Shown piece after piece: positions 1 through 64,000 of a stretch of 64,000 nucleotides of DNA. The position numbers were made by a program, and so were the translations under genes. The stretch is from Blasia pusilla (lineage: Eukaryota): contig CM114271.1 of NCBI GenBank assembly GCA_050084515.1, forward strand, positions 22,878,001 through 22,942,000, read 5' to 3'. Each line of letters starts with the position of its first letter. Positions within the stretch are counted from its first letter, which is position 1. The notes below the pieces were generated by a model. The model did not search any database and was not told where the DNA came from. It saw only the letters and a list, made by a program, of their open reading frames with translations.

Positions 1-771
1 CATATTATGGTGGTTTCGTGCTGAATTTTCCAAGATATAGTAGGGGTCTACTCTTTATCCTTTGCTTAAACGCTATAGCTTGGTTTGTGTTCATACATTT
101 ATGCTCTGATTAAATTTTAGAGTGTGTGGAAGGAAAAAAGCATACGAAGGAGTCTTCATCATTTTTCAACATTCAATCTATGACTTGAGGTAAAAAATTC
201 CTGCATGTACATGTGCATCTCTATAAGGACACAAATTTCATACCACTACTTTTTTCCTTCAAGTTTTGAAAGTTCATGCTTATCATTAGGAGGAAAAAAA
301 ACCTAAATTTTTTTTTTGTGGATTAGAGCCATTTCTTTTGTGTTTTTGCCCATTTTAAGAACCTAATTTGTATTCCAATTTCTTGAGAAAAGGTTCAGCT
401 CCCATGAATTTAGGTTCTCGGATCCAAACTCTAGATTCTAATTCCCTTGTATAAACTACCACAACTTTACTCTGTAGTGATGTAGAATTTGGGGTGAAAG
501 GTGGAATTCCAAATGAAGATAGACTTGTCTTCCCCAAGTAAAGTTAATTGTAAATAAATCATTCTCCATTCATTTTTGTGCAAATTTTCGTCTTTGTAAG
601 TGTAGATTCCTTTTTGAAATTGCAGATTTTCTATACTAACACATTCAATTTGAGTCAAACAAAAGCAGGAGTAAAATAATTAGAAATATCTCATATTTTA
701 GAGGACTGGTAAGACCCTACATTCAATCTTATGACATTATTTCTACATCTTTGGTTGACTTCGATGATCTA

Positions 772-1199
772 CTAGCTTGCAGGAAATAGAAAAGTCCATA
801 TATGTCCATAGACATGTCGGTCGAGTACTTGCGGTCTGCATCCGAGCTCGCCCCTGAGCTCGCCAAGCTCCTCGCGTAGACTCAAGTTGGCCGAGCCTGC
901 ATCCATTTTGTGGCCCGTGGAAATCCTACAACCAAGCTTGCATGGTAAGATGAGGGCCCACCGCAGTCGAGCCCAAGCCCGCGTGCGCCCTTGACCCGCC
1001 CTATGGACCTTGAGCCTGCCATGGAGGCCTGGTTACGGGCCTATCATAGGTTGCGTACTGGCCACAAAATGGGTACGAGCTTGGTCAGCCCAAGTCTACG
1101 CGACGGGCTGGGGTGTGGGCCACGAGTTCTTGGGCCCCCATCCAAGCATAAGAATGGACATAAGTCCGTAGACAGGGACTTTGTCCATTTGCAACCCTA
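772..1199. mobile_element. hAT-like MITE / non-autonomous element
   Basis: Imperfect inverted ends (ctagcttgca..aaaagtcc / ggactttgtccatttgcaaccctag). The right end resembles the right end of the hAT at 43560-43642. GC-rich island in AT-rich DNA; no clean TSD seen. Confidence 0.45.
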
Positions 1200-1499
1200 G
1201 GCATGCTAAAGAGGAGGACAGATAGAAGATATTCTCATGAACCATTGCTTCGACCATCTCATCGATCATTGAAAACACATGCTCCCAAATTTTTTGGAAG
1301 CTTTGTACCGTCTACTCTATGATTTGTGGTTTGGTACAATCTATATCAAGCATATTGTAGCACAAAAATTAAGATAAGCCACGTTTTAGAAACCTTATTT
1401 AAGAATATGACGTTCTATATTGTCAAAGATGCACATGATTGAGATGCACACCCATACTCATGAATGCATATTTGAGACCGTTTTGCCCATCCTAGCCAA

Positions 1500-3050
1500 A
1501 GTGATGCATAACATGAATGATGAAGCATATGGCTTGGCTACTCAATGTTTTTGGTCCAAAGGCTAAAGAAATGACGATACTACCATCACATATGTAGAAA
1601 ACTCTAATGTATGTGTTGACTCATTGACATTGGGTTCCACCAACTAATAAGCATGGTGATTCCAAACCAATCAATAGCCACCCTCTATCTAGGCATAAGA
1701 GGCAAGGTAACTTAACAAAGTGAATAACACTACTTTTGACAAACTCGCGTTGTTGACCAATATCAACGAGGTTCAATCATCCTATTTTTCTACTTGAAAC
1801 AAATTGTCATAGATAAAAGAACAAATCCAGCCAATCAACGACGCATGGTGGATCCGAATACATGAAGACCAAAGTGGAGGAAGAAATTCCTGGTCAAACC
1901 AGCTAATTACGAGTTTACAAGGCCTTCTCACACTTGTCAACGAATGGTTTGGCAACTCACCGGAAATTAGATTAGCCCATTTATGCGCGCGTTGCAAATT
2001 TAGACTCCACTCCCTCCGCAGAGCATTAACAACATGCGAAAATGTACATAAATAAGAGCCCCAACCCAAACCAGACCCGCCAAACCGTCGAAAGTTCGCA
2101 GGCAACGATTCGAAGGCGAGTGTGATGCCGACACCTTATGTGGCATTACACTTGTTAACCATAGATATGGATGATGTGCATGCAAACTGACGCTTGTTGC
2201 ATCCAATAACGCTGCTATTGACCTCATCCATGCTTGAACTTGTTGTGCAAATGAGTCATCCAACAAAGGAACCTTCTCCAAAATAGGGGGCTGATGCTCA
2301 TACAAATGTTTCAAAATCAGTCCCATTTCCTAGAACACCTAAACTTGGTTTACCAAACCATCCCCACGTCAAATATTTGATTGGCCTTGATATGACCAAC
2401 ATGCAATCATCAAATTAATGATGCCCATCCCGTCTACATCTTGCATCATAATAATAGGATGTCCATGGATAAAGAATCATGATATCCCTATTGTTATTTC
2501 CAATAAAGGATTTAAGAACTATAGCGTGCATTGAGACACATAGTGTAGTGAGACTTCTCTTGTGGTCTTATCCCTCTCTCTATATAAGTATTGATAAATA
2601 CAAAAAACTGTTGTAAGATGACAACCAATCTATGTAGGTTGATCCCTCCAAGAAATCCAACACTTTTGCACAATAGTAGAGAATTAGAGTTCTTTTGGTA
2701 AATGATCATCCATATGTCTGTTTTCCATGATAGAATGTGGTTTTGAGATTGATGAGTTATATTAATAACAACAACAATGTGTATGCGCACGATCCCATAA
2801 TAAATGTCTCTCCCTGTTCCATTATATATTTAATGGACACATTCTTTTGTAAATTTTGAGTATGAATTTTCAAACAGATTGGGGTGCCTCCAACAAGCCT
2901 AAGTGGATATTTTTTCTCCCAAGAAACTAAGTTATCCTGAAAAAAGAATTCAATGTGCAGCAATGAGTTAGAATATCTTCCATTACATTTAGTTGTCATC
3001 CTATAGCCTTCAAATTTCATGTCATGGGAGTATGTGACCCGCACATTTTT
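1500..3050 (-). pseudogene. Old, heavily decayed Gypsy pol remnant with a C5 DNA methyltransferase domain (copy 1)
   Basis: Minus-strand translations align by eye with the DNMT at 11.7-12.7 kb: GFLGGIN (motif I), IACWSYQGQS (decayed GWPCQG, motif IV), LEKVP (ENV), AQQVQAW..LLDATSVSLHAHHPYLWLT (VIII), LVWNHHAY*LVEPNVNE (IX). Unrelated ~340 bp interrupts it at ~1790-2130. Confidence 0.75.
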
Positions 3051-4329
3051 CTATGGAGGGGCCTTATTAATGAGGAATATGTTATGCTAAGTGGCATTGC
3101 TAAGGATCATTACAACATCTGCATATAACTCTTGTTTTCTTTTCCTATCAAAGTGGATTCCCCTATTAATTCACCACTCATAATCTCCTCTCATGGGAAT
3201 CCGCTGGAGCCTTGGTACTCCCGCTATACTTTGGGAAGCAACATGAGAAATAGTTAAATCACAAGGCTACCTTTGGGAATGATCACAAACCTTATTATTC
3301 GACGGAGAGACCAGGTGGAATTCCCAACCACGTTTACGAGACTTGGTTGGTGGGGACCGCCCAACTAATCGAACTAATCGAGCTTACGATTTCTCCTAAT
3401 TGATGTTATATACTTATATTTGTAGGATTTGAAGATCGAGAAATTCTTCCTAAGACTTGTTTCGGGGTTTAATTTTGCACCATTCTCCCCCACCTCATTG
3501 CGGTTTTTCACTGTGCATTCCATATTCAAGTAGAATGGCCAAGCAGAATTTCCAATCGTGTTTATGAAGCGTGAGTGGAATCATGAATTTATGACTCTAG
3601 ATATCGAGGATACACTTGCACGATTCTTCTCAATTGCGTTTTCAGTTGTATATTCGGCCTTGTGAGGTCTACCTTCCCTTTCCCAATATGCAACCTTTTG
3701 ATAAGAGTGATAGAGCAATTTCTGTTTTGTACTAAACCAGTACTCGGGGTGCCAGGGACTTTCTGAGTACTCCTAACAGGATGTTTTTGATACTTTTTTT
3801 CAGCATTTTAGTCTCAACCTATCTTTTTGAAGCTTACTTCTGAGGTCCGGTTTTGAACCACTCTTCCCTACCTTATTCTGGTTTTTTGTTTGTGCATTCC
3901 ATGTTCAGATAGACTCAAAACTCGATGCCTCTACTAGTCGTATAAGACTTCATTTTAGACTTGAGTTTCAATCCTCATTACTGATCATACGGTCCACTAA
4001 GACTACCATGCCAAACCTACTATCTAAGTATAGGGTTTAGTGCCTGTAGTGCTGTGTAACTTGCTTGGATTGTAGACTTGCTACTACTTTGTCTCGTACA
4101 ACAAGGGTACAATCATCCTATTGCTCAGAATCCTTTAGTTGAACTTGAACAACTCGGACTTCAATTGCAAATAGGTAGTAGTATTACCTCAAGGCCGTAA
4201 TAGGTACTCAAGGCATACACACTTCAACCAACCGTATAAAGACTTGAATATATCCTCGTATTTACACCCTAAGTTCTTACTTTATCCACTTTCCCATCTT
4301 CCCAAATGCCTCGGGCACCCACGCCTAGG

Positions 4330-7300
4330 GCTATCACAAGGACTAACAACATCGATAACAAAATTTTGCAGGTTGGTAATAATCAACCAGCAATTAACAG
4401 AAGATCCAAATGGTTAATGTTAAGAAAATCTTGATTACAACAATGCAGAACACATGCACGAGCTGGATAGATACTCAAGTCTAAACTAGCATGCAAACCA
4501 GTGTGTTATCACTGGTCGATAGCTCACAACCTACTTTGTAAATGGCAAGATATTGGCAGCAAGTTCATACCCAGTATGTAGTGTTGTGGGTATTATGGTG
4601 TCGTGATTTACTGCACGCATTGTACCCTCATGTGCACTGTTAAATTGTCAATTTATCCTCCATATGCACTCTCTAATGGGTTCCTCATACCATATACAAT
4701 CCTCCAAGAAGGAGAATTCTATGCATGTGATCTCTATACCACCAACCAGCCTCGGAGTAGCTTAAATGTGTACATGACACCCGCTTATATACGAAGCATT
4801 TTATCGCCAAATCCTCTTCATTTCCAACTTCTCTCTATCCTGGAATCCAAAATTGGTATTGTTAGCAAATTCAATGGCTTTCACAAGGGGTTTTTCAACC
4901 CTAAATCATTGTTGGATTCTCCTCTTATTTCTTGGAATCTTGAATCAGCTTCAAGGGACAAATTTGAATCCATAATAGATAGCATAAGACCAGTGGTGGT
5001 TACTAACCTCGTTGTGAATGATCTTTATAAGGACTACAAGTGCTTGCTTGAATTACCTAATCCATCTTCTGGATTGGTCGTTCTTCTTGGTTCAGTGGTA
5101 ACATCTATACTCAAAGTTGCCCAGGAAAAGGGCCAAGTAACACATAGCATGTCATTTAACCAATACCAACCAGAGTTGAATATTTTACAGGTTATTACAT
5201 ATTGTCTCCCTACTAGAACTAAGAAATCCTTAGACATTTTTTACAACAGCTGTACATTTTTCAAGAAAGAAGCTAATAGTAGAGAACGCTTCCTAACAAA
5301 TTCCATGGGTGCATCTATTGATAAACGACTTAATATAGAAACCGGAATATTCCCATTTCTTTTCTCATATTTAAAATTTTACTTTCTTGTTACAAGCTCA
5401 TTCTCGGATTATATGCGACTGAGGGTCAAAACAAATATTCAGCCCATTTTCCTCATACAAATTGTACATTTTAGTCATGTTCTAGTTACGACAGTCAATA
5501 TCAGTACCACGTCTCGTTCCTTCATTCTCAATAAAGACCTAAGGAAGGAGAACTTTGTGAGGAGGACTTGTACCACCATTTGTCTAAACACTCACTCAGT
5601 CCACAGATACCTAGTAGCCCATGTTGGCATAGGAAACACTTAACAGACCTAAAAGCCATGGTCCATAAGTGGGGTATGCCAAACTTCTTTCTAACTCTCA
5701 CCATTGATGAGGTCTCCACCACACGATGGCCTGAGATAGCACACATAGAAAGCATCCTCCTAAAATTCAATCAAGAATTCACCTAGCGTGATGGGCCTTC
5801 CGAGTGCCCACAACTTTTTCATACACAACTACATACCTTCCTTGCTACCTATATATTCTCTGGACCTCAATTATTAGAATGTATTCTAAACTATGTCATT
5901 ATGTATGATCTTCAAGCTAGATAGAGGCAGCATACACTACCACGTAATTTTTTGGATGCACAATGATGACATCGATAGGATTACATCAAATATTTGTGCT
6001 TATATTCCAGATCCTAACAGTCTTGTGCCCAGCCATCCACAACAATCCTGTGACTCACTTCTCCGTAACCTTGTTACTACATAGCAATTACATAGGTGCA
6101 AAGGAGGAGTATGTATTATCAGGAAAAAGCAAGGCCAATGACCTTATTGTCATCTAGGATTCCCTGCATAAGTGAACATGGACACTATTCCCTCCATTGA
6201 TCCCAAGTCCATGCGTTGGACTTACTTTAGGCCATCGCATTTGCATCGCAATGTCATCCCCTATCATCCCCTTATCTTGTTATTGTGGGGTGTCCACATG
6301 AACATCCAGAGGGTCACCAACATTGACTGGCCCTCTTACCTTATCAAGTATGCATTGAAATCTAAACCAACAGGTTCCTTAGATATTGATACTGAGTCCG
6401 CTCGCTGCTTGGGACTTGAAAGCTTAGATAAGGTGAGACTTAAACTTGTTTCAAGAGTTGTATTCAATCAATCCATATGTTCCACTGAAGCATCATTATC
6501 ATCAATGCAGATAAAAATTATTTTCAGATCTCAATCTGTTAGATACATTGACTCTAGTCCACCATCACGTCGTACATCTCTTTACAAGCTTACATCTGTT
6601 CCTTGTATGCACCATGTAGAGCTCTATTGTGCTAGACCAACTTCCCTTGAAGCTCCTACTTTTTCTAAATCTTGGTCAAAAAATCATCTTACAAAACAAC
6701 ACCAAAATAATCCCTTGGTTTACTTGTAGGAATTGACTCCTTGGGTAACACAATCTATAAATCATACCGCCTAGTACGGTTTACTGAGTTCCATCCACTT
6801 CATCAATGGAATAAAATTTTCTATATAATTATGCTTCACCATATTCACTTTAGATCTGAAACCACACTCCTAAGCTCTACTTCATCTAAGTGGACTTATC
6901 TTCATGAGTGCTTGCACCGCAAATTAGTTTGATATAGAAAATCTCCTTACTAATCATGCCAACCAACACTTATGGAGCAAAATACATACTGCAGAGATTC
7001 TGTCAAAAACGTTAGAAATTCAAAAAAGCCCACTTAGAAATTGATTTGAGTAACATCGTCCATGAGGTTCAACCTGAGCCAACACCTACACAACCACACC
7101 AAACTCCTTTACATGATTCACCATATATAAGTCTACTCAATTCTGAGCAACAACGTCTCTTCTATACAATCACAACGATGCACTCAAAAATCCTCGTGCT
7201 CACAGGTTCATCAGGATCGGGAATTTTTTTTTTCTTAAACTATAGGTGCAAACATTGGGATTCTTTAGGTTCCGAGTATCTATTGGCGGCAACAATAGGA

Positions 7301-8090
7301 ATTGTAGCAATACGCGTACATGAGCAAGCTACAATAGTTCATTCTATATTATGTATTCCCATACGAGGGGAAGTACCTGATATGCATCCCACATCAGATG
7401 CTTCCACAAAACCTAGAGATGCTAACATCATTATCATTGACGAATGTTCCATGTTGACTCCACGTTTCTTACAAATTTTGTCTATGAGAATAAATCAAAC
7501 ATTAGAATCATATTCCCATAGTTCATTCGCAAATAAACTACTTGTATTAGTGGGTGACATGGCACAATGTCAATTATCCCTGTCCACATTACAACTGATG
7601 CTCCTTCGCTGCCAGAATTTAAAGACTGGCTTGAAGATGAGAACTTCCACCAACTGCCCTTTGTTGCTATTGGTTGTGTTGTGATGTTGACATCTAATAT
7701 AGATATTAGATTCCAAGTCGCAAATTTTGCTCACGCTGTATTACTAACTTTAACTACAATGATCATGACAACTCTTTGACCTCTATTTCAATCAAGATTA
7801 GGACATCAGGTAAGATATTAAAAATCACAAGGATAACCTTTTGTATTCTTAGATACAGCTCTAGTAAAAATTTCTACTAAAAAACTTTCCCTCTCACTCT
7901 TGGCTATGCTATGACAGGTCATAAGAGCCAATGATTGACAGTCCCTAGCAAATGTTTGCTAGTGATTAAATTTGTATTTGCACTCGGCTTGCTATATGTA
8001 ATGCTTTCTCATGCATGGTCTCGACATCAAATGAGAATATTAGGCACTTTAGACCAGTCTAATTTTATCACTTTTGGGCATATTGCTTAG
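4330..8090 (+). mobile_element. Helitron A: degenerate Rep/Helicase (divergent, Helitron2-like lineage)
   Basis: Rep motifs DLKAMVHKWGMPNFFLTLT, RGSIHYHVIFW (HUH), YLIKYALK. PIF1 motifs GSSGSG, IIIDECSML, LVGDMAQ, FPLTLGYAMTGHKSQ, LLYVMLS. Frameshifts and stops; internal helicase deletion near 7567 relative to Helitron B. Confidence 0.88.
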
Positions 8091-8130
8091 GGTTTCCTTT
8101 TGGAGTTCTATTTCCCATTTTATCTGTGTA

Positions 8131-9174
8131 GGATGGCATCTAGCAACTCCAACTCTAGATCAAGGGCACAACAACCATCAGGTAGCCAGTTTGGTCAGTC
8201 CATGCTAGTCTCTATACACCTTTAGCATGCTATGACACAAACCACTCAGTCTGGTCACACTACACCTAACCAAGGTGTTGCACAAGACTTCAGCATCTCG
8301 TCTCAGAATGCATGCATTGGCTCTTCCGGCACTCAGATTAGCATCTTCCAACTTAATCACTTCCATTCCTACATTCTTTCATCTTCTGTTTCTAACTATC
8401 CCACAGGTACCTTCAAACTATATGGACTTTGCGTCAATGATACTCAATGATATTGAGAGTATCCCTGATGCATATACACCAAAGTTTGTGCATTCCACCG
8501 AAACCATATGCGCTTTTATGACAACTTAGGACTAGTTCCTGCCTTTTGGGAGAAAGGTGTAACAAGTCGGAAGATCCAAGTTATCATCATACAGGGGAAG
8601 GAATGGGATCATAAATTTTGTTTGCACAACAAAGACTCACCTAGAACATGTAACTTACATCTTCTCATTGGTAGCCTCTACCTAGTTTATACTATGTAAA
8701 TTGATGAGCTTTGAACACTGACTCCCTTATAATTCCACATTTTCTTACCTTTCTTCTCTTTGCTGCAATATTTCAGGTATACCAAAGGAGGCATTGCGTC
8801 ACTTACAAGTTGAATTCTAGAAGATAACCTTGACTCGTTCCCAAGCCAATTGACTATTCAACACTGCATCCAATTGCATTAGGCTAGACCAGCTCCGTAC
8901 TCTTTGTCATGAATTCCACTTGCCTCTTCACATTGTCATATAACTGACTTCCACAAAATCCAATCACATGATATCTAGGATGAGACTTGCTTACGCCAAT
9001 GGCGAGCTACGTGACTTCATGCCTCCTTCCAAGGATGAGCCCCACATTGTACCTATCCTCCATTAATTGGAAATTTTCAAATTAGAAGTCAATTCCACAA
9101 ATGTTGTCATTGATCTAGATACTTTCCAGCCAAGAACTGTTGCGAATTCACTAGGAAAGCGGAAGTGCGCCTAA
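8131..9174 (+). pseudogene. Helitron A accessory gene 1 (spliced, unknown function)
   Basis: Exons ~8407-8649 and 8777-9174 with GT/AG borders. Peptides DNLGLVPAFWEKGV and IPKEALRHLQVEF..IRLDQLRTL..GELRDF match Helitron B at 44541-45164. Confidence 0.6.
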
Positions 9175-10189
9175 TCTATTGTTGAAGTATGTTAACCACT
9201 ATTATACTTTACAATTATTCCCGCTTTCGGGGCTTAACCACCACTTTAGTAATTATTACATCCTAGTTCTAATGCGGTCTTCTTCTTCTTTGCATTTGCA
9301 GATTTCAAACACGTGACATGTACCACTCTTTCATGGGAATTTTACATCACTATATGTCAGGGGATTTTATGGAGGATTTTCATGTTTTCGAATAATAGTT
9401 CTCTATAGTTTAGACATCTCATCAGTTCCTCGACTTCTTCGGCTATTTAAAATGACACTCTTGCACACATCTAATTGCTAGAGATACTATGATAGTCTTG
9501 TACTTTTGGCACTTTGGCTTATCATTTGTGTTCAGATTTTCCGATGCATAATATTAACCATCACTTATTTTAATTCTTATCAGTCTACAATACTTACTTG
9601 AACAATTTTGGTGGTGACTGCTTGTATGTATTCTTAACTCTATGATTACTTCACTCAACACACAACATTCACTTAACATTTTCAGAGTTTCACTTATTTT
9701 GCTTCCCTATGACATCCAATGTATAACAAATGTATCAACCTTCCAATTCATCCATTTTTTTATATGAATGCATTATATTCCAGTCCACTACTTTTGTTTC
9801 CATAATGTCGTACAATTCACTCAGGTTCTACTATCTCATGCTTCATAAATTTCCTTTTACACTATACCCATATCCCAACTTATTGAACTTGAAAATCTTT
9901 TCCAGTACTTTGCCTAAATTATATACACCTCTCTATTGCTATTTTCTGTATCTGTTTCTTCCACATCATTTCATACATTGCTATTTCATTTGCCATTTTC
10001 TCTTAGAACAGCAATCACTTCTATTATTCCATGCTCTTCACTCTAAGATTCCACAACTATTTCTTTCTTACACCCAACATTTTCTGAAAGCTGATTTGTT
10101 ACGGCCACTTCTTTCCTTTTGTCTTCACACTTTGCTTTCATTGTCTCCTGAATTCATTTACATTTCTAACCATTCTACTTCTTGCTTTT

Positions 10190-10601
10190 ACAGATGCAAA
10201 CAAGAATGCCGTCCAGGAGGCCCCCTTACAAGGAGAATTAGAGTCAACCAGGTGTTGAAAGCTTGCATCAACATCCGCGGCCACAACCACACATCCTTGG
10301 AGATCACTATTCACCAATTTCACTGCAAGTGTACAAGAATGTTCTTAGCAAGAGAGACGACCTTCACGTTCAGATCGATTCCTTAAAGGCTCGTGTGTCT
10401 AGGCTATCAGGACAGCTAGCTTCCCTGTTAGATAAAACATCATCTATTAAGCTACAAAATGCTCAATATAAACAGAATTTGGAGGAAGCTACTTTCTACT
10501 TCAAAGACTTTCTCAAACATACTACCTCTATTGTAAATAGTGATGCAAAGTTGGAGCTACAAGTCTCCCTGATAGAATCACTACTCCGCAAATACACATG
10601 A
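10190..10601 (+). pseudogene. Helitron A accessory ORF 2 (predicted coiled coil)
   Basis: Heptad-like ORF 10263-10601 (LKARVSRLSG..IVNSDAKLELQVSLIESL) resembles 46260-46487 in Helitron B (LRLRVSRLLN..IANDPKLPLHSNIIQSM). Confidence 0.45.
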
Positions 10602-11739
10602 GCACTACTTCATCATGTAGTATCATTCCTGATGTTTAGTAATGCCGGACTTCTCCAATACATGTTGAATCTTGTTGATGTTAGCTGATGTTTTACCACC
10701 ACTATTACATGTCAAAATTTTCTTGCAACCGCCTATTGTTTGTACTACCACTGCTAAAGGTGGAAATTTTGTTACATGTTATTTTCCTACCAGTAGTGCA
10801 TGTGGAAATTTTGTTGCAACTACAAGTTGTTTTTACTCCCAGTGCAACAATGACTCTCCTTGAACGATAATCTATCTTTCTGTCATTTACATGCTCTGTG
10901 TTATGACATGTTTTTTGGTTGTCACTTTTCATGATCATGTACTATATTGTCATTGACTCTTATCTTCATTTACTACTTGCAGTTTGAATGCACACTACCA
11001 GTCCACAAATTTCAGTAACTATATATATATATATATCGTAATTCTGATATTTACATCAGCCACTATGTCAGATTTTAGCATCCTTGTATACTCTAAAGCT
11101 TAACACATTTTTTCCTACTTTAAGCTTCATACCGAACTTACTTGACAACATTTCTCCCAAAATTTTGAAACTCGTAATGTTCCACATAAAATATTATCAT
11201 TACACACATCGTCCAACAAATTCACTCAAAACAATAGACACTAATACTTGTAAAATGTTCAAAGCCAAACCTACAACTATTATTCATTGCCGCACTTCAC
11301 AGATCCCTGGACCCTTCAGCGTACACAAATCATGCATACTAAATGCAAAACAGCTCCTATAACTCCTAAGGAATTGGTGTATTTGGGGCCGCTCTCCTCT
11401 TGTCGACTTAGGGCCTATATCTAGCTCCCAAATCTCCATTGCGACTACCGTACGACTCTCCGGCATGAGTGTCGGTGGTTGCTATGGTGCAACCCCATCT
11501 CGGATAATAGAACTCTCATCTCCACGTGCAGTACCCGGAACCACACTCGATATTGTGGCTATCATCTCCTAGCGTACATGCAAAACATCCCAAGAAGTCC
11601 AAGGGTGTCTTTCCCGATCATCCATGGTGTGTCAATCTCCTCAGGTCTCGCCTCCAGCCGCTGCCTCAACCGCCTCGGTAGGCATGGGGCTCACCAACCC
11701 AACAGTTGTGATCAGTCGCGTCCTCAAACAACGCTGCTC

Positions 11740-12665
11740 AACTACTCCTAAGCTGAAAATCCATGTCAAGCAGTTCACGTCCATTTCTTGACCCAAGACA
11801 TGACGTCGTGATACCTCTGATAGTGACAGTATTGCCGTCACTCCTGTGGGGAATCCCATTGCTCGCTCTCGCTCATCGGCGTTGGGCTCCACCAACCTCT
11901 GTACTTGGTCATCCCAAACCAAGCCAGGTCCGGCCCTCTTGAATGCATAAGAAGCAGGAAAACTCACAAATGTGGGAAAGGCTGCTCGTGGCCTCCCAAT
12001 CCTGTTGACCATAGTCAACGGCGGTCGATCATCTAGCCTCACTACTTGTGATCGATGGCCTGGATCCAATATAAAATCCACCAACAAATTGGAGGGGCAT
12101 TCCACTCTTGCATATGCCCTTTGTAACACCTTGTGTGGTATCAAGTTGGTCCACCAAAGATGCGGGCGATGGGCTCGTGAACCCACACTCGCTACATCTA
12201 ACAACACTGCCGGGCCGATCCATGCGCGCACCTGATGTGCACTCGTCACCACGTGGGACCTCAAATCGCCCACAATTGGCACATTCTCCAAAATGTTGCA
12301 AGATCCGCATCATCTCCCAAAACAACCTGGACCGAGTGTCAACTTACCCGCTATCTCGTCCAACACTCGATTGGCCCTAACACGGCCAACCAACAATGAC
12401 CAAGTTTATGGTCCCTAACCGCTCCAAGTTTTGTGCCCCCAACAATGAAATGTCCCTCGGTAGGAAACTCTGGTAACCCTGAATGACATAGAAAAAGTCG
12501 AGGAAACGGAGTCGTAACAGCGCAACATGGTGACTTAAAGTGTGCCTCGCAACATCATCAATCTCCACATACAGGTATTCCTGCACGAGCACTCCAATGT
12601 GCAAAACTACAGCTAACTCAGTGTTGATCCCTCCAAAGAGATCCAACATCCGAATACCCTTCTTT
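11740..12665 (-). pseudogene. Retrotransposon-encoded C5 cytosine DNA methyltransferase domain, DNMT3-like (copy 2)
   Basis: Motifs in canonical order: LDLFGGI (I), YVEID (II), DI (III), VGWPC*G (IV; CAG>TAG stop), LFWE (V), ENV (VI), RAHRPHLWWTN (VIII), ERERAMGFPTGVT (IX), RRHVLGQEMD (X). Confidence 0.92.
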
Positions 12666-13049
12666 GGAATGCACCACACAATTGGGATGGTGTCCAAAGG
12701 GGTCATAGCAACACTCTTGCCTACTTGGGATTCCTCTAACTTGTCACACTCTAGTGCAAACGTCTGGCTCCATACGGTTTGCACATGCTCAACGGCTAAG
12801 CATCGAAGCTCCTCAATCGAGCCCCAAAGCGGCACCTCTCCTCCACTAACTGATGCGGCTACCATGACACTCCTCTGCATAGAAATGTCAGGAACAGGAA
12901 TATCCTCTTCATGGACATGTCCCTAAATCAAATCACTAGGCCAAGTGATGGCACTGCTAAATGCTGCTAAGGTTGCCATCTCTCTTGGCCATTGCTCGAT
13001 CACTGCATCTGTGAATCGAACGGGTAATGAGCTAAGGCGCTCATCACCT

Positions 13050-13420
13050 GACTGCCATCTTAGTTTGTAGGACATTGACTCCTCCCACTAATCCAGGGAA
13101 AACCCCATCGGGTATAACACTGTTTCACCAACCAAGACGTCGTAGGACTCTGCATCAATCACTATCGCCTTGGCTCGCACCACAGACTCATCTATAGGAT
13201 GTCCCCGGTGAATCCTCACCACGACCTCCTATCGGGTGATATATTGTGTGGTACTTGCTCCAATCCAAGATGTCTGTATTCGGAATGGACAACGCTCCAC
13301 ATCGGCTCTCGTCAAACCCAATCTTCTCAATGACGCTTTCCCCAACATCAGGGGTTGCGCTCTTGAATCCAACAAGACGCGATGCGGACTAAAAGCTCTA
13401 CCTCCGGGACTCACCAACTA
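13050..13420 (-). pseudogene. Retroviral-type aspartic protease of element A
   Basis: RVLLDSRAQPLMLG (decayed D-S-G) and downstream SYDVLVG motif. Confidence 0.75.
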
Positions 13421-14242
13421 GAAGACCTCTCCTCGGTTATCCTGCAACACAACACCAGGAGAAGCCACCGCATGCTCTATCGCGGATCTAGCGGGCATCT
13501 CCGCCATCTTAGTAGCCGCAGCCTGCCATGAATCTGACCTGGACGGCCCGAGCATCCGCTCCAAGGGCAGGTCCATCACCTCCTCTACAATCACCTTTGT
13601 CGTGCGCATACACATCGCTACACAACATACATCGTTGTCATTGAACACACACACACAAACACGCACGATCCCATGCTAACTCATGGCATCCAAACAACGA
13701 GACAAGAAGTACTAAAATATCTCCAATAAAGTAAGATCCAATCTCTCTACACCATCTCACACCATAGCTCTCAAAGATATGCACTCTCTCTCATGTCAAA
13801 CCAAACCCACTCTTCTAATGCGAGGCTTGGGTTACACTCACAAGGCAACGGACCATAGGTCCGCCGCCTCATGCCAAGAGATTCAACAAAGAGAGAATGA
13901 GCTCTCAAGCTCTTTCTCTTGGAGGTATACTCCCTTCCCTCTCCCAAGCTCACACAAACACAAGCAAGCACGGAACACACACACAAACACGCACAATCCC
14001 ATGCTAACTCATGGCATCCAAACAACGAGACAAGAAGTACTAAAATATCTCCAATCGCCCCCCTAGCTGGTGGTTAGGTCCCTCTAACTCCAGATAGCCC
14101 TTTATCCCTACCTACCACGATATACATCTCTAGGATGCTAAGAGCAGAAAGGTCGGGTGCTCATGTGGCCCAATCGTTAGTCGCCTTCCTGTCATCCATG
14201 TCATAAAAAAAGTCGGAATCAAAACCTACCTAGTATCTCCGC

Positions 14243-14390
14243 TATGTACATCTGGGACACATCCATCGTCCCCAAGGAACCCTAGTGAGAGGTGGCGTCA
14301 GACATGCCATATGTCAACCTCTCGAACATCCATCGTAGACTAGCATCGTGACCGCACTACGGGAAAAACCACACAACATACAACGCAAGC
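14243..14390 (-). pseudogene. PHD finger at the integrase C-terminus
   Basis: Translation RCMLCG..MLVYDGCSRG*HMACLTPPLTRVPWGRWMCPRC, a C4HC3 pattern with one C>Y change and one TGG>TGA stop. Confidence 0.85.
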
Positions 14391-14399
14391 CCGTAGGAA

Positions 14400-15690
14400 C
14401 TACAACTAAGCTCGGATCTAATGTACCATCAATGTTAGGAAGGTGACATGGTGCACAATTACGCACATGGTCCTTGCATACCATACCATCGCGTCCCTCC
14501 AGCAAGAGAACATCGAATGGCCAAATGTCACGCACTCTCAAGATAGTGCGCCCTGCAGTCACATCCAACGTCCTCGGTGCCGTCTATTGCAAGTAGACAT
14601 AATCTCCCAGATGAAACCTCTGGATAGTTGGTCGATAACCATCACCCCGAATAGTCGCATACCTCAACGTACCCTGATGTTGCGCAATCGCCAAGTTCTC
14701 GAACGCCATGCGCATCACTCTCTGAAACAACTCAGCCCTCTGAGAACATGCTCGCATCCATACATATGGGTCATCAAGGTCCAGCACCTCACCAGCATCT
14801 CGACGAATGGCCACATGTAAATTTGGTTCTTGGCCATAAAGTAGCAAGTACGGTGAAAAATACGCTAAGGATGTCTGTCTGCTGAATCTGTATCTCATCG
14901 CCAACCACAGCAACTAGAGGTACCAATCTCCTAGGTGACCTCTCTTCAAGCCATACTTGCGTAAACCCCTCTTCACCATCTGCACAACTCTCTCCGCTAA
15001 TCCATCCGCCTCGAGATGATCTCGCGAAGTCGTGTGGTGGTCGATCAATGCCTGATCACACAAGGCTTGGAACTCACCGCAAAACTCGGTACCCTGGTCT
15101 GTCAACACCTGAGCCGATGCGCCATAATGACTCAGCACTCTGTCAAGGAAGGCATAAGATACTCCCTCACTTGCTTTGTCAAGCAATGCAACCAACTCGA
15201 TCCACTTCGAGAAGTGCTCGACCATCACCAACACATAACGACTGTGATGCTCCATCAAAGGCAAAGGTCCTGCAAAATCCAAACTCCATCTATACCCTAA
15301 GCCCATGATCAATAATGGATGCAAATATGGAGTTGGAGCATTGAACGATGCTCGGACCCGATCACACACCATGCATCTGGAAACAAACTACTGAACGTCA
15401 GTCTACATGCCTCGCCACCAATACTAAATCTGGAGCAAGCTGTATGTCCGGTTCATCCCAAAGTGACCCAACTCCTAGTGGGCATGCTGCACTAATCGTG
15501 CTCTCTACAAAGGATGTGGCACTAGGCGTACTCTACCATCCTCCCAAACCCTCAAAATATATATCCCCTCCCAACGGAACCGTCTGGCCCGCTGTAGGAT
15601 CCGATCCCGCTCTCTAGCACCCACGGTGCTCTTAACGCTGCAAGTACGAAGGTACTCTAAGACTACTCCATCATTATGAATATCTCGCAC
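14400..15690 (-). pseudogene. Integrase (rve core) of element B
   Basis: RWSLDFAGPLP, VEHFSKWIELVAL, VLTDQGTEF, ADGLAERVVQMVK (D,D,E), FSPYLLLYG, FHLGDYVYLQ. Confidence 0.92.
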
Positions 15691-16499
15691 CTATCATCTC
15701 CTCACTCCCCTCGGGATCCAAGGACTCTACACTAGACCTCGCCATCGAAGTCTCCACACTCTCAAGCTCTCTCTCTTGGAGGTATACTCCCTTCCCTCTC
15801 CCAAGCTCTCTCCATGGTAACCTATTCTCCCAAGTCACCTCCTTGGCTCTTGACCTGATGTAGGAGGTCAAGGGCCGCTTACCAAAATTACAAAGTCGAT
15901 CATATATTCAAATGGTACTTACCTAAAATAGTAAGTTTCTCAATATGGCTCCAAATGAGCCAAAACAAAGGGTAAACCTGCTCTCTCAGGTTTCTCGGGG
16001 TCTTAGCAAGTCATCCTCAACCTAGTGAGTGTGTTCTCCACTATTCACAAAGGCGCTTTACTAGATCTCACCGATCTATCCTAAAAGACGTGACACCTTT
16101 GAACGTGATGCAGGAACTCCAACTCCACGCTCACATAGTGTAGCGGCCAGTCGAAAAGCCTCGGCGGGCGTACCTCCCAATGTCATAACATCGGAAGTAG
16201 AAAATAAAGGAGCGCGGTACACAATGGTGGCCGCCCCCAACAACGTGCTCGACACTGGCCCCTCTTGAGCATCAACAATAGGAGTTATCGCACTCGCTTC
16301 TTCCCTCGCCCTCTGTGCCTGCACACCAACAACATCACCAACTCTCCAAGAACTCTGATCAGGACCCATTGATGGGGTCCTCATCGCCTCGGAAAATATA
16401 AAAGATGGAGGAAGCCTAGTCTGTTTCCTAGATTCCCCTCGCTGTGGATCCAACTCTGCGGCAACTCCATACGTTACATTTATGGTGCCCTCAATCTGG

Positions 16500-17960
16500 G
16501 TAACCTCGCACATCCAACCATCATCCTCCATATCTCTGCTTGCTCCATATGATGTCTATGCCACGGCTATGGCATCGGGTAATCTCAATGCCATAGCAGC
16601 AATCTGCTTATGTAGCTGATGTATGTGAGCAGCCATCCTAGTCTCACGCCCGACATCTCCCTCGATGCGTTTAGATGATGGGACTGTACCTCCTCCATGG
16701 GCAGCTCCACCACCTTGTCGAGAAACTCCAGCTCCTCATCCCCCAACAGACCACCTGGTGCATGATCTCTAGCCCACCCAGATTGGCTACCCGCTCTGGT
16801 GCCCTCTATGGCCCTCGGTATGGACGTAACTCTAGATGTAAACAGAAATACCTAGCCTATGTATGACCATACCTCTGACAATAGTCAGACTGATAACCTC
16901 CTTGTGCAGTACCATCTCCTCCTCCATGCTGAGGCATACATCCATGACCCTAACGAGTGCAATCACGTTGATGATGGGCTCCACCACATGACCAACAAGT
17001 AATCGTAGGCGGCTACTGCTAAGCTGCATATAAAGGCGCAGGTCTCTGTGGAACGGCCTCCCGATATCCTCCCTGAGCTCGTGGTGCCACAGTCAACCTA
17101 TCTCGGAGTCCACGTTATTGCACACGTGGTGCAAACAATCATGACTACTCTCGCCTAGAACCCATGGTGGCTACGCTCTCCTCCGCCATGTTACGCTCAA
17201 TGTTCTCGGCAGTCCTAAAAACATCTCTCAACCTAGGGGAGGTGTTCATAAGAAGCACCACCTCCTGCACCTATGTCCGCAACATCCGGTCCAGCATCGC
17301 GTACCATGATTTGATAGCCTGAGCCTCTGTCACCCCCTGAGTGATGTTGATCAACCGGCACAAGCGAGTGTAAGCCTCACGCAAACTCTCACCCGGGCGC
17401 CTCTGGAAGTCGTGGATGCTCCGCAACTTCTCCGTGCGTACCCCCTGGTAGCTCGCCCTCAACTCAGCGCAGAACTCAACCACGGGGTTGAACTTGGGAC
17501 GAACGCGATTAGATAGTGCAATTGCTCCAATACGAGTGACCCCTCCTAAAACATCACTAGTGGAAGAGGAAGTAGCCTCTCCAGACTCCTCCTACCCATC
17601 TGGGAACGGCTCCGTCCATGACATATAGTGTGGGTCATAGTAGAGTCGCCATGCCTCAATCTCCTGGGCATATCTGTGGGAGAACTCATGGTAATCATCC
17701 ATGGGCGTCCCCTCTAAATGTTAGAATATACCGTTCCATGTTGTAAACGTTTTGAACTCTCTAGAGTTCCTAGCCCGTTGTGAGTCACACCAACTCTACA
17801 ATGAAGTCGTGTAGCTCTATGGTGCCTACAACACCTACAAACCACTCCTGGTAAACCCTCCACAGCTACTCTTAGGTCCACTACCTCGCCTCTCAAAATC
17901 CTGAAAGGATGCCGTGATGGCCCTCGTGCCCCTCTCATACGATCACTCTCAATCTCGCGA
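16500..17960 (-). pseudogene. gag of element A (retrotransposon gag domain + zinc knuckle)
   Basis: ORF 17271-17483 is gag-like; CWSCGGAHHQRDC (CX2CX4HX4C) at ~16958-16999. Confidence 0.8.
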
Positions 17961-19379
17961 GTAATCCCTCAATCACTCAAACTAAACATGCGGCACTCAA
18001 TCTACACTCTCTCACTGAGACGTGTGTTGTGCGGCAACAAGAAGCATGGTGTGGAAAATCAACTGATCTATCCTCTCATCGATAAACCATCCTCAACTCT
18101 TGACATCCCACACAGGTCTATGTCCCCTAAATCCATACATCATGGATGCTCCTAGCATGAGCACGAAACCCAATATCCCAAATAACTTCCCAATACCCAA
18201 AGATTCCTCTCACGTGCAGGGTAAGAGACGAGAATGGGTAACTTGACAATAATGTCAATGTCACTCCTCGACAACTGCAAATCTCGACCCCGACTCAATC
18301 GTGAAGACAACACCTCCAATCAGCAAGTCGTATTCCTCATGTACTGATGCTACTCAAACCTCCTCGATGTGCGGTGGAGGTCCAACCGTCCGGTGCGGCA
18401 TTGGCCGCATGGAACGGCTACAAACGGCACGGCACTCGAGAATGGGGTGCGGCACTTGGCAGCATACCCTCCTCGATCAAAAATTCACACGCTCTGCTCC
18501 GTAGGGAAGGAGCGGCTCCGCGATCGAGACGGTGTGGTGCGGCCACGAGTGGCACGGCACAACCATCGGTGGCGTTGTGGATACGGGTGTCACGGCACGG
18601 TACTCGATCATCGTCAAGCGGCTACCAATCACAACATAGAAACATGAAATGAAAACTCAAACACCATAACCCGAGGTCACCTACCATCACTGGTTGATGA
18701 CGAAACTTCGATGACGGTGGCGGCAAAACCAAAGAACGTGGTGGCGGCATAAGTTAGAGAATCAACGGTGGTCGTGGAAGACCCTCCACTCCGTAATGGG
18801 CGGCAATGGCAACCAAGGACGACAACCGACGAACGCGGCTCTAAGCAGCGCTAGGCAACGGCGACGGCCGATGGTGGATAGTGGACGGTGGACCGTTGAC
18901 GGTGATGGTTGACCATTGATGGTGACGTCCGACCAATGATGGTGATAATTGACCGTTTACGATGACGATGACGGCGACGGCGGCGGCCGTCGCCGGCGTG
19001 GTGGCTTCTTTAGGGTTTGAACAATTTAACCCTAAAAATTGCCTAGCAATGGCAGTTTTGCAATATTGACCATAATGTTTTAATTGCAACTCCAAATTGC
19101 ACAACGTGCACAACTTCATGATGTACAAGGCCATCAAACAATATTTTGAATCGAACTTTCCAATAAAAACTGAAGGGGACTGTTGTAAGGCCAAATGTCT
19201 CTTTCTCCTACACAAAATTTGGCAGCGCTTCCGCGCACCACTCTTCCACACTAAAAATTGGCAAAGGAAACATCACAAGTAAGCGGCTCTTGCTGTGGTG
19301 AGCACTCCCATGAATTTCTGAACAGGGAATATGATCCCCAACCTGAAAAACCAGCGAGTGACTAGCGAGCTCCCCCATG

Positions 19380-19902
19380 AAACTCTCTCACTCACTCATT
19401 CTCTCTCACAACACCATAGTTCCCACATGTGTGCACTCTCACATGTTTCTTTCAATGTCAAACCAAATCCACTCTCCTAATGAGAGGCTTGGGTTACACA
19501 AACAAGGCAAGCAAGACCATAGCTCCGCCGCCTCATGCCAAGAGGTTCAACAAAGAGAGAATGAGCTCTCAAGCTCTCTCTCTTTGAGGTATACCCCTCC
19601 CCTCTCCCAAGCTCTCTCCATGGTAACCTATGCTTCAAAGTCACCTCCTTTGCTCTTGACGTGATGTAGGAGGTCAAGGGCCACTTACCAGAAATATAAA
19701 GCTGATCATATAGTCAAAATGATACTTACCTAAAATAGTTAGTTCCTCAATATGGCTCCAAATGAGCCGAAACGAGAGGGAAATCTGCTCTCTCAAGTTT
19801 CCGAGGGCCCCAGCAGGTCATCCTCAACCTACTGAGTCTGTACTCCACTTCTCAAGAAGGCACTCTACTAGATCTCACCGATCTATCCTAAAAGACATAA
19901 CA
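19380..19902 (-). repeat. 5' LTR (partial) of element A
   Basis: Clearly similar to 15757-16095 and 13760-13950; ends ..AAGACATAACA on +. Confidence 0.8.
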
Positions 19903-20149
19903 CTATGGATTTAAGTGATTTTTGCAAATTGCTACTTGCGGAGGCACAAAAGAAAGGCGAGCCCATCCTGCGGAAATAATAACACACCAAACGAACATAC
20001 ACAACATTTCGATCATTGAAGTATCTACAACGTAATTTCACTCCATTCAAGATCATTCAACATGTCAATACTTGGGCACTTCATCATACACTAATTTCAT
20101 TCACTCTACTTTTACAATTCCAATTATTTTTGCAAACTTGCTATTCCAT

Positions 20150-23100
20150 TGAATCTTATAGATATGCGTGATTTTTGGAAGGTTCTCTTTGGCCAAGCGC
20201 AAAAACGGGCCGTTCATTTGAGAGAATGGAAATTCTCAAACTAAAGAAGAGGACTTACCATCAAGGATATGAAAAGAATAATGAAAGTCCTTCTAGTTCA
20301 ACTATCTCTACTTTGGGGGCCCAACCCAGTTCAACTATTCTAAATATTGAGATTTCAACTATACAAAGTCCATTCACGAGGTTAGATTTGGATGCCTTAC
20401 ATGTCGCGGCCCTCATAACCAAACGAACACCAAATAGGTGCCCAAAAAAACATCAGAACTCCAGTGGACTCATGCTACGATGATCGCGCTTTGGAGAGGC
20501 ACAATCATCATAACGTGAGATGAAAGGCACCAATCTAAGACAAAACGCAAAACAAAGTTTTTTGTTTCATGCATTGGTGGTTGCGACCAAAAAACCTAGA
20601 CCAAACGAAAACCAAGACCTGAGATGAGTTGAGTCTTAGAAGGTTAGTTACCAAAGAGGTGAGAACGAGTTTTGGCACACGACAAGCGTTCGGGGAATTG
20701 GACTGTGTTTCTAACCATAACGTTTAGCTCCAAGATGCATTTGGGACAAACAAGATCGCATTGAAAATATTATCTCAAGACGCTTCCAACGCACCAAAGA
20801 TCTCAGCAAACGCATAACTACTAGCTGAGACGTTTTTTTGAAAACTACTATGAGAGCAATCGAGTTAAGGGCCAATCTGAGGGGCCCGATTTTCTTTTCC
20901 GAAAGTTAGGGAGACCCCGGAGATCCCTATAAGCACTGGTAAGGGGGAGTCTCTCCAATATATCTTGGAACACAAATCCCACTTTGAGCACCAAACGGTG
21001 TCTCAAGGGCATGGGATGGACCCAGAGTTTGGCGTTGGAACTTGAAACCCAAACCTAAGCCAAGAGAGTGGATTTCATAAGCCACACTTGGATTCCGACC
21101 CGTGATTCATTTTGTGTGAGTCTAGGTTAGGGACTCATTGGATGTCCATCAGACAGTTGGAACCGCCAGGCACGAGAGGTCGTTTGATGTTCGTGGATCG
21201 ACCAGAAAGTCTGTCCCAAGTCTTTCAAGACTTGCTTGTGTTGTAAACTGTGAAACTAGGAAGGTTGAGCTTGATGGGAGGCCGAGTCAAGAACTCGGCA
21301 AGTTAGAACAGCTGATTGATCCAGACCCGACTAACATCAGTGTGTGTTTGGATGTAGATCAACGTTGAGAGCGTGACCTACTGAACGCACGCTTCCGCAA
21401 CAACAAAGATTAACGTTCAAGGAGAGTGGGAGCACATCATTACATCTGCTTTCTTTTTATACATGTCCTTTCCTAACTCTTCAATATTCATTTCTTGTTT
21501 TGGTCTCTTTTTTCTCATCTATTTATATTCTTTTAGATCCTTGAACAATCATGGAGTGATGAAAGCTGAAAATCATGGAGTTGGTCTTGGAGCTAGACAA
21601 GATGAATTTATTCAATGTGATGTCATAGTTCAAGTGTTACATGCTTTTACTAAATTTTTTCCAAGAATCCAATTACCAAACATTTCACTCCATAAAGTTA
21701 TTGAGAACGCTCCTCTGGCCAACTACTTATGTAATACCAAGAGTTGTGGTATGTGCGATTTCCCCTATTATGAACAAACTATACGTACATCATCATAAAG
21801 TTGTCAACAATGGTTCGACTCTTCGCAATATTAGGGATGAAGTAACACTTAGAGCAGATCCCATGCCTTTTGTATCTCATGGAGTTATGTTATCAACAAG
21901 AAGGGACACTATACCAATTGCAAATACTTCTACAAGTTGTCTTGAGTCTAAAGTTGATAAAGTTGTGAGAGTATATTCATTTCTTAATCTTGCAAGGAGA
22001 CCAAAATTCCAAGAAAGTGATATTAGGAAGTCACGGTTCTGAAGGAATTTCCATCATACGAGTGGTTGTCATATGCTAGGTCTTATGATAGAAATACGCC
22101 CCTCATATCATGCTTTACATTGGACTATGAGGTGGTGAGAGGTACAAAGTATCATGGCTCCCCATATGGTATGTATTGTGCCTATAGGAAACTAAATTTC
22201 CCCCTCTTGAAGTCGAATCCTCTATTCTTCAAATCGTTGATTTCTAGTGTTGGTCCTAGAAGCCTTTATTTTCTTACTCATGCTCAGGCATACAATTCCG
22301 CACTTCAAGTCGCATCAATTGGAGTGTATGTAAACAAGCAACTTGATGGCATTGGACACTTTAGGGTTCAAGGTAGGATCTATCATTCTATTAGAGCCTA
22401 ACATCGTGGTATAGGGGGTCATTTTTCTCAACTCTACATTCATGATATTGCAAATAAATTGGAGAATTGTGAAAGGGTTAATGTTATGATCTTAATTTGG
22501 ACATCTTGAGAGGGCTACAAGAGATGTTACTCGAATGTGATCCATATGTGAAGATCTTTTTCAAATAGCATCTAAAGCAAGTGACCCTAATATGTGGGTC
22601 ATCTTGAAGGCAAGTAAGAGAGGCCTCAATGCAAAGTTTTATTAGTTGCCAACTGCTCTAAAGTAGCATTGTACTAAGTGATGGTAGTGAACAAATTGAT
22701 CACCGTGATATAATCATACGACTATGTATAAGGAGGAAGAGTAAGGCGTATATCAGACCTAAGAAAATCATATATTCCATAATATTTGGTTATATTATTT
22801 GTCTTTAGTGAAGCACATTGGAATCTTGGAATACCAACCGCAAGGCTTGAAGACTCAATAACACCCCAACATGCAATAATTATTCATCATGGGGAGGCGA
22901 GAGATATTGGATTTTCATATGATTTCATGCATGAGGATAGAGTTGAGGATGATAATATTGAGGAGACAAGGACAAAAAGTCTTACAACCTTGCAATTTGC
23001 ATGTTTTCAACTTCCAACGCGTATTGGCGGCGAGGATGAAAATTGACTAGAATAGTTTGGTCAACTTATTCAACATTATATGGTTGATCTTAATGCTATT

Positions 23101-26100
23101 ATGGAGATACAATGGTTATTATGGCTGCGCTAAAAGAAATTATAATAACAAGTGGCCTCAATAAAAAGCGAGAGATGGAAAACCATCCGGAATACAAAAA
23201 AGGGAGACTCAAAGAATCGAGTACTTAAATCAAAAGGAGCTAAGGGCTAAATTGTATCAAGGTGTTAAGGATGCCATTCATCATGATATGGATGCCACAA
23301 GATTTGGGAGACATGTTATATTAGCCTCTTCTTTTATTGGAGGTCCACGTCATATGCACAAGTTATATCAAGATGAAGTGGCGATTGTAAGGCTCTTGGG
23401 GAAAAACATATTACTTTTTTACCATGATATTCAATCCTAAGTGGAAGGAGATTACATGAGCCTTACTACCTGGTCAATAAACTACGGACTAACCATATTT
23501 GGTTTTGCAAGTCTTCAAAAAGAAAGTGAAGAAGTTGTTACGACTTATCATAAATAAGCACGTATTGGATTGAGTTGTAGGATACATTCATGTGGTGGAA
23601 TTTCAAAAAAGGGGCTTTTCATATATCCATGTTTTTTAAATTTTAGATCATGAGGACTAACCACGTACTAATTTTGATTAAGAAAACATCATTTTTGCAT
23701 AAATCCATCATGAATGTTCCCATCCAAGGCTCTATTCCACTTTTGCTAATTGCATGGATGGTGGGTCATATGGATCATTAAATCCAAATGCACCATGTAT
23801 GGATAAAGAAACAATACGGTGTATAAAAGGGTACCCAAAAGCGTTTGCCTCTAGCACTACAGAGACGGAAGGTGTTTATCCAATGCATTTTAGGTACTAA
23901 TTTCCGTACCTACTAAATGTTTATTTATTCTATTCATGCATCGTTGCTTTCTTTTTGTAGATTGGAGAATGAAAGGGCAATGATGAAGCACGAGCATTTA
24001 GTACATAATCTTTGGGTGATGTGTTATAATCCTAAGTTGTGCATCCTCTTTTACTTTCAAATTAATTCGGAGATCACAAGTAGTGTACTTGTATGCAATG
24101 AAATACTTGTATGAATATGTTTATAAGGGATTTGATACAGTATCCATTGCGGTTGATGTGTCCATTTTGTTAAGAGAAATAGACACATCAACCGTAATGG
24201 ACATTATTGATGAAAAAAAATCGAATGTTGATACAAGATAGAACCTACTACCTTAATTAGATCCTATATTTAAAATGTGGATTCCAACTTCAATTCATAC
24301 CTCTTGCTTAACTATTGGGTTCCTTGTTCCATATGTATATCTTCTCCTGAGGCATGTTGATGACTCTTCAAATTTAATCTACATGCAAAATATCCAAGTA
24401 TTGTGTGATTTGTAATTCTTCTTCCATAGCAATAAATAATGTATTTCAATGATCGATGTTGATGCTCCTCAAGCTATTCAACAACAAAATAAAGAGACAA
24501 CTTTAACCCAATAGTTTGCAACTAATCTATCTGATGCTACTACTTGAAAATATCTCTATATTGACTTTCCTTCATATTATTGTTGGAATAATAAAACATA
24601 GATTTGTAGGGTAGGGTGCAACCAAAAATGGTTATGGCCATCCCATTGGATGCTTATATCTTACTCATCAAGATAAGTTCTTAAGTGCTTTTGGGGTAAT
24701 TTCTTTGATCATTAGGGATCACTTCTACATATTTCATACTAAATTGTGCAAGTCTAAGTATGATGTGGCACAAAAAGAGCTAACTTATTATGTTTGGTTA
24801 TTAAGAAGTGAAGGAGAACGTTATTGGTTGAGATTACTCCTCTATCATGTTCAAGGAAGATCTACATATGAATATTTCAGAATAATTAATGGAGTATTAT
24901 ATCCTACGTTTAAGGAGGCGGCTATCCAATTGAGACTTCTTCAAGATGATAGGGAAGTGTTCTCTTGTATTATAGAAACTTATATTTTCCGTACGGCTTC
25001 ATCAATTTGCCATCTAGTCGCAAAAATTTTAGCTTACGACACATCAACTTAACCAGCTATACTATGGGATCAATTTTGTTCCACTCATTGACAATCTCTT
25101 ACATGAACAATGTCCACTTTGCTCTTCTATTCAACCACTTCTTGCATTGTTGTTTTTTCTTAAAGACTTTATGATCTAATGATGATCTCTACATTCGTTG
25201 GAATCCTTCCACTGCAAAAAATAGGAATTCCTAATCTTCTTGTCGATGATGGTGTATTTAATGTTGCATTATTAGAGGTGCATTTTTATTTGCAAGAGCA
25301 AGGAAAAGATTGTCGGATTTTCTAGACGTGCCCAAAGCTAATTTCCAAAGTGAAAACTCATATATTTATTTAGAGGAACAAAAGCTACTACATGGTACAG
25401 AAAAATTATATGAGCGTGTACAATTGGAAGAAGCATGTTTTAATGAAGTTCAACGTGTTATTTGGGATGGAATACACAATGAGCTTTATCAACCGTGTTT
25501 GAATGTTCCACCATCTCCAAAAAAAAAGTTTCATTGATAGTCCAAATGTATTAGGGAAGACATTTTTATGTAATATTCTTCTGGCAAGTGTGCGGAATGT
25601 GAGAGGTATAACGTTGATTGTGGTTTCATTTGGAATAGCTACTCTATTGTTAGATGGTGGATGTATTTATGCTTCAAGATTCTCATCAATCTTCATGAAA
25701 GCTCCACTTGCAAGTAAGCACCCTTATGGCATAATTTTAACCTTTGAGTATAACAAGTTGTAATTTACTTTTCAGTGTAAATATTTCTTTTAGGAATCTC
25801 TTATATGAAAGTTAGATATCCATAAAATAGTTCTTCTTCTCCCGAATTCTTGATATTGTGTACAAGGGCATATTTACCTCAACGTTGATTCCATTCCGAA
25901 TCAATGGATGAATGATATATATCCCATTGAGTTTTTGAATATTTCTTGCCTTTGGGACTCCCTCTTTATTGGTTGTGTTTGAAGATTGGTGGACAAATTA
26001 TGCTCTTACAAAACATAAATTGGTTATGAAGACAAGAAATTGGACTAGATCAGTGATACGTGGATTCATGCAAAAGTGCATAGTTGCTGAAATCATCACA

Positions 26101-26593
26101 CGGAAGAATATTGGAGATCGAGTTTTTATTCCATGTATCCCATTGATTGCATATGATACTGGTTTGCTATTTGATTTACAAAGATTCCAATTCCCTATTC
26201 GTCAAGTTTTTGCTACTTTTTTCGAACTTGTTATGACTATTAACAAGTCTGAAGGTCAAACTATGCAAAAGATGGGAATTTATTTGCCAACTCTCATTTT
26301 CTATGACGGTCATCTATATGTAGCATTATCTAGAGTAGGGTAGTGAAGTTCCATTCACATTACCAATGGAAGCGAGAATGGAAATGATGAACATTCGAAC
26401 AAAGAAAGTGACTCCACACAATATCTATGTTATTAATGGAGAGTACATTTTTTATTTGCAAACACCTCTTTGCTTAACATGTATTAACCAAGCAGCAAGA
26501 AAAATTTTCTCCCTCTACGGGCATCAAGAAAAAGATTTTGTGTAAACATGATTAATTCTTTCACTCTTGTGCATGGCACATGTTGTCCATTAG
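20150..26593 (+). mobile_element. Helitron C: canonical Rep/PIF1 Helitron, degenerate
   Basis: AYNSALQVASIG, FRVQGRIYH, ILASSFIGGPRHMHKLYQD, VVEFQKRG, YVYKG, ERYWLRLLL, GKTFL, QFPIRQVFA, MTINKSEGQT, LYVALSRV. 3' hairpin tgtgc-atg-gcaca (26568-26580) then TTAG|T (decayed CTAG) at 26593. 5' end not found. Confidence 0.9.
20402..21439. mobile_element. Solo LTR (family S, copy 1)
   Basis: TG..CA ends; 5-bp TSD TTACA at 20397-20401 and 21440-21444; reverse-complement homolog of 40661-41700. Confidence 0.9.
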
Positions 26594-29500
26594 TGTAGTG
26601 TATAACAAACTACTCAAATGACATAAGATATCTCATTTTTTAATAAATATACATATCTATATTATTATTGGAGAGTGTCCTTGTAGGGATGCCCTCCTCC
26701 TAATGACACGTGTTTTTTTGGGTCAATAGCCTTTTTGGGTCGTATTCTCCCTTTCGATTTTGAAACGCTTCCTACAATTCGGAGTTCAGATGCGTTTCAC
26801 CCATACGTAGAAAGGGTATCGACTAATGTATTATTATTGGAAAAGTCTCTTTCAATTTTGAAATTCTTCTCCTTTATAGAGGTCGTAATTATATTTAAGC
26901 CCAACTTATAATTACGACCTCTATAAGTTGGGCTTAAATATAATGCGTCGTAGGGACTGCGGCATGTCATTCTCTTGGATTCTGGATATGTAGGCACTCC
27001 ACGTGGACAACCAGTGTACCTGTTGGACCTGCATATTTCTATGGTAATAGGTTTGTTACGAAGCATCTTCTCTACCGTGCTTCCTTTGTGTGTGTTTGGC
27101 TTCCTTCGTGCACCAGGCTCGTGTACATGTCCATCTTTGTGCGAATTTTGTGCCTCGCGCATGAGAATGCGTTGCAGAGATTTTATAGCGCCATCGCTCT
27201 CGTGGTAATTCCTTCCATACAGACATGTTCCATCAATGCTACCAACTTGAGCCTACTTCAATTCGGTTTGACTCTACTCCAAAAGCCGTTAAGAATGTCC
27301 ATGGAGCCGTGCGCGATTTCTTTTCCATCTCCATTCCAAGTCTCCTCCTTCCTTGCTCCTCGCTCTTGTCATAGACTCTAGTTGTGCTTGATCCTATCAG
27401 CTGGTATTAACACATTTCCTCGCACTTTCGTAGTATCGGGCTTGCTTTCATGATTGTCGCAGTGTTCTTGCATACCGTCAGCTTGTTGTGCGTATTGTTG
27501 TGGTATTGAGTTTCATTTTGTGAGCACTGTTGTAGCGCTCTTGTATATTCTCAGCTTGCACAGCCATTTTCAAGGCTCTTCGTGTCGACGCTACGTTTCA
27601 CTAGATCTTCAGGTTCTTTCACTTTTTTAACTCCTTGTTTTGTTCCCTCTCCTGCATATTTAGTAGGAGCCCACAATTGTTTGGCTCCCTCTCGATTTCT
27701 TCTTTATTGGAGACCATTCTGGTGGTAATGTTCATTCCTGCACCATCCCCTTCAAATCCCCATACCCTTTCTCACTCGCTGTCTCGTGGTAAGAACACTT
27801 GGCTTCCACGCAAGTTTTGTCTTTGAGATTCGTCAATGATTCAGATTATATTTTGTAGAGTTGCCTCCAGTTTTTTCTCCATACATTGTGTTTTTTGAAT
27901 ACTCGTCTTTGTGTCTTCTTCTCGACTCGCTTCCTTTTCCAACTGGTGCACTATGTTTACTTTTGGCTAGCACATTTTTTATTCCTTAGTGCGCCTCGTG
28001 TACATTAGTACTATGGGCGAGATTCATTAGAACTTGTTCCAAGTGCTATCATCGCCCACATGGACTTGCATAAATTTTGCTCGGTCAATGTAACCCGCGG
28101 CCAACTCAATGTTGCCGTAGCCTCTCAAACCGAGTAACGGCAAGCAAACCTTGCTCAAGAAGTAAGAAGCTTTCTCTACCGCCTAATGGGCTATCGGTGT
28201 TAGATATTTGAACGGAAAACATCACTTGTGGAACCCTTCATGGTGGTTGCGCACAACAATAGTCAGTGAGATCGATCTTCATCTTGGTGGTGATGCAAAG
28301 TCTCTTTATTAACATGGTGTTCCAATTGATCTCTGATTAATCCAACAAGACTCTAGAGTTTTCCTCGGAGTTTTCTGGTTAGCTAGGCTTGTCCGATCCT
28401 GCTGCCCCACATTCCACCTCTCATCCAAGGAGTTTCACTCACCACTTCCTCGTGACTAAAGGTGTAGCATGCTATCAGAATCTCGAAAAATAATGCTCAT
28501 TTTTAAACACTTCAATCATAAAGCAGAGGAAATAGATGAGGCAAGGTCATGATCCCTACAATTTCTACGTTAACAAAGTTGGGGACCTTTCGCCTATCGA
28601 GAGACTTGAAGCCAACGCCATTCTTCTCACAATCTATTTCAGACATACTTCAGATGGAGCCGAAAAATATATTTGGAACATGAAAATTTGGGCACTCGAA
28701 TGATCATCCGTTTTCTTTCAGAAGTAGAGCTTCATATCTGTTTTTCTTCACTTCAATTGACGCAGGTCACACTTTCTTGTTGTTCTCCAATACCTTTAGG
28801 TGAGTTTTTCATCTTCTCTTTACAGTTCATCGTTATTGGCACTGGTCTTCTACATATTTATTGTCATTGGTCTCCATTATGAGAATTTGTTACTTCATGG
28901 GTTATGGTTAGGAATTTGGAAAGAATCTACCAGAGAAGGATTGTAAGTGATGCTCTCCGAGCTAACTTCTACCATTAGAGTAATCTTGTTATGATCAACC
29001 ATAATTTGAATGGGTCATTACCTTATTTATCATTCTTCAAATTGAATATCCCTTCCTCGCATTTCCACATGTACACCATAGTCCTGATTTTGTAATGTGA
29101 CTTGCGTTGCTCAAGCAACTCTACGTACTCTCTACCTAGGGTTCATCAGGTATCTGTCTCCACTTTCCATCTGTTGATATGATACATAAAACATGTCATA
29201 CCTTATGTGAAACTAATTTTGCAAAGAACTTCTCGTTTTCCATCTGTACACTTACTTTCATTCTTAGACCAAAACATACCATCCTTCCATGACATTGCGA
29301 TCTAGCACTCCATGTACTAGTATATATCCGAACTACATCCCTTATAAACGACATCCTATCATGATAACATGCCGGCCACTATCAATAGATTATTCTGCAC
29401 TTTTGACTTGCTAAAAAATACTTCTTTATCTAATGGCAGACTTATCAATCATGGACATTCAAGAATTATATACACTTACAACCAAAAACCGCAATTGTAC

Positions 29501-32500
29501 AGACTGAAATCCTATTCGGGGGTGTTTACTTTCTCTCCCTCAAGTTGAGTTTTCCATACTTACAGGCACCTTATCATTTTATGATGACACCATAACATTG
29601 CCAAAAGCAAACTCAATACCTCAAATTTTCTCTGGGGAATATCACACTACCCCAATTATTGTGGTATAAATGTTGAGAAATCAATGTCCACACGATCAAC
29701 TATTTTGCATGACCAAAAAGCTCAAGTCATATCCTACATGGCAGGCAGATCAGACACTTTATGTCAGTAAACTGCATTTAACAAGAATAATCTAAAACTT
29801 CACTGATTACGAATCTAGAGTAGAATTGCTTTGGATAAAAAACTTCAGTGCAAACCACACTATTACGATTGGGCTTTTTCCAGCCATTATCTTCTAAGAT
29901 AAAAAGAGATATGTGCAAAGACAATAAAACATATGCAATGTGGTGGTTATTGTGGCACTTTTCTTTATGTAATCCACGATCTAGGATATCTATAGTCCAA
30001 TCTACAATATACCCACCTTATGCATTATGTAGTGGATTCCTAAAAGAATATATCATACCATATCCACATCACTTCCATATTTGTGATTACTATAGCTCAA
30101 AACAGCCCTGCATTGATCTTAATGTTTAGATGACACCTGCATATATCAGAAAGATCCTTAGTGTTAATCCCCTCGAGCTTCAACTTATGTCTATTGTAGA
30201 CTCTAGGATAGGAATTGAGTCAAAATATAATGGGTTCCACAAAGGATTCTTATGTGTACCCTCCCTATTGGATTATCCCTTCATTTAATTCAACTAGAGT
30301 GGTTCAAAATCTGAACTTCAATCACCTATCCTAGATTCCATCAAGCAAATATTTTCAATAAATCTTTCAATAAATAAGCTCTACATGGATTACGAGGCCT
30401 TGATAGAATTACCCCAACCATCAATCTGGCTTAGTCATTCTCCCATCAACAACAGTCGAAAGAGTACTCAAATAATCTAAGGAAAAAGGCCAGATTATAC
30501 ATAGCATGAGCTACGACCCATACCATCATGAGTTAAATATTTTGCAAGATGTAGCTTACTCACTTCCTTTTCAGAAACGTTCTTCAATTGATATCTTGGA
30601 CAATGGTAGCCTTTATTTACATCAAAAATCATTTGCAAGAGAAAATCTTCTCACAGATATTTCTGGTACCTCTTTGGACTCTCACCTCACGATAGAGACA
30701 AGTTTATCTCCTTTTTATTTCCATACTGTGAGGATATTTGTCAGGTAAACTCCTCATTTGTAGATTATATGCAGAGTCGCTCAAAGCAATTATTTAGCAT
30801 ATTTTCTCCTTATAAGTCTTACTCTCTTCTGATGCATCAATTGAGAAATCGATAGCCATATGTTCAAGTAGTAGAACTTTCATTCTTACTCGAGAATTAT
30901 GTAAGCTAAGAAGAGAAAGACTACATCTTCTAGAGGAAGATTTATATTATTATTTATCTAAATATTCAATAAGCCCACAACTTCTTGGAAGTCTTGTTTG
31001 ACATCGTCACCATCTTCAGGACTTGAAGGCAATGGTACATAAGTGAGGTTTGCCTCATTTTTTATTGACTTTCATGTTTGATAAAGTTTCACCAACTAGA
31101 TGGCCTGAATTCAATGATATTGAAGTCCTCTTAAAAGTTTTCAACCCTATATTTTCTTGGCGTGATGGTCTGGCTAAATGTGCGCAATTGTTCCATTCAA
31201 GATTACATTCTAGCCTGCAACAATTCATCCTAGGTAGACTCCATGTACTTGGTAAAGTTGTTAACTATTTACTAAGGTATGAGTTACAAGGAAGAGGTAG
31301 CCTTCGTTGTCACATGGTACTCTAGATAGACACGACCACTTTAGACAGAGTTACGTTAGAGAGCTGCCCATACATTCCCTCTAATGTAAATACTTCTAAA
31401 TATCTTATCTACGTCATCAGAAAGTACTTCCTTTGCTCATGACACGTTGCTACAATACGTAGTGACAAAAAAATTACATAAGTGTAGGCAAGGTGTATGT
31501 CTTATTAATAAAAGGAATCATAAACCTTACTGTAGGCTAGGCTTCCTTGCCCCACCAAACCTTAATCCAATACCTTATGTTGAGCCTAAAACCATGAGGT
31601 GGACTTACTTCCGTCCTTCCCTAAAACATCGTAATGTCATACCATACCACCCACTTTTGTTACTCCTATGGGGAGCTCACATGAACATACATCGTGTCAC
31701 CAGTATTGATTGGTCATTCTATTTTCTAAAGTATGCATTAAAATCAGAGCCAACATGGTCACTAGATATTGATACACAAGCTGCTAAGTGTTTGGGTCTT
31801 GGTGGCATTGATGAAATAAAGTTGAAGTTAATTTGTGGTGTATTACTAAATAAGTTTGTATCATCCATAATAGTTTTACTAACATCCACGTAGATCCCCA
31901 TTATATACCATTCTCAAGAAGTGCATTACGTTGACTCTAACCCTCCATGTCAGCGCAATTCCCTCTACGGAAATGCTTCAGTTCCTTGCATCCACCCAAT
32001 CGTGATGTACTCAAACAAACCCATACGTCTGGGAAAAATTACTTTCATTTAGTATTGGTCTCTTTATGAATTACACAAATCCTACACTAAAAGCACCAAT
32101 GTTGTTCTTGGCCTAGAAAATTTAGGTAATGTTGTTTGTAAGACAAATAGAGTCGTTCGCTTCACTGAGTTTCATCTTCTCCACCAATGGAGATAGTTCT
32201 TTTATTCAATTTTATTGTATCACGTCCACTTCAGGTCTGACGCTGAACTTCTATCTTCTTCCCATGACAATTGGACCTACTTACATGAATATATGCATAG
32301 AAAGATTATAGTCAGCATTGAAGATGTATATACATTAGTTAAAACTCAGGCCATAAAAATCTCTGGGATCAAGTGCATGTAGCTTACATTCTTGCTAAAG
32401 TAACTAATGTGTTACAACCTGAACTGAATAAAGATATATATTGCTGAATTTTTGAATCAAGCATCTTCAAAAACTCTTTGTTATCATAGCCAGAATGTAT

Positions 32501-33791
32501 TCATCCACATGAACCATATTTGCAATCCTTGAATGATGAACAATTGCAACTTTTTTCCCAACTCAAGGACTTACGTTGTGGCCTAGTTCTCCTTAAAGGT
32601 TCTCTTGGCTGTGGAAGAACTTTCTTCATCAAGTTCATATATAGTTACTGGAAGGCTTCTAGCATGTGTCCAATTCTCAACTATTGTAGCCGAACTACTA
32701 CAATAGTTGTTCGGCTATATTTTGAAGCTACCACTGTTCATTTTGCTTTTGCAATACCAATTAGAGGTGACTTATCTAACATGCATGATGCTTCTGAAAA
32801 TTATATCATGCTCAAATCATCACAAATAGTTGTTACAGATGAATGTTCTCTGCTTACCACAAAACTTCTTCAAGTTTTGGCAATGCGACTTAATGAAGCC
32901 TGCTGTGCAAAGTATGAAACTCCATTTGCAAACAAGCTAGTTATATTGGTAGGAGACTTCTATCAGATACCACCAATTTGTAACCAGCCCTCTTCTCCTT
33001 CTTGTGCTAGCTGCCAGATAAGTTCATCTACATTCTTTCACAATATTCCAACCTTTGAGCTCACTATGCCTATGAGGCACAGTGATGATCCTCATTATCT
33101 TGCATTTCTCAACTCTGTAAGGGAAAAGATACCTACCGCTACAAAAATAGATCATTGCCTTTCATATCGTTTTGTCTCTAAAGACCAGGCTCTAGACTTT
33201 GTTCATTCTGACACAATAATTATTTGCACAATGGTTGCACAAAAGCGGACAAGTCCTTCCTTAAAACGGACAAGTGTGGACATGTCCATGGACATGGGTT
33301 CTAAGAGGTGGGACCCACACTTATATTCCATGATGGAAGGCAAGACAAGGATGAGTGGAGCAATGAGGGAAGAGGGACTGGAGGTGGAGTAGGGAAGAGG
33401 CAAGGGAGTATGGAACACAAAGGCAAGTAAGGGTAATGAGAAAGAAGGGAAACGTGGGGCCCAAGGCTCGGTCAGTATCGACAACCTTTGGAAAGGCTCC
33501 CGGCAGAATTTTGGAATTTACGAGGAGCTGACAAAGGCATTGGGAGAGGAACTGGATGCAAAACGTGATACGTCAGGTATTGCCAGGGTGCGTTTAGCCT
33601 TCCTATGGGGCATCGGGGACTCGAGGTAACCAGGTTAGGGTTACAAGGTAACGGGGTTAGGGCCATAATAGGGCCCTTAGGTTAAGTTAGGTGTCATCGG
33701 GGCGACTGTGCTAGTGCAGGCAGCGCGAGCTGCGGAGTCTCAAGACTCAGGGGAGGCCCCGGAGGGTATTCTCTTAGTCTAGGTGATCAAT

Positions 33792-33793
<2 letters not shown>

Positions 33794-33873
<80 letters not shown>
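33794..33873. repeat. (TC)40 microsatellite, LINE left flank
   Basis: Read directly. Confidence 0.98.
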
Positions 33874-33876
<3 letters not shown>

Positions 33877-36800
33877 GGCTTTCAGGCCAACCAGATGTTG
33901 GCATGGAATATAATGATGCAGGGAGCAAAAGAAGAGCTGGGCAGATGGATGTCCAGCAAGGAATCGAACCTCCTTGAATGGACGGCTCAAAAGACAACTC
34001 TGGAATTAGAGATGGTCGCTTTGAGGGGTGAAAACATGCAATTGAAGAAGGACTTAGCTGCCTACTTCAAAGAGGATAACACTCAGCTTGGGAAAGCAAT
34101 GCAAGAGTACCGTGTAACTGGGAATAGCCCAGCAAATCCTGTTAGAACCTGGACTCAAGTAGTGGGCAAGCACACAACCACAACACAAATCACGGAGGTT
34201 GCAACACAGGTAGCCAAAGAGGTAGCAAAAGAGGAAGCTGATAGGGTCCTAGAAATCCAGGATAGGAAAACCAGAGAACTCAATTTAGTTATCATGGGAC
34301 TGCATTTTTCCAAGGAAGAAGATTGTAACTCAGTTTTGCAAGAGAAGGTCTTCACAACTCTCGGGGTCACACCAACAGTCACCTTCACAAGGATCAGACT
34401 TGGGAAAGGAACAGGGGACCGACCAGCACCAATGTTGGTACAATTTGAACCCTCACAACGGGGACCAGCGATGGAAATGAGGTTGGCCATCCTCCGTAGT
34501 AAAGCAGTCCTGAAAGAATCTGGTATCCCGTATCTTCCCAGATCTGACCACCAAGCAAAGAGCAGCACTCCCTATTGAAAGGGAGAAGGTTCGGCTGCCC
34601 ACAACAACGGTCTTTGGAGTGAACTCAGGGAAGGAAAGGCCACGACACCAGTACCTAGGAGCAACAAAAATTCCGCACCAACACGACAAACATGAGGGGC
34701 AATGAGCGAAAACTCGGATTCCAACCAGGGAATTAGCAATTATACAACTCGGAACCAGGACTTGGAGGTGACAAACCTACATGACAAGACCTTCCTATAG
34801 GGAATGGAGGATGGGAAGGATATTACCAACCCATCCATTGCAGTTTTTCACAATTGTGGAGGACCATTCGGTCCAGAGGCAATGGCATTACATATCTGGG
34901 CACAAAAATGGACCTTATCTTTTTCTTTGAAACACATGAGCATTAATCCAACCGCATTCCCAACACGAGAGGACTTCCGGTTTTGCTACCCACAACCCAC
35001 TCACCAACAAAAGCAAAGGATACGGTGGCACGACATGCTTGGTAGCACCATGTTTACAACCTTTTGTCTCCATAGCCAACATTGATGAGGAGAACACTTC
35101 CTCTGGATCAAGGTCAACAAAGAAGTGGGGTTACCGAAAGATCTCCTCATTCTTTGTTTGCTACCCCAGTCCCACTTGTGCTCAAAAGAGAATTCTCGTA
35201 TGAGGCTCTCTCTACATCTATTGAGCACCACATGCACAAGGGAAATATCCTCCTAGTAGGAGATTTCAACGGGAGAACGGCCAACACTCAAGCTCCAATC
35301 TACATGTCAAACAACACCAACGGAAGGGATTGATACTCGTCGGCTGATGGGTCTCTCAGAGAAGTATTCTTCCCACACATACAAGCGCAAGAATCCAAAG
35401 TGGACAAAAAAAAAAACAGCCAATGGAGAGAAACTTCTCCAACTTTGCTCAACACATTTTTGGTACTCGCCAATGGCATGGCTATGTGGCCCACGATCAG
35501 AGGTCGCACTTCCATTGGACACTCGACTCCAACAGAGAAACCTTGATATCGGTGGTTGACTACCTGATTGGGAAGTACATCAACTACCACATCTGGTTGC
35601 CAATGTGCAGGTCATACTCGTTCTAGAATCTGATCATGAACCACTCTACTTTGACATCATGGTCTCCAAAAGCATCCCAGAGGCTGCAGAAAAATTAACC
35701 CTGCCGACCAAATGTCGATACACTTTCCTTCAGGAAAAGAAAGATGAACTCGTCACACTCGTCAACAAGGCTCTTACAGAGTGCTCACCCACAAGTGAAC
35801 ACGACCGAGTTCGGCGACATCCTACATCAATGTTGCAGAAAAGTCCTACCTTTCCAACTGTCTGGAGGCAAACACATTAGATCCACTTCTACGTTCTTCT
35901 CCCAACCCTGGTTTGACAAGGACTACAAAGAGGCCCGCATGGAGCTGAATCATTGGCTGAGGGAGGATCCACACTCTCGACACACTCGATTATTGCAGAA
36001 AACTTACAAACGATTGGTACGTAGGAAGAAACACAAATACATTGCCATCAAGATCACGAGTTCACGAGCGGATGAAATACCAATCGGCCAAATTCTGGAG
36101 AATACTCGGGAATAGAGAGAACATCATTCCACTCCGGGATCTACACATCTGGACCACATATGGTACCCAACTTTACCACTCCAACATTGCCGCTCCCACC
36201 AACCCCTGGCCGAATGGGCTTCAGGATCTACCGAACCTCTTCACCATTGACGATGTCACATCAGGAATCAAAGGCTACATAACAAACCGGAGGATGGCCG
36301 GGATGCCATGCTCAAATGTTCAAATTCGCAAGTGAGGCAATTGGCCCAACCCTCACCAGAGTGTTCAATCTTGCAGTTCAACAGGACTTCCCACGAATGG
36401 CAAATGAATACGATCTACCCACTCTTCAAGGTGGAGACCCAATGATACCATCCAACTCTAAGCGATCATGGTGAGTTCACTCATGGCCAAGTTGTATGGG
36501 CTACTGCTGGAAAGGAAAATCAGCGATCGGCTAAAGAAAAGAAGGTTGAGCCAGGAGGACAAGCAGGTTTCGACACTCATAGCACCCTCGATCACCTTCT
36601 CGCACTCGGTCACTGATTGAAGACACTTCCAAGTCGAGAATTGGTCACAAGCCTAGTAAATTGTTCTGCTTTGTTTTGTAGACTTCAAGAAGGCCTTTGA
36701 CACAGTCCCAAGGGCTCCTTTGAAACGACTTGAAGAGTTGGGTGTCCCACCACAACAACTTACAGCGATCAAGGTCTTATATGCACAGTGTTTGCACAGA

Positions 36801-38313
36801 TTGCCACTAAGAGGGGCAGATCTGAAACTTTATCTTCCAACACGAAGTCAAACAAGGATGCCCCCTCTAACCTACATTGTTTGGGCTCTATATTGTGAAC
36901 TTGAAGAGGTGCTTTCGGAGTGAATGGAGATCCACGAGCTAGCACACGCCTCATCCCCCTGCTCATGTATGCAAATGATATAGTTATGATGTCTAGAAAA
37001 AGACATGGGCTCCAACTTTACCTGAATGCACTTTCAAGCTTGTGCAACAAATCGGGCATGGAAGTCAACTTGCTGAAAACGAAGATAATCATCTTTGGAT
37101 CACGGCTCCCTATGGTGCGGTCACACACTTTCATCTTGCCAGGGAATGAGAAGGGAGATCATTGAGATTGTGGGTGAGTACATATACCAGGGGTGCAACT
37201 CAAACCCAACAACCAATGGAGAGCCAATGGGAGTCGTAACAAGATCAATGCAGGCTTGAGGGTCTACACTGCTACAATCCAATTGCGAGAAGAATAGAAA
37301 GCGTGGCATATTCCACGAAACTCCATCTCTTCAAAGCTTTGGTGATCCCAACCACACTCTATGCATCTGAAGTGTGGGGCCCGAGCTCAAGGCTTGGCCC
37401 TGGGCCTTGAGGCCCCAGTAAAAACTCTTCATGCGTCGAGTCCGGGCATTAGAAAACCACTCCCCACAACATTCTATTGGTTGAGTTTGGGAGGTACTAA
37501 TGGAGATCCATGATGTTAAGAATCTGATCATATTTCTCCAACACCTTGAGGATATCTGCGAGGGCGATCCCAATCGTCTATCCGCCAAGGCCTACGTGGT
37601 TTCAAAAGTAGTGCCACCCTTGGGGCTAAAAATTGGTACTATGACGCACGGAGTGGCTCATGAAATGGGGAATATCCATCGGTGACGCCTACCGCCACCC
37701 ACCAGGACCTTGCTGAACAATTACACAACAACTACATTGCCATCAATGGGGCCGACACGGCGCCCTGGGAAAGCAGGGGAATTCCTCTCACAAAAATGGT
37801 GAAAGAATGAGGCGCTACCACACCCTCATGAACAATCTGCAGATCCATGCAAAGCAAGCCTCCTATATCTCGCCCCATTCCCACTAAGTTACGTCATACA
37901 TTAGCGAGATTCAGATGTGGCTCTACTGACTTGGAGATTGAGAAAGGGAAATTCTCATAGAAGAAAAGAGAGGACAGATTATGTAGATTTTGCAACTCGG
38001 GGCTTGTTGATGATGAATATCACTACCTCTTCGACTGCACCTTTCACGATCACATTAGGCTTGACTTCCCGGATCTCTTTGTTCACCGAGCCCTGGGTCC
38101 TCCCGTTCATGACTAGGCAAGAATCAGACTCAGTTGCTAAATTCTTGCATAGTTGTGTGAAGACCAGGGACACTCACCTTGCTCTGAGGACCCCTTAGGC
38201 CCTAGCTGGTGCTTGCTCTCTCTCCAAATTTATTGTTAAGTGTCAAAACTAAGTCCCATGGCCCTGTGGGGTCCCCGTGGACAATAAACCTATTCATTCA
38301 TTCATTCATTCAT

Positions 38314-38316
<3 letters not shown>
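33874..38316 (+). mobile_element. LINE retrotransposon (ORF1 + APE-RT-CCHC), RTEX-like, degenerate
   Basis: ORF1 to 34578 (coiled coil, RELNLVIMGL). APE motifs LVGDFNGRT and ESDHEPL; RT motifs VDFKKAFDTV, QGCPL and LMYANDIV; C-terminal RLCRFC..DDEYHYLFDC. AATAAA at 38283 followed by an (ATTC)n tail. Confidence 0.9.

Positions 38317-38386
<70 letters not shown>
38317..38386. repeat. (TC)35 microsatellite, LINE right flank
   Basis: Read directly. Confidence 0.98.
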
Positions 38387-38390
<4 letters not shown>

Positions 38391-39450
38391 CGACTCTCTC
38401 GTTCGTATCCTTGGATTCCCTTCGTCCGAACTTTGAGTTTGAAGATCCGCACTCTGCAATCCTCTATGTGCACAAAACTTTTTTCATCACTTATTTTAAG
38501 TGCCATTGCTTATTTTTGTATCTGTTGTACGTGTTGCAAGCTAGCAAGGTGCTCAATACGGCCATTTCTACAGTCTTATGTTAGCACCAAGGGTGAGGCC
38601 GTAGGCACTTAGGTGGCGCATGAGACCGGAAATTGAGTGGAGTCTTGTATCATAGCAACTCATTGTTTGTGTCCTTGTATTCTCTTCATCCAAACTTTGA
38701 GTTTGAATATCCACACTCTGTAATCCTCACTATGCATACAACTTCGTTTCATTAGTTCTTTTAAAGTGCCATTGCTTATTTGCATATTAGTTGTATGTGT
38801 TGCAAGCTAGCAAGGAGTTCAAAATGGCCATTGTTGCAATATTATGTGAGCACCAAGGGTGAGGCCGTGGGCACTTAGGTGGCCCATGAGACTTGAGATT
38901 GAGTGGAGTCTTGTATCATAGCGACTCACTGTTTGTGTCCTTGTATTCTCTTCATCCAAACTTTGAGTTTGAATATCCACACTCTGTAATCCTCACTATG
39001 CATACAACTTCGTTTCACTAGTTCTTTTAAAGTGCCATTTCTTATTTGCGTATTAGTTGTATGTGTTGCAAGCCAGCAAGGAGTTCAAAATGGCCATTGC
39101 TACAGTATTATGTGAGCACCAAGGGTGCGGCCGTGGGCCATTTGGTGGCGCATGAGACCTGAAGTTGAGTCTTGTCTCGTCTTGTAGTGACTGATTGTTC
39201 ATGCCCTTGTATTCTCTTCGTCCAAACTGGATTCTCTTTATCTAATTTTTGAGTTTGAATATCAGCACTCTGCAATCCTCACTATGCACACAACTTTGTT
39301 TCATCAGTTCTTTTAAACTGCCATTGCTCATTTGCGTATCAGTTGTATGTGTTGCAAGCTAGCAAGGAGTTCAATATGGGCCTCTCTGTAGTATTATGTG
39401 AGCACCAAGGGTGGGGCCGTGGGCACTTAGGTATTAGCGCATGAGATCTC
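38386..39450. repeat. Tandem repeat, ~265 bp x 4, inside hAT upstream of the transposase
   Basis: Units start near 38386, 38651, 38917 and 39184 (tagcgact..tttgagtttgaa..gttgcaagctagcaagg..gcaccaagggtg..gcatgaga). Confidence 0.92.
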
Positions 39451-39716
39451 AATGCATTTTTGGTCATTTGGTGTTGTTGCATAATACTTACATTCGTTAG
39501 TGAGTGTGGCTACATGGTGCGGCCACGGGAGTCCTGAAATCAACGACTTGGTGCTACATTGCTGATATACTCTACTTCCTTGTGAGTATTTTAGTTGCAA
39601 TATGGATTCCATGAGGAGTCGTTTGTGACACTTTCTTCCATACTCTAAACCCATTCTCCCTAGTAAGACTCCCTTTAGATTGTTACACTCCAAGGAGATT
39701 TGCTGCCTTTTTTTTA

Positions 39717-42700
39717 TTGTTCAAGTTGAAACCTATAGAGGATACATCAGCAAACCACTCATCTCGAGGTAAGAGACAAAAAAATCTCACAAATCTCGGG
39801 TTTAGAAAGAGGCCTGTTAGTGAACCATCCAATGAAACAAACTCATGTGAGGAGATCGATTCACCCTCTAATCTTGAATCTTCAAAGATTGAAGAGAACA
39901 AGAGGTTTTGGAAAGACTCTTAGTATCAAGTCTTTGATTGGATCAATTTTGAGCCTCACACGGGTCGGGTGTTTTGTAAAGTGTGGAAGGAATCTAGGGG
40001 GACATTTGTATTTTCCACATGTGGTACCATCAATGTGAAAATTTCAGCTTTCACATATCATGGTAAATCCGAAGAACATAAAAAGTTAGCTTGGGCAATA
40101 TATAGTGGTAAAAAAAACTCTTGAGAAAGCCATTGCTAGCACAAATCAGCATTGTGACCAAGTTGTGCTCAATCTCTTTCGAGGAGCTTATTTCATGCAA
40201 AGTATAATGTTGCTTTTTCTTCATTCCTTGGTCTCTATACATTAGTGAAATTAGGGTCTATTTTGATAACAAAATCGATGTATCAAGATGACAAAGCATG
40301 TACGTATATGATGACATGTATTAGTTTTGTTGTACAAAGATTAATCTTAGATAGGGTTAGACTTAGAGTCCCTTTTATGGGCTAATGGTGGATGAATCCA
40401 CAGACATATTGGTGAGATGACATTTTGTTGCCTTTGTCATACATTGATGAAGGTCGAGTGTTCACCTCCTTCTTAGGATTGATTCAAGTTGATAACAAGG
40501 ATGCCGAGTCCATTTTAAAGTGTATTGTATCCTTACTTAGGGAGTGGGGCTTGGATTTTTAGAAGATGGTTGTAGTAGAAATGGGGTAAGTTCTCGCTTG
40601 AAGAGGAATTTGAACCCTTATATGACAGGTGTCCATTGTGTGGCATACCTAACCAACCTATGTCGTGCACCTACTCTCCTTGAACGTTAATCTTGTTGTT
40701 GCAGAAATGTGTGTTCAGTAGGTCACGCTCTCAACGTTGATCTGCATCCAAACACGCACTCTGGTTAGTCGGGTCTTGGATCAATCAGCGGGCTAACTTT
40801 CCGAGTTATCTTCTCAGTCTCTCATCAAGCTCAACCTTCCTAGTTTTGCGGTTTACAACATGGGCAAGTCTGCAAGACTTGGGACAAACTTTATGGTAGG
40901 TTCAGGAACCCCAAACGGCGTTTCGCGCTTCGCGGTTCCAACTATTCGATGGACATCCAATGAGTCCCTAATCGAGACTTGCACGAAGTGAATCTCGGGT
41001 TGGAATCTAAGTGTGGCGTACAAAGTCCACTCCCTTGGATCAAGTTTGGGTTTCCAGTTCCAACGCCAAACTCCCGTTCCATCCCGTGCCTCTTAGACGC
41101 CGTTTGGCGCTCAAAGTGGGGATTCGTGTTCCAAGACATCTTAAAGAGACTCCTCCCTTACTAGTACTCCTCCCTCCCCTCCTCCTTCTGGGGATCTCCA
41201 AGGTCCCCCTACCTTTAGGGAAAGACACCCGGGCCTCTCCAATTGGCCCTCAACCCGATTGCTCTTACAGTCATTTTTGGCCAATATCTCAATATGTACT
41301 TATGCGTTTGCCAAGATCTTTACTGCGTTGGAAGCGTCTCAAGATAAGATTTCCAACGCGCCCTTACTTGTCCCGAAAAAATCTTGGAGCTAAACGTTAT
41401 GGTCCAAAACACAGTCAAATTCCCCAAACGCTAGTCGGGTTCCAAAATTGGTTCTCACCTCCTTGGCAACCAACCTTCCAAGATTCAACTCATCTCAAGT
41501 CTTGGCTTGCATTTGGTCTAGGTTTCCTGGCTGTGACTACTAACACACAAAATGCACAACTCTGTTTCGTCTCTTGGAATTTTCTAAGAGACCTTTCCAA
41601 ACGCCTCTCCAAAGCGCAAACATCGCAACGTGAGTCCACTTGAGTTCTGCGGTTCTGCTTGGCGCCTATTTGGTGTTGTTTGGTTATGAGGGTCGCGACA
41701 ACCTAGCTCCTCTTGATGCAACAAAGAATCTAAGGTGCAAGCAGCTCAATGATGAGATAAATAACATTTTGAATTCTGTTGCTTTTTATCTCAAGAGAAG
41801 TTCTAAGCAGAAGTCTGGATTTTCTTCTCTACAAGAAGAGCTCAATGATTCTAGGAAAGTCGTGAAACGATATTAGAAGTTGAGATGGCTCAGTAGATGG
41901 CAAGCGGTGACCTTTTTGTGTGATGGTTTAGAATCTGTGATGGTTTACTTCTCTAATGTGGATCCCAAGGAAGATGATGGGGTAGCTTTTCTTCTTCTTA
42001 AGAGGCTAAAGTGCTTCAAAATGGTTTCCATCCTCTCTTTTTTCTCAATGACATACTTTATTCTATGGCAATGTTGAGCAAGTTATTTCATATGAAGATT
42101 GTGGATATATCTATTATTCAGACTCGGGTGGCAAATCTTAGAATGAACTGTATACACGAAAGTGTAGATATGAATGCCTATCTCATATCTCAATCTAGTG
42201 GTTTTCATCTCCTTCCACATTATAGTCCTAGTGATGGATACATGCAGCGTTTGCAATTTGAGATAAGGGGCTCCTTCTTTCATTCAATCCAAATGGATAG
42301 GGATATCATAAGAAAAGATTTAGAAGAAGCTATCTTTTTCCGAAGGAATTTTGCTAAGGTAAAATGTGTAGCTTTGCAAGAAAGGTTCGAAGATAATGGC
42401 ATCATTGGGGGTTTTAAGATCCTCAATCCAACCCATATGCCTTCTACCATGTCTACTTTACGAGATTGGGGTGTGAGGGAGTTGGAAATGTTGAGTGATT
42501 TCTATGGACAAGAAAATACCTTGCATGGCATAGTTAAAAGTTCTCTTTTAGATGTTGCAATTCTCAGGAATGAATTCCTAGCCTTCAAAATTCAAGCCAT
42601 GATAGAATGGAAGGAAAAGTCCTACAAGGAGGTATGGTCAATCGTAAGTTTGTAGTCCTTCTTCGAAGATGAAGTATGCTAATCTTTGTGTTTTATGTGA

Positions 42701-43000
42701 TGTAGCTAGAGTACAATGTGTGTCAACATCAACATGTGAAAGAGCTTTTAGTATTCAAAATGTCATTAAGAATCAGTTGAGGAATAACTTAACTTCTCAA
42801 CACTTGGAAGCTTTATTGAGGGTCAACATGGAGGGACCATTTTAGAATTTTGAGGTCGATGATGTTCTGATATCTACTATGGATACATGGAAATGTTCAA
42901 AAGAATACGGATTTTTGTATGCTAATCCAGAGTTGTACCTTGTTCCCCCTGCTCAATCTGCTGAAGAAGCTGAGACAAATTGTACCCCTTCATCCTAGTT
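39717..43000 (+). pseudogene. hAT transposase, degenerate and split by a solo LTR
   Basis: N-terminal FCKV..H..H zinc finger, YGLMVDESTD, VHCVAYLTNL|A, RWLSRWQAV, C-terminal STSTCERAFSIQNVIKNQLRNNL dimerisation motif. Confidence 0.88.
40661..41700. mobile_element. Solo LTR (family S, copy 2, opposite orientation)
   Basis: TGTCG..CGACA ends; TSD ACCTA at 40656-40660 and 41701-41705; interrupts the transposase TNL|A. Confidence 0.92.
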
Positions 43001-44267
43001 TCTCTTTGATGTAACTACATTTTTCTCTTTGATGTCATTACATTTTGTAAATTTTGTAAAGTTTGGAATTCTTTACCTTTTTAGGCTCTAACCGTTCCTA
43101 CAAAGACTATTCTTTATATGAATACTCTTTGTAGGAAGGATTCTTAGCACGCCTGGCTCCCATCAGGTGGGAGAAAATCTGGCTCAATCCCAGCCACAAG
43201 TAACACTAAATTAAGCCCTCAAGTTTCTTGAAATGAAATTCAAAAATATCCTAGAATGGAAATGGTAGGGCTAAAGATAATGGAAGAAATTAGGAAAATC
43301 ACCAGTTCAAAGGAAAAGTTTTCAAAAGAAAAAAAACCATGAGAAATACTCTCACAAATAACCTATTGGACATATGAAGTATTGGTCACTCTCGGTACAA
43401 TGCCAATGTTCCAAACCACCTCCAGGGAAAAATTGTGCAGACCCTAAAATCTTAGGAAGCCAATCGACGATCATGCATGAAAGCCAAAACAAAATATAAA
43501 TGGCCAGCAAAAAACTGATGTGCCCCAAAATATTACCTGAGCCATGATGGGGCTCATATGGACAAGTCCTTTGATAAGACAAACATAAGTCCACGGATAT
43601 GGACATGGCTACGGACACACACTTTGTCCACCTACAACCTTGATTTGCACTCATTCCGAAGATGTGGACATCTTTAATCTGATAGCATTGAGGAGATTGT
43701 TTGGAGATGCATCTATTGTGTCAATAAATATCATAGCAGATGCCCCTGACACACTTCAGTTTGCTTCTTGGTTAAATCATACCACTTTCCATCAATTAAG
43801 ATTTGTTGCAATTAACTGAACTATTATGCTTACATGCAACATCAACTTAAAGGTTGAAGCAGCAAATGGATCCTTAACTAAGATTACTGAATTTATTCAT
43901 ACTGAAGGCGAAGTAACTCGTATTATTGTCACTATCCTTTCCAACGGTAAGTCTATTCAATTAAGTAGATCAAAGTTTGAATTTCTAAGGTATGAATTAG
44001 ACCGTACTTATGTTAAAAAATCTTTTCCACTTGTACTTGGGTATGCTATGAGTGGACATAAAAGTCAAGGCTCTACAATTAGTGGTCGCTAACTTCTAAT
44101 AATTAGATCTGTCTTTGCATTAGGCCTCTTATATGTCATGTTATCTAGGGTAAAAAATAAAAATCAGTGAAAGATATTTGGCATGTTAAAACCTGGAGAC
44201 TTTTAAGTGTTTACAAATTCTTCATAGATTCTCTATGCTACTTCTTTTCTGATTTTTCCCCATGTAG

Positions 44268-45170
44268 GACAACTTGGCATCTTGCAACACTTCAACACAG
44301 GGACGTTCAGGGAGATCTTCAAACAACTCCCATTCCAATCTCAACAATTTATAGCTTGCACACTCTCTGCCATCAAATGACAACAACTCAGCTTTACCTT
44401 AATTTAGTGTTGACACATACTCTACAATAGTTCAACAAGAGGCTTATGTCCCAAATGAGGGTTGATTCTTTCCATATTTTCTTGTCAATGATCAAGTCCT
44501 CATACTCAATCTTCTCCTACTCCTGACATGATTATTTCAGGTTCCTCTGAATAACATAGATTTTTCAAACATTATCTTAAATGACAAAAATACCTACCAA
44601 GAGGATACCAGACCACGCTTTACATCACCAACGGAGAATCAAATGAAGTATTTAGACAATCTAGGAGTCATGCGTGCATTTTGGGAGCATGATGTCATTG
44701 GTTACCAAATATAAGCCTTATCATCCAAGGTCAAGTATGCGATTGAAAGTTTCATCGCATCCACAAGGATGGTCCTCCTTTAGGTAACTACATGCTTACG
44801 CTATCCAATTCATGTACATTTGGCTGAAGTATCTTCATAGGGACCAACCTCCTCTTTTAGTAATTCTATGAACATTCTTATTTACAGGAATCCAGAAGGA
44901 GGCGTTAAGATTCATAAATGTTGATTTCAAAGGGCATTCCTCACAAGAAAAGTTGCAATCCGCTTGTTCAATCTCATTTCAGGAGGCATTCGCCCAGATC
45001 AACTTCAATTGCTTAGGCGTGAGATGCATTTTCCATTGACCATGCTTTTGGACTTATCATTTGGTAAAGCCACACATCTCATTAAACAAATGAATGCAAC
45101 CCATGATGATGGTCAGTTGCCAGACTTTGTGCCTTTGCCCATAGACCTGGATAATACACAATAAATCCCT
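44268..45170 (+). pseudogene. Helitron B accessory gene 1 (homolog of 8131-9174)
   Basis: Exons ~44541-44783 and 44888-45164; DNLGVMRAFWEHDV, IQKEALRF, IRPDQLQLL, GQLPDF. Confidence 0.6.
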
Positions 45171-47772
45171 TTGTTTCCAAAATTTGATGAGATGATCATC
45201 ATTTCCAGTGCTCCCCCCAAAAACAATGCACAACCAATTTGTATTTGGTATGAACCAGAATACCTTATCCACTCCAGTTTCTCAGCCTTCTCAGGTTCTT
45301 GACCCATCATTTGACTCATATGATTCTAATCTGCTTGTTATATCACCGAACAAGCGCAAGTGCGCATAAGCTCATCAGATTCATCCGTGGTATACATCTT
45401 ACCAATTGCATCTATGTTCTTCTTCAAAATTGTGCTCTATATTTTTTGCATTTTCTAATATTACTTTCTAATGTGTATGTTGCAGATGAATATCACATTC
45501 CACAATTGGAGTCTTTGCTTGTGTGCAGAGTTTTCCTTGCATTATGATTTTTTCAATTTAGGATTTCACTACCCATACGCTTGATTTTTATCAAAAAATT
45601 TTATAGGCATCTGAGACCCATCTCATTTGATGCACTCTGTTGACATTTCTCATGCATCCATGATGTAGATTTTGCAATTGGACATGTTTACTTCATATCA
45701 ATTTTTTGAAATTTCCGTTCCATATATTTTGAAATACACAGCTACATAATGTATGTTCTTTGTGTTTATCTCTTGTAGATTACATTCAAGTATTTATTTG
45801 TCATGAATCATTTCAAATCTTCTTGATGCATTCTGCATGTATCACATGTATGTCCTTTTTACTTTCACAAAAATTCATCGTGTTCTTCCTTTATTTAAAA
45901 CATTTTTCCTTGTACTCAAATCTTCATGTAGTTCATCTCTAGTTTTCTGTTCTCCATTCTTTATACTAAATGTGTACTGCTCATTCAACCTCTAATAAAT
46001 ATATTCTATCAAATAACTAACCACGTCCATTCGTGTCTTCCTGTTTATTATAGATTTCATATTCACATCGTCCATCCATCCGCTGAGCATTCCGTTCTCC
46101 ATTTCCACCAAAGGCATTGGACTCAACAGGACCATCACGCCAATCTGGCTTTCGTCATGCTGAACTTGACTACAACCAAGATATTCAACATTGCAATTAG
46201 CAAGCGATGATAATGAAGTCAATTCTCCTCGCTATCTTACTGATACATAGAGCATCAAATCCATGCATCGCAGACTAAGATTGAGGGTCTCTAGGTTATT
46301 AAACTTAGCTATTGCAGGCAACCGGGTGCAGATTCAAGAAGTTCTTGCTCTCAAAGATCAGTTGAAGCAAGCAAGGGACTAAGTGTCTACTTTTGCCAGA
46401 GATGTTCAAGGACATATTGCAAATGATCCGAAGCTGCCTCTTCACTCAAACATCATCCAGTCCATGCCGAGAGACTTTAGGGGTTAGGAACAAGTACTTT
46501 CAACATTACATTGTCTATATGTAATGCCTACCACATCTTACTTAGGAGGCCAATATTCTCAGCATGACTTTTGAATAAATGTTGAACACATTCCGCTTCA
46601 TTTCTTGCCTGTATGGCATTTTTCTGTCACGAGTTTCTCGAATTGCATCATGGTTGCTCAGTTCCAAATTAAACTCTCTCGAGCCAATGATATGCTTTGC
46701 TTATTGTACTCTACCCACATTTACTCCATTAGCTTTGATGTTTACTCCAATTGACTCTATTCTTATACATATGAATTACTTCCAAGTCACTTATGATAAC
46801 TTCAGCAAATTATTTTCCAAAAAACTTCATTCAATTTGCTCATCAAGCAAATATAATCACACCAATCCTTTGTTCTCATAATACAATTTGTCAAAAACTT
46901 ACAATCCATTCCTTTCCACCTCCTTACACACTAGACAAGCCTACCAATCTCTCAAAATTTCCACGCCGTCGAACATCTACGCTTGTAGTCTCCCTACATC
47001 ACCTAATTTTTACTCCTCTTCCGGAAGGGATTACACCAGGCTTAACCCAACCTTTTCGTCTTTTCCCTATACCTATGCTTTTGCACCTACAAAATCACAC
47101 TACTTTAGAGTCATTGTTATTGGCTATAACACTTACAATTCTTTTCACACCACTACATAACCACATCTAAACCTAACTCTACATTAAGCAGGATAACTCC
47201 TCTCCCAATATAACTACGGAGGCCGCATACTTGTTTAAACGAGGGGTTTAAATCACCACCGGCCTACACTTGTTCATTTTAATTTAATCATCCACTCATG
47301 GGCCATTTCTTGGAAGGAAAGAAATTTATCCCGAAAAAGAAATTCGTTTCCCCCTTTCCCGAGCAGCCCAGCCCACCCGTTCCGAGTGGAGCCGACCCGT
47401 CCCGGAACATCGCGGGTGGGTGGGTGGCAGGGAACGAGGCAAGAGCGAAGCGGAGGAGAGCGGACGGAGGGAGAGCAGAGGAGAGGAGAGGAGAGGGGAA
47501 GGGGAGGAAAGAGCGGAACGGGAGATTCTTATTGATTTGTTTGATTTGAGGCGAGCGCTCGGGAAATGCTGCGCTTGCGATCCTCGAGGGACTGCGGGTG
47601 TCGCCGGTAGAGAGTAGAAGGGCAGGGGACGGACTGCGGAGGCTGATTGGCGAGGGGCCGGCAGGAGATTTACATACATTTCTTCGGAAGGCCAAAGCGC
47701 GCGAAGGCGACAGGGATTCGGCGGTCCGGGGAGAAAACTGTCGGGAGAAGAGAGAGGGGGAGCATTGGAGGC

Positions 47773-50700
47773 ATGGCGATGGTGGATGAACCGCTGTATC
47801 CGATTGCAATACTCATAGATGAGCTGAAGAACGACGATATTCAACTGCGGTTGAATTCGATCCGCCGTCTCAGCACTATTGCGCGGGCTCTTGGGGAGGA
47901 CAGGACGCGCAAGGAACTCATTCCGTTTCTCAGTGAGAGCAATGATGACGATGACGAGGTGCTGCTGGCGATGGCGGAGGAATTGGGAGGGTTCATTCCT
48001 TACGTGGGAGGAGTGGAGCACGCGCACGTGCTTCTGCCGCCATTGGAAACTCTGTGCACCGTCGAGGAGACGGTTGTGAGGGATAAGGCGGTCGAGTCGC
48101 TTTGTAAGATTGGATCTCAAATGAAAGAGCGCGACGTGGTGGACTCGTTCATTCCGCTGGTGAAGGTATGGATTGCTGTTTCTCTCCAACATGGTTATGG
48201 TGCTAACAATTGCTGAAAGTAGGGCAAGCAAGCCTTTGACTGGACAATCCAGTGGGGTCGAGATTGTTTTTTCCTTCCATGTGCCTGTTTCTGATCCGCG
48301 GACGACGCGAGTCGATCGAAGTTTGCGTCAACTGCCCTCGCTAATTTGGAGCAGTAGGTCACGGGGCTTTTCACTGGCATTGACCGCTTGCATAGTGCTT
48401 ATTGTGAGCCCTTTTACAGTCATGGACTTTGGAGTCCCTCGCTGAAACCCTACCTATTCTACCTAGTGTCCTTTCTTTGCAATGTAGGAAATGGCATATG
48501 GTGGTATACGAAACCATCAAAGACTATTACGAGACCGCACGGCTACATGAATTTCTAATCGCCGACCAAGACTCTTGTGGAATGTGATGATGGACTATCG
48601 ATATTCTGTGGGATGTTTGAGAGACGGATGACTTTCATGATGAAACCGACCGTGGCACAGTTTTATCGCGAAGCTTTGGGACGTCGTTGTGGGACCGTGG
48701 ACGCTGAATCCACATCATCACCTCTCTCGTCTGTCCCTAGTGTCTTTAGGGTCTTGGGTGGAACACAAACAGACACGAAAAGCATCCCGTTCTGGAATCT
48801 GAGTAGTGGATGATTCCTCTGTAGCAGCTATGGAGTCTGGATGCTGTCCTTGTCGCTAGAAGTTTTCTGTTTCTTCCATGCGGTGACGAAGATGCTGATG
48901 TTCAGTTCTCGTCAGTTTGTGCTGTCTTGCACTTCAGACCAGATAAAGGTCTCACACAGAAGTGTGAGAAAGGTGTATTCCAACGATTTTTTTGAAGGAG
49001 CCCAGACGAGCTGTCACTGGTCGTACGAGTTTATATGTTTTGAAGAGTAGTGGTAGCTATATACTTTGTTTTCATTTTGAGTCAGAAAAAAAGTGCAGTT
49101 CACTTTCGAATGTAATATATCGGGCTCGTTGGGGTTGAAAGGGTTTCCTTTAACTTTCTTCGGTGTGAGAACACGACTCTAGAACTCACCTTGCCTAAAT
49201 GATGTGAATTTAAGTTTCTTCGGAGTTTTGAACGATGAAGAGCAGAGCTGGTACACTGGTATTCTCCGGGCGTTCATTCCTATTAGGTTGGTGGAGTAGG
49301 AGTGTTATGTCTCCTTATGTTAGCTCAGGGTACTTCACCAATTATGTCAAGCAGAAACCCTCTCATACAGAGTTCAGTTTCTTAATTGATTTTTGTTATT
49401 CCCCTAAGTTGTAAGACCCAAATGATGGAATTATGTTTTTGGGAAGCTCATGAACATACTATTTAACGAAGCACTTATTAAGGTGATATATGATAAGTTC
49501 CCAAGTTGGCTTTTTCAGTGACCCAGTCATGGACGCCTTAACTGTGGGTGGTTAGAGTCGATGTTTTAAGGATTACTAGTACTATTACTTGTATAATTTT
49601 CCAATGGGCTGTTGCAATCCAACTTTTGAAATGCTCAGTGTTTGAGCTCATTTACTCACCTCAGTTGAAATGCTTACCTCTTCCATGTCACAGAGACTAG
49701 GTGCTGGAGAGTGGTTTACTGCTCGTGTTTCTGCCTGTGGACTTTTTCACATTGCATACCCAAGTGCTCCAGATCTTCTTCGTGCCGAGCTAAGATCAGT
49801 CTACAATCAGCTTTGTCATGATGATATGCCCATGGTCAGAAGATCAGCAGGTCTGAACCTTGGCAAATTTGCAGCAACTGTGGAGCCTTCATACCTGAAA
49901 TTAGACATAATGACGTTCTTCAGGGATCTCACCCAAGATGGTGAGTCTATACGCTCAACATACCTGTAAACACATGGATCACTATGAGTGAACAAGCGTT
50001 CACTTGATTAATAGTCCTTGGGGATGTTCTACTGGCTTTGCCTGGTAACTTTGCATTTCAAACTTTGTACTGGTTTCAAGAAAGAGTCATGTGCTTACCT
50101 GGGTTTCTTTTGACAGATCAAGATTCTGTGAGGTTACTATCAGTTGAAGGGTGTGCTGCACTTGGAAAGCTACTGGAGCCTGCTGACTGTATCACAAACA
50201 TCCTGCCGGTTATTGTCAGCTTCTCCCAGGTATGTACTTGTGATAACATTACTTCTAACTTATTTGGAGAAAGGAGAAAGAGGTCCTACTCTGTGGAACT
50301 TACTCTAAATGAGCCAAGCTTTTCCCAAACCTCCTTTAGTCTGTCGTTGTCATGTCCCACTGCTAGTGTCTATCCCAGGTATGCGGCTTCCATGATTTTC
50401 AGATCAGTGTAGTATTACATCTTTCAGTCATGGGAGAGTCAATTCCTGTATTGTTAATATCAGTCACTTAATTGTCTAATTTTAAGCTAGATTTGATTAT
50501 TCTTCTCAGAAGACAGGAAGAAGTCTGAAAGAATTTGGATCTGTGATGGTAGCTGAGTTATGTAGTCTTGTTAGTGACCGTGATGCTTTTTCTTGAGATC
50601 CGTCCTTGCTGTCTGGACTAGATTTGACAAAGAAGGTTTTGAATGCCCCAATTATAACCCTCATGACCTTTTTCTTGGGGTAATGGTCAGGATAAATCAT

Positions 50701-53700
50701 GGAGGGTGAGATACATGGTAGCAAATCAACTATATGAGCTCTGTGAAGCAGTAGGGCCAGAACCTACGAGGTGAGGAGTAGCACTCCTTTGTTTTAATTG
50801 TTGTAGTCCCTTCCAAAATTTAAGTGTGTCTAGAGCCTTTTGTTGTAGATGCTTTTCTTAGGTTCTCTGATTGATTGATTGTCATGGGGACTTTATATTT
50901 TGGTTTAGAGTTGTGCTTAACAAGGCTATTCAAGCTCTGTCCATCAACGGGCAGTCCACAGGTTATCTGGTACATTTTGTCTGTTGATAAGGTTTCACAA
51001 TTTGTTTTGGTCCTTCCTTCTTGATTGTCATTAAGTAGCTCTCTATTATGTGCTCTGGGTTTGTCTCATAGATGCTATAGATCACAATTGACAAGTTAAA
51101 TTTATCTCTGTATATAGAACGGAGCTTGTTCCAGCTTATGTGCGCTTGCTGCGAGACAATGAAGCTGAGGTGCGAATTGCAGCCGCGGGGAAAGTCACAA
51201 AGTTTTGTGGTATAATTAGTGCCCAATCTGCCATTCAGCATATTCTACCATGTGTTAAGGTCTGTAAAACTGAACACTATGCAAAAAGTTTTGCCCATAT
51301 TTGGAGACTATGGTTTCTCATGAAGTTTATCTAAAGTACTGCGTAGTTCACACCTAGTATTCTTCTCGAGTTGAATTAAAAGCGCCAGAGTGTGGAGCTA
51401 TGGCATGGCCTGGCCACAACCTTCTCTAGACACATGCCCACAATTTTCTTGTTGGTCAGGCATTGTCTTTCTCAACTGTAGACTGGAGGAGAAAGTTTTA
51501 TTGTCTTAACTTCAAGCATCTTTGTGGGAATATTTTCAGGAACTTTCAACTGATTCTTCACAACATGTTCGTGCTGCACTAGCTTCGGTTATAATGGGAA
51601 TGGCTCCTCTCTTAGGAAAGGTGTGACTTCTTGATTCTGATATACTGGCTGTATTATCATGTAACCTGATTCTGCTAAGAGTGATGTGTTTCTTAAGCTT
51701 GTTAATTGCAGAACTCAGCAATTAAGGAATGGTTGACAATTGTTTTCTCTGGTAGCCCTTTCCCTTACACCCCCATCTCTTTGTCACTATCACTTCTGTT
51801 CTTGCGAATCTCAAGAGCATCAAAGTTTCATTCATGGGGAATACTTTTCCTTGTCATGCACCCACTGAAATTGGTACAGATTGGATCTTCTGCTGTATGA
51901 TTTTAGGATGCTTATTTAATTGTCTACGTACTTTTTACTGTGCTCAGGAGGCAACCATTGAACAACTCTTGCCAATCTTTCTGGCCCTTTTGAAGGATGA
52001 GTTCCCAGATGTGCGGCTGAATATTATTAGCAAACTTGACCAAGTGAACCAGGTAGACGCCACATGCAATCTTTGTTGGATTGAATTCACATGGGGGCAA
52101 GCGGTACACGAGTCTCTTTGGGGTAGTTTTGTTTTTCTTATTAAAAGACAGTTCTATTAGTTGTTGGGATGTATGTGAGTGTTTGCACATCATCAGCGAT
52201 GCTACATTAGTGTCAGAATGTTTCCTTTGGAAGACTTCCTGGAAATGTGCATCTTATAAATTTTTACAAAGTGTAATTTGCAATTTTGATTGTGGCGTAC
52301 AAGGATTCTTCCTCCTTAGGTGAGTAGATCTTTATAGGGATCTTGTTTTTTGTTGTTGTAGAGGGACTGGTCAATAGTTTCCAACTTGCTCCTTATCAGC
52401 AGTTACTTATTGTAGTTGATACTATGGTGGATGTGGGGTAGGTTTTGTGGAGTGTTGTCATTCTCCTATCTTTGATGGGTTGTCTCTGCAAGGGTCTCCC
52501 CTCGCTTCAATTTGTTTCATCAAATGTCAGCTGTATGCTTTCTCCGGGAATTTGAACTATGAGAAGTACAATTCATGTTATGCAGGTCACTGTCACTGGT
52601 TTTACTTGTAGGTAAGTATACCTACCTGGACTGATGTTAGATTCCCATTATGATCAATGAATGCAGGTGATAGGTATTGACTTGCTATCTCAATCTTTGC
52701 TACCTGCAATTGTGGAGTTGGCTGAAGATCGTCATTGGCGAGTGAGGCTAGCAATTATCGAGTACATACCTCTTTTAGCTAGCCAGTTGGGTGTTGATTT
52801 CTTCGATGACAAGCTTGGTAACCTCTGCATGCAGTGGCTTGGTGATCAGGTGCGACTCCCAAGCCCTTGTACAAATTGCCAGTCAGTCAATGAAGTGACA
52901 CTATTTAAGAAACAGTTTTTGTCTAAGGCAAGCCGGATTGCTGGAATGTAGAACGCAGGGACTTGTTAGAATACTTTAGGGGCATTTAATATCCTGCATT
53001 CAAATTTTTTATGATTTCTTTGATGTAGGTCTACTCAATTAGGGAAGCAGCTGCAAACAACCTGAAGCGGCTTGCTGAGGAGTTTGGCCCAGAGTGGGCC
53101 ATGCAACATATTATTCCTCAGGTTTGTTGTGTGATACATGTCTTTTGTGAAAGAAATCTGTGCAGGTTGCATTCACAAGGAGGGATTTTTTTCATTAATT
53201 ATCGTAGTCTGGTTTCTGCAGGTGTCTCAAAGTGGTTTGCAGATTGGAACAATAGGAACTGTCACAGAAATTCTAATTTCCTTTGTAAATGTGAGGTACT
53301 CAATTTGATGAGTGTCAAGCCCACACCCCTGTTTGTCCTTTGTAATCTAAAGTCTTTTGTGTTGGTTTTTGTGATGGGCAGGTGTTGGAGATGATAAACA
53401 ATTCCCACTATCTGTACCGTATGACTGTGCTATCTGCCATCTCTATGCTGGCACCTGTGGTTGGGGCAGAAGTTACTTGCCAGACGATGCTTCCTGTGGT
53501 AATCAATGCAGCGAAAGACAGGTACTGGCGATATGCCTACATGAAACTTAAAACATGTGTCCCTTGGATCAAAGATTCATGTACCTTGGGAGGTCAAGCT
53601 TTATCTGTTGTGGATTAATGGTACTTCATAGTAAAAATACATTTCGTTGGAAAAATTTATTGGATTGCAGGGTACCCAACATCAAGTTTAATGTTGCCAA

Positions 53701-54098
53701 GATGCTCCAGTCGATGATACCAATTGTAGATTCTACGGTATGTTTCCTTCCAATAGCAGATTCCAGTTGACAAAAATGTTGGGTTTGCTCGATGTGATTC
53801 AAAATTTGAGCAATGGAGAATGGCAGCTATGAGCTTTAGCTTGAGTAGTAGTAGAAGGCAATTTTCTGTATTTAGAATGAGGACGTTTTTGTGTGGTGTC
53901 ATGTGTTGGGGCATTGTACATCACGTAAGTGCCCCTTGGTACTTCATGTTTCATGAGGGAAATTCTTCTTTATTCTTGCAGGTAGTGGAACAAACTATTC
54001 GTCCATGCTTACTAGACCTGAATGAGGATCCAGATGTAGATGTCAGGTTTTTTGCCGGGCAGGCTCTTCAAGCCTGTGATCAAGTTATGTGTGCATGA
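47773..54098 (+). CDS. PP2AA: Protein phosphatase 2A 65-kDa scaffold subunit A (HEAT repeats), 12 exons, 586 aa
   Basis: Exons 47773-48165, 49694-49940, 50117-50229, 50691-50770, 51118-51259, 51540-51620, 51948-52052, 52667-52849, 53029-53121, 53382-53521, 53671-53737, 53982-54098. All GT-AG, phases consistent, 1761 nt. Starts [33 protein letters not shown]. Confidence 0.97.
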
Positions 54099-55341
54099 TA
54101 ACAAATCCATTTTAGAGTTGTATTTAGTCGGGGAATAGCCAAATTGGTTGCACCTCTCAACTTCCATATTTTCACAGGCCTGTCAATGCAAAGAGGTCAG
54201 CGTCCATCATGCAAGTTGCTGTTGGTCCACGTAGAGAGGTTTTTCAGTCTCATTTGAATGCCGACACTGTTCCTGATGTAGATGGAAAGAAGTTGGCTAG
54301 GAGGAGATTGTTAGACCAAACAGATAAGCTTATTGTGTCCTGAAAGTCTACTGTCCTTCAAGGGGAAAAGTTTATAGTCTCGGACACGTGCTTGAAGAAT
54401 TGGAAAGACTCACAACTCGGTAGATTTATATGGAGTTGTGGAGGTATCTTCGTGTTTGTGTCAATATCAAGTGAATGCATGTTAGTCTCTTGTTGAAAGT
54501 TTTTGACGATCATAGCAAAACTGCAATGTGGTGAACTGGTGGATAGCAGTTCTTCATTCAAGAGACAACTTGCATCATCCTGACGGATTGAATGGAGTTT
54601 CTTTGTTAAAGAGGATGTCACTGAGGGTATTCCTGAGTTTTGGGATGGGCTCATGTACTCATTTGACGAATTCCAAGTAATTTTTCACTTGGATAGGTCA
54701 TTAAAGAACTGTGATCATGCTCGTCACTGTAATTTTGGAAATTTTAGGAATTTAGGCTGAGCGTTTGGAACTTGCCTCCATAATCTCAGGGATTGTTTAC
54801 AGTCTAGGAAGGAAAGCTGTTATGTAAACTGGCAAGGATTATGCCATCCTTACAGGAAACTGACTATCTTAATGTAGGTAGTCACGATAAGCAGGTCAGT
54901 GACACTGGCCACGGATGTTCTAGTGTATGTAGTCAACACAAGCAACTCAGGAGGCCTACAAAGTTGGTGCAGTAAGATTGGCGTTAAATAGATAATTTGG
55001 TTGTACTGCTTGTTTATAAAATTACATCCGGGACAGGTTTTTCCCACAAGTGGCTGTCCAAATTTGAGAACACGTCTTGTTTGTTGCTTGTTTTAGGTCA
55101 GGCATCATGTTTAGACTTGCGATGTACTGCTTGTTATAAAATTACACCTCATTAGAGGCTTTTTTTCCCCCCTTAGCACTGGCATTTCAAAACTGGGGAA
55201 ACGTGACCCTTTCAATCCTTGATCATGTTTGACGTTGTTTCCAGTTCTACTGTGGGATATATTATGAATAAATGACTGGAAAGCTTAGGAACCGTCCACC
55301 ATGACAGAAATCTCAACTCTCTACTTTTCAGTAGAGCCGTC

Positions 55342-58300
55342 TCATTTGACCCCATCGGTGTCGCAATCAGAGGTCCTTTGTGGTGTCAGAGTCCATTTGA
55401 ATTTCAGACTCTTGCTCTTGGCTTGCGCTGTGAGATGCAGATGAACCCTTGTGGCTTTTTTGATGTCCTCTAGATGTGGTCGTAGATGCCGTAGTGCCTG
55501 TCTTCCTCTGGACATGTGATGCATGACCTGTTCCAAACTGGGTAGGGTCGTCGAAGACGATGTCGGGAGGTGCATCCGGGTTTTCACTATATCTTTTGTC
55601 ACCGTCTTTTGGAGAAGCAATGTCAGAAGGGCCCCCTTTTTTATTCCTTCTCCGTTGCAAAACCCTCGAACGAGACCCTGTATCTTGATTGCAGCACCTT
55701 CCTTATATATTGCGTGAATCTGTTTCTCTCTCTCTATACGTAGAGGTAGTTCCAGTCCCTACAATCGACAAGCAGGAAGGTCATTGCGGCTCAAATCACC
55801 TCGCCTAACCACGAGTGTTCCATGAACAGTGCAGCTCATGGATATTACTCAACGGCTCGTGGCTAAACTGTCACCTAACGCATTAGAAACTTTCCATTAG
55901 ATGATGCAGACACTCAATATACACAGGTCTACAACAGCATCGGAGCGTACCCGCGGGCCGACTTTATACAAACACAGCGTCTCTAACAGCGATCGGAAGG
56001 GAATACCCTTCTCATTGCGGAAATAGTAGGCCTCGTACTGGATCCGCGAGTACCTGACATCCCCAGCCCAACGGAATGAAGGTTAATCTCTGCACTCTCG
56101 AAACACTCGTGCACCTCCTCAGGTAAAATTGCACCCGGTGGGATTACACTTACCATTTGGCAAATCCTACTTTACGCCGGCCCAAAGGGGGACCGAGTCG
56201 CTCCACGAATTCTCTCAATTTGTGGAGTCCAATATATCCTGTACACCTGCACCCACCGAATCGCAGCATGTATGTACCTTCCTGTCGTACCGAAACCTTC
56301 CAGCTCCGAAGGTGTGAAATTGTGGAACCACCTGGACGTCGTAATCGTGGTGAAGAGAGATGATTGCTTTCCGGAAAGTATGGTTAACAAGGACATGCGT
56401 CTCAGAATCAGAGCAGTACTGTGTCAAAGTTGTCCACAACACATGGACATGGTCAGACTTTCAGGGCAGTGGCAGCTTTTGGAGTAGGTCCCTTTCAGTA
56501 GCTGGGGATATCTTGGATTGCCATGTGCAGTGCCTTGCCAAGGTGGTCCAGTAGTCTACTACGCGACAAGGGATTTCTGTCGCCGAAAATCGTAGGCAGG
56601 ATTCAGTAGAAACCTACAATCGTAATCTTCAGCCGCTTTGAACTCTCAGTGCATATAATACATGTAATGGATGCAGTGGTGCCCAGTTCCTCTGGAACAT
56701 CATTCAATGGAGGATTACCCAAAAGCCCGAAAACCAGATTCTTGCTGATGTGGAAAACTCAAAACTGCAAGCCTTAGCTGCTTTGACGTACGTACGGTCT
56801 CACGTAGCCTCTCGAGTCATGCACCTTTTCCCACATCCTCCGTTTCACATCTTTGACATCCCTTAACCCTCAAACAACACTCGGCTGCATCTTTGATACA
56901 TTTGAATCCTTCAGAAATACACGGAAGATAGAGAGAGGCTGTACTCATTAGGTAGTGCCTGTCGTAGCCTTGGGACGGGCACTACCTAATGAGTTGGGTG
57001 GTGCTTGATACCGGGATGGGTGTAGAGAGAGGAGCAAGTGAAGAAGGTACCATATGAGAGAGAGACCGTATTCATTAAGTAGTGCTTGTCTTAGCCTTGC
57101 AATCATAGACCCCGCGCTCTGGTTGGACGGTGCTTGAGATTGGGATGGGTATAGAGAGAGGAGCAAGTGAAGAAGATACCGTATGAGAGGGGGGGACACT
57201 CTCATATAGTGTGATTTAACAACTTGTTTGTGCAGAGCTTCCAAGTGTCAACCAAGAAACTCTTCACCCTATCTACTTTACCCAATAGACAATAGGCAAC
57301 AGCTTTGGGCAATAAATCAAGGCTATTGAATGTGTTCTGGTGTTACCAGCTCAGCAATATGAGCATATGATCTTGCTCTATGTGCTATGAATTTTATGCA
57401 TGAGACCAAGTAACTAGAGGTTTCAGAGAGAGAAAGAGAGAGGAGATGTGGGGGTTATGGGAGTGTGGCAATGGAAGTTAACAAGCATGCATGGATTCTT
57501 CGGTGTGCTAGAATCTGACTAACAAAGCAGACCTAACAGGAGATGTGTGATCATGAATCAGACTTACTCATGATCAAAACCTCCTTGAGCCCACAAAACT
57601 TGGTATTGCACGAGGTGGGCTGGTGTGAGCAAAGCATTCTCATTGAGCAATCCAAAGGTGATGGAGTCCAGAATCTGGGCTACGAAGAGGTTGGCAAAGA
57701 TGTGGGTTGTTAGGCACACAAGAATGATCATATATGCTCTGCCTCCTGCTGGAAATCCACAATCGTTTTCGTATATGCTTACACCAACCACACAGTTTGG
57801 GCTGTCGATTGAGATGTCCGTCATAATACAAGACCAGTTGTCCAAGGTAGTGATCTGCTCACAATCACAAACATTCAACTTTTTTTAATAAAAAATCACA
57901 CGCGCCCATGATAAGACCAGACTGGAAACCCACCAAGAGAAGCATCCAACAACCCCATCACAACAACACACAACCACACTTTCATCAAAAGTAAAAAACC
58001 CATAAAGCAAAAGGTGATAGGAGAAACTCTTTGACTTGAGCTACAAGGAATAATAATACCACGACGCTCAACATTTTTTCAACAAGAACACAAACCCACA
58101 ATGAAAAGGGCATGGGAAACCCATTAACGAAAGCAAAGCGGTTAACTTTTCCTGAACGGAGAGCATACATCCACAAATAAAAAGGAGACTGGAAAACCCC
58201 AAAAAGAAAGCAACAAGCAATCGAGCCAAAATTCAACAAGCGTCAATAAATTAGAAGGGGATGTCAACAACCCACAAAGACAACCACAACGCAAGAAAAT

Positions 58301-61300
58301 ACATGCATCCACCAATAAAAAGGGGATGGGAAAACCCACAAAGAAAGCAAGAAGGAAACACCATATCCGCCTGCAAAACCTCATGATGAGTGAAGAAAAA
58401 GAAGAAAGAAGAGGAAACGAATGTGATAAATGATTCAACTCGAAAAACCCAGAAAGTCAAAAAGCCTACAAAACGCAATAATCAGAAATTGAAAAAAAAA
58501 TCGCTGCTCACATGAGTTCTTATCTCTTATTTGTATCCTTACATTTAACTCAACTTAGTTTTATGGCTTCCTTGGTTTAAGGAAGTCTAGGCTGAAAACT
58601 CAAGAATCTTAGGTCTTAGGGAGCTTTAGATTTATGAGTCCTCAATGGTGAATCCCTATTAGGGCGGTACCCTAATAAGGTTTAGGGACAGAAATTGATA
58701 AACCCTTAAGACATCCGCCCACAACTTATACGTGACGCCTTAATAGATCTTGGAGGCAATATCCCCCTCACTATGTTAGGACTCTTCAAGACTAATAATT
58801 TGCCAAATCATTCTTGGTGGATTGACAACCTATCCAAAAGAAGAGGGTGTCTAATTTAAATGGATGTAAAGAATCCATCATGAAGGACTTCCATTTTTCA
58901 TCCTTCCATAAGACCGTGGACAAAGACCAGTTCATGGGTGAAGTTTAGGGTATGCAATTCATGTACATCCATTCACGTACTCCATTCTTGAAATATCCAT
59001 CTGCAAGTTATGGAATTGTGGATAGGGACAAGTTCAAGGGTGACGTTTAGGGTTTGCATCCATTGATGTACTCCTTACTTGAAACATCTATCTGCAAGTT
59101 GTGGAATTGTGCACTCGAGCTACTTGTCTACAATTGTAGATTTTTCTGTAAAAGGCATGATGGCTTGTCCCACTTCCCATATGCTATAAACCCTTTAGCT
59201 TGATCCATTTTATTAGTGAGGAAAATTATGATTTTTTGATCTTGAATGTCCTTGTTAGCTGGAGCCATTTCTTGATACCCATGTTCATATCCCTCCTAGA
59301 TTGTCATTCTAGTGTGTCTACATATGAGCAATCTCTCACACCAGAGGGATATTGCTTGATCTTTGGTATGCTTGCTAGCTAGTGCCATTTCTCGGCTCCT
59401 TGTCATGGTCATATGCCTAGATCTGAGCTCTTTCTTGGCCCCTTATTGTAATATGTCTAGATCTGAGATCTAGAAGTTACATTGGAAGCTCTTAGGGCAA
59501 GATATATCTACAAGTTCTAACAGGGGAAGAAAGTAGAATAAACTCGTTCTATACATCCTGTATGGGGTGGAGTGGAAAATGATGTTTTAAAAAGGACCTG
59601 GTGTATCACCAGAAGAACAGGGTTGTCATGATTTTCTCAAGATAATTCCTCACATATCAGAGTTGGGAGATGTCGGTTGGAGACAGTACTCCCTTGAAGA
59701 CAACAGTTGATTTTGTGTGGAAGTCGAGACAAAAGGGATGAGGAGTGAATGAATGAGTGGGTGAGAGAGTGAAGAGCTAGAGCACTTAAGATTGTAGTAT
59801 TTGCAGCATCACAGAATGGCAATGAAGTAACAAAGGAGACTGCCAAAGAAGACAGGGAAGTCCAAAGAAACTACCAGTTCCATGTATTCCCCTCTGGTCT
59901 ACTGACCGCTCAGAGATGAAGAAAGGAAGCTATTTTGACCTCGCTAGTTTTGTCTGAGCTCGAAAAGACTCTTTATTGGCCAAAGCTGAATAAATGTCAA
60001 AAGTAAAATGATGGAGGACATTCGTGTAGTGAAGAAGTAGAGGATATGATTAACCTGGAATAACATGACGAATGAATTCATGAAGCTTGAAAAGTTCAAG
60101 TTGCCTTGATTATTGATACAGGATCCATCTCTGATATTGTTGAACACTTGAGTCCCCACTTGCGCCATTGCAAACAAAACAATGCCCATCAACCCCATAA
60201 TGTCCACCATAGAGGGCAAGCTTACAGCCACTGTTCTTACCATGGTGTTGAGGGCAGGAAAATAGCGGATCACACGAAAGATCCTAATCACCTGGAAGAA
60301 ACCCGCGACTTTCTTCCTTTTCTGGTTGATCTCTGTGGGATTAATACAAGCAGCAGACACCAATGCTATAATCAGTTCTGCTGCATTCCATTTGTCATGC
60401 CACCAATCCCCGATCTGCAGGCACACAATACCAATGGTGAGATTCATAATATGTGCAGTTCAATTCCACCTACTTTTCATTAGAGGTCACGCTCGTTACA
60501 CTTTCGAGTCGATGCTGGAAGTTTATGTCAGGAACTTCACAAAACCTATCGTGGAATTCTCTGGGAGTAGCAGAAATTTAAGCCCTCAATCTTTTCCCGA
60601 CAGCAGCCTCACAGCATTCATACATAGGACAGTCTTGGCACTGTCCTACGTATGAATGAAAGATTGTGTGATACTACAGCCAACTACTCAAGTGGTGACG
60701 AGTCCAGCACCTCCAAACGTGTGAGGATCCTTGCAATCCCTGTGCTACCCCCTGTTGATTACAAGCTGCAGATCCCATCCCCGTCCAACAACCTCATGCA
60801 CTTGGATTTATGTGAAGTGGCATATAAAAGCAGAATTTTTGAACTCAGTTCACTGTGGATGGGTTTTGGTTCAGTGCCTTGGGATTCTAGGAACATTATT
60901 CAAACAAGCCCATGAGAAGTCTTCATCCTCCAATGTGTTTAAGTTTCTCTTAATCAGTACTACCTACTAGGCGTCTTTCCTACTAAAATGATGGCATAGA
61001 CTGAGACTCATCCTCATTCTCAAACTCACTCCAATAAAGCTCTGGTCCTGGTAAGCGAGGAGTTCAGGACATACATTCACATGTCAAATGTGTGAAACTG
61101 TCTAAAATTTTGTCTCAGATGATAACAAAGCAGGCCAGAAAAGAGAAGAAAAGAGAAAGAGAGGACATGAAATCAAAGCAATGCAGGCGAGTTTGGCTAG
61201 ATGAAGTAGAAGGCTGGAAAGACAAGGTGGATCACCTCAGTGCCAACAAGCTTCAGCACGGCTTCGATGAGGTAGAGGGACACAAACATAATCTCTGACT

Positions 61301-64000
61301 TGTCGTATGAAGAGACGCTTTGTGCTTGGTTGTAGTGCTGAGCTGCAATGTACACATAATTGGTGATGACAACAAACATCACCAGGAGTTGGAAGTATCT
61401 GGAGTGAAGTATTTTGTAGCATCGACTCCGAATGCAGCCGTGGAGATGCTGAGGAAGACGCACAGGCTTCAAACTCTGAATCAAACGGTTGGTGTCTCGC
61501 CACAGCTTCTGTCTCTCAGTCAGCAACTTAGTTCCGGAGATGATACCGAATTGATCAATGAATACGCCCACAAACATGCGCAGAGTGAAGAAACCTCCAA
61601 TGCAAACAAAGGAGATAAAGAACAGAGCATGCGATGGGCTGATGTTTCTTTGGGGTTGCAACTCTTCTTTATGAGCTAAGTCCATCGAAGTATACAAGAA
61701 GTAGGATAGCCAGTTGTCGAATGTGGATGCCACAAAAATAGCTAGCATCCCTTGCCCAAAGTCATCGAAGTGGAAGGGAGGGTTGTACCAAGTACGAGGA
61801 GCCCAGAGACCGGAATCATTCATGAACATTCCAACACATTGTGCATGGCCTGCCACTGAGGAATCTGAGCAGGATATGAAACGGTTGGCATACAGCTGAA
61901 CTCCTATGACGGCATATATTGCATATACAACAATTGTGAAGCAAAAGATTTGAGTAATTGCAGGTATGGTATGGAGGAGTGAAGTCATTAGAGTCCTCAG
62001 ACCCTGGAACCTACTGATAAGCCGAGTGGGGCGGACTGCCATCAATATTCGAAACGCTCTCTGCCAGTTCTCGTTACTAGTTTTCCTCAAGTTGAGTATG
62101 TGTACAATAAGATTGAAAAGGTCGACGAAATTGTAGGGATCCCCCAAATATGCCTCAGGCGTAAACAGAAAGCCATAGGCAGCACTCTTGATTATCAGAT
62201 CTATTGAAAATACCTGCAACCACCAATGGCCACCAATTCTAAGGTCTGCAGATCAAATTCGTAGGCACATCCTGCTCTTATCGGCTCAACAGTTCACATC
62301 AGATAATCCCTTCTTTCAAAGGGGAGTTCAGTTTGGCTCAGTCCTTCACACGTACAGTAATGTATTCCATCTATATTAGCATTGGAGTGGTCAGAAAAAA
62401 ATTAGTCCTCATCACGAGCCGTGAATCAAATGCCAATGATTATGCATAGGTAGTGCAGGCAGGCACACATGATCATGGGAAAAGGATTGGAATTCCTAAA
62501 GTGACTGAATTTGGGACTATCGCCAAGTCTCTACTTAGAAGTTGTCAGTGAGTGTGCTCTTATGTGAGGTGGTTGGCATTCTCCATGAGTTTCTGCAGAT
62601 GTGATGTCCAGTATGACCATTTTCCTTCATTTGAGTTTTATTTGAGTTTCTCTTCTCATTTCTAGAAGATCAGCACCTTCTTTGCTATTAGTATCACAAC
62701 CTCTCCAGGTGATCTATGATTTCTTCAGACTACGACAACAACGGATGCGTTCAAATCTAAAAGCACGCGTGTCTATGAGAAAGGATGAAGAACCCCACCC
62801 ATTTCTTGATACAAAGGGACACTCCATGGATGCCCAGTACACATGAGTCATTACAGGATGCAAAAGGGTGCACATCCAAGTAGGCAGACTTGAATTTTGG
62901 TTCAAAGGTAGATTGAAGCTAAAGACAAGTTATGCTTCTTATGGTCACTGCACACTTGACTGCATTAGAAAGCATGGTCAGAGATCATTCAGAATCCCAG
63001 CCATTCCTTGAAACAAATGAACATTCTATGGATGTCCAGTACACAGGAGTCATTACAGGAGGGTGCGCACACATTCAAGGAGGCAGGCTTGAATTTTGGT
63101 TCAAAGGCAGATTGGAGTGAAAGGACAAGCTACACTGCTTATGGTCATTCCAAACTTGACTGTATTGGAAAGCATGGTCAGAGATGGCCCTCCATCAACT
63201 CATACAAAAGGCCCGAAGGTAAACGTCTGTGGACAGCGCATGCGCCTTCACCAGAATTCTACAGGTATTGCACGCCTGTAAATATTTTCATGATAGAAGG
63301 TCAGCACAAAGTACAGAACCGGTTAGAAATTCAGTTTTTGTGCCTTCCCTGAGACTGGAATCTGCAAGAAGTTTTCGAGTAAAGATGAAAAGTATGGACC
63401 AACTGACCGGTAGTGTGATGTCTGGTTCAGAGCGGGTGCAGCTGATTGAAGGGCTATTCAAACAGATGATGCTACAAACTGGTTAAAAGTATTGGCAATC
63501 ATAAGCTCCATGGCTTCCCTTGTGATGTAAAATGGTCAAGGCGGATGTGGTCGAGGCTTACATGCCAGGGAATGTGTTCGCAGTGGATCCAAAGATTCAG
63601 GAATACTCACAGCTAGTACAATGTAGTCCAATATCGGCAAGAATGGTGTCCCATATAGGATCAAAGGCACTCCAGTTGTACCTGTCTCAATAACAACGAA
63701 TATACTAACAGCTGCAATAAAAATCTGCCACCATTGATACCAGATGTTATCAATCACCCTGTTGCAGAAGGCTCGAACTTTGCTGCCAGGGTTGAAAAGG
63801 AATAGAGACCTTGGAGACATATACCATGGTACAACTTTCTCACCAGAACCTTCTATGCCCTCATAGTCAGAGAGGACGAACGAGGTGCGAACCTTCTTTC
63901 TACTTGGAGTTCTGCCATAAGGATCTTGAACTGGGTCAAGTTTAGACTCTTCCTTATTAGACTGCTTTGCCAGTTTAGCAACCATGGCTTGCTCATCTAC
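55342..64000 (-). CDS. Four-domain voltage-gated-type cation channel alpha subunit (NALCN/Cch1/Cav-like), 3' part: II-III linker, repeats III-IV, C-terminus
   Basis: Exons (-): 63611->64000, 61236-62213, 60055-60414, 57568-57854, 56154-56246, 55951-56053, 55342/55367-55758, with GT-AG borders and matching phases. S4 segments RAFRILMAVRPTRLISR and IRIFRVIRY; pores STFDNW and TTLDNW; S6 NLFVAQILD; LGPPLG; IQ motif AAIKIQGLVRGF. Confidence 0.9.
56941..57200. repeat. Intronic ~125-bp direct duplication; first copy contains a 21-bp hairpin
   Basis: gggatggg..tagagagaggagcaagtgaagaag occurs twice; inverted repeat at 56943-56963 / 56974-56994. Confidence 0.75.
62790..63185. repeat. Intronic ~200-bp tandem duplication
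   Basis: atggatg.ccagtacaca.gagtcattacagga, cttgaattttggttcaaagg and aaagcatggtcagagat each occur twice. Confidence 0.85.

What the first reader, a model, noticed from the sequence alone, without database searches (positions are those of the whole stretch)
11302..19902. Gypsy retrotransposon carrying a DNMT3-like cytosine methyltransferase inside pol
Seen: a near-complete C5-MTase motif set (I-VI, VIII-X) lies on the element strand between the aspartic protease and the pre-RT segment, with no introns. Motifs VIII (AHRPHLWWTN) and IX-X (ERAMGFP..T..RRHVLG) look DNMT3-type. Known: DNMT-bearing retrotransposons were described in dinoflagellates and the charophyte Klebsormidium (de Mendoza et al. 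2018); they are not a standard part of land-plant Gypsy lineages. Inference: in this land-plant-like host the element could methylate its own cDNA or insertion site, or tamper with host silencing. This copy is dead (stop after PC, frameshift).
Basis: partly seen in the sequence, partly recalled or inferred. Interest (0 to 1): 0.92.

Follow-up and report, generated by a model that had tools for sequence, protein, structure and literature searches.

The report
Dead DNMT3-carrying Gypsy retrotransposon, bryophyte host
This is a broken, rearranged copy of a jumping gene whose family really does carry its own DNA cytosine methyltransferase, a kind described before in a green alga and here seen to be common in liverworts and peat mosses too.

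Summary
On the minus strand, between a retropepsin-like protease and the first residues of reverse transcriptase, lies a colinear set of C5-methyltransferase motifs (I, II, IV, VI, VIII, IX, X). It has no introns. It is broken by a TAG in place of the Gln of PCQ, a second stop ten codons on, and a frameshift with a small deletion before ENV.

Pfam does not recognise the window's own pieces. Their relatives are Ty3/gypsy polyproteins that score above Pfam's threshold for PF00145. A profile of the family hits the DNMT3A catalytic domain at E 2e-25.

In 15 of 17 long related loci the order is gag-PR-DNMT-RT-RH-IN-PHD on one strand, so the DNMT belongs to the family.

The window copy is dead. It has at least 8 stops, its protease DSG is now DSR, and it has no RT/RNase H and no 3' LTR. 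The IN-PHD stretch is not its own: it belongs to a 2.5-kb nested fragment with its own target-site duplication.

The host is a bryophyte, probably a liverwort. Named relatives come from Marchantia, Calypogeia, Sphagnum, Closterium, Klebsormidium and, with the other domain order, Scenedesmus.

Verdict: a new member of a known kind (KnitGypsy-Dnmt3, de Mendoza 2018). The useful addition is that the lineage reaches into land plants. Interest is moderate.

The parts
19411..19903 (-). 5' LTR of the outer element E1. It starts TGTTATG at 19903; its 3' limit is not fixed.
   Evidence: It is 87% identical over 339 nt to 15759-16096 and 84% over 205 nt to 13759-13951. Read depth is 75-216x inside it and 0 beyond 19903.
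16079..17841 (-). gag region of E1 and the linker toward PR, degenerate
   Evidence: It is colinear with Marchantia P0165 residues 14-570. The Pfam Retrotrans_gag match is weak (E 0.0027, below threshold).
13598..16095 (-). E2: a nested 2498-bp fragment of a second copy of the same family. It has TGTCAC...GACA ends and is flanked by a repeated AAGG (or CAAAGG).
   Evidence: 34 DNA reads join 13591 to 16094, with 8 letters fitting on either side; this is the empty site in sister copies. Termini and duplication were read.
15759..16095 (-). E2: the first about 338 nt of an LTR
   Evidence: It is 87% identical to 19566-19903. 175 reads leave the window sequence at 15762 for another consensus, which marks a private deletion break.
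14248..15684 (-). E2: integrase (zinc finger and rve core) and a C-terminal PHD finger, degenerate. A stop sits in the PHD at G*H.
   Evidence: Pfam rve matches at E 3.3e-12. tblastn matches P0184 residues 1130-1608 at 41% identity, E 1e-103, and P0179 at 72%.
13598..13951 (-). E2: the 3' part of an LTR. It includes one copy of an 81-nt repeat (13647-13727) whose twin lies at 13975-14055.
   Evidence: Repeats and sequence were read. About 1450 loose read ends at 13596-13600 mark a repeat terminus.
12755..13603 (-). Aspartic protease region of E1. The active-site DSG reads DSR (13375-13355), and the region holds stops.
   Evidence: tblastn with the gag-PR ORF of L029 matches residues 666-948 at 39%, E 1e-54. 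The alignment to P0183 and P0158 is, the motif position.
12290..12703 (-). DNMT N-terminal half (motifs I, II, IV and the motif-V region), with TAG at 12379-12377 and TAA at 12346-12344
   Evidence: Alignments are. hmmsearch against the A2 profile gives 122.7 bits. The best PDB hits are DNMT3A/3B.
11641..12294 (-). DNMT C-terminal half (motifs VI, VIII, IX, X and the variable region between VIII and IX), in the other frame
   Evidence: hmmsearch against A2 gives 320.5 bits. There are 812 library hits. 8 reads from other copies carry extra letters at 12291-12296, exactly at the frameshift.
11302..11475 (-). First about 58 residues of the RT region; E1 ends abruptly at about 11302
   Evidence: tblastn with the RT ORF of L029 matches residues 2-59 at 55%; P0160 and P0168 also match. 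Read depth falls to about 1x below 11306.

Best explanation
The window holds a dead, 3'-truncated copy (E1) of a Ty3/gypsy LTR retrotransposon. Its family encodes a DNMT3-like C5 cytosine methyltransferase as an integral domain of the polyprotein. The family order is gag(CCHC)-PR-DNMT-RT-RNaseH-IN-PHD.

E1 keeps its 5' LTR, gag, PR, DNMT and the first residues of RT. It has lost RT, RNase H, IN and the 3' LTR. Between gag and PR it is interrupted by a 2.5-kb internally deleted fragment (E2) of a second copy, and E2 supplies the IN-PHD seen in the span.

The host is a bryophyte, most likely a liverwort, and the family is multicopy in its genome.

How the family most likely works is inferred, not shown. 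The DNMT is translated in frame with PR and RT. It is then either released by the protease or stays attached to RT, and it methylates the element's own cDNA or new insertion de novo. The PHD finger on the integrase reads histone tails to steer integration, as the chromodomain does in chromoviruses.

This copy can do none of that. Its catalytic loop is cut by a stop, its frame is shifted, and its protease active site is mutated.
For: Shown here:
- Motifs are colinear and in frame with PR and pre-RT.
- A search with the C-terminal piece finds 812 library proteins at E<=1e-3, 428 at E<=1e-10 and 32 at E<=1e-30.
- Of 33 relatives scanned with Pfam, 21 carry PF00145 above its threshold. Those long enough also carry RVT_1, RT_RNaseH, Integrase_H2C2, rve and PHD.
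- P0034 is a single 2188-aa ORF reading CCHC-PR-DNMT-RT-RH-IN.
- L029 has gag-PR, DNMT and RT-RH-IN in one frame, separated by two in-frame stops.
- Of the 17 related loci of 7 kb or more, 15 have DNMT followed by RT-RH-IN on the same strand and 14 have gag-PR upstream. One is cut by its contig end inside the DNMT, and one has the other order.
- A family profile hits DNMT3A at 1.9e-25 and DNMT3B/3C at 1e-23 to 1e-19. DRM scores 1e-12, M.HhaI 2e-7 and DNMT2 4e-5, and nothing named DNMT1 is among the hits.
- dN/dS of the DNMT among copies has a median of 0.55 over 328 pairs, and 0.21 for the 30 pairs with dS>1. RT gives 0.36 over 65 pairs.
- Reads show the empty site of E2, and depths of 5-16x over the DNMT and 75-340x over LTR parts, against 0-1.3x in the flanks.
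- The neighbouring four-domain cation channel gene is closest to Marchantia (56-58%) and Riccia.
- Named DNMT relatives are 11 Marchantia, 2 Calypogeia, 3 Sphagnum and 1 Klebsormidium among 33 hits, plus Closterium and Scenedesmus.
Against: - Pfam itself does not recognise the window's two DNMT pieces (0 of 2, even at E<=10). Their direct PDB matches are weak (E 0.06-1.4). The assignment therefore rests on relatives.
- Most related copies are also decayed. Only 3 of 27 DNMT stretches and 4 of 16 RT stretches are free of stops. The dN/dS pairs are not independent and include neutral decay after insertion.
- No host DNMT3 or DRM sequences could be brought in. 'DNMT3-like' rests on the ranking of solved structures and on the published tree for Klebsormidium.
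- Catalytic activity of the Klebsormidium element's DNMT was inconclusive in yeast (PMC5890265, passages read).
- RNA reads barely cover the DNMT: 0-0.8x in most bins, and up to 2.8x in the bin that holds a 40-nt island belonging to another transcript.
- How E2 came to its present layout is not resolved.
Confidence: 0.9

Rival explanations
1. A host DNMT3 gene or pseudogene, or a retrocopy of one, lies next to or was captured once by this particular element copy. On this reading it is not a family feature.
For: The span is rearranged and nested, so chance juxtaposition had to be considered. Bryophytes do have host DNMT3 genes, such as MpDNMT3b (bioRxiv 10.1101/2021.02.12.428880, passages read).
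Against: The same PR-DNMT-RT order is found in 15 of 17 long related loci, in a single 2188-aa ORF and in several named species. The DNMT shares its frame with PR on one side and RT on the other. It has no introns and no flanking duplication of its own.
Confidence: 0.03
2. The domain is a non-catalytic methyltransferase-fold module, used for binding DNA, SAM or chromatin rather than for methylation.
For: An earlier finding, e1-2850094, describes a dead C5-MTase fold between RNase H and integrase in a diatom gypsy Pol. Yeast assays of the KnitGypsy-Dnmt3 DNMT were inconclusive (PMC5890265). My simple pattern for motif IV (PC followed by Q, N, Y or E) matches only 68 of 114 domain sequences.
Against: In the bryophyte clade the catalytic signatures are kept. 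The intact relatives P0158, P0165, L029 and L010 all have LFGGI, PCQ, ENV, RxRxWWTN and ERERAMGF (P0158 also). ENV is present in 104 of 114 domain sequences and motif VIII in 102 of 114. Some of the motif-IV misses are GWECQ variants that keep the Cys, or gene models with gaps. dN/dS is below 1.
Confidence: 0.12
3. The odd order in the window (gag, then IN-PHD, then PR-DNMT) is a genome assembly error rather than a real nested insertion.
For: The family is highly repeated, with LTR parts at 75-340x. There are unusual 50-nt and 81-nt duplications at the joints.
Against: E2 has proper TG..CA termini and a short flanking duplication. Reads from other copies give the matching empty site at 13591/16094 (34 reads). 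The internal break at 15762 shows as a sharp point where 175 reads diverge. All of this is expected for a real insertion. The short reads were sampled at about 1 in 100 and come mostly from other copies, so they do not prove the junctions of this very locus.
Confidence: 0.07

Closest known systems
KnitGypsy-Dnmt3 of Klebsormidium nitens (de Mendoza et al. 2018, PMC5890265; abstract and passages read)
   Same: Both are LTR Ty3/gypsy elements with a non-rearranged, intronless Dnmt3-type domain inside the Pol polyprotein. The K. nitens protein KFL_000540020 (P0187) is a sequence homologue (35% identity, E 1e-17). Its DNMT is likewise followed directly by the pre-RT stretch.
   Different: The host is a land plant (a bryophyte), not a charophyte alga. 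The bryophyte copies form their own clade, with K. nitens on a separate deep branch. The paper's legend describes a DIRS-like repeat layout, whereas relatives here (L010, L042) show ordinary LTR pairs. The C-terminal PHD on the integrase is not mentioned in that paper's main text ('PHD' occurs 0 times).
Animal DNMT3A/3B catalytic domain and plant DNMT3/DRM
   Same: The motif order I-X and the key residues match (PC, ENV, RxR). DNMT3A is the best solved match (E 1.9e-25) and DRM comes next.
   Different: There is no PWWP or ADD N-terminal part. The stretch between motifs VIII and IX is longer. Motif X reads GQAMDLNCL rather than the DNMT3A form. The domain is part of a retrotransposon polyprotein.
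SymbioDIRS-Dnmt3 of Symbiodinium (same paper)
   Same: A Dnmt3-type domain sits in the Pol ORF of a retrotransposon. For that family, de novo CG methylation was shown in yeast.
   Different: Those are DIRS elements with a tyrosine recombinase, not a DDE integrase, and the host lineage is unrelated.
Green-algal RT-RH-DNMT-IN-PHD gypsy elements (for example 'pol' of Scenedesmus sp. PABB004, P0089) and the DAM/DNMT 'EpiLTR' elements of bioRxiv 10.64898/2026.05.21.726589 (passages read)
   Same: The DNMT domain is homologous (36-44% identity to the window piece) and the integrase carries the same PHD.
   Different: The DNMT sits between RNase H and integrase. On the DNMT tree the two orders lie on opposite sides of one branch (SH-aLRT 98). 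The preprint's EpiLTR DNMT is said to be sister to DNMT4, and is therefore a different capture.
Chromoviruses (Ty3/gypsy with a chromodomain at the integrase C-terminus)
   Same: A histone-reader module is fused to the C-terminus of the integrase.
   Different: Its role in targeting is an inference.

Membership tests
Ty3/gypsy LTR retrotransposon | Domain order PR-RT-RNaseH-IN, with the integrase after RT | tested here: met
   This is met in relatives (P0034, P0032, L029 and 15 of 17 long loci). In the window itself RT and RNase H are missing.
Ty3/gypsy LTR retrotransposon | Long terminal repeats with TG..CA ends and a 4-6 bp target-site duplication | tested here: met
   E2 starts TGTCAC, ends GACA and is flanked by AAGG/CAAAGG; the empty site is seen in reads. 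E1 has only its 5' LTR. Relatives L010 (94.5%) and L042 (88%) have LTR pairs.
C5 cytosine methyltransferase (Pfam PF00145) | Score above Pfam's gathering threshold | tested here: not met
   Neither window piece matches at any E up to 10. The feature is met by 21 of 33 relatives scanned and by the DNMT ORFs of L029, L010 and L048.
C5 cytosine methyltransferase (Pfam PF00145) | Motifs I (FxGxG-like), IV (PC), VI (ENV), VIII (RxR), IX and X in linear order | tested here: met
   All are present in order in the window, but cut by two stops and a frameshift. They are intact in P0158, P0165, L029 and L010.
DNMT3 family | Closer to DNMT3 than to DNMT1, DNMT2, DRM or bacterial enzymes | tested here: met
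   The family profile against solved structures gives DNMT3A 1.9e-25, DRM 1e-12, HhaI 2e-7 and DNMT2 4e-5, and nothing named DNMT1 is among the hits. This is a ranking, not a tree.
DNMT3 family | Branches within the eukaryotic DNMT3 clade in a phylogeny that includes host DNMT3 and DRM | not tested
   No host DNMT3 or DRM sequences could be obtained. This was published only for the K. nitens copies (PMC5890265).
KnitGypsy-Dnmt3-type elements | An intronless Dnmt3 domain inside the Pol ORF of a gypsy element | tested here: met
   Homology to K. nitens P0187 is shown.
KnitGypsy-Dnmt3-type elements | DIRS-like repeat layout (A-coding-B-A-B), as stated in the paper's figure legend | tested here: inconclusive
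   Ordinary LTR pairs are seen in L010 and L042. Reads of the host, however, show very frequent junctions of an LTR end to an LTR start. This is unresolved.
Catalytically active DNA methyltransferase | SAM-dependent methylation of DNA | not testable with these tools
   This copy is broken. For intact relatives only motif conservation and dN/dS are available.

The most novel reading that the evidence does not exclude
The DNMT3-plus-PHD gypsy lineage is not a Klebsormidium peculiarity. It is an ancient family of the whole green lineage, with the order RT-RH-DNMT-IN-PHD in chlorophytes and PR-DNMT-RT in streptophytes, and it came on land with the bryophytes. It still has catalytically competent, recently transposing copies in liverworts such as Marchantia polymorpha, where DNMT domains of separate loci are up to 97.7% identical. 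If so, an element-encoded de novo methyltransferase acts in a genetically tractable land plant, and what such enzymes do for the element (self-methylation of cDNA, stealth, or manipulation of host silencing) becomes directly testable.
Probability: 0.3. Interest if true: 0.72.

Novelty: new member of a known kind. Interest (0 to 1): 0.45.

Why it matters
Retrotransposons that carry their own cytosine methyltransferase turn the usual host-silences-transposon picture on its head. So far they have been described in dinoflagellates and one charophyte alga.

[quoted passage not shown] The 2018 paper treats the Klebsormidium case as an acquisition in that lineage.

The relatives found here put the same lineage in liverworts and peat mosses, a zygnematophyte and, in permuted form, a chlorophyte. 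Marchantia copies are near-identical to one another. That points to an older origin and offers a model plant in which the function could be tested.

The window's own copy adds nothing functional. It is a decayed, nested relic.

Tried and rejected
- Pfam on the window's own ORFs gave no PF00145 match. Single-sequence PDB searches gave only weak DNMT3 hits. Both were replaced by searches through relatives.
- No whole genome is held for this window, so no census of copies or full-length members in the host itself was possible.
- The protein atlas returned only unnamed clusters and one phage-rich PF00145 cluster, which was not informative.
- The look-up of sequencing runs listed no RNA holder. When RNA runs were laid, coverage of the DNMT was 0-0.8x in most bins and up to 2.8x in the bin with a 40-nt island that continues into unrelated sequence. 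I draw no conclusion on expression of intact copies.
- The first alignment (A1) was too diverse for the locus scan. A tighter one (A2) worked.
- CpG observed/expected in the element is 0.72, higher than the window's 0.54. There is no special sign of CpG depletion, so I dropped that line.
- I could not explain E2's layout (a single template-switch event against two deletions), nor decide whether the frequent LTR-end-to-LTR-start junctions mean split repeats, tandem LTR arrays or circles.
- A tree against host DNMT3/DRM was not possible for lack of those sequences.
- Literature searches, followed by passages read in nine papers, found no description of DNMT-bearing gypsy elements in bryophytes.
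- Earlier notes of this scan held nothing on this genome or on this sequence.

Full report
**1. What is in the sequence.**

The span is GC-richer (about 50%) than its surroundings (38-42%). All its coding remnants lie on the minus strand. Reading that strand from 19903 down, the parts are as follows.

- An LTR begins with TGTTATG at 19903.
- A gag region runs 17841-16079. It is colinear with residues 14-570 of the Marchantia protein P0165.
- A 2.5-kb block runs 16095-13598.
- A protease region runs 13603-12755.
- The methyltransferase runs 12703-11641.
- The first 58 or so residues of the reverse transcriptase region run 11475-11302.

Homology stops at 11302, and read depth falls there to about 1x. 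No RT or RNase H is found anywhere in the 64 kb.

**2. The methyltransferase.**

Their coordinates are in the observation check.

- The N-terminal half shares its frame with the protease. The C-terminal half shares its frame with the pre-RT stretch.
- Three lesions separate the two halves. A TAG at 12379-12377 stands where relatives have the Gln of PCQ. A TAA stands at 12346-12344. A frameshift with about nine residues missing lies just before ILENVP.
- Eight DNA reads from other copies carry extra letters exactly at 12291-12296. The frameshift is therefore private to this copy or to a subset of copies.
- In all I count 8 stops between 13648 and 11302.
- The protease active site reads DSR where relatives read DSG.

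Pfam does not recognise either DNMT piece (0 of 2, even at E up to 10). Single-sequence searches of solved structures give only weak hits. They are consistent, though. For the C-terminal piece, 12 of 12 hits are DNMT3A (E 0.21-1.4). For the N-terminal piece, 29 of 31 hits are DNMT3A, 3B or 3C (E 0.057-0.23), and the other two are UTP13.

**3. Relatives settle the identity.**

An exhaustive HMMER search with the C-terminal piece finds 812 proteins at E<=1e-3, 428 at E<=1e-10 and 32 at E<=1e-30.

- I scanned 33 relatives with Pfam. Of these, 21 carry PF00145 above its threshold.
- The 12 that do not are C-terminal fragments, gene models with gaps, or just under the line.
- The long ones are Ty3/gypsy polyproteins.
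- P0034 is a single 2188-aa ORF with zf-CCHC, aspartic protease, DNA_methylase, RVT_1, RNase H and integrase.
- The Marchantia protein P0168 reads DNMT-RT-RNaseH.
- P0178, P0180 and Closterium P0056 read PR-DNMT.

A profile of 18 family members matches the DNMT3A catalytic domain at E 1.9e-25 and DNMT3B/3C at 1e-23 to 1e-19. It matches plant DRM at about 1e-12, M.HhaI at 2e-7 and DNMT2 at 4e-5. Nothing named DNMT1 is among the hits at E<=0.01. Against a profile of six intact relatives, the window's pieces score 320.5, 122.7 and 12.6 bits.

**4. Is the DNMT part of the family or a one-off?**

A scan of metagenome contigs with alignment A2 gave 49 loci. I mapped the 17 loci of 7 kb or more.

- In 15 of them the DNMT is followed on the same strand by RT-RNaseH-IN, usually through to the PHD.
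- In 14 of them gag-PR lies upstream.
- One locus is cut by its contig end inside the DNMT.
- One locus (L048) has the other order, RT-RH-DNMT-IN-PHD.

L029 has gag-PR (957 aa), DNMT (438 aa) and RT-RH-IN (766 aa, running off the contig) in one frame, separated only by two in-frame stops. L010 has an LTR pair at 94.5% identity around the full order.

So the DNMT has no insertion signature of its own and is a family feature.

Most of these copies are decayed. Only 3 of 27 single-piece DNMT stretches and 4 of 16 RT stretches are free of stops. Pairwise dN/dS for the DNMT has a median of 0.55 (328 pairs; 2 pairs above 1). For the 30 pairs with dS>1 the median is 0.21. RT gives 0.36 (65 pairs). 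The pairs are not independent and include neutral decay after insertion. This shows past purifying selection that looks weaker than on RT, and no more than that.

**5. The rearrangement.**

The IN-PHD stretch (15684-14248; rve at E 3.3e-12; 41% identity to P0184) sits between gag and PR. That is not the family order. It belongs to a block, E2, spanning 16095-13598.

- E2 begins TGTCAC, ends GACA, and is flanked by a repeated AAGG (or CAAAGG).
- Thirty-four DNA reads join 13591 directly to 16094, with 8 letters fitting on either side. This is the empty site in sister copies.
- E2 is therefore a nested insertion of a second copy.
- Its content, in order, is the first about 338 nt of an LTR, a private break at 15762 where 175 reads continue with another consensus, IN-PHD, an 81-nt repeat, and LTR positions from about 290 to the end with a second copy of that repeat.
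- The two LTR parts overlap by 50 nt at 98% identity.

I could not decide how this layout arose.

The reads also show that an LTR end is very often followed at once by an LTR start, with 1-4 variable letters between. This may bear on the DIRS-like repeat layout that the 2018 paper's figure legend gives for the Klebsormidium element. It remains unexplained.

**6. Copy number and expression in the host.**

The DNA run was sampled at about 1 in 100. Flanks have 0-1.3x depth, the DNMT region 5-16x and the LTR parts 75-340x. Most reads are 95-99% alike rather than 99% or more. The family is therefore multicopy, with many LTRs.

RNA reads cover the LTR parts at 7-27x, mostly with the first mate on the + strand. 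The DNMT region gets 0-0.8x in most bins. It reaches 2.8x only in the bin that holds a 40-nt island whose flanks belong to another transcript.

**7. Host and distribution.**

A four-domain cation channel gene in the window (61197-62252) is closest to Marchantia (56-58%). Riccia, Diphasiastrum and Ceratodon follow. The host is therefore a bryophyte, probably a liverwort.

Among the 33 longer proteins at E<=1e-10, the named ones are 11 from Marchantia polymorpha, 2 from Calypogeia fissa, 3 from Sphagnum species, 1 from Klebsormidium nitens and 1 mislabelled MAG. The other 15 are unnamed. Further look-ups name Closterium (CCHC-PR-DNMT) and Scenedesmus (RT-RH-DNMT-IN-PHD).

Of 114 proteins with a near-complete DNMT domain:

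- 53 have RT upstream, or the integrase next;
- 36 have PR upstream or RT downstream;
- 25 could not be placed.

I dropped 7 redundant cluster members and built a tree of 107 rows. On it the two orders lie on opposite sides of one branch (SH-aLRT 98). The Marchantia, Calypogeia and Sphagnum copies form a clade (99). Klebsormidium and Closterium sit on deeper branches. The tree is unrooted, uses the quick method and has no host DNMT3 outgroup.

Marchantia DNMT domains from different loci are up to 97.7% identical.

**8. Comparison with what is known.**

De Mendoza et al. 2018 (PMC5890265; abstract and passages) described KnitGypsy-Dnmt3 in K. nitens. It is an intronless, non-rearranged Dnmt3 in the Pol ORF of an LTR Gypsy, with Ka/Ks below 0.2 and an inconclusive activity test. 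They called it an acquisition in that lineage.

Later texts speak of 'streptophytes (Gypsy-DNMT3)' (PMC12344493 and bioRxiv 10.64898/2026.05.21.726589; passages). A 2019 opinion piece says such transposons are absent from land plants 'such as tracheophytes' (PMC6338049).

Seven searches, and the passages I read afterwards, gave no description of bryophyte copies. Supplements were closed and may hold some.

This finding is thus a member of a known kind in a new host group. The copy in hand is a relic.

**9. Mechanism.**

Shown: the domain order, the shared frames, the conserved catalytic motifs in intact relatives and the past purifying selection.

Inferred: the DNMT is made as part of the polyprotein and methylates the element's cDNA or new insertion. 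The PHD finger on the integrase guides integration by reading histone tails.

Neither step was testable here, and neither applies to this broken copy.

Noticed in passing
window 1569-2617 (-): A second, older DNMT-like fragment of the same kind. It is 29-38% identical to residues about 48-316 of the family's DNMT domain and has no neighbouring PR or RT hits.
   Followed up: partly
window 13596-13600 and 16093-16095: In the host's DNA reads an LTR 3' end is very often joined straight to an LTR 5' start, with 1-4 variable letters between. About 105 junction reads are listed by their letters, and about 1450 loose ends finish in the LTR-start motif. This could mean tandem LTRs, circle-type junctions or a split-repeat layout. 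It is unexplained.
   Followed up: partly
window 7016-7684 (+) and 32490-33392 (+): Two ORFs with PIF1-like helicase domains (E 1e-11 and 1e-19). They are probably Helitron remnants.
   Followed up: no
window 59944-62252 (-): Long exons of a four-domain voltage-gated cation channel (Ion_trans E 1e-37). It is closest to Marchantia (56-58%) and matches animal CaV channels at 26-29%. I used it only to place the host.
   Followed up: partly
L029 3192-3194 and 4509-4511: In this nearly intact relative the DNMT ORF is bracketed by single in-frame stops on both sides, between PR and DNMT and between DNMT and RT. This may be decay or programmed read-through. Marchantia gene models also end shortly after the DNMT.
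   Followed up: no
related proteins P0032, P0035, P0045, P0089, P0184, P0188, L048: A large sister group (53 of 114 domain-complete proteins) has the DNMT between RNase H and integrase and keeps the C-terminal PHD. The one named host is the chlorophyte Scenedesmus. One member is filed in a bacterial MAG (Minisyncoccia), presumably by mis-binning.
   Followed up: partly
L003 6157-7132, L042 6476-7282, L039 11051-11834: Related loci also carry insertions of family-like repeats inside their own coding regions, so nesting of this family into itself seems common.
   Followed up: no
window 20402-20500 and 41603-41700: A 99-nt inverted match at 85% identity just outside the element, probably another dispersed repeat.
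   Followed up: no

What the first reader, a model, noticed from the sequence alone, without database searches (positions are those of the whole stretch)
14243..14400. PHD finger fused to the integrase of the same family: a reader-plus-writer retrotransposon
Seen: integrase in nested element B, which shares LTRs with the DNMT element, ends in a C4HC3 PHD finger where chromoviruses have a chromodomain. Known: many PHD fingers read H3K4 state, and animal DNMT3 is guided by the PHD-like ADD domain. Inference: the intact family would encode both a histone reader and a DNA methyltransferase, possibly coupling chromatin-targeted integration with de novo methylation. The two domains sit in two different deleted copies here, so their linkage is inferred from shared LTRs.
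Basis: partly seen in the sequence, partly recalled or inferred. Interest (0 to 1): 0.85.

Follow-up and report, generated by a model that had tools for sequence, protein, structure and literature searches.

The report
Dead PHD-integrase copy, DNMT retrotransposon family
A broken copy of a jumping gene whose integrase ends in a histone-reading PHD finger sits inside a sister copy that carries a DNA methyltransferase; intact relatives elsewhere carry both, a pairing built from two parts that are each already known in such elements.

Summary
The PHD finger is real. It lies on the minus strand at 14248-14382, in frame with and at the very end of a Ty3/gypsy integrase (Pfam PF00628, 28.3 bits, E 1.8e-6; PDB best hit CHD4 PHD2, 7.5e-13). 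This copy is dead: it has 10 in-frame stops in 488 codons, one of them inside the finger, and the third zinc Cys is Tyr.

It belongs to a 2,498-bp deleted element (E2, 16095-13598, 4-bp target duplication). E2 is inserted between gag and protease of a truncated DNMT3-bearing element (E1). The terminal repeats of E1 and E2 are 84-87% identical.

Public proteins carry protease-DNMT-RT-RNaseH-integrase-PHD in one ORF (P0011, P0308). The closest integrase-PHD lineage has the DNMT directly upstream of RT (L001). In the host's own runs the family is highly repeated and transcribed, and nearly all other copies lack the stop inside the PHD.

Functional coupling of reader and writer is untested. In the closest relatives an ORF boundary separates them.

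Both parts are already published separately: Gypsy-Dnmt3 in Klebsormidium and PHD-integrase Gypsy in Chlamydomonas. I rate this a new member of a known kind, of moderate interest.

The parts
14248..14382 (-). Decayed PHD finger at the C-terminus of the E2 integrase. 7 of 8 zinc ligands remain: the third Cys is Tyr (14335-14337) and there is a TGA stop at 14314-14316.
   Evidence: Pfam PF00628, 1.8e-06, 28.3 bits. PDB phmmer, CHD4 7.5e-13. Alignment with relatives. Ligand coordinates.
14245..15684 (-). Integrase-PHD reading frame of E2. It holds the H2C2 zinc domain (about 15349-15507), the DDE core (about 15025-15294, with D, D and E present), a GPY/F-like motif (14587-14607) and the PHD. There are 10 in-frame stops in the 488 codons read from 15708.
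   Evidence: (63.5% identity to P0001 over 480 aa).
13598..16095 (-). E2: an internally deleted, nested copy of 2,498 bp. It consists of a 5' repeat part, the integrase-PHD frame and a 3' repeat block.
   Evidence: E1's frame is interrupted here. AAGG lies on both flanks at 16096-16099 and 13594-13597. A joint 13591->16094 skipping 2,502 bases appears in DNA contigs and RNA reads of other copies.
15759..16095 (-). E2 5' terminal repeat. The first ~288 nt form 'U' and the next 49 nt are the start of 'A'. It is cut off by a deletion that joins it to the RNaseH-integrase linker.
   Evidence: 87% identity to 19566-19903. Alignment. 48 of 49 nt identical to E2's own 3' A copy. RNA reads of other copies run on unlike the window beyond 15762 (loose ends).
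13598..14055 (-). E2 3' repeat block: R1 (13975-14055), A2 (13759-13951), R2 (13647-13727) and a tail (13598-13646). R plus tail makes the 'B' unit. The arrangement is B1(truncated)-A2(lacking U)-B2.
   Evidence: The two R copies are 98.8% identical, and A2 is 84% identical to E1's A. Joints of the tail to the U start and of R to the tail are seen in other copies.
19411..19903 (-). E1 5' terminal repeat (U+A).
16106..17841 (-). E1 gag, with a CCHC knuckle near 16962-17000.
   Evidence: tblastn of Marchantia P0121 residues 14-538 at 37-43% identity.
12950..13648 (-). E1 resumes after E2: the end of gag and the aspartic protease region.
   Evidence: P0121 residues 527-978 align to 13648-12284 at 44%. 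P0011 residues 668-1071 align to 13390-12296; P0011 has Asp_protease_2 at residues 663-711.
11740..12700 (-). E1 DNMT3-like C5 methyltransferase domain, decayed. Motif I is at 12626-12643. The motif IV Pro-Cys is followed by a stop (12377-12391). There is a frameshift near 12294. ENV is at 12280-12288 and a motif X-like stretch at 11779-11796.
   Evidence: Pfam PF00145, 5.5e-05. PDB: DNMT3B 3.8e-05 and DNMT3A, with a weak DNMT3A hit for the C-terminal half. Coordinates.
11311..11484 (-). ORF boundary and start of the RT region of E1: a stop at 11482-11484 and a Met at 11464-11466. E1 is truncated near 11311, where G+C falls from about 0.5 to about 0.33.
   Evidence: Alignment with L001, the N-termini of P0001/P0003/P0004 and the C-termini of Marchantia P0314-P0316. 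Coordinates. Composition.

Best explanation
The feature is the mutated C-terminal PHD finger of the integrase of a dead, internally deleted Ty3/gypsy copy (E2). E2 inserted, with a 4-bp target duplication, into the gag-protease junction of a second copy of the same family (E1). E1 keeps gag, protease and a DNMT3-like methyltransferase but has lost everything from RT onward.

The family belongs to a clade of the green lineage with this layout: gag-protease-DNMT3-like, then (after a stop or fused) RT-RNaseH-integrase-PHD. It is bounded by split direct repeats (A ... B-A-B), as published for KnitGypsy-Dnmt3 of Klebsormidium.

Inferred mechanism in intact copies. The PHD is of the sequence type whose solved relatives bind the H3 tail with unmethylated K4. 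It would tether the integrase-cDNA complex to such nucleosomes, that is away from active promoters, as the chromodomain does for chromoviruses. The DNMT3-like domain, made with Gag-protease, would methylate the element's own cDNA or new insertion.

Shown: the anatomy, the homology, the co-occurrence of both domains in intact relatives, and multicopy and transcribed status in the host. Inferred: histone binding, targeting, methylation activity and any coupling between them.
For: - PHD and integrase lie in one frame, scoring above Pfam's cut-off. The best PDB hits are CHD4, PHF12, KDM5A/B PHD1, KAT6A, DPF3, PHF21A, ATXR5, AIRE, BAZ2 and UHRF1; no ING, BPTF or TAF3 chain is among the 60 shown.
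- PMC6979384 (passages read) reports KDM5A/B PHD1, PHF21A, AIRE and TRIM66 as preferring unmethylated H3K4, and CHD4, CHD5 and DPF2 as H3K4me0 readers.
- 82 of 121 fetched relatives have a full C4HC3 pattern at the integrase C-terminus.
- Nesting and target duplication.
- Repeats are 84-87% identical between E1 and E2.
- The DNMT is DNMT3-like.
- Both domains occur in one ORF in P0011, P0010 and P0308. 15 of 120 listed hits hold PF00145 plus PF00628.
- A DNMT-seeded HMMER search gave 812 hits at E<=0.001. Of its 144 new proteins, 39 hold the DNMT plus an integrase core, and 22 of those also have the PHD pattern.
- L001, a 90% relative of the closest integrase-PHD protein, has the end of protease plus the DNMT directly upstream of RT in the same frame.
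- The catalytic Cys and the ENV Glu are kept in relatives.
- Host runs: tens of thousands of contig pieces at 88-99% likeness. RNA reads in two runs (3,226 and 3,542 laid) have first mates mostly on the + strand. At 14314 nearly all other copies read another letter that gives a sense codon (X1 72558 of 73623 depth, X3 10916 of 10944, X22 102 of 102, X23 105 of 106).
- Joints of the 3' tail to the 5' U start appear in DNA and RNA. They fit the A-coding-B-A-B repeats that de Mendoza 2018 describes (figure legend).
Against: - E1 and E2 keep complementary pieces with no overlap, so the claim of one family rests on the repeats alone.
- Over the DNMT region, depth is lower than over the integrase-PHD. 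RNA is about 5-12 against 70-130. X3 contig depth is about 2,300-6,000 against 7,400-12,700. PHD-bearing copies may therefore outnumber DNMT-bearing ones, or E1's DNMT is simply more diverged than the 88% threshold allows.
- DNMT-bearing relatives without a PHD exist: 7 of the 22 PF00145 rows, with P0069 and P0090 confirmed.
- An ORF boundary, and presumably protease cleavage, separates the DNMT from the PHD.
- In yeast the KnitGypsy-Dnmt3 domain gave no de novo methylation; the authors call this inconclusive.
- No binding or targeting data exist for any integrase-PHD of this clade in the papers I searched.
- The single insertion seen here, into another element copy, is an anecdote.
Confidence: 0.8

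Rival explanations
1. E1 and E2 are related subfamilies with different content. In this genome the PHD-integrase elements lack a DNMT, or the DNMT-bearing ones end without a PHD. The 'reader plus writer' would then be an artefact of two deleted copies lying together.
For: No internal overlap exists between E1 and E2. Depth over the DNMT is 3-10 times lower than over the integrase-PHD. The PHD-less, DNMT-bearing full-length relatives P0069 and P0090-P0095 exist. E2's 3' block lacks the U part and so is not a simple copy of E1's repeat.
Against: Repeat identity of 84-87% over 339 and 205 nt meets the usual 80% family rule (recalled). The closest integrase-PHD lineage carries the DNMT upstream of RT. 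The Sphagnum gene model P0098 joins gag, protease, DNMT and an integrase core that is 72% identical to E2's. Contig depth over gag is as low as over the DNMT in X3, so low depth is a property of E1's whole 5' half and not of the DNMT alone.
Confidence: 0.13
2. The PHD does not steer integration. It could serve the methyltransferase in trans, like the ADD of DNMT3. It could recruit host chromatin factors to the new insertion. Or it could act in nuclear entry or transcription of the element.
For: The PHD is of the unmethylated-H3K4 type, like the ADD. The DNMT and PHD co-occur in two different domain orders, DNMT before RT and DNMT between RNaseH and integrase, as if the pairing itself were kept.
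Against: The PHD sits at the integrase C-terminus, the place where chromodomains direct integration (Gao 2008, as cited in PMC6673714). Among the 121 proteins fetched by then, 16 rows read RT-RNaseH-integrase-PHD with no DNMT-probe hit at all. In the closest relatives the DNMT and the PHD lie in separate ORFs.
Confidence: 0.2
3. The Cys/His pattern is a chance match, or a captured host exon unrelated to the integrase.
For: One ligand is missing and a stop lies inside the pattern.
Against: Pfam score above the curated cut-off and a PDB E-value of 7.5e-13. It is in the same frame as the integrase. It stands at the same position in 82 of 121 relatives. The stop is private to this copy.
Confidence: 0.01

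Closest known systems
KnitGypsy-Dnmt3 of Klebsormidium nitens (de Mendoza et al. 2018, PMC5890265; passages and figure legends read, figures and supplements not seen)
   Same: It is a Gypsy-type element with a Dnmt3-type methyltransferase inside its coding region. Its repeats are arranged A-coding-B-A-B rather than as plain LTRs. It occurs in the streptophyte lineage.
   Different: The paper's main text never mentions a PHD (0 occurrences) and treats the acquisition as specific to the K. nitens lineage. Here the closest named relatives are liverworts (Marchantia, Calypogeia) and Sphagnum. The integrase carries a PHD. In close relatives the DNMT lies in an ORF with gag-protease. I had no KnitGypsy-Dnmt3 sequence to compare directly.
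Chlamydomonas Gypsy-7a_cRei (Craig et al. 2022, PMC9940879; Figure 6 legend read)
   Same: It is a green-lineage Gypsy LTR element whose polyprotein is annotated with a PHD finger beside the integrase.
   Different: Its legend lists no methyltransferase. The legend's list names the PHD before the integrase, whereas here it is C-terminal. I made no sequence comparison.
Chromoviruses (Gypsy elements with a C-terminal integrase chromodomain; Gao et al. 2008, as cited in PMC6673714 and bioRxiv 2021.11.30.470311)
   Same: A histone-reader module sits at the C-terminus of a Gypsy integrase after the GPY/F region. The presumed role is to tether integration to a chromatin state.
   Different: The likely ligand is the H3 tail with unmethylated K4 rather than H3K9me.
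Animal DNMT3 with its ADD domain
   Same: A DNMT3-type catalytic domain is paired with a PHD-like reader of unmethylated H3K4.
   Different: Here the two lie about 1,000 residues apart in a polyprotein, or in two ORFs of a mobile element. No PWWP or ADD was detected. Activity and coupling are unknown.
Ginger1 DNA transposons (PMC2836005; passages read)
   Same: They have a Gypsy-like integrase with extra C-terminal domains, including a PHD in one family (Ginger1-9_HM).
   Different: They are cut-and-paste DNA transposons of animals with TIRs, no RT and no DNMT.

Membership tests
PHD finger (Pfam PF00628) | Score above the family's curated cut-off | tested here: met
   28.3 bits against a cut-off of 24, E 1.8e-06, with the internal stop read as X.
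PHD finger (Pfam PF00628) | Eight zinc ligands, C4-H-C3 | tested here: not met
   This copy has 7 of 8: the third Cys is Tyr, and a stop lies inside the finger. Relatives have all eight, 82 of 121 by pattern. The stop is private to this copy.
Ty3/gypsy (Metaviridae) LTR retrotransposon | Integrase with an HHCC zinc domain and a DDE core | tested here: met
   PF17921 at 2.2e-14 and PF00665 at 1.3e-10. The D, D and E motifs were located.
Ty3/gypsy (Metaviridae) LTR retrotransposon | Domain order protease-RT-RNaseH-integrase | tested here: inconclusive
   No RT or RNaseH is left in the window. The order is seen in the relatives P0011, P0308 and P0069.
Ty3/gypsy (Metaviridae) LTR retrotransposon | Short target-site duplication and identical LTRs | tested here: inconclusive
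   A 4-bp duplication (AAGG) is present. The ends are not plain LTRs: the 5' end is U+A and the 3' end is R-A-R-tail.
Chromovirus | Chromodomain at the integrase C-terminus | tested here: not met
   No chromodomain family was reported in the three minus-strand (coding) frames of 11000-20000 at E<=0.01. A PHD is found at that position instead.
Dnmt3-bearing Gypsy elements (KnitGypsy-Dnmt3 type) | Dnmt3-type C5 methyltransferase domain within the element's coding region | tested here: met
   In E1: PF00145 and best PDB hits DNMT3B/3A at 3.8e-05. It lies between protease and RT, as in P0011.
Dnmt3-bearing Gypsy elements (KnitGypsy-Dnmt3 type) | Split direct repeats, A-coding-B-A-B | tested here: met
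   R-A-R at E2's 3' end. Joints of the 3' tail to the 5' start, and of R to the tail, appear in other copies' DNA and RNA. The legend of Fig. 4c was read.
Dnmt3-bearing Gypsy elements (KnitGypsy-Dnmt3 type) | Sequence relatedness to the K. nitens copies | not tested
   No KnitGypsy-Dnmt3 sequence was at hand. The only named K. nitens hit (P0085) has no DNMT and is cut before the PHD position.
DNMT3 family enzymes | Intact catalytic motifs (I; IV Pro-Cys; VI ENV) | tested here: not met
   In the window a stop follows directly after Pro-Cys, and there is a frameshift near 12294. Relatives keep the Cys and Glu.
DNMT3 family enzymes | PWWP and ADD accessory domains | tested here: not met
   Neither was reported by Pfam in the window or in P0010, P0011 or P0308.

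The most novel reading that the evidence does not exclude
A widespread, still transcribed clade of green-lineage Gypsy elements, running from chlorophytes to liverworts and mosses and far beyond the single Klebsormidium lineage in print, pairs two modules. One is a DNMT3-type writer, made with Gag-protease and so perhaps packaged. The other is an integrase-borne PHD reader of unmethylated H3K4. A mobile element would thus rebuild the ADD-plus-DNMT3 logic: it lands in K4-unmethylated chromatin and methylates its own cDNA or insertion, disguising itself as long-silenced DNA.
Probability: 0.15. Interest if true: 0.75.

Novelty: new member of a known kind. Interest (0 to 1): 0.45.

Why it matters
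Retrotransposons that carry the host's own silencing enzyme are a rare twist in the conflict between transposons and genomes. So far they have been described in print for dinoflagellates and one charophyte.

This locus and its relatives show three things:
- The Dnmt3-bearing Gypsy type also lives in bryophytes and in many environmental sequences.
- It commonly carries a histone reader on its integrase.
- It is transcribed in this host.

That makes one question testable: does such an element choose chromatin by H3K4 state and then mark itself? The window's copy itself is a dead fragment and adds only anatomy.

Tried and rejected
- Whole genome: none is held for this window, so intact copies in the same genome could not be fetched.
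- Earlier notes of this scan: none for this genome.
- The first DNMT search (protease plus the N-terminal half of the DNMT, longer proteins) gave only 1 hit, Marchantia P0121. A second search with the C-terminal half gave 20.
- A plain-LTR model for E2 was rejected. The 292 nt upstream of A2 do not align with U, and the joints fit split repeats instead.
- Chance pattern or captured host exon: rejected.
- Chromodomain: not found.
- In my probe classification, short 'DNMT' hits such as P0001 residues 26-76 are only the linker before RT. I therefore counted only long hits or Pfam rows.
- The run index listed no RNA holder. The RNA evidence comes only from the laid raw reads.
- Only 14 and 18 RNA reads were 99% or more alike, so I make no claim that this locus itself is transcribed.
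- The metagenome scan with P0001 gave 2 loci. L002 is a 28% relative and was not used.
- Paper searches for DNMT together with PHD in a retrotransposon found no text that links the two. The figures and supplements of PMC5890265 could not be seen and may show a PHD in KnitGypsy-Dnmt3.
- Structure prediction and complex prediction were not run. The sequence matches to solved PHD fingers were judged enough, and an H3 tail is too short for the complex tool.
Full report
**What is at the coordinates.** The element lies on the minus strand. One frame (window:14200-15399:-) reads an integrase that runs into a Cys/His-rich stretch ending one codon before a stop. With stops read as X, Pfam reports three hits in that single frame:
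- Integrase_H2C2, 2.2e-14
- rve, 1.3e-10
- PHD PF00628, 1.8e-06, 28.3 bits against a cut-off of 24

A phmmer search of the 56 residues against PDB sequences gives 68 chains at E<=0.01, led by CHD4 at 7.5e-13.

**State of this copy.** It is dead.
- The integrase-PHD frame has 10 in-frame stops in 488 codons (8 TAG, 2 TGA) and no frameshift.
- Inside the finger the third zinc Cys is Tyr (14335-14337).
- A TGA (14314-14316) stands where 6 of 7 aligned relatives have Trp and the seventh Tyr.
- The integrase D, D and E motifs and the zinc-domain motifs are still recognisable.

**Anatomy of the block 11,300-19,903.** G+C is about 0.5 here against 0.32-0.40 in the flanks. The evidence for two nested copies is as follows.
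- Self-comparison finds 19566-19903 similar to 15759-16096 (87%, 339 nt), 19411-19614 similar to 13759-13951 (84%, 205 nt), and an 81-nt repeat at 13647-13727 and 13975-14055 (98.8%).
- A Marchantia polymorpha protein (Mp_6g11220, P0121) aligns to gag at 17841-16124. It then skips to 13648 and continues through protease and a methyltransferase to 11584, at 37-58% identity. A Sphagnum fallax model (P0098) does the same.
- So E1 (5' repeat, gag, protease, DNMT, start of RT, truncated near 11311) is interrupted by E2 (16095-13598, 2,498 bp). AAGG lies on both flanks, and E1's frame is kept across the insert.
- E2 consists of a partial 5' repeat, a deletion up to the RNaseH-integrase linker, the integrase-PHD frame and a 3' repeat block.
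- No RT or RNaseH remains anywhere in the window.

**The methyltransferase.**
- E1's domain hits PF00145. Its best solved relatives are DNMT3B and DNMT3A (3.8e-05 for the N-terminal half; a weak DNMT3A hit for the C-terminal half).
- It is broken: a stop follows directly after the motif IV Pro-Cys, and there is a frameshift near 12294.

**Do intact relatives have both domains?** Yes.
- A search with the integrase-PHD among longer proteins gave 126 hits at E<=1e-5, of which 120 were listed.
- By precomputed Pfam, 15 of the 120 hold both PF00145 and PF00628, and 7 hold PF00145 without a PHD.
- My own Pfam scans show these orders: P0011 (2,358 aa) is protease-DNMT-RT-RNaseH-integrase-PHD. P0010 and P0308 (2,811 aa) are DNMT-RT-RNaseH-integrase-PHD with the PHD at the very end. 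P0029 has a second order, RT-RNaseH-DNMT-integrase-PHD plus a tail.
- P0069 and P0090 are full-length, DNMT-bearing and lack a PHD.
- The closest relatives of E2's integrase-PHD (P0001-P0004, 60-63% identity) start just before RT. A metagenome locus 90% identical to P0001 (L001) shows the end of protease and a DNMT directly upstream, in the same frame.
- A full HMMER scan with E1's clean DNMT ORF gave 812 representatives at E<=0.001. Of the 144 new proteins, 39 hold the DNMT plus an integrase core, and 22 of these also have the C4HC3 pattern.
- In 114 DNMT segments the catalytic Cys is present in every motif IV variant printed (13 of 13 for the order with DNMT before RT; 66 of 74 rows printed for the other order). 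The Glu of ENV is present in all of those rows.

**Who the relatives are.** The nearest named DNMT hits are liverworts: Calypogeia fissa at 60%, and a multicopy Marchantia family at 53-62%. Sphagnum follows. Named integrase-PHD hits include Pleodorina, Tetrabaena, Klebsormidium and Closterium. The window is thus probably from a bryophyte-grade plant. I did not try to name it.

**An ORF boundary between writer and reader.**
- The Marchantia proteins of about 1,160-1,330 aa end shortly after the DNMT, and P0001, P0003 and P0004 begin there.
- L001 and the window both have stop(s) a few codons before a Met-Pro at that point (window stop 11482-11484, Met 11464-11466). P0011 and P0308 are fused.
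- In the closest relatives the element therefore encodes gag-protease-DNMT and RT-RNaseH-integrase-PHD as two successive reading frames in the same phase.

**The family in the host's own data.** Runs labelled with one coded organism hold 24-34% of E2's sampled words. I laid two contig sets and two RNA raw-read sets on 11300-19903.
- (a) The family is highly repeated: 201,128 and 23,297 contig pieces were laid, mostly 90-99% alike.
- (b) RNA reads cover it: 3,226 and 3,542 reads, from about 6 and 12 in 100 of each run. First mates lie mostly on the + strand, which in the usual stranded libraries means RNA of the minus, coding strand. Only 14 and 18 reads are 99% or more alike, so the RNA comes from other copies.
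- (c) At 14314 nearly all other copies and reads have a different letter that gives a sense codon. The counts are X1 72558 of 73623, X3 10916 of 10944, X22 102 of 102 and X23 105 of 106. The stop in the PHD is private to this copy.
- (d) A joint skipping 2,502 bases (E2 plus one AAGG) is seen in 6+1 contigs and in 20 and 21 RNA reads. Uninterrupted E1-type copies therefore exist.
- (e) Joints from E2's 5' start back to its 3' end, and from R to the tail, occur in DNA and RNA. This fits repeats arranged A ... B-A-B, as the legend of Fig. 4c of de Mendoza 2018 states for KnitGypsy-Dnmt3.
- (f) Against the reading: depth over the DNMT is lower than over the integrase-PHD. RNA is about 5-12 against 70-130, and X3 contigs about 2,300-6,000 against 7,400-12,700. 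Gag in X3 is similarly low.

**What the PHD probably reads.**
- The 60 PDB chains shown include CHD4/5, PHF12, KDM5A/B/Lid PHD1, KAT6A/B, DPF2/3, PHF21A, ATXR5, AIRE, BAZ2A/B, UHRF1/2, KMT2C/D, ORC1B and TRIM66. None is an ING, BPTF or TAF3 chain.
- Jain et al. 2020 (PMC6979384, passages read) report KDM5A/B PHD1, PHF21A, AIRE and TRIM66 as preferring unmethylated H3K4. They report CHD4, CHD5 and DPF2 as H3K4me0 readers.
- The AIRE and KDM5A abstracts in the listing say the same.
- From recall, not from a call: K4me3 readers carry a cage Trp two residues before the zinc His. This family has Gly there and an aromatic residue directly before the His, as in AIRE and BHC80.
- Binding to the H3 tail with unmethylated K4 is therefore my best inference. 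It is not a result.

**Mechanism.** By position, after the GPY/F-like motif at the integrase C-terminus, the PHD most likely tethers the integration complex to nucleosomes. This parallels the chromodomain of chromoviruses (Gao 2008, as cited in PMC6673714). The DNMT may methylate cDNA or the new copy, as de Mendoza 2018 proposed. In their yeast test the K. nitens domain gave no methylation, which they call inconclusive. Coupling of the two is speculation. An ORF boundary or protease cleavage separates them.

**Known or new.**
- PHD fingers in retrotransposons are called widespread (PMC6673714; bioRxiv 2021.11.30.470311).
- A Chlamydomonas Gypsy element is drawn with a PHD next to its integrase (PMC9940879, Fig. 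6 legend).
- Ginger1 transposases with a Gypsy-type integrase can end in a PHD (PMC2836005).
- Dnmt3 inside a Gypsy element is published for K. nitens and restated in 2025 (PMC12344493).
- My searches found no text that links a DNMT and a PHD in one element. The main text of PMC5890265 has no 'PHD'. Its figures and supplements were not visible to me.
- I therefore file the locus as a new, dead member of a known kind. The points that seem unreported are the reach into bryophytes, the regular pairing with a PHD, the two domain orders and the ORF boundary.

**Earlier scan note.** Note e1-2850094 describes, in a diatom, a catalytically dead methyltransferase fold between RNaseH and integrase. The relatives I collected with that domain order keep the catalytic Cys and Glu.

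Noticed in passing
window 1572-2617 (-): A second, far more decayed DNMT-like fragment of the same kind: 29-33% identity to the Marchantia P0121 DNMT, with many stops. No integrase or RT lies beside it.
   Followed up: partly
window 11464-11484 (-); L001 about 1792-1806: There is a conserved ORF boundary between the DNMT and RT: stop(s) followed a few codons later by Met-Pro, in the same phase. Marchantia gag-protease-DNMT proteins end here, and the RT-RNaseH-integrase-PHD proteins P0001, P0003 and P0004 begin here. P0011 and P0308 are fused. This suggests readthrough or re-initiation, with the DNMT made in Gag amounts.
   Followed up: partly
proteins P0010/P0011/P0308 against P0029/P0035/P0153 and others: There are two domain orders in PHD-integrase Gypsy elements: DNMT between protease and RT, and DNMT between RNaseH and integrase. 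The second order usually has 120-500 further residues after the PHD. The DNMTs of both orders are homologous and keep the catalytic Cys and Glu. The second order was the commoner among the proteins fetched (74 against 13 long DNMT segments).
   Followed up: partly
window 13598-14055 (-) and joints: The terminal repeats are split (A ... B-A-B) rather than plain LTRs. E2's own 3' block has lost the U part and most of the first B tail. Head-to-tail junctions of the 3' end to the 5' end occur in both DNA contigs and RNA reads.
   Followed up: partly
window 14245-15708 (-): 8 of the 10 in-frame stops are TAG. At five of these, Gln is the commonest residue among the 7 aligned relatives, and at two more a minority have Gln. 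This fits C-to-T decay at CAG, but I did not test the spectrum statistically.
   Followed up: no
window 38385-39452: A tandem array with a 266-nt unit, about 4 copies, 80-95% alike.
   Followed up: no
window 20402-21435 and 40665-41700: An inverted repeat of about 1 kb, 78% identical, with arms about 19 kb apart. It may be two copies of another element in opposite orientation.
   Followed up: no
window 17900-19400 (-): About 1.5 kb lies between E1's 5' repeat and the start of the gag match. It has higher G+C (0.55) and reversed GC skew around 18200-19000. It matched none of the fetched proteins.
   Followed up: no
cluster of P0003: One member of this eukaryotic retrotransposon protein cluster is filed in NCBI under an uncultured cyanobacterium bin. 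This is probably a binning error in that record.
   Followed up: no
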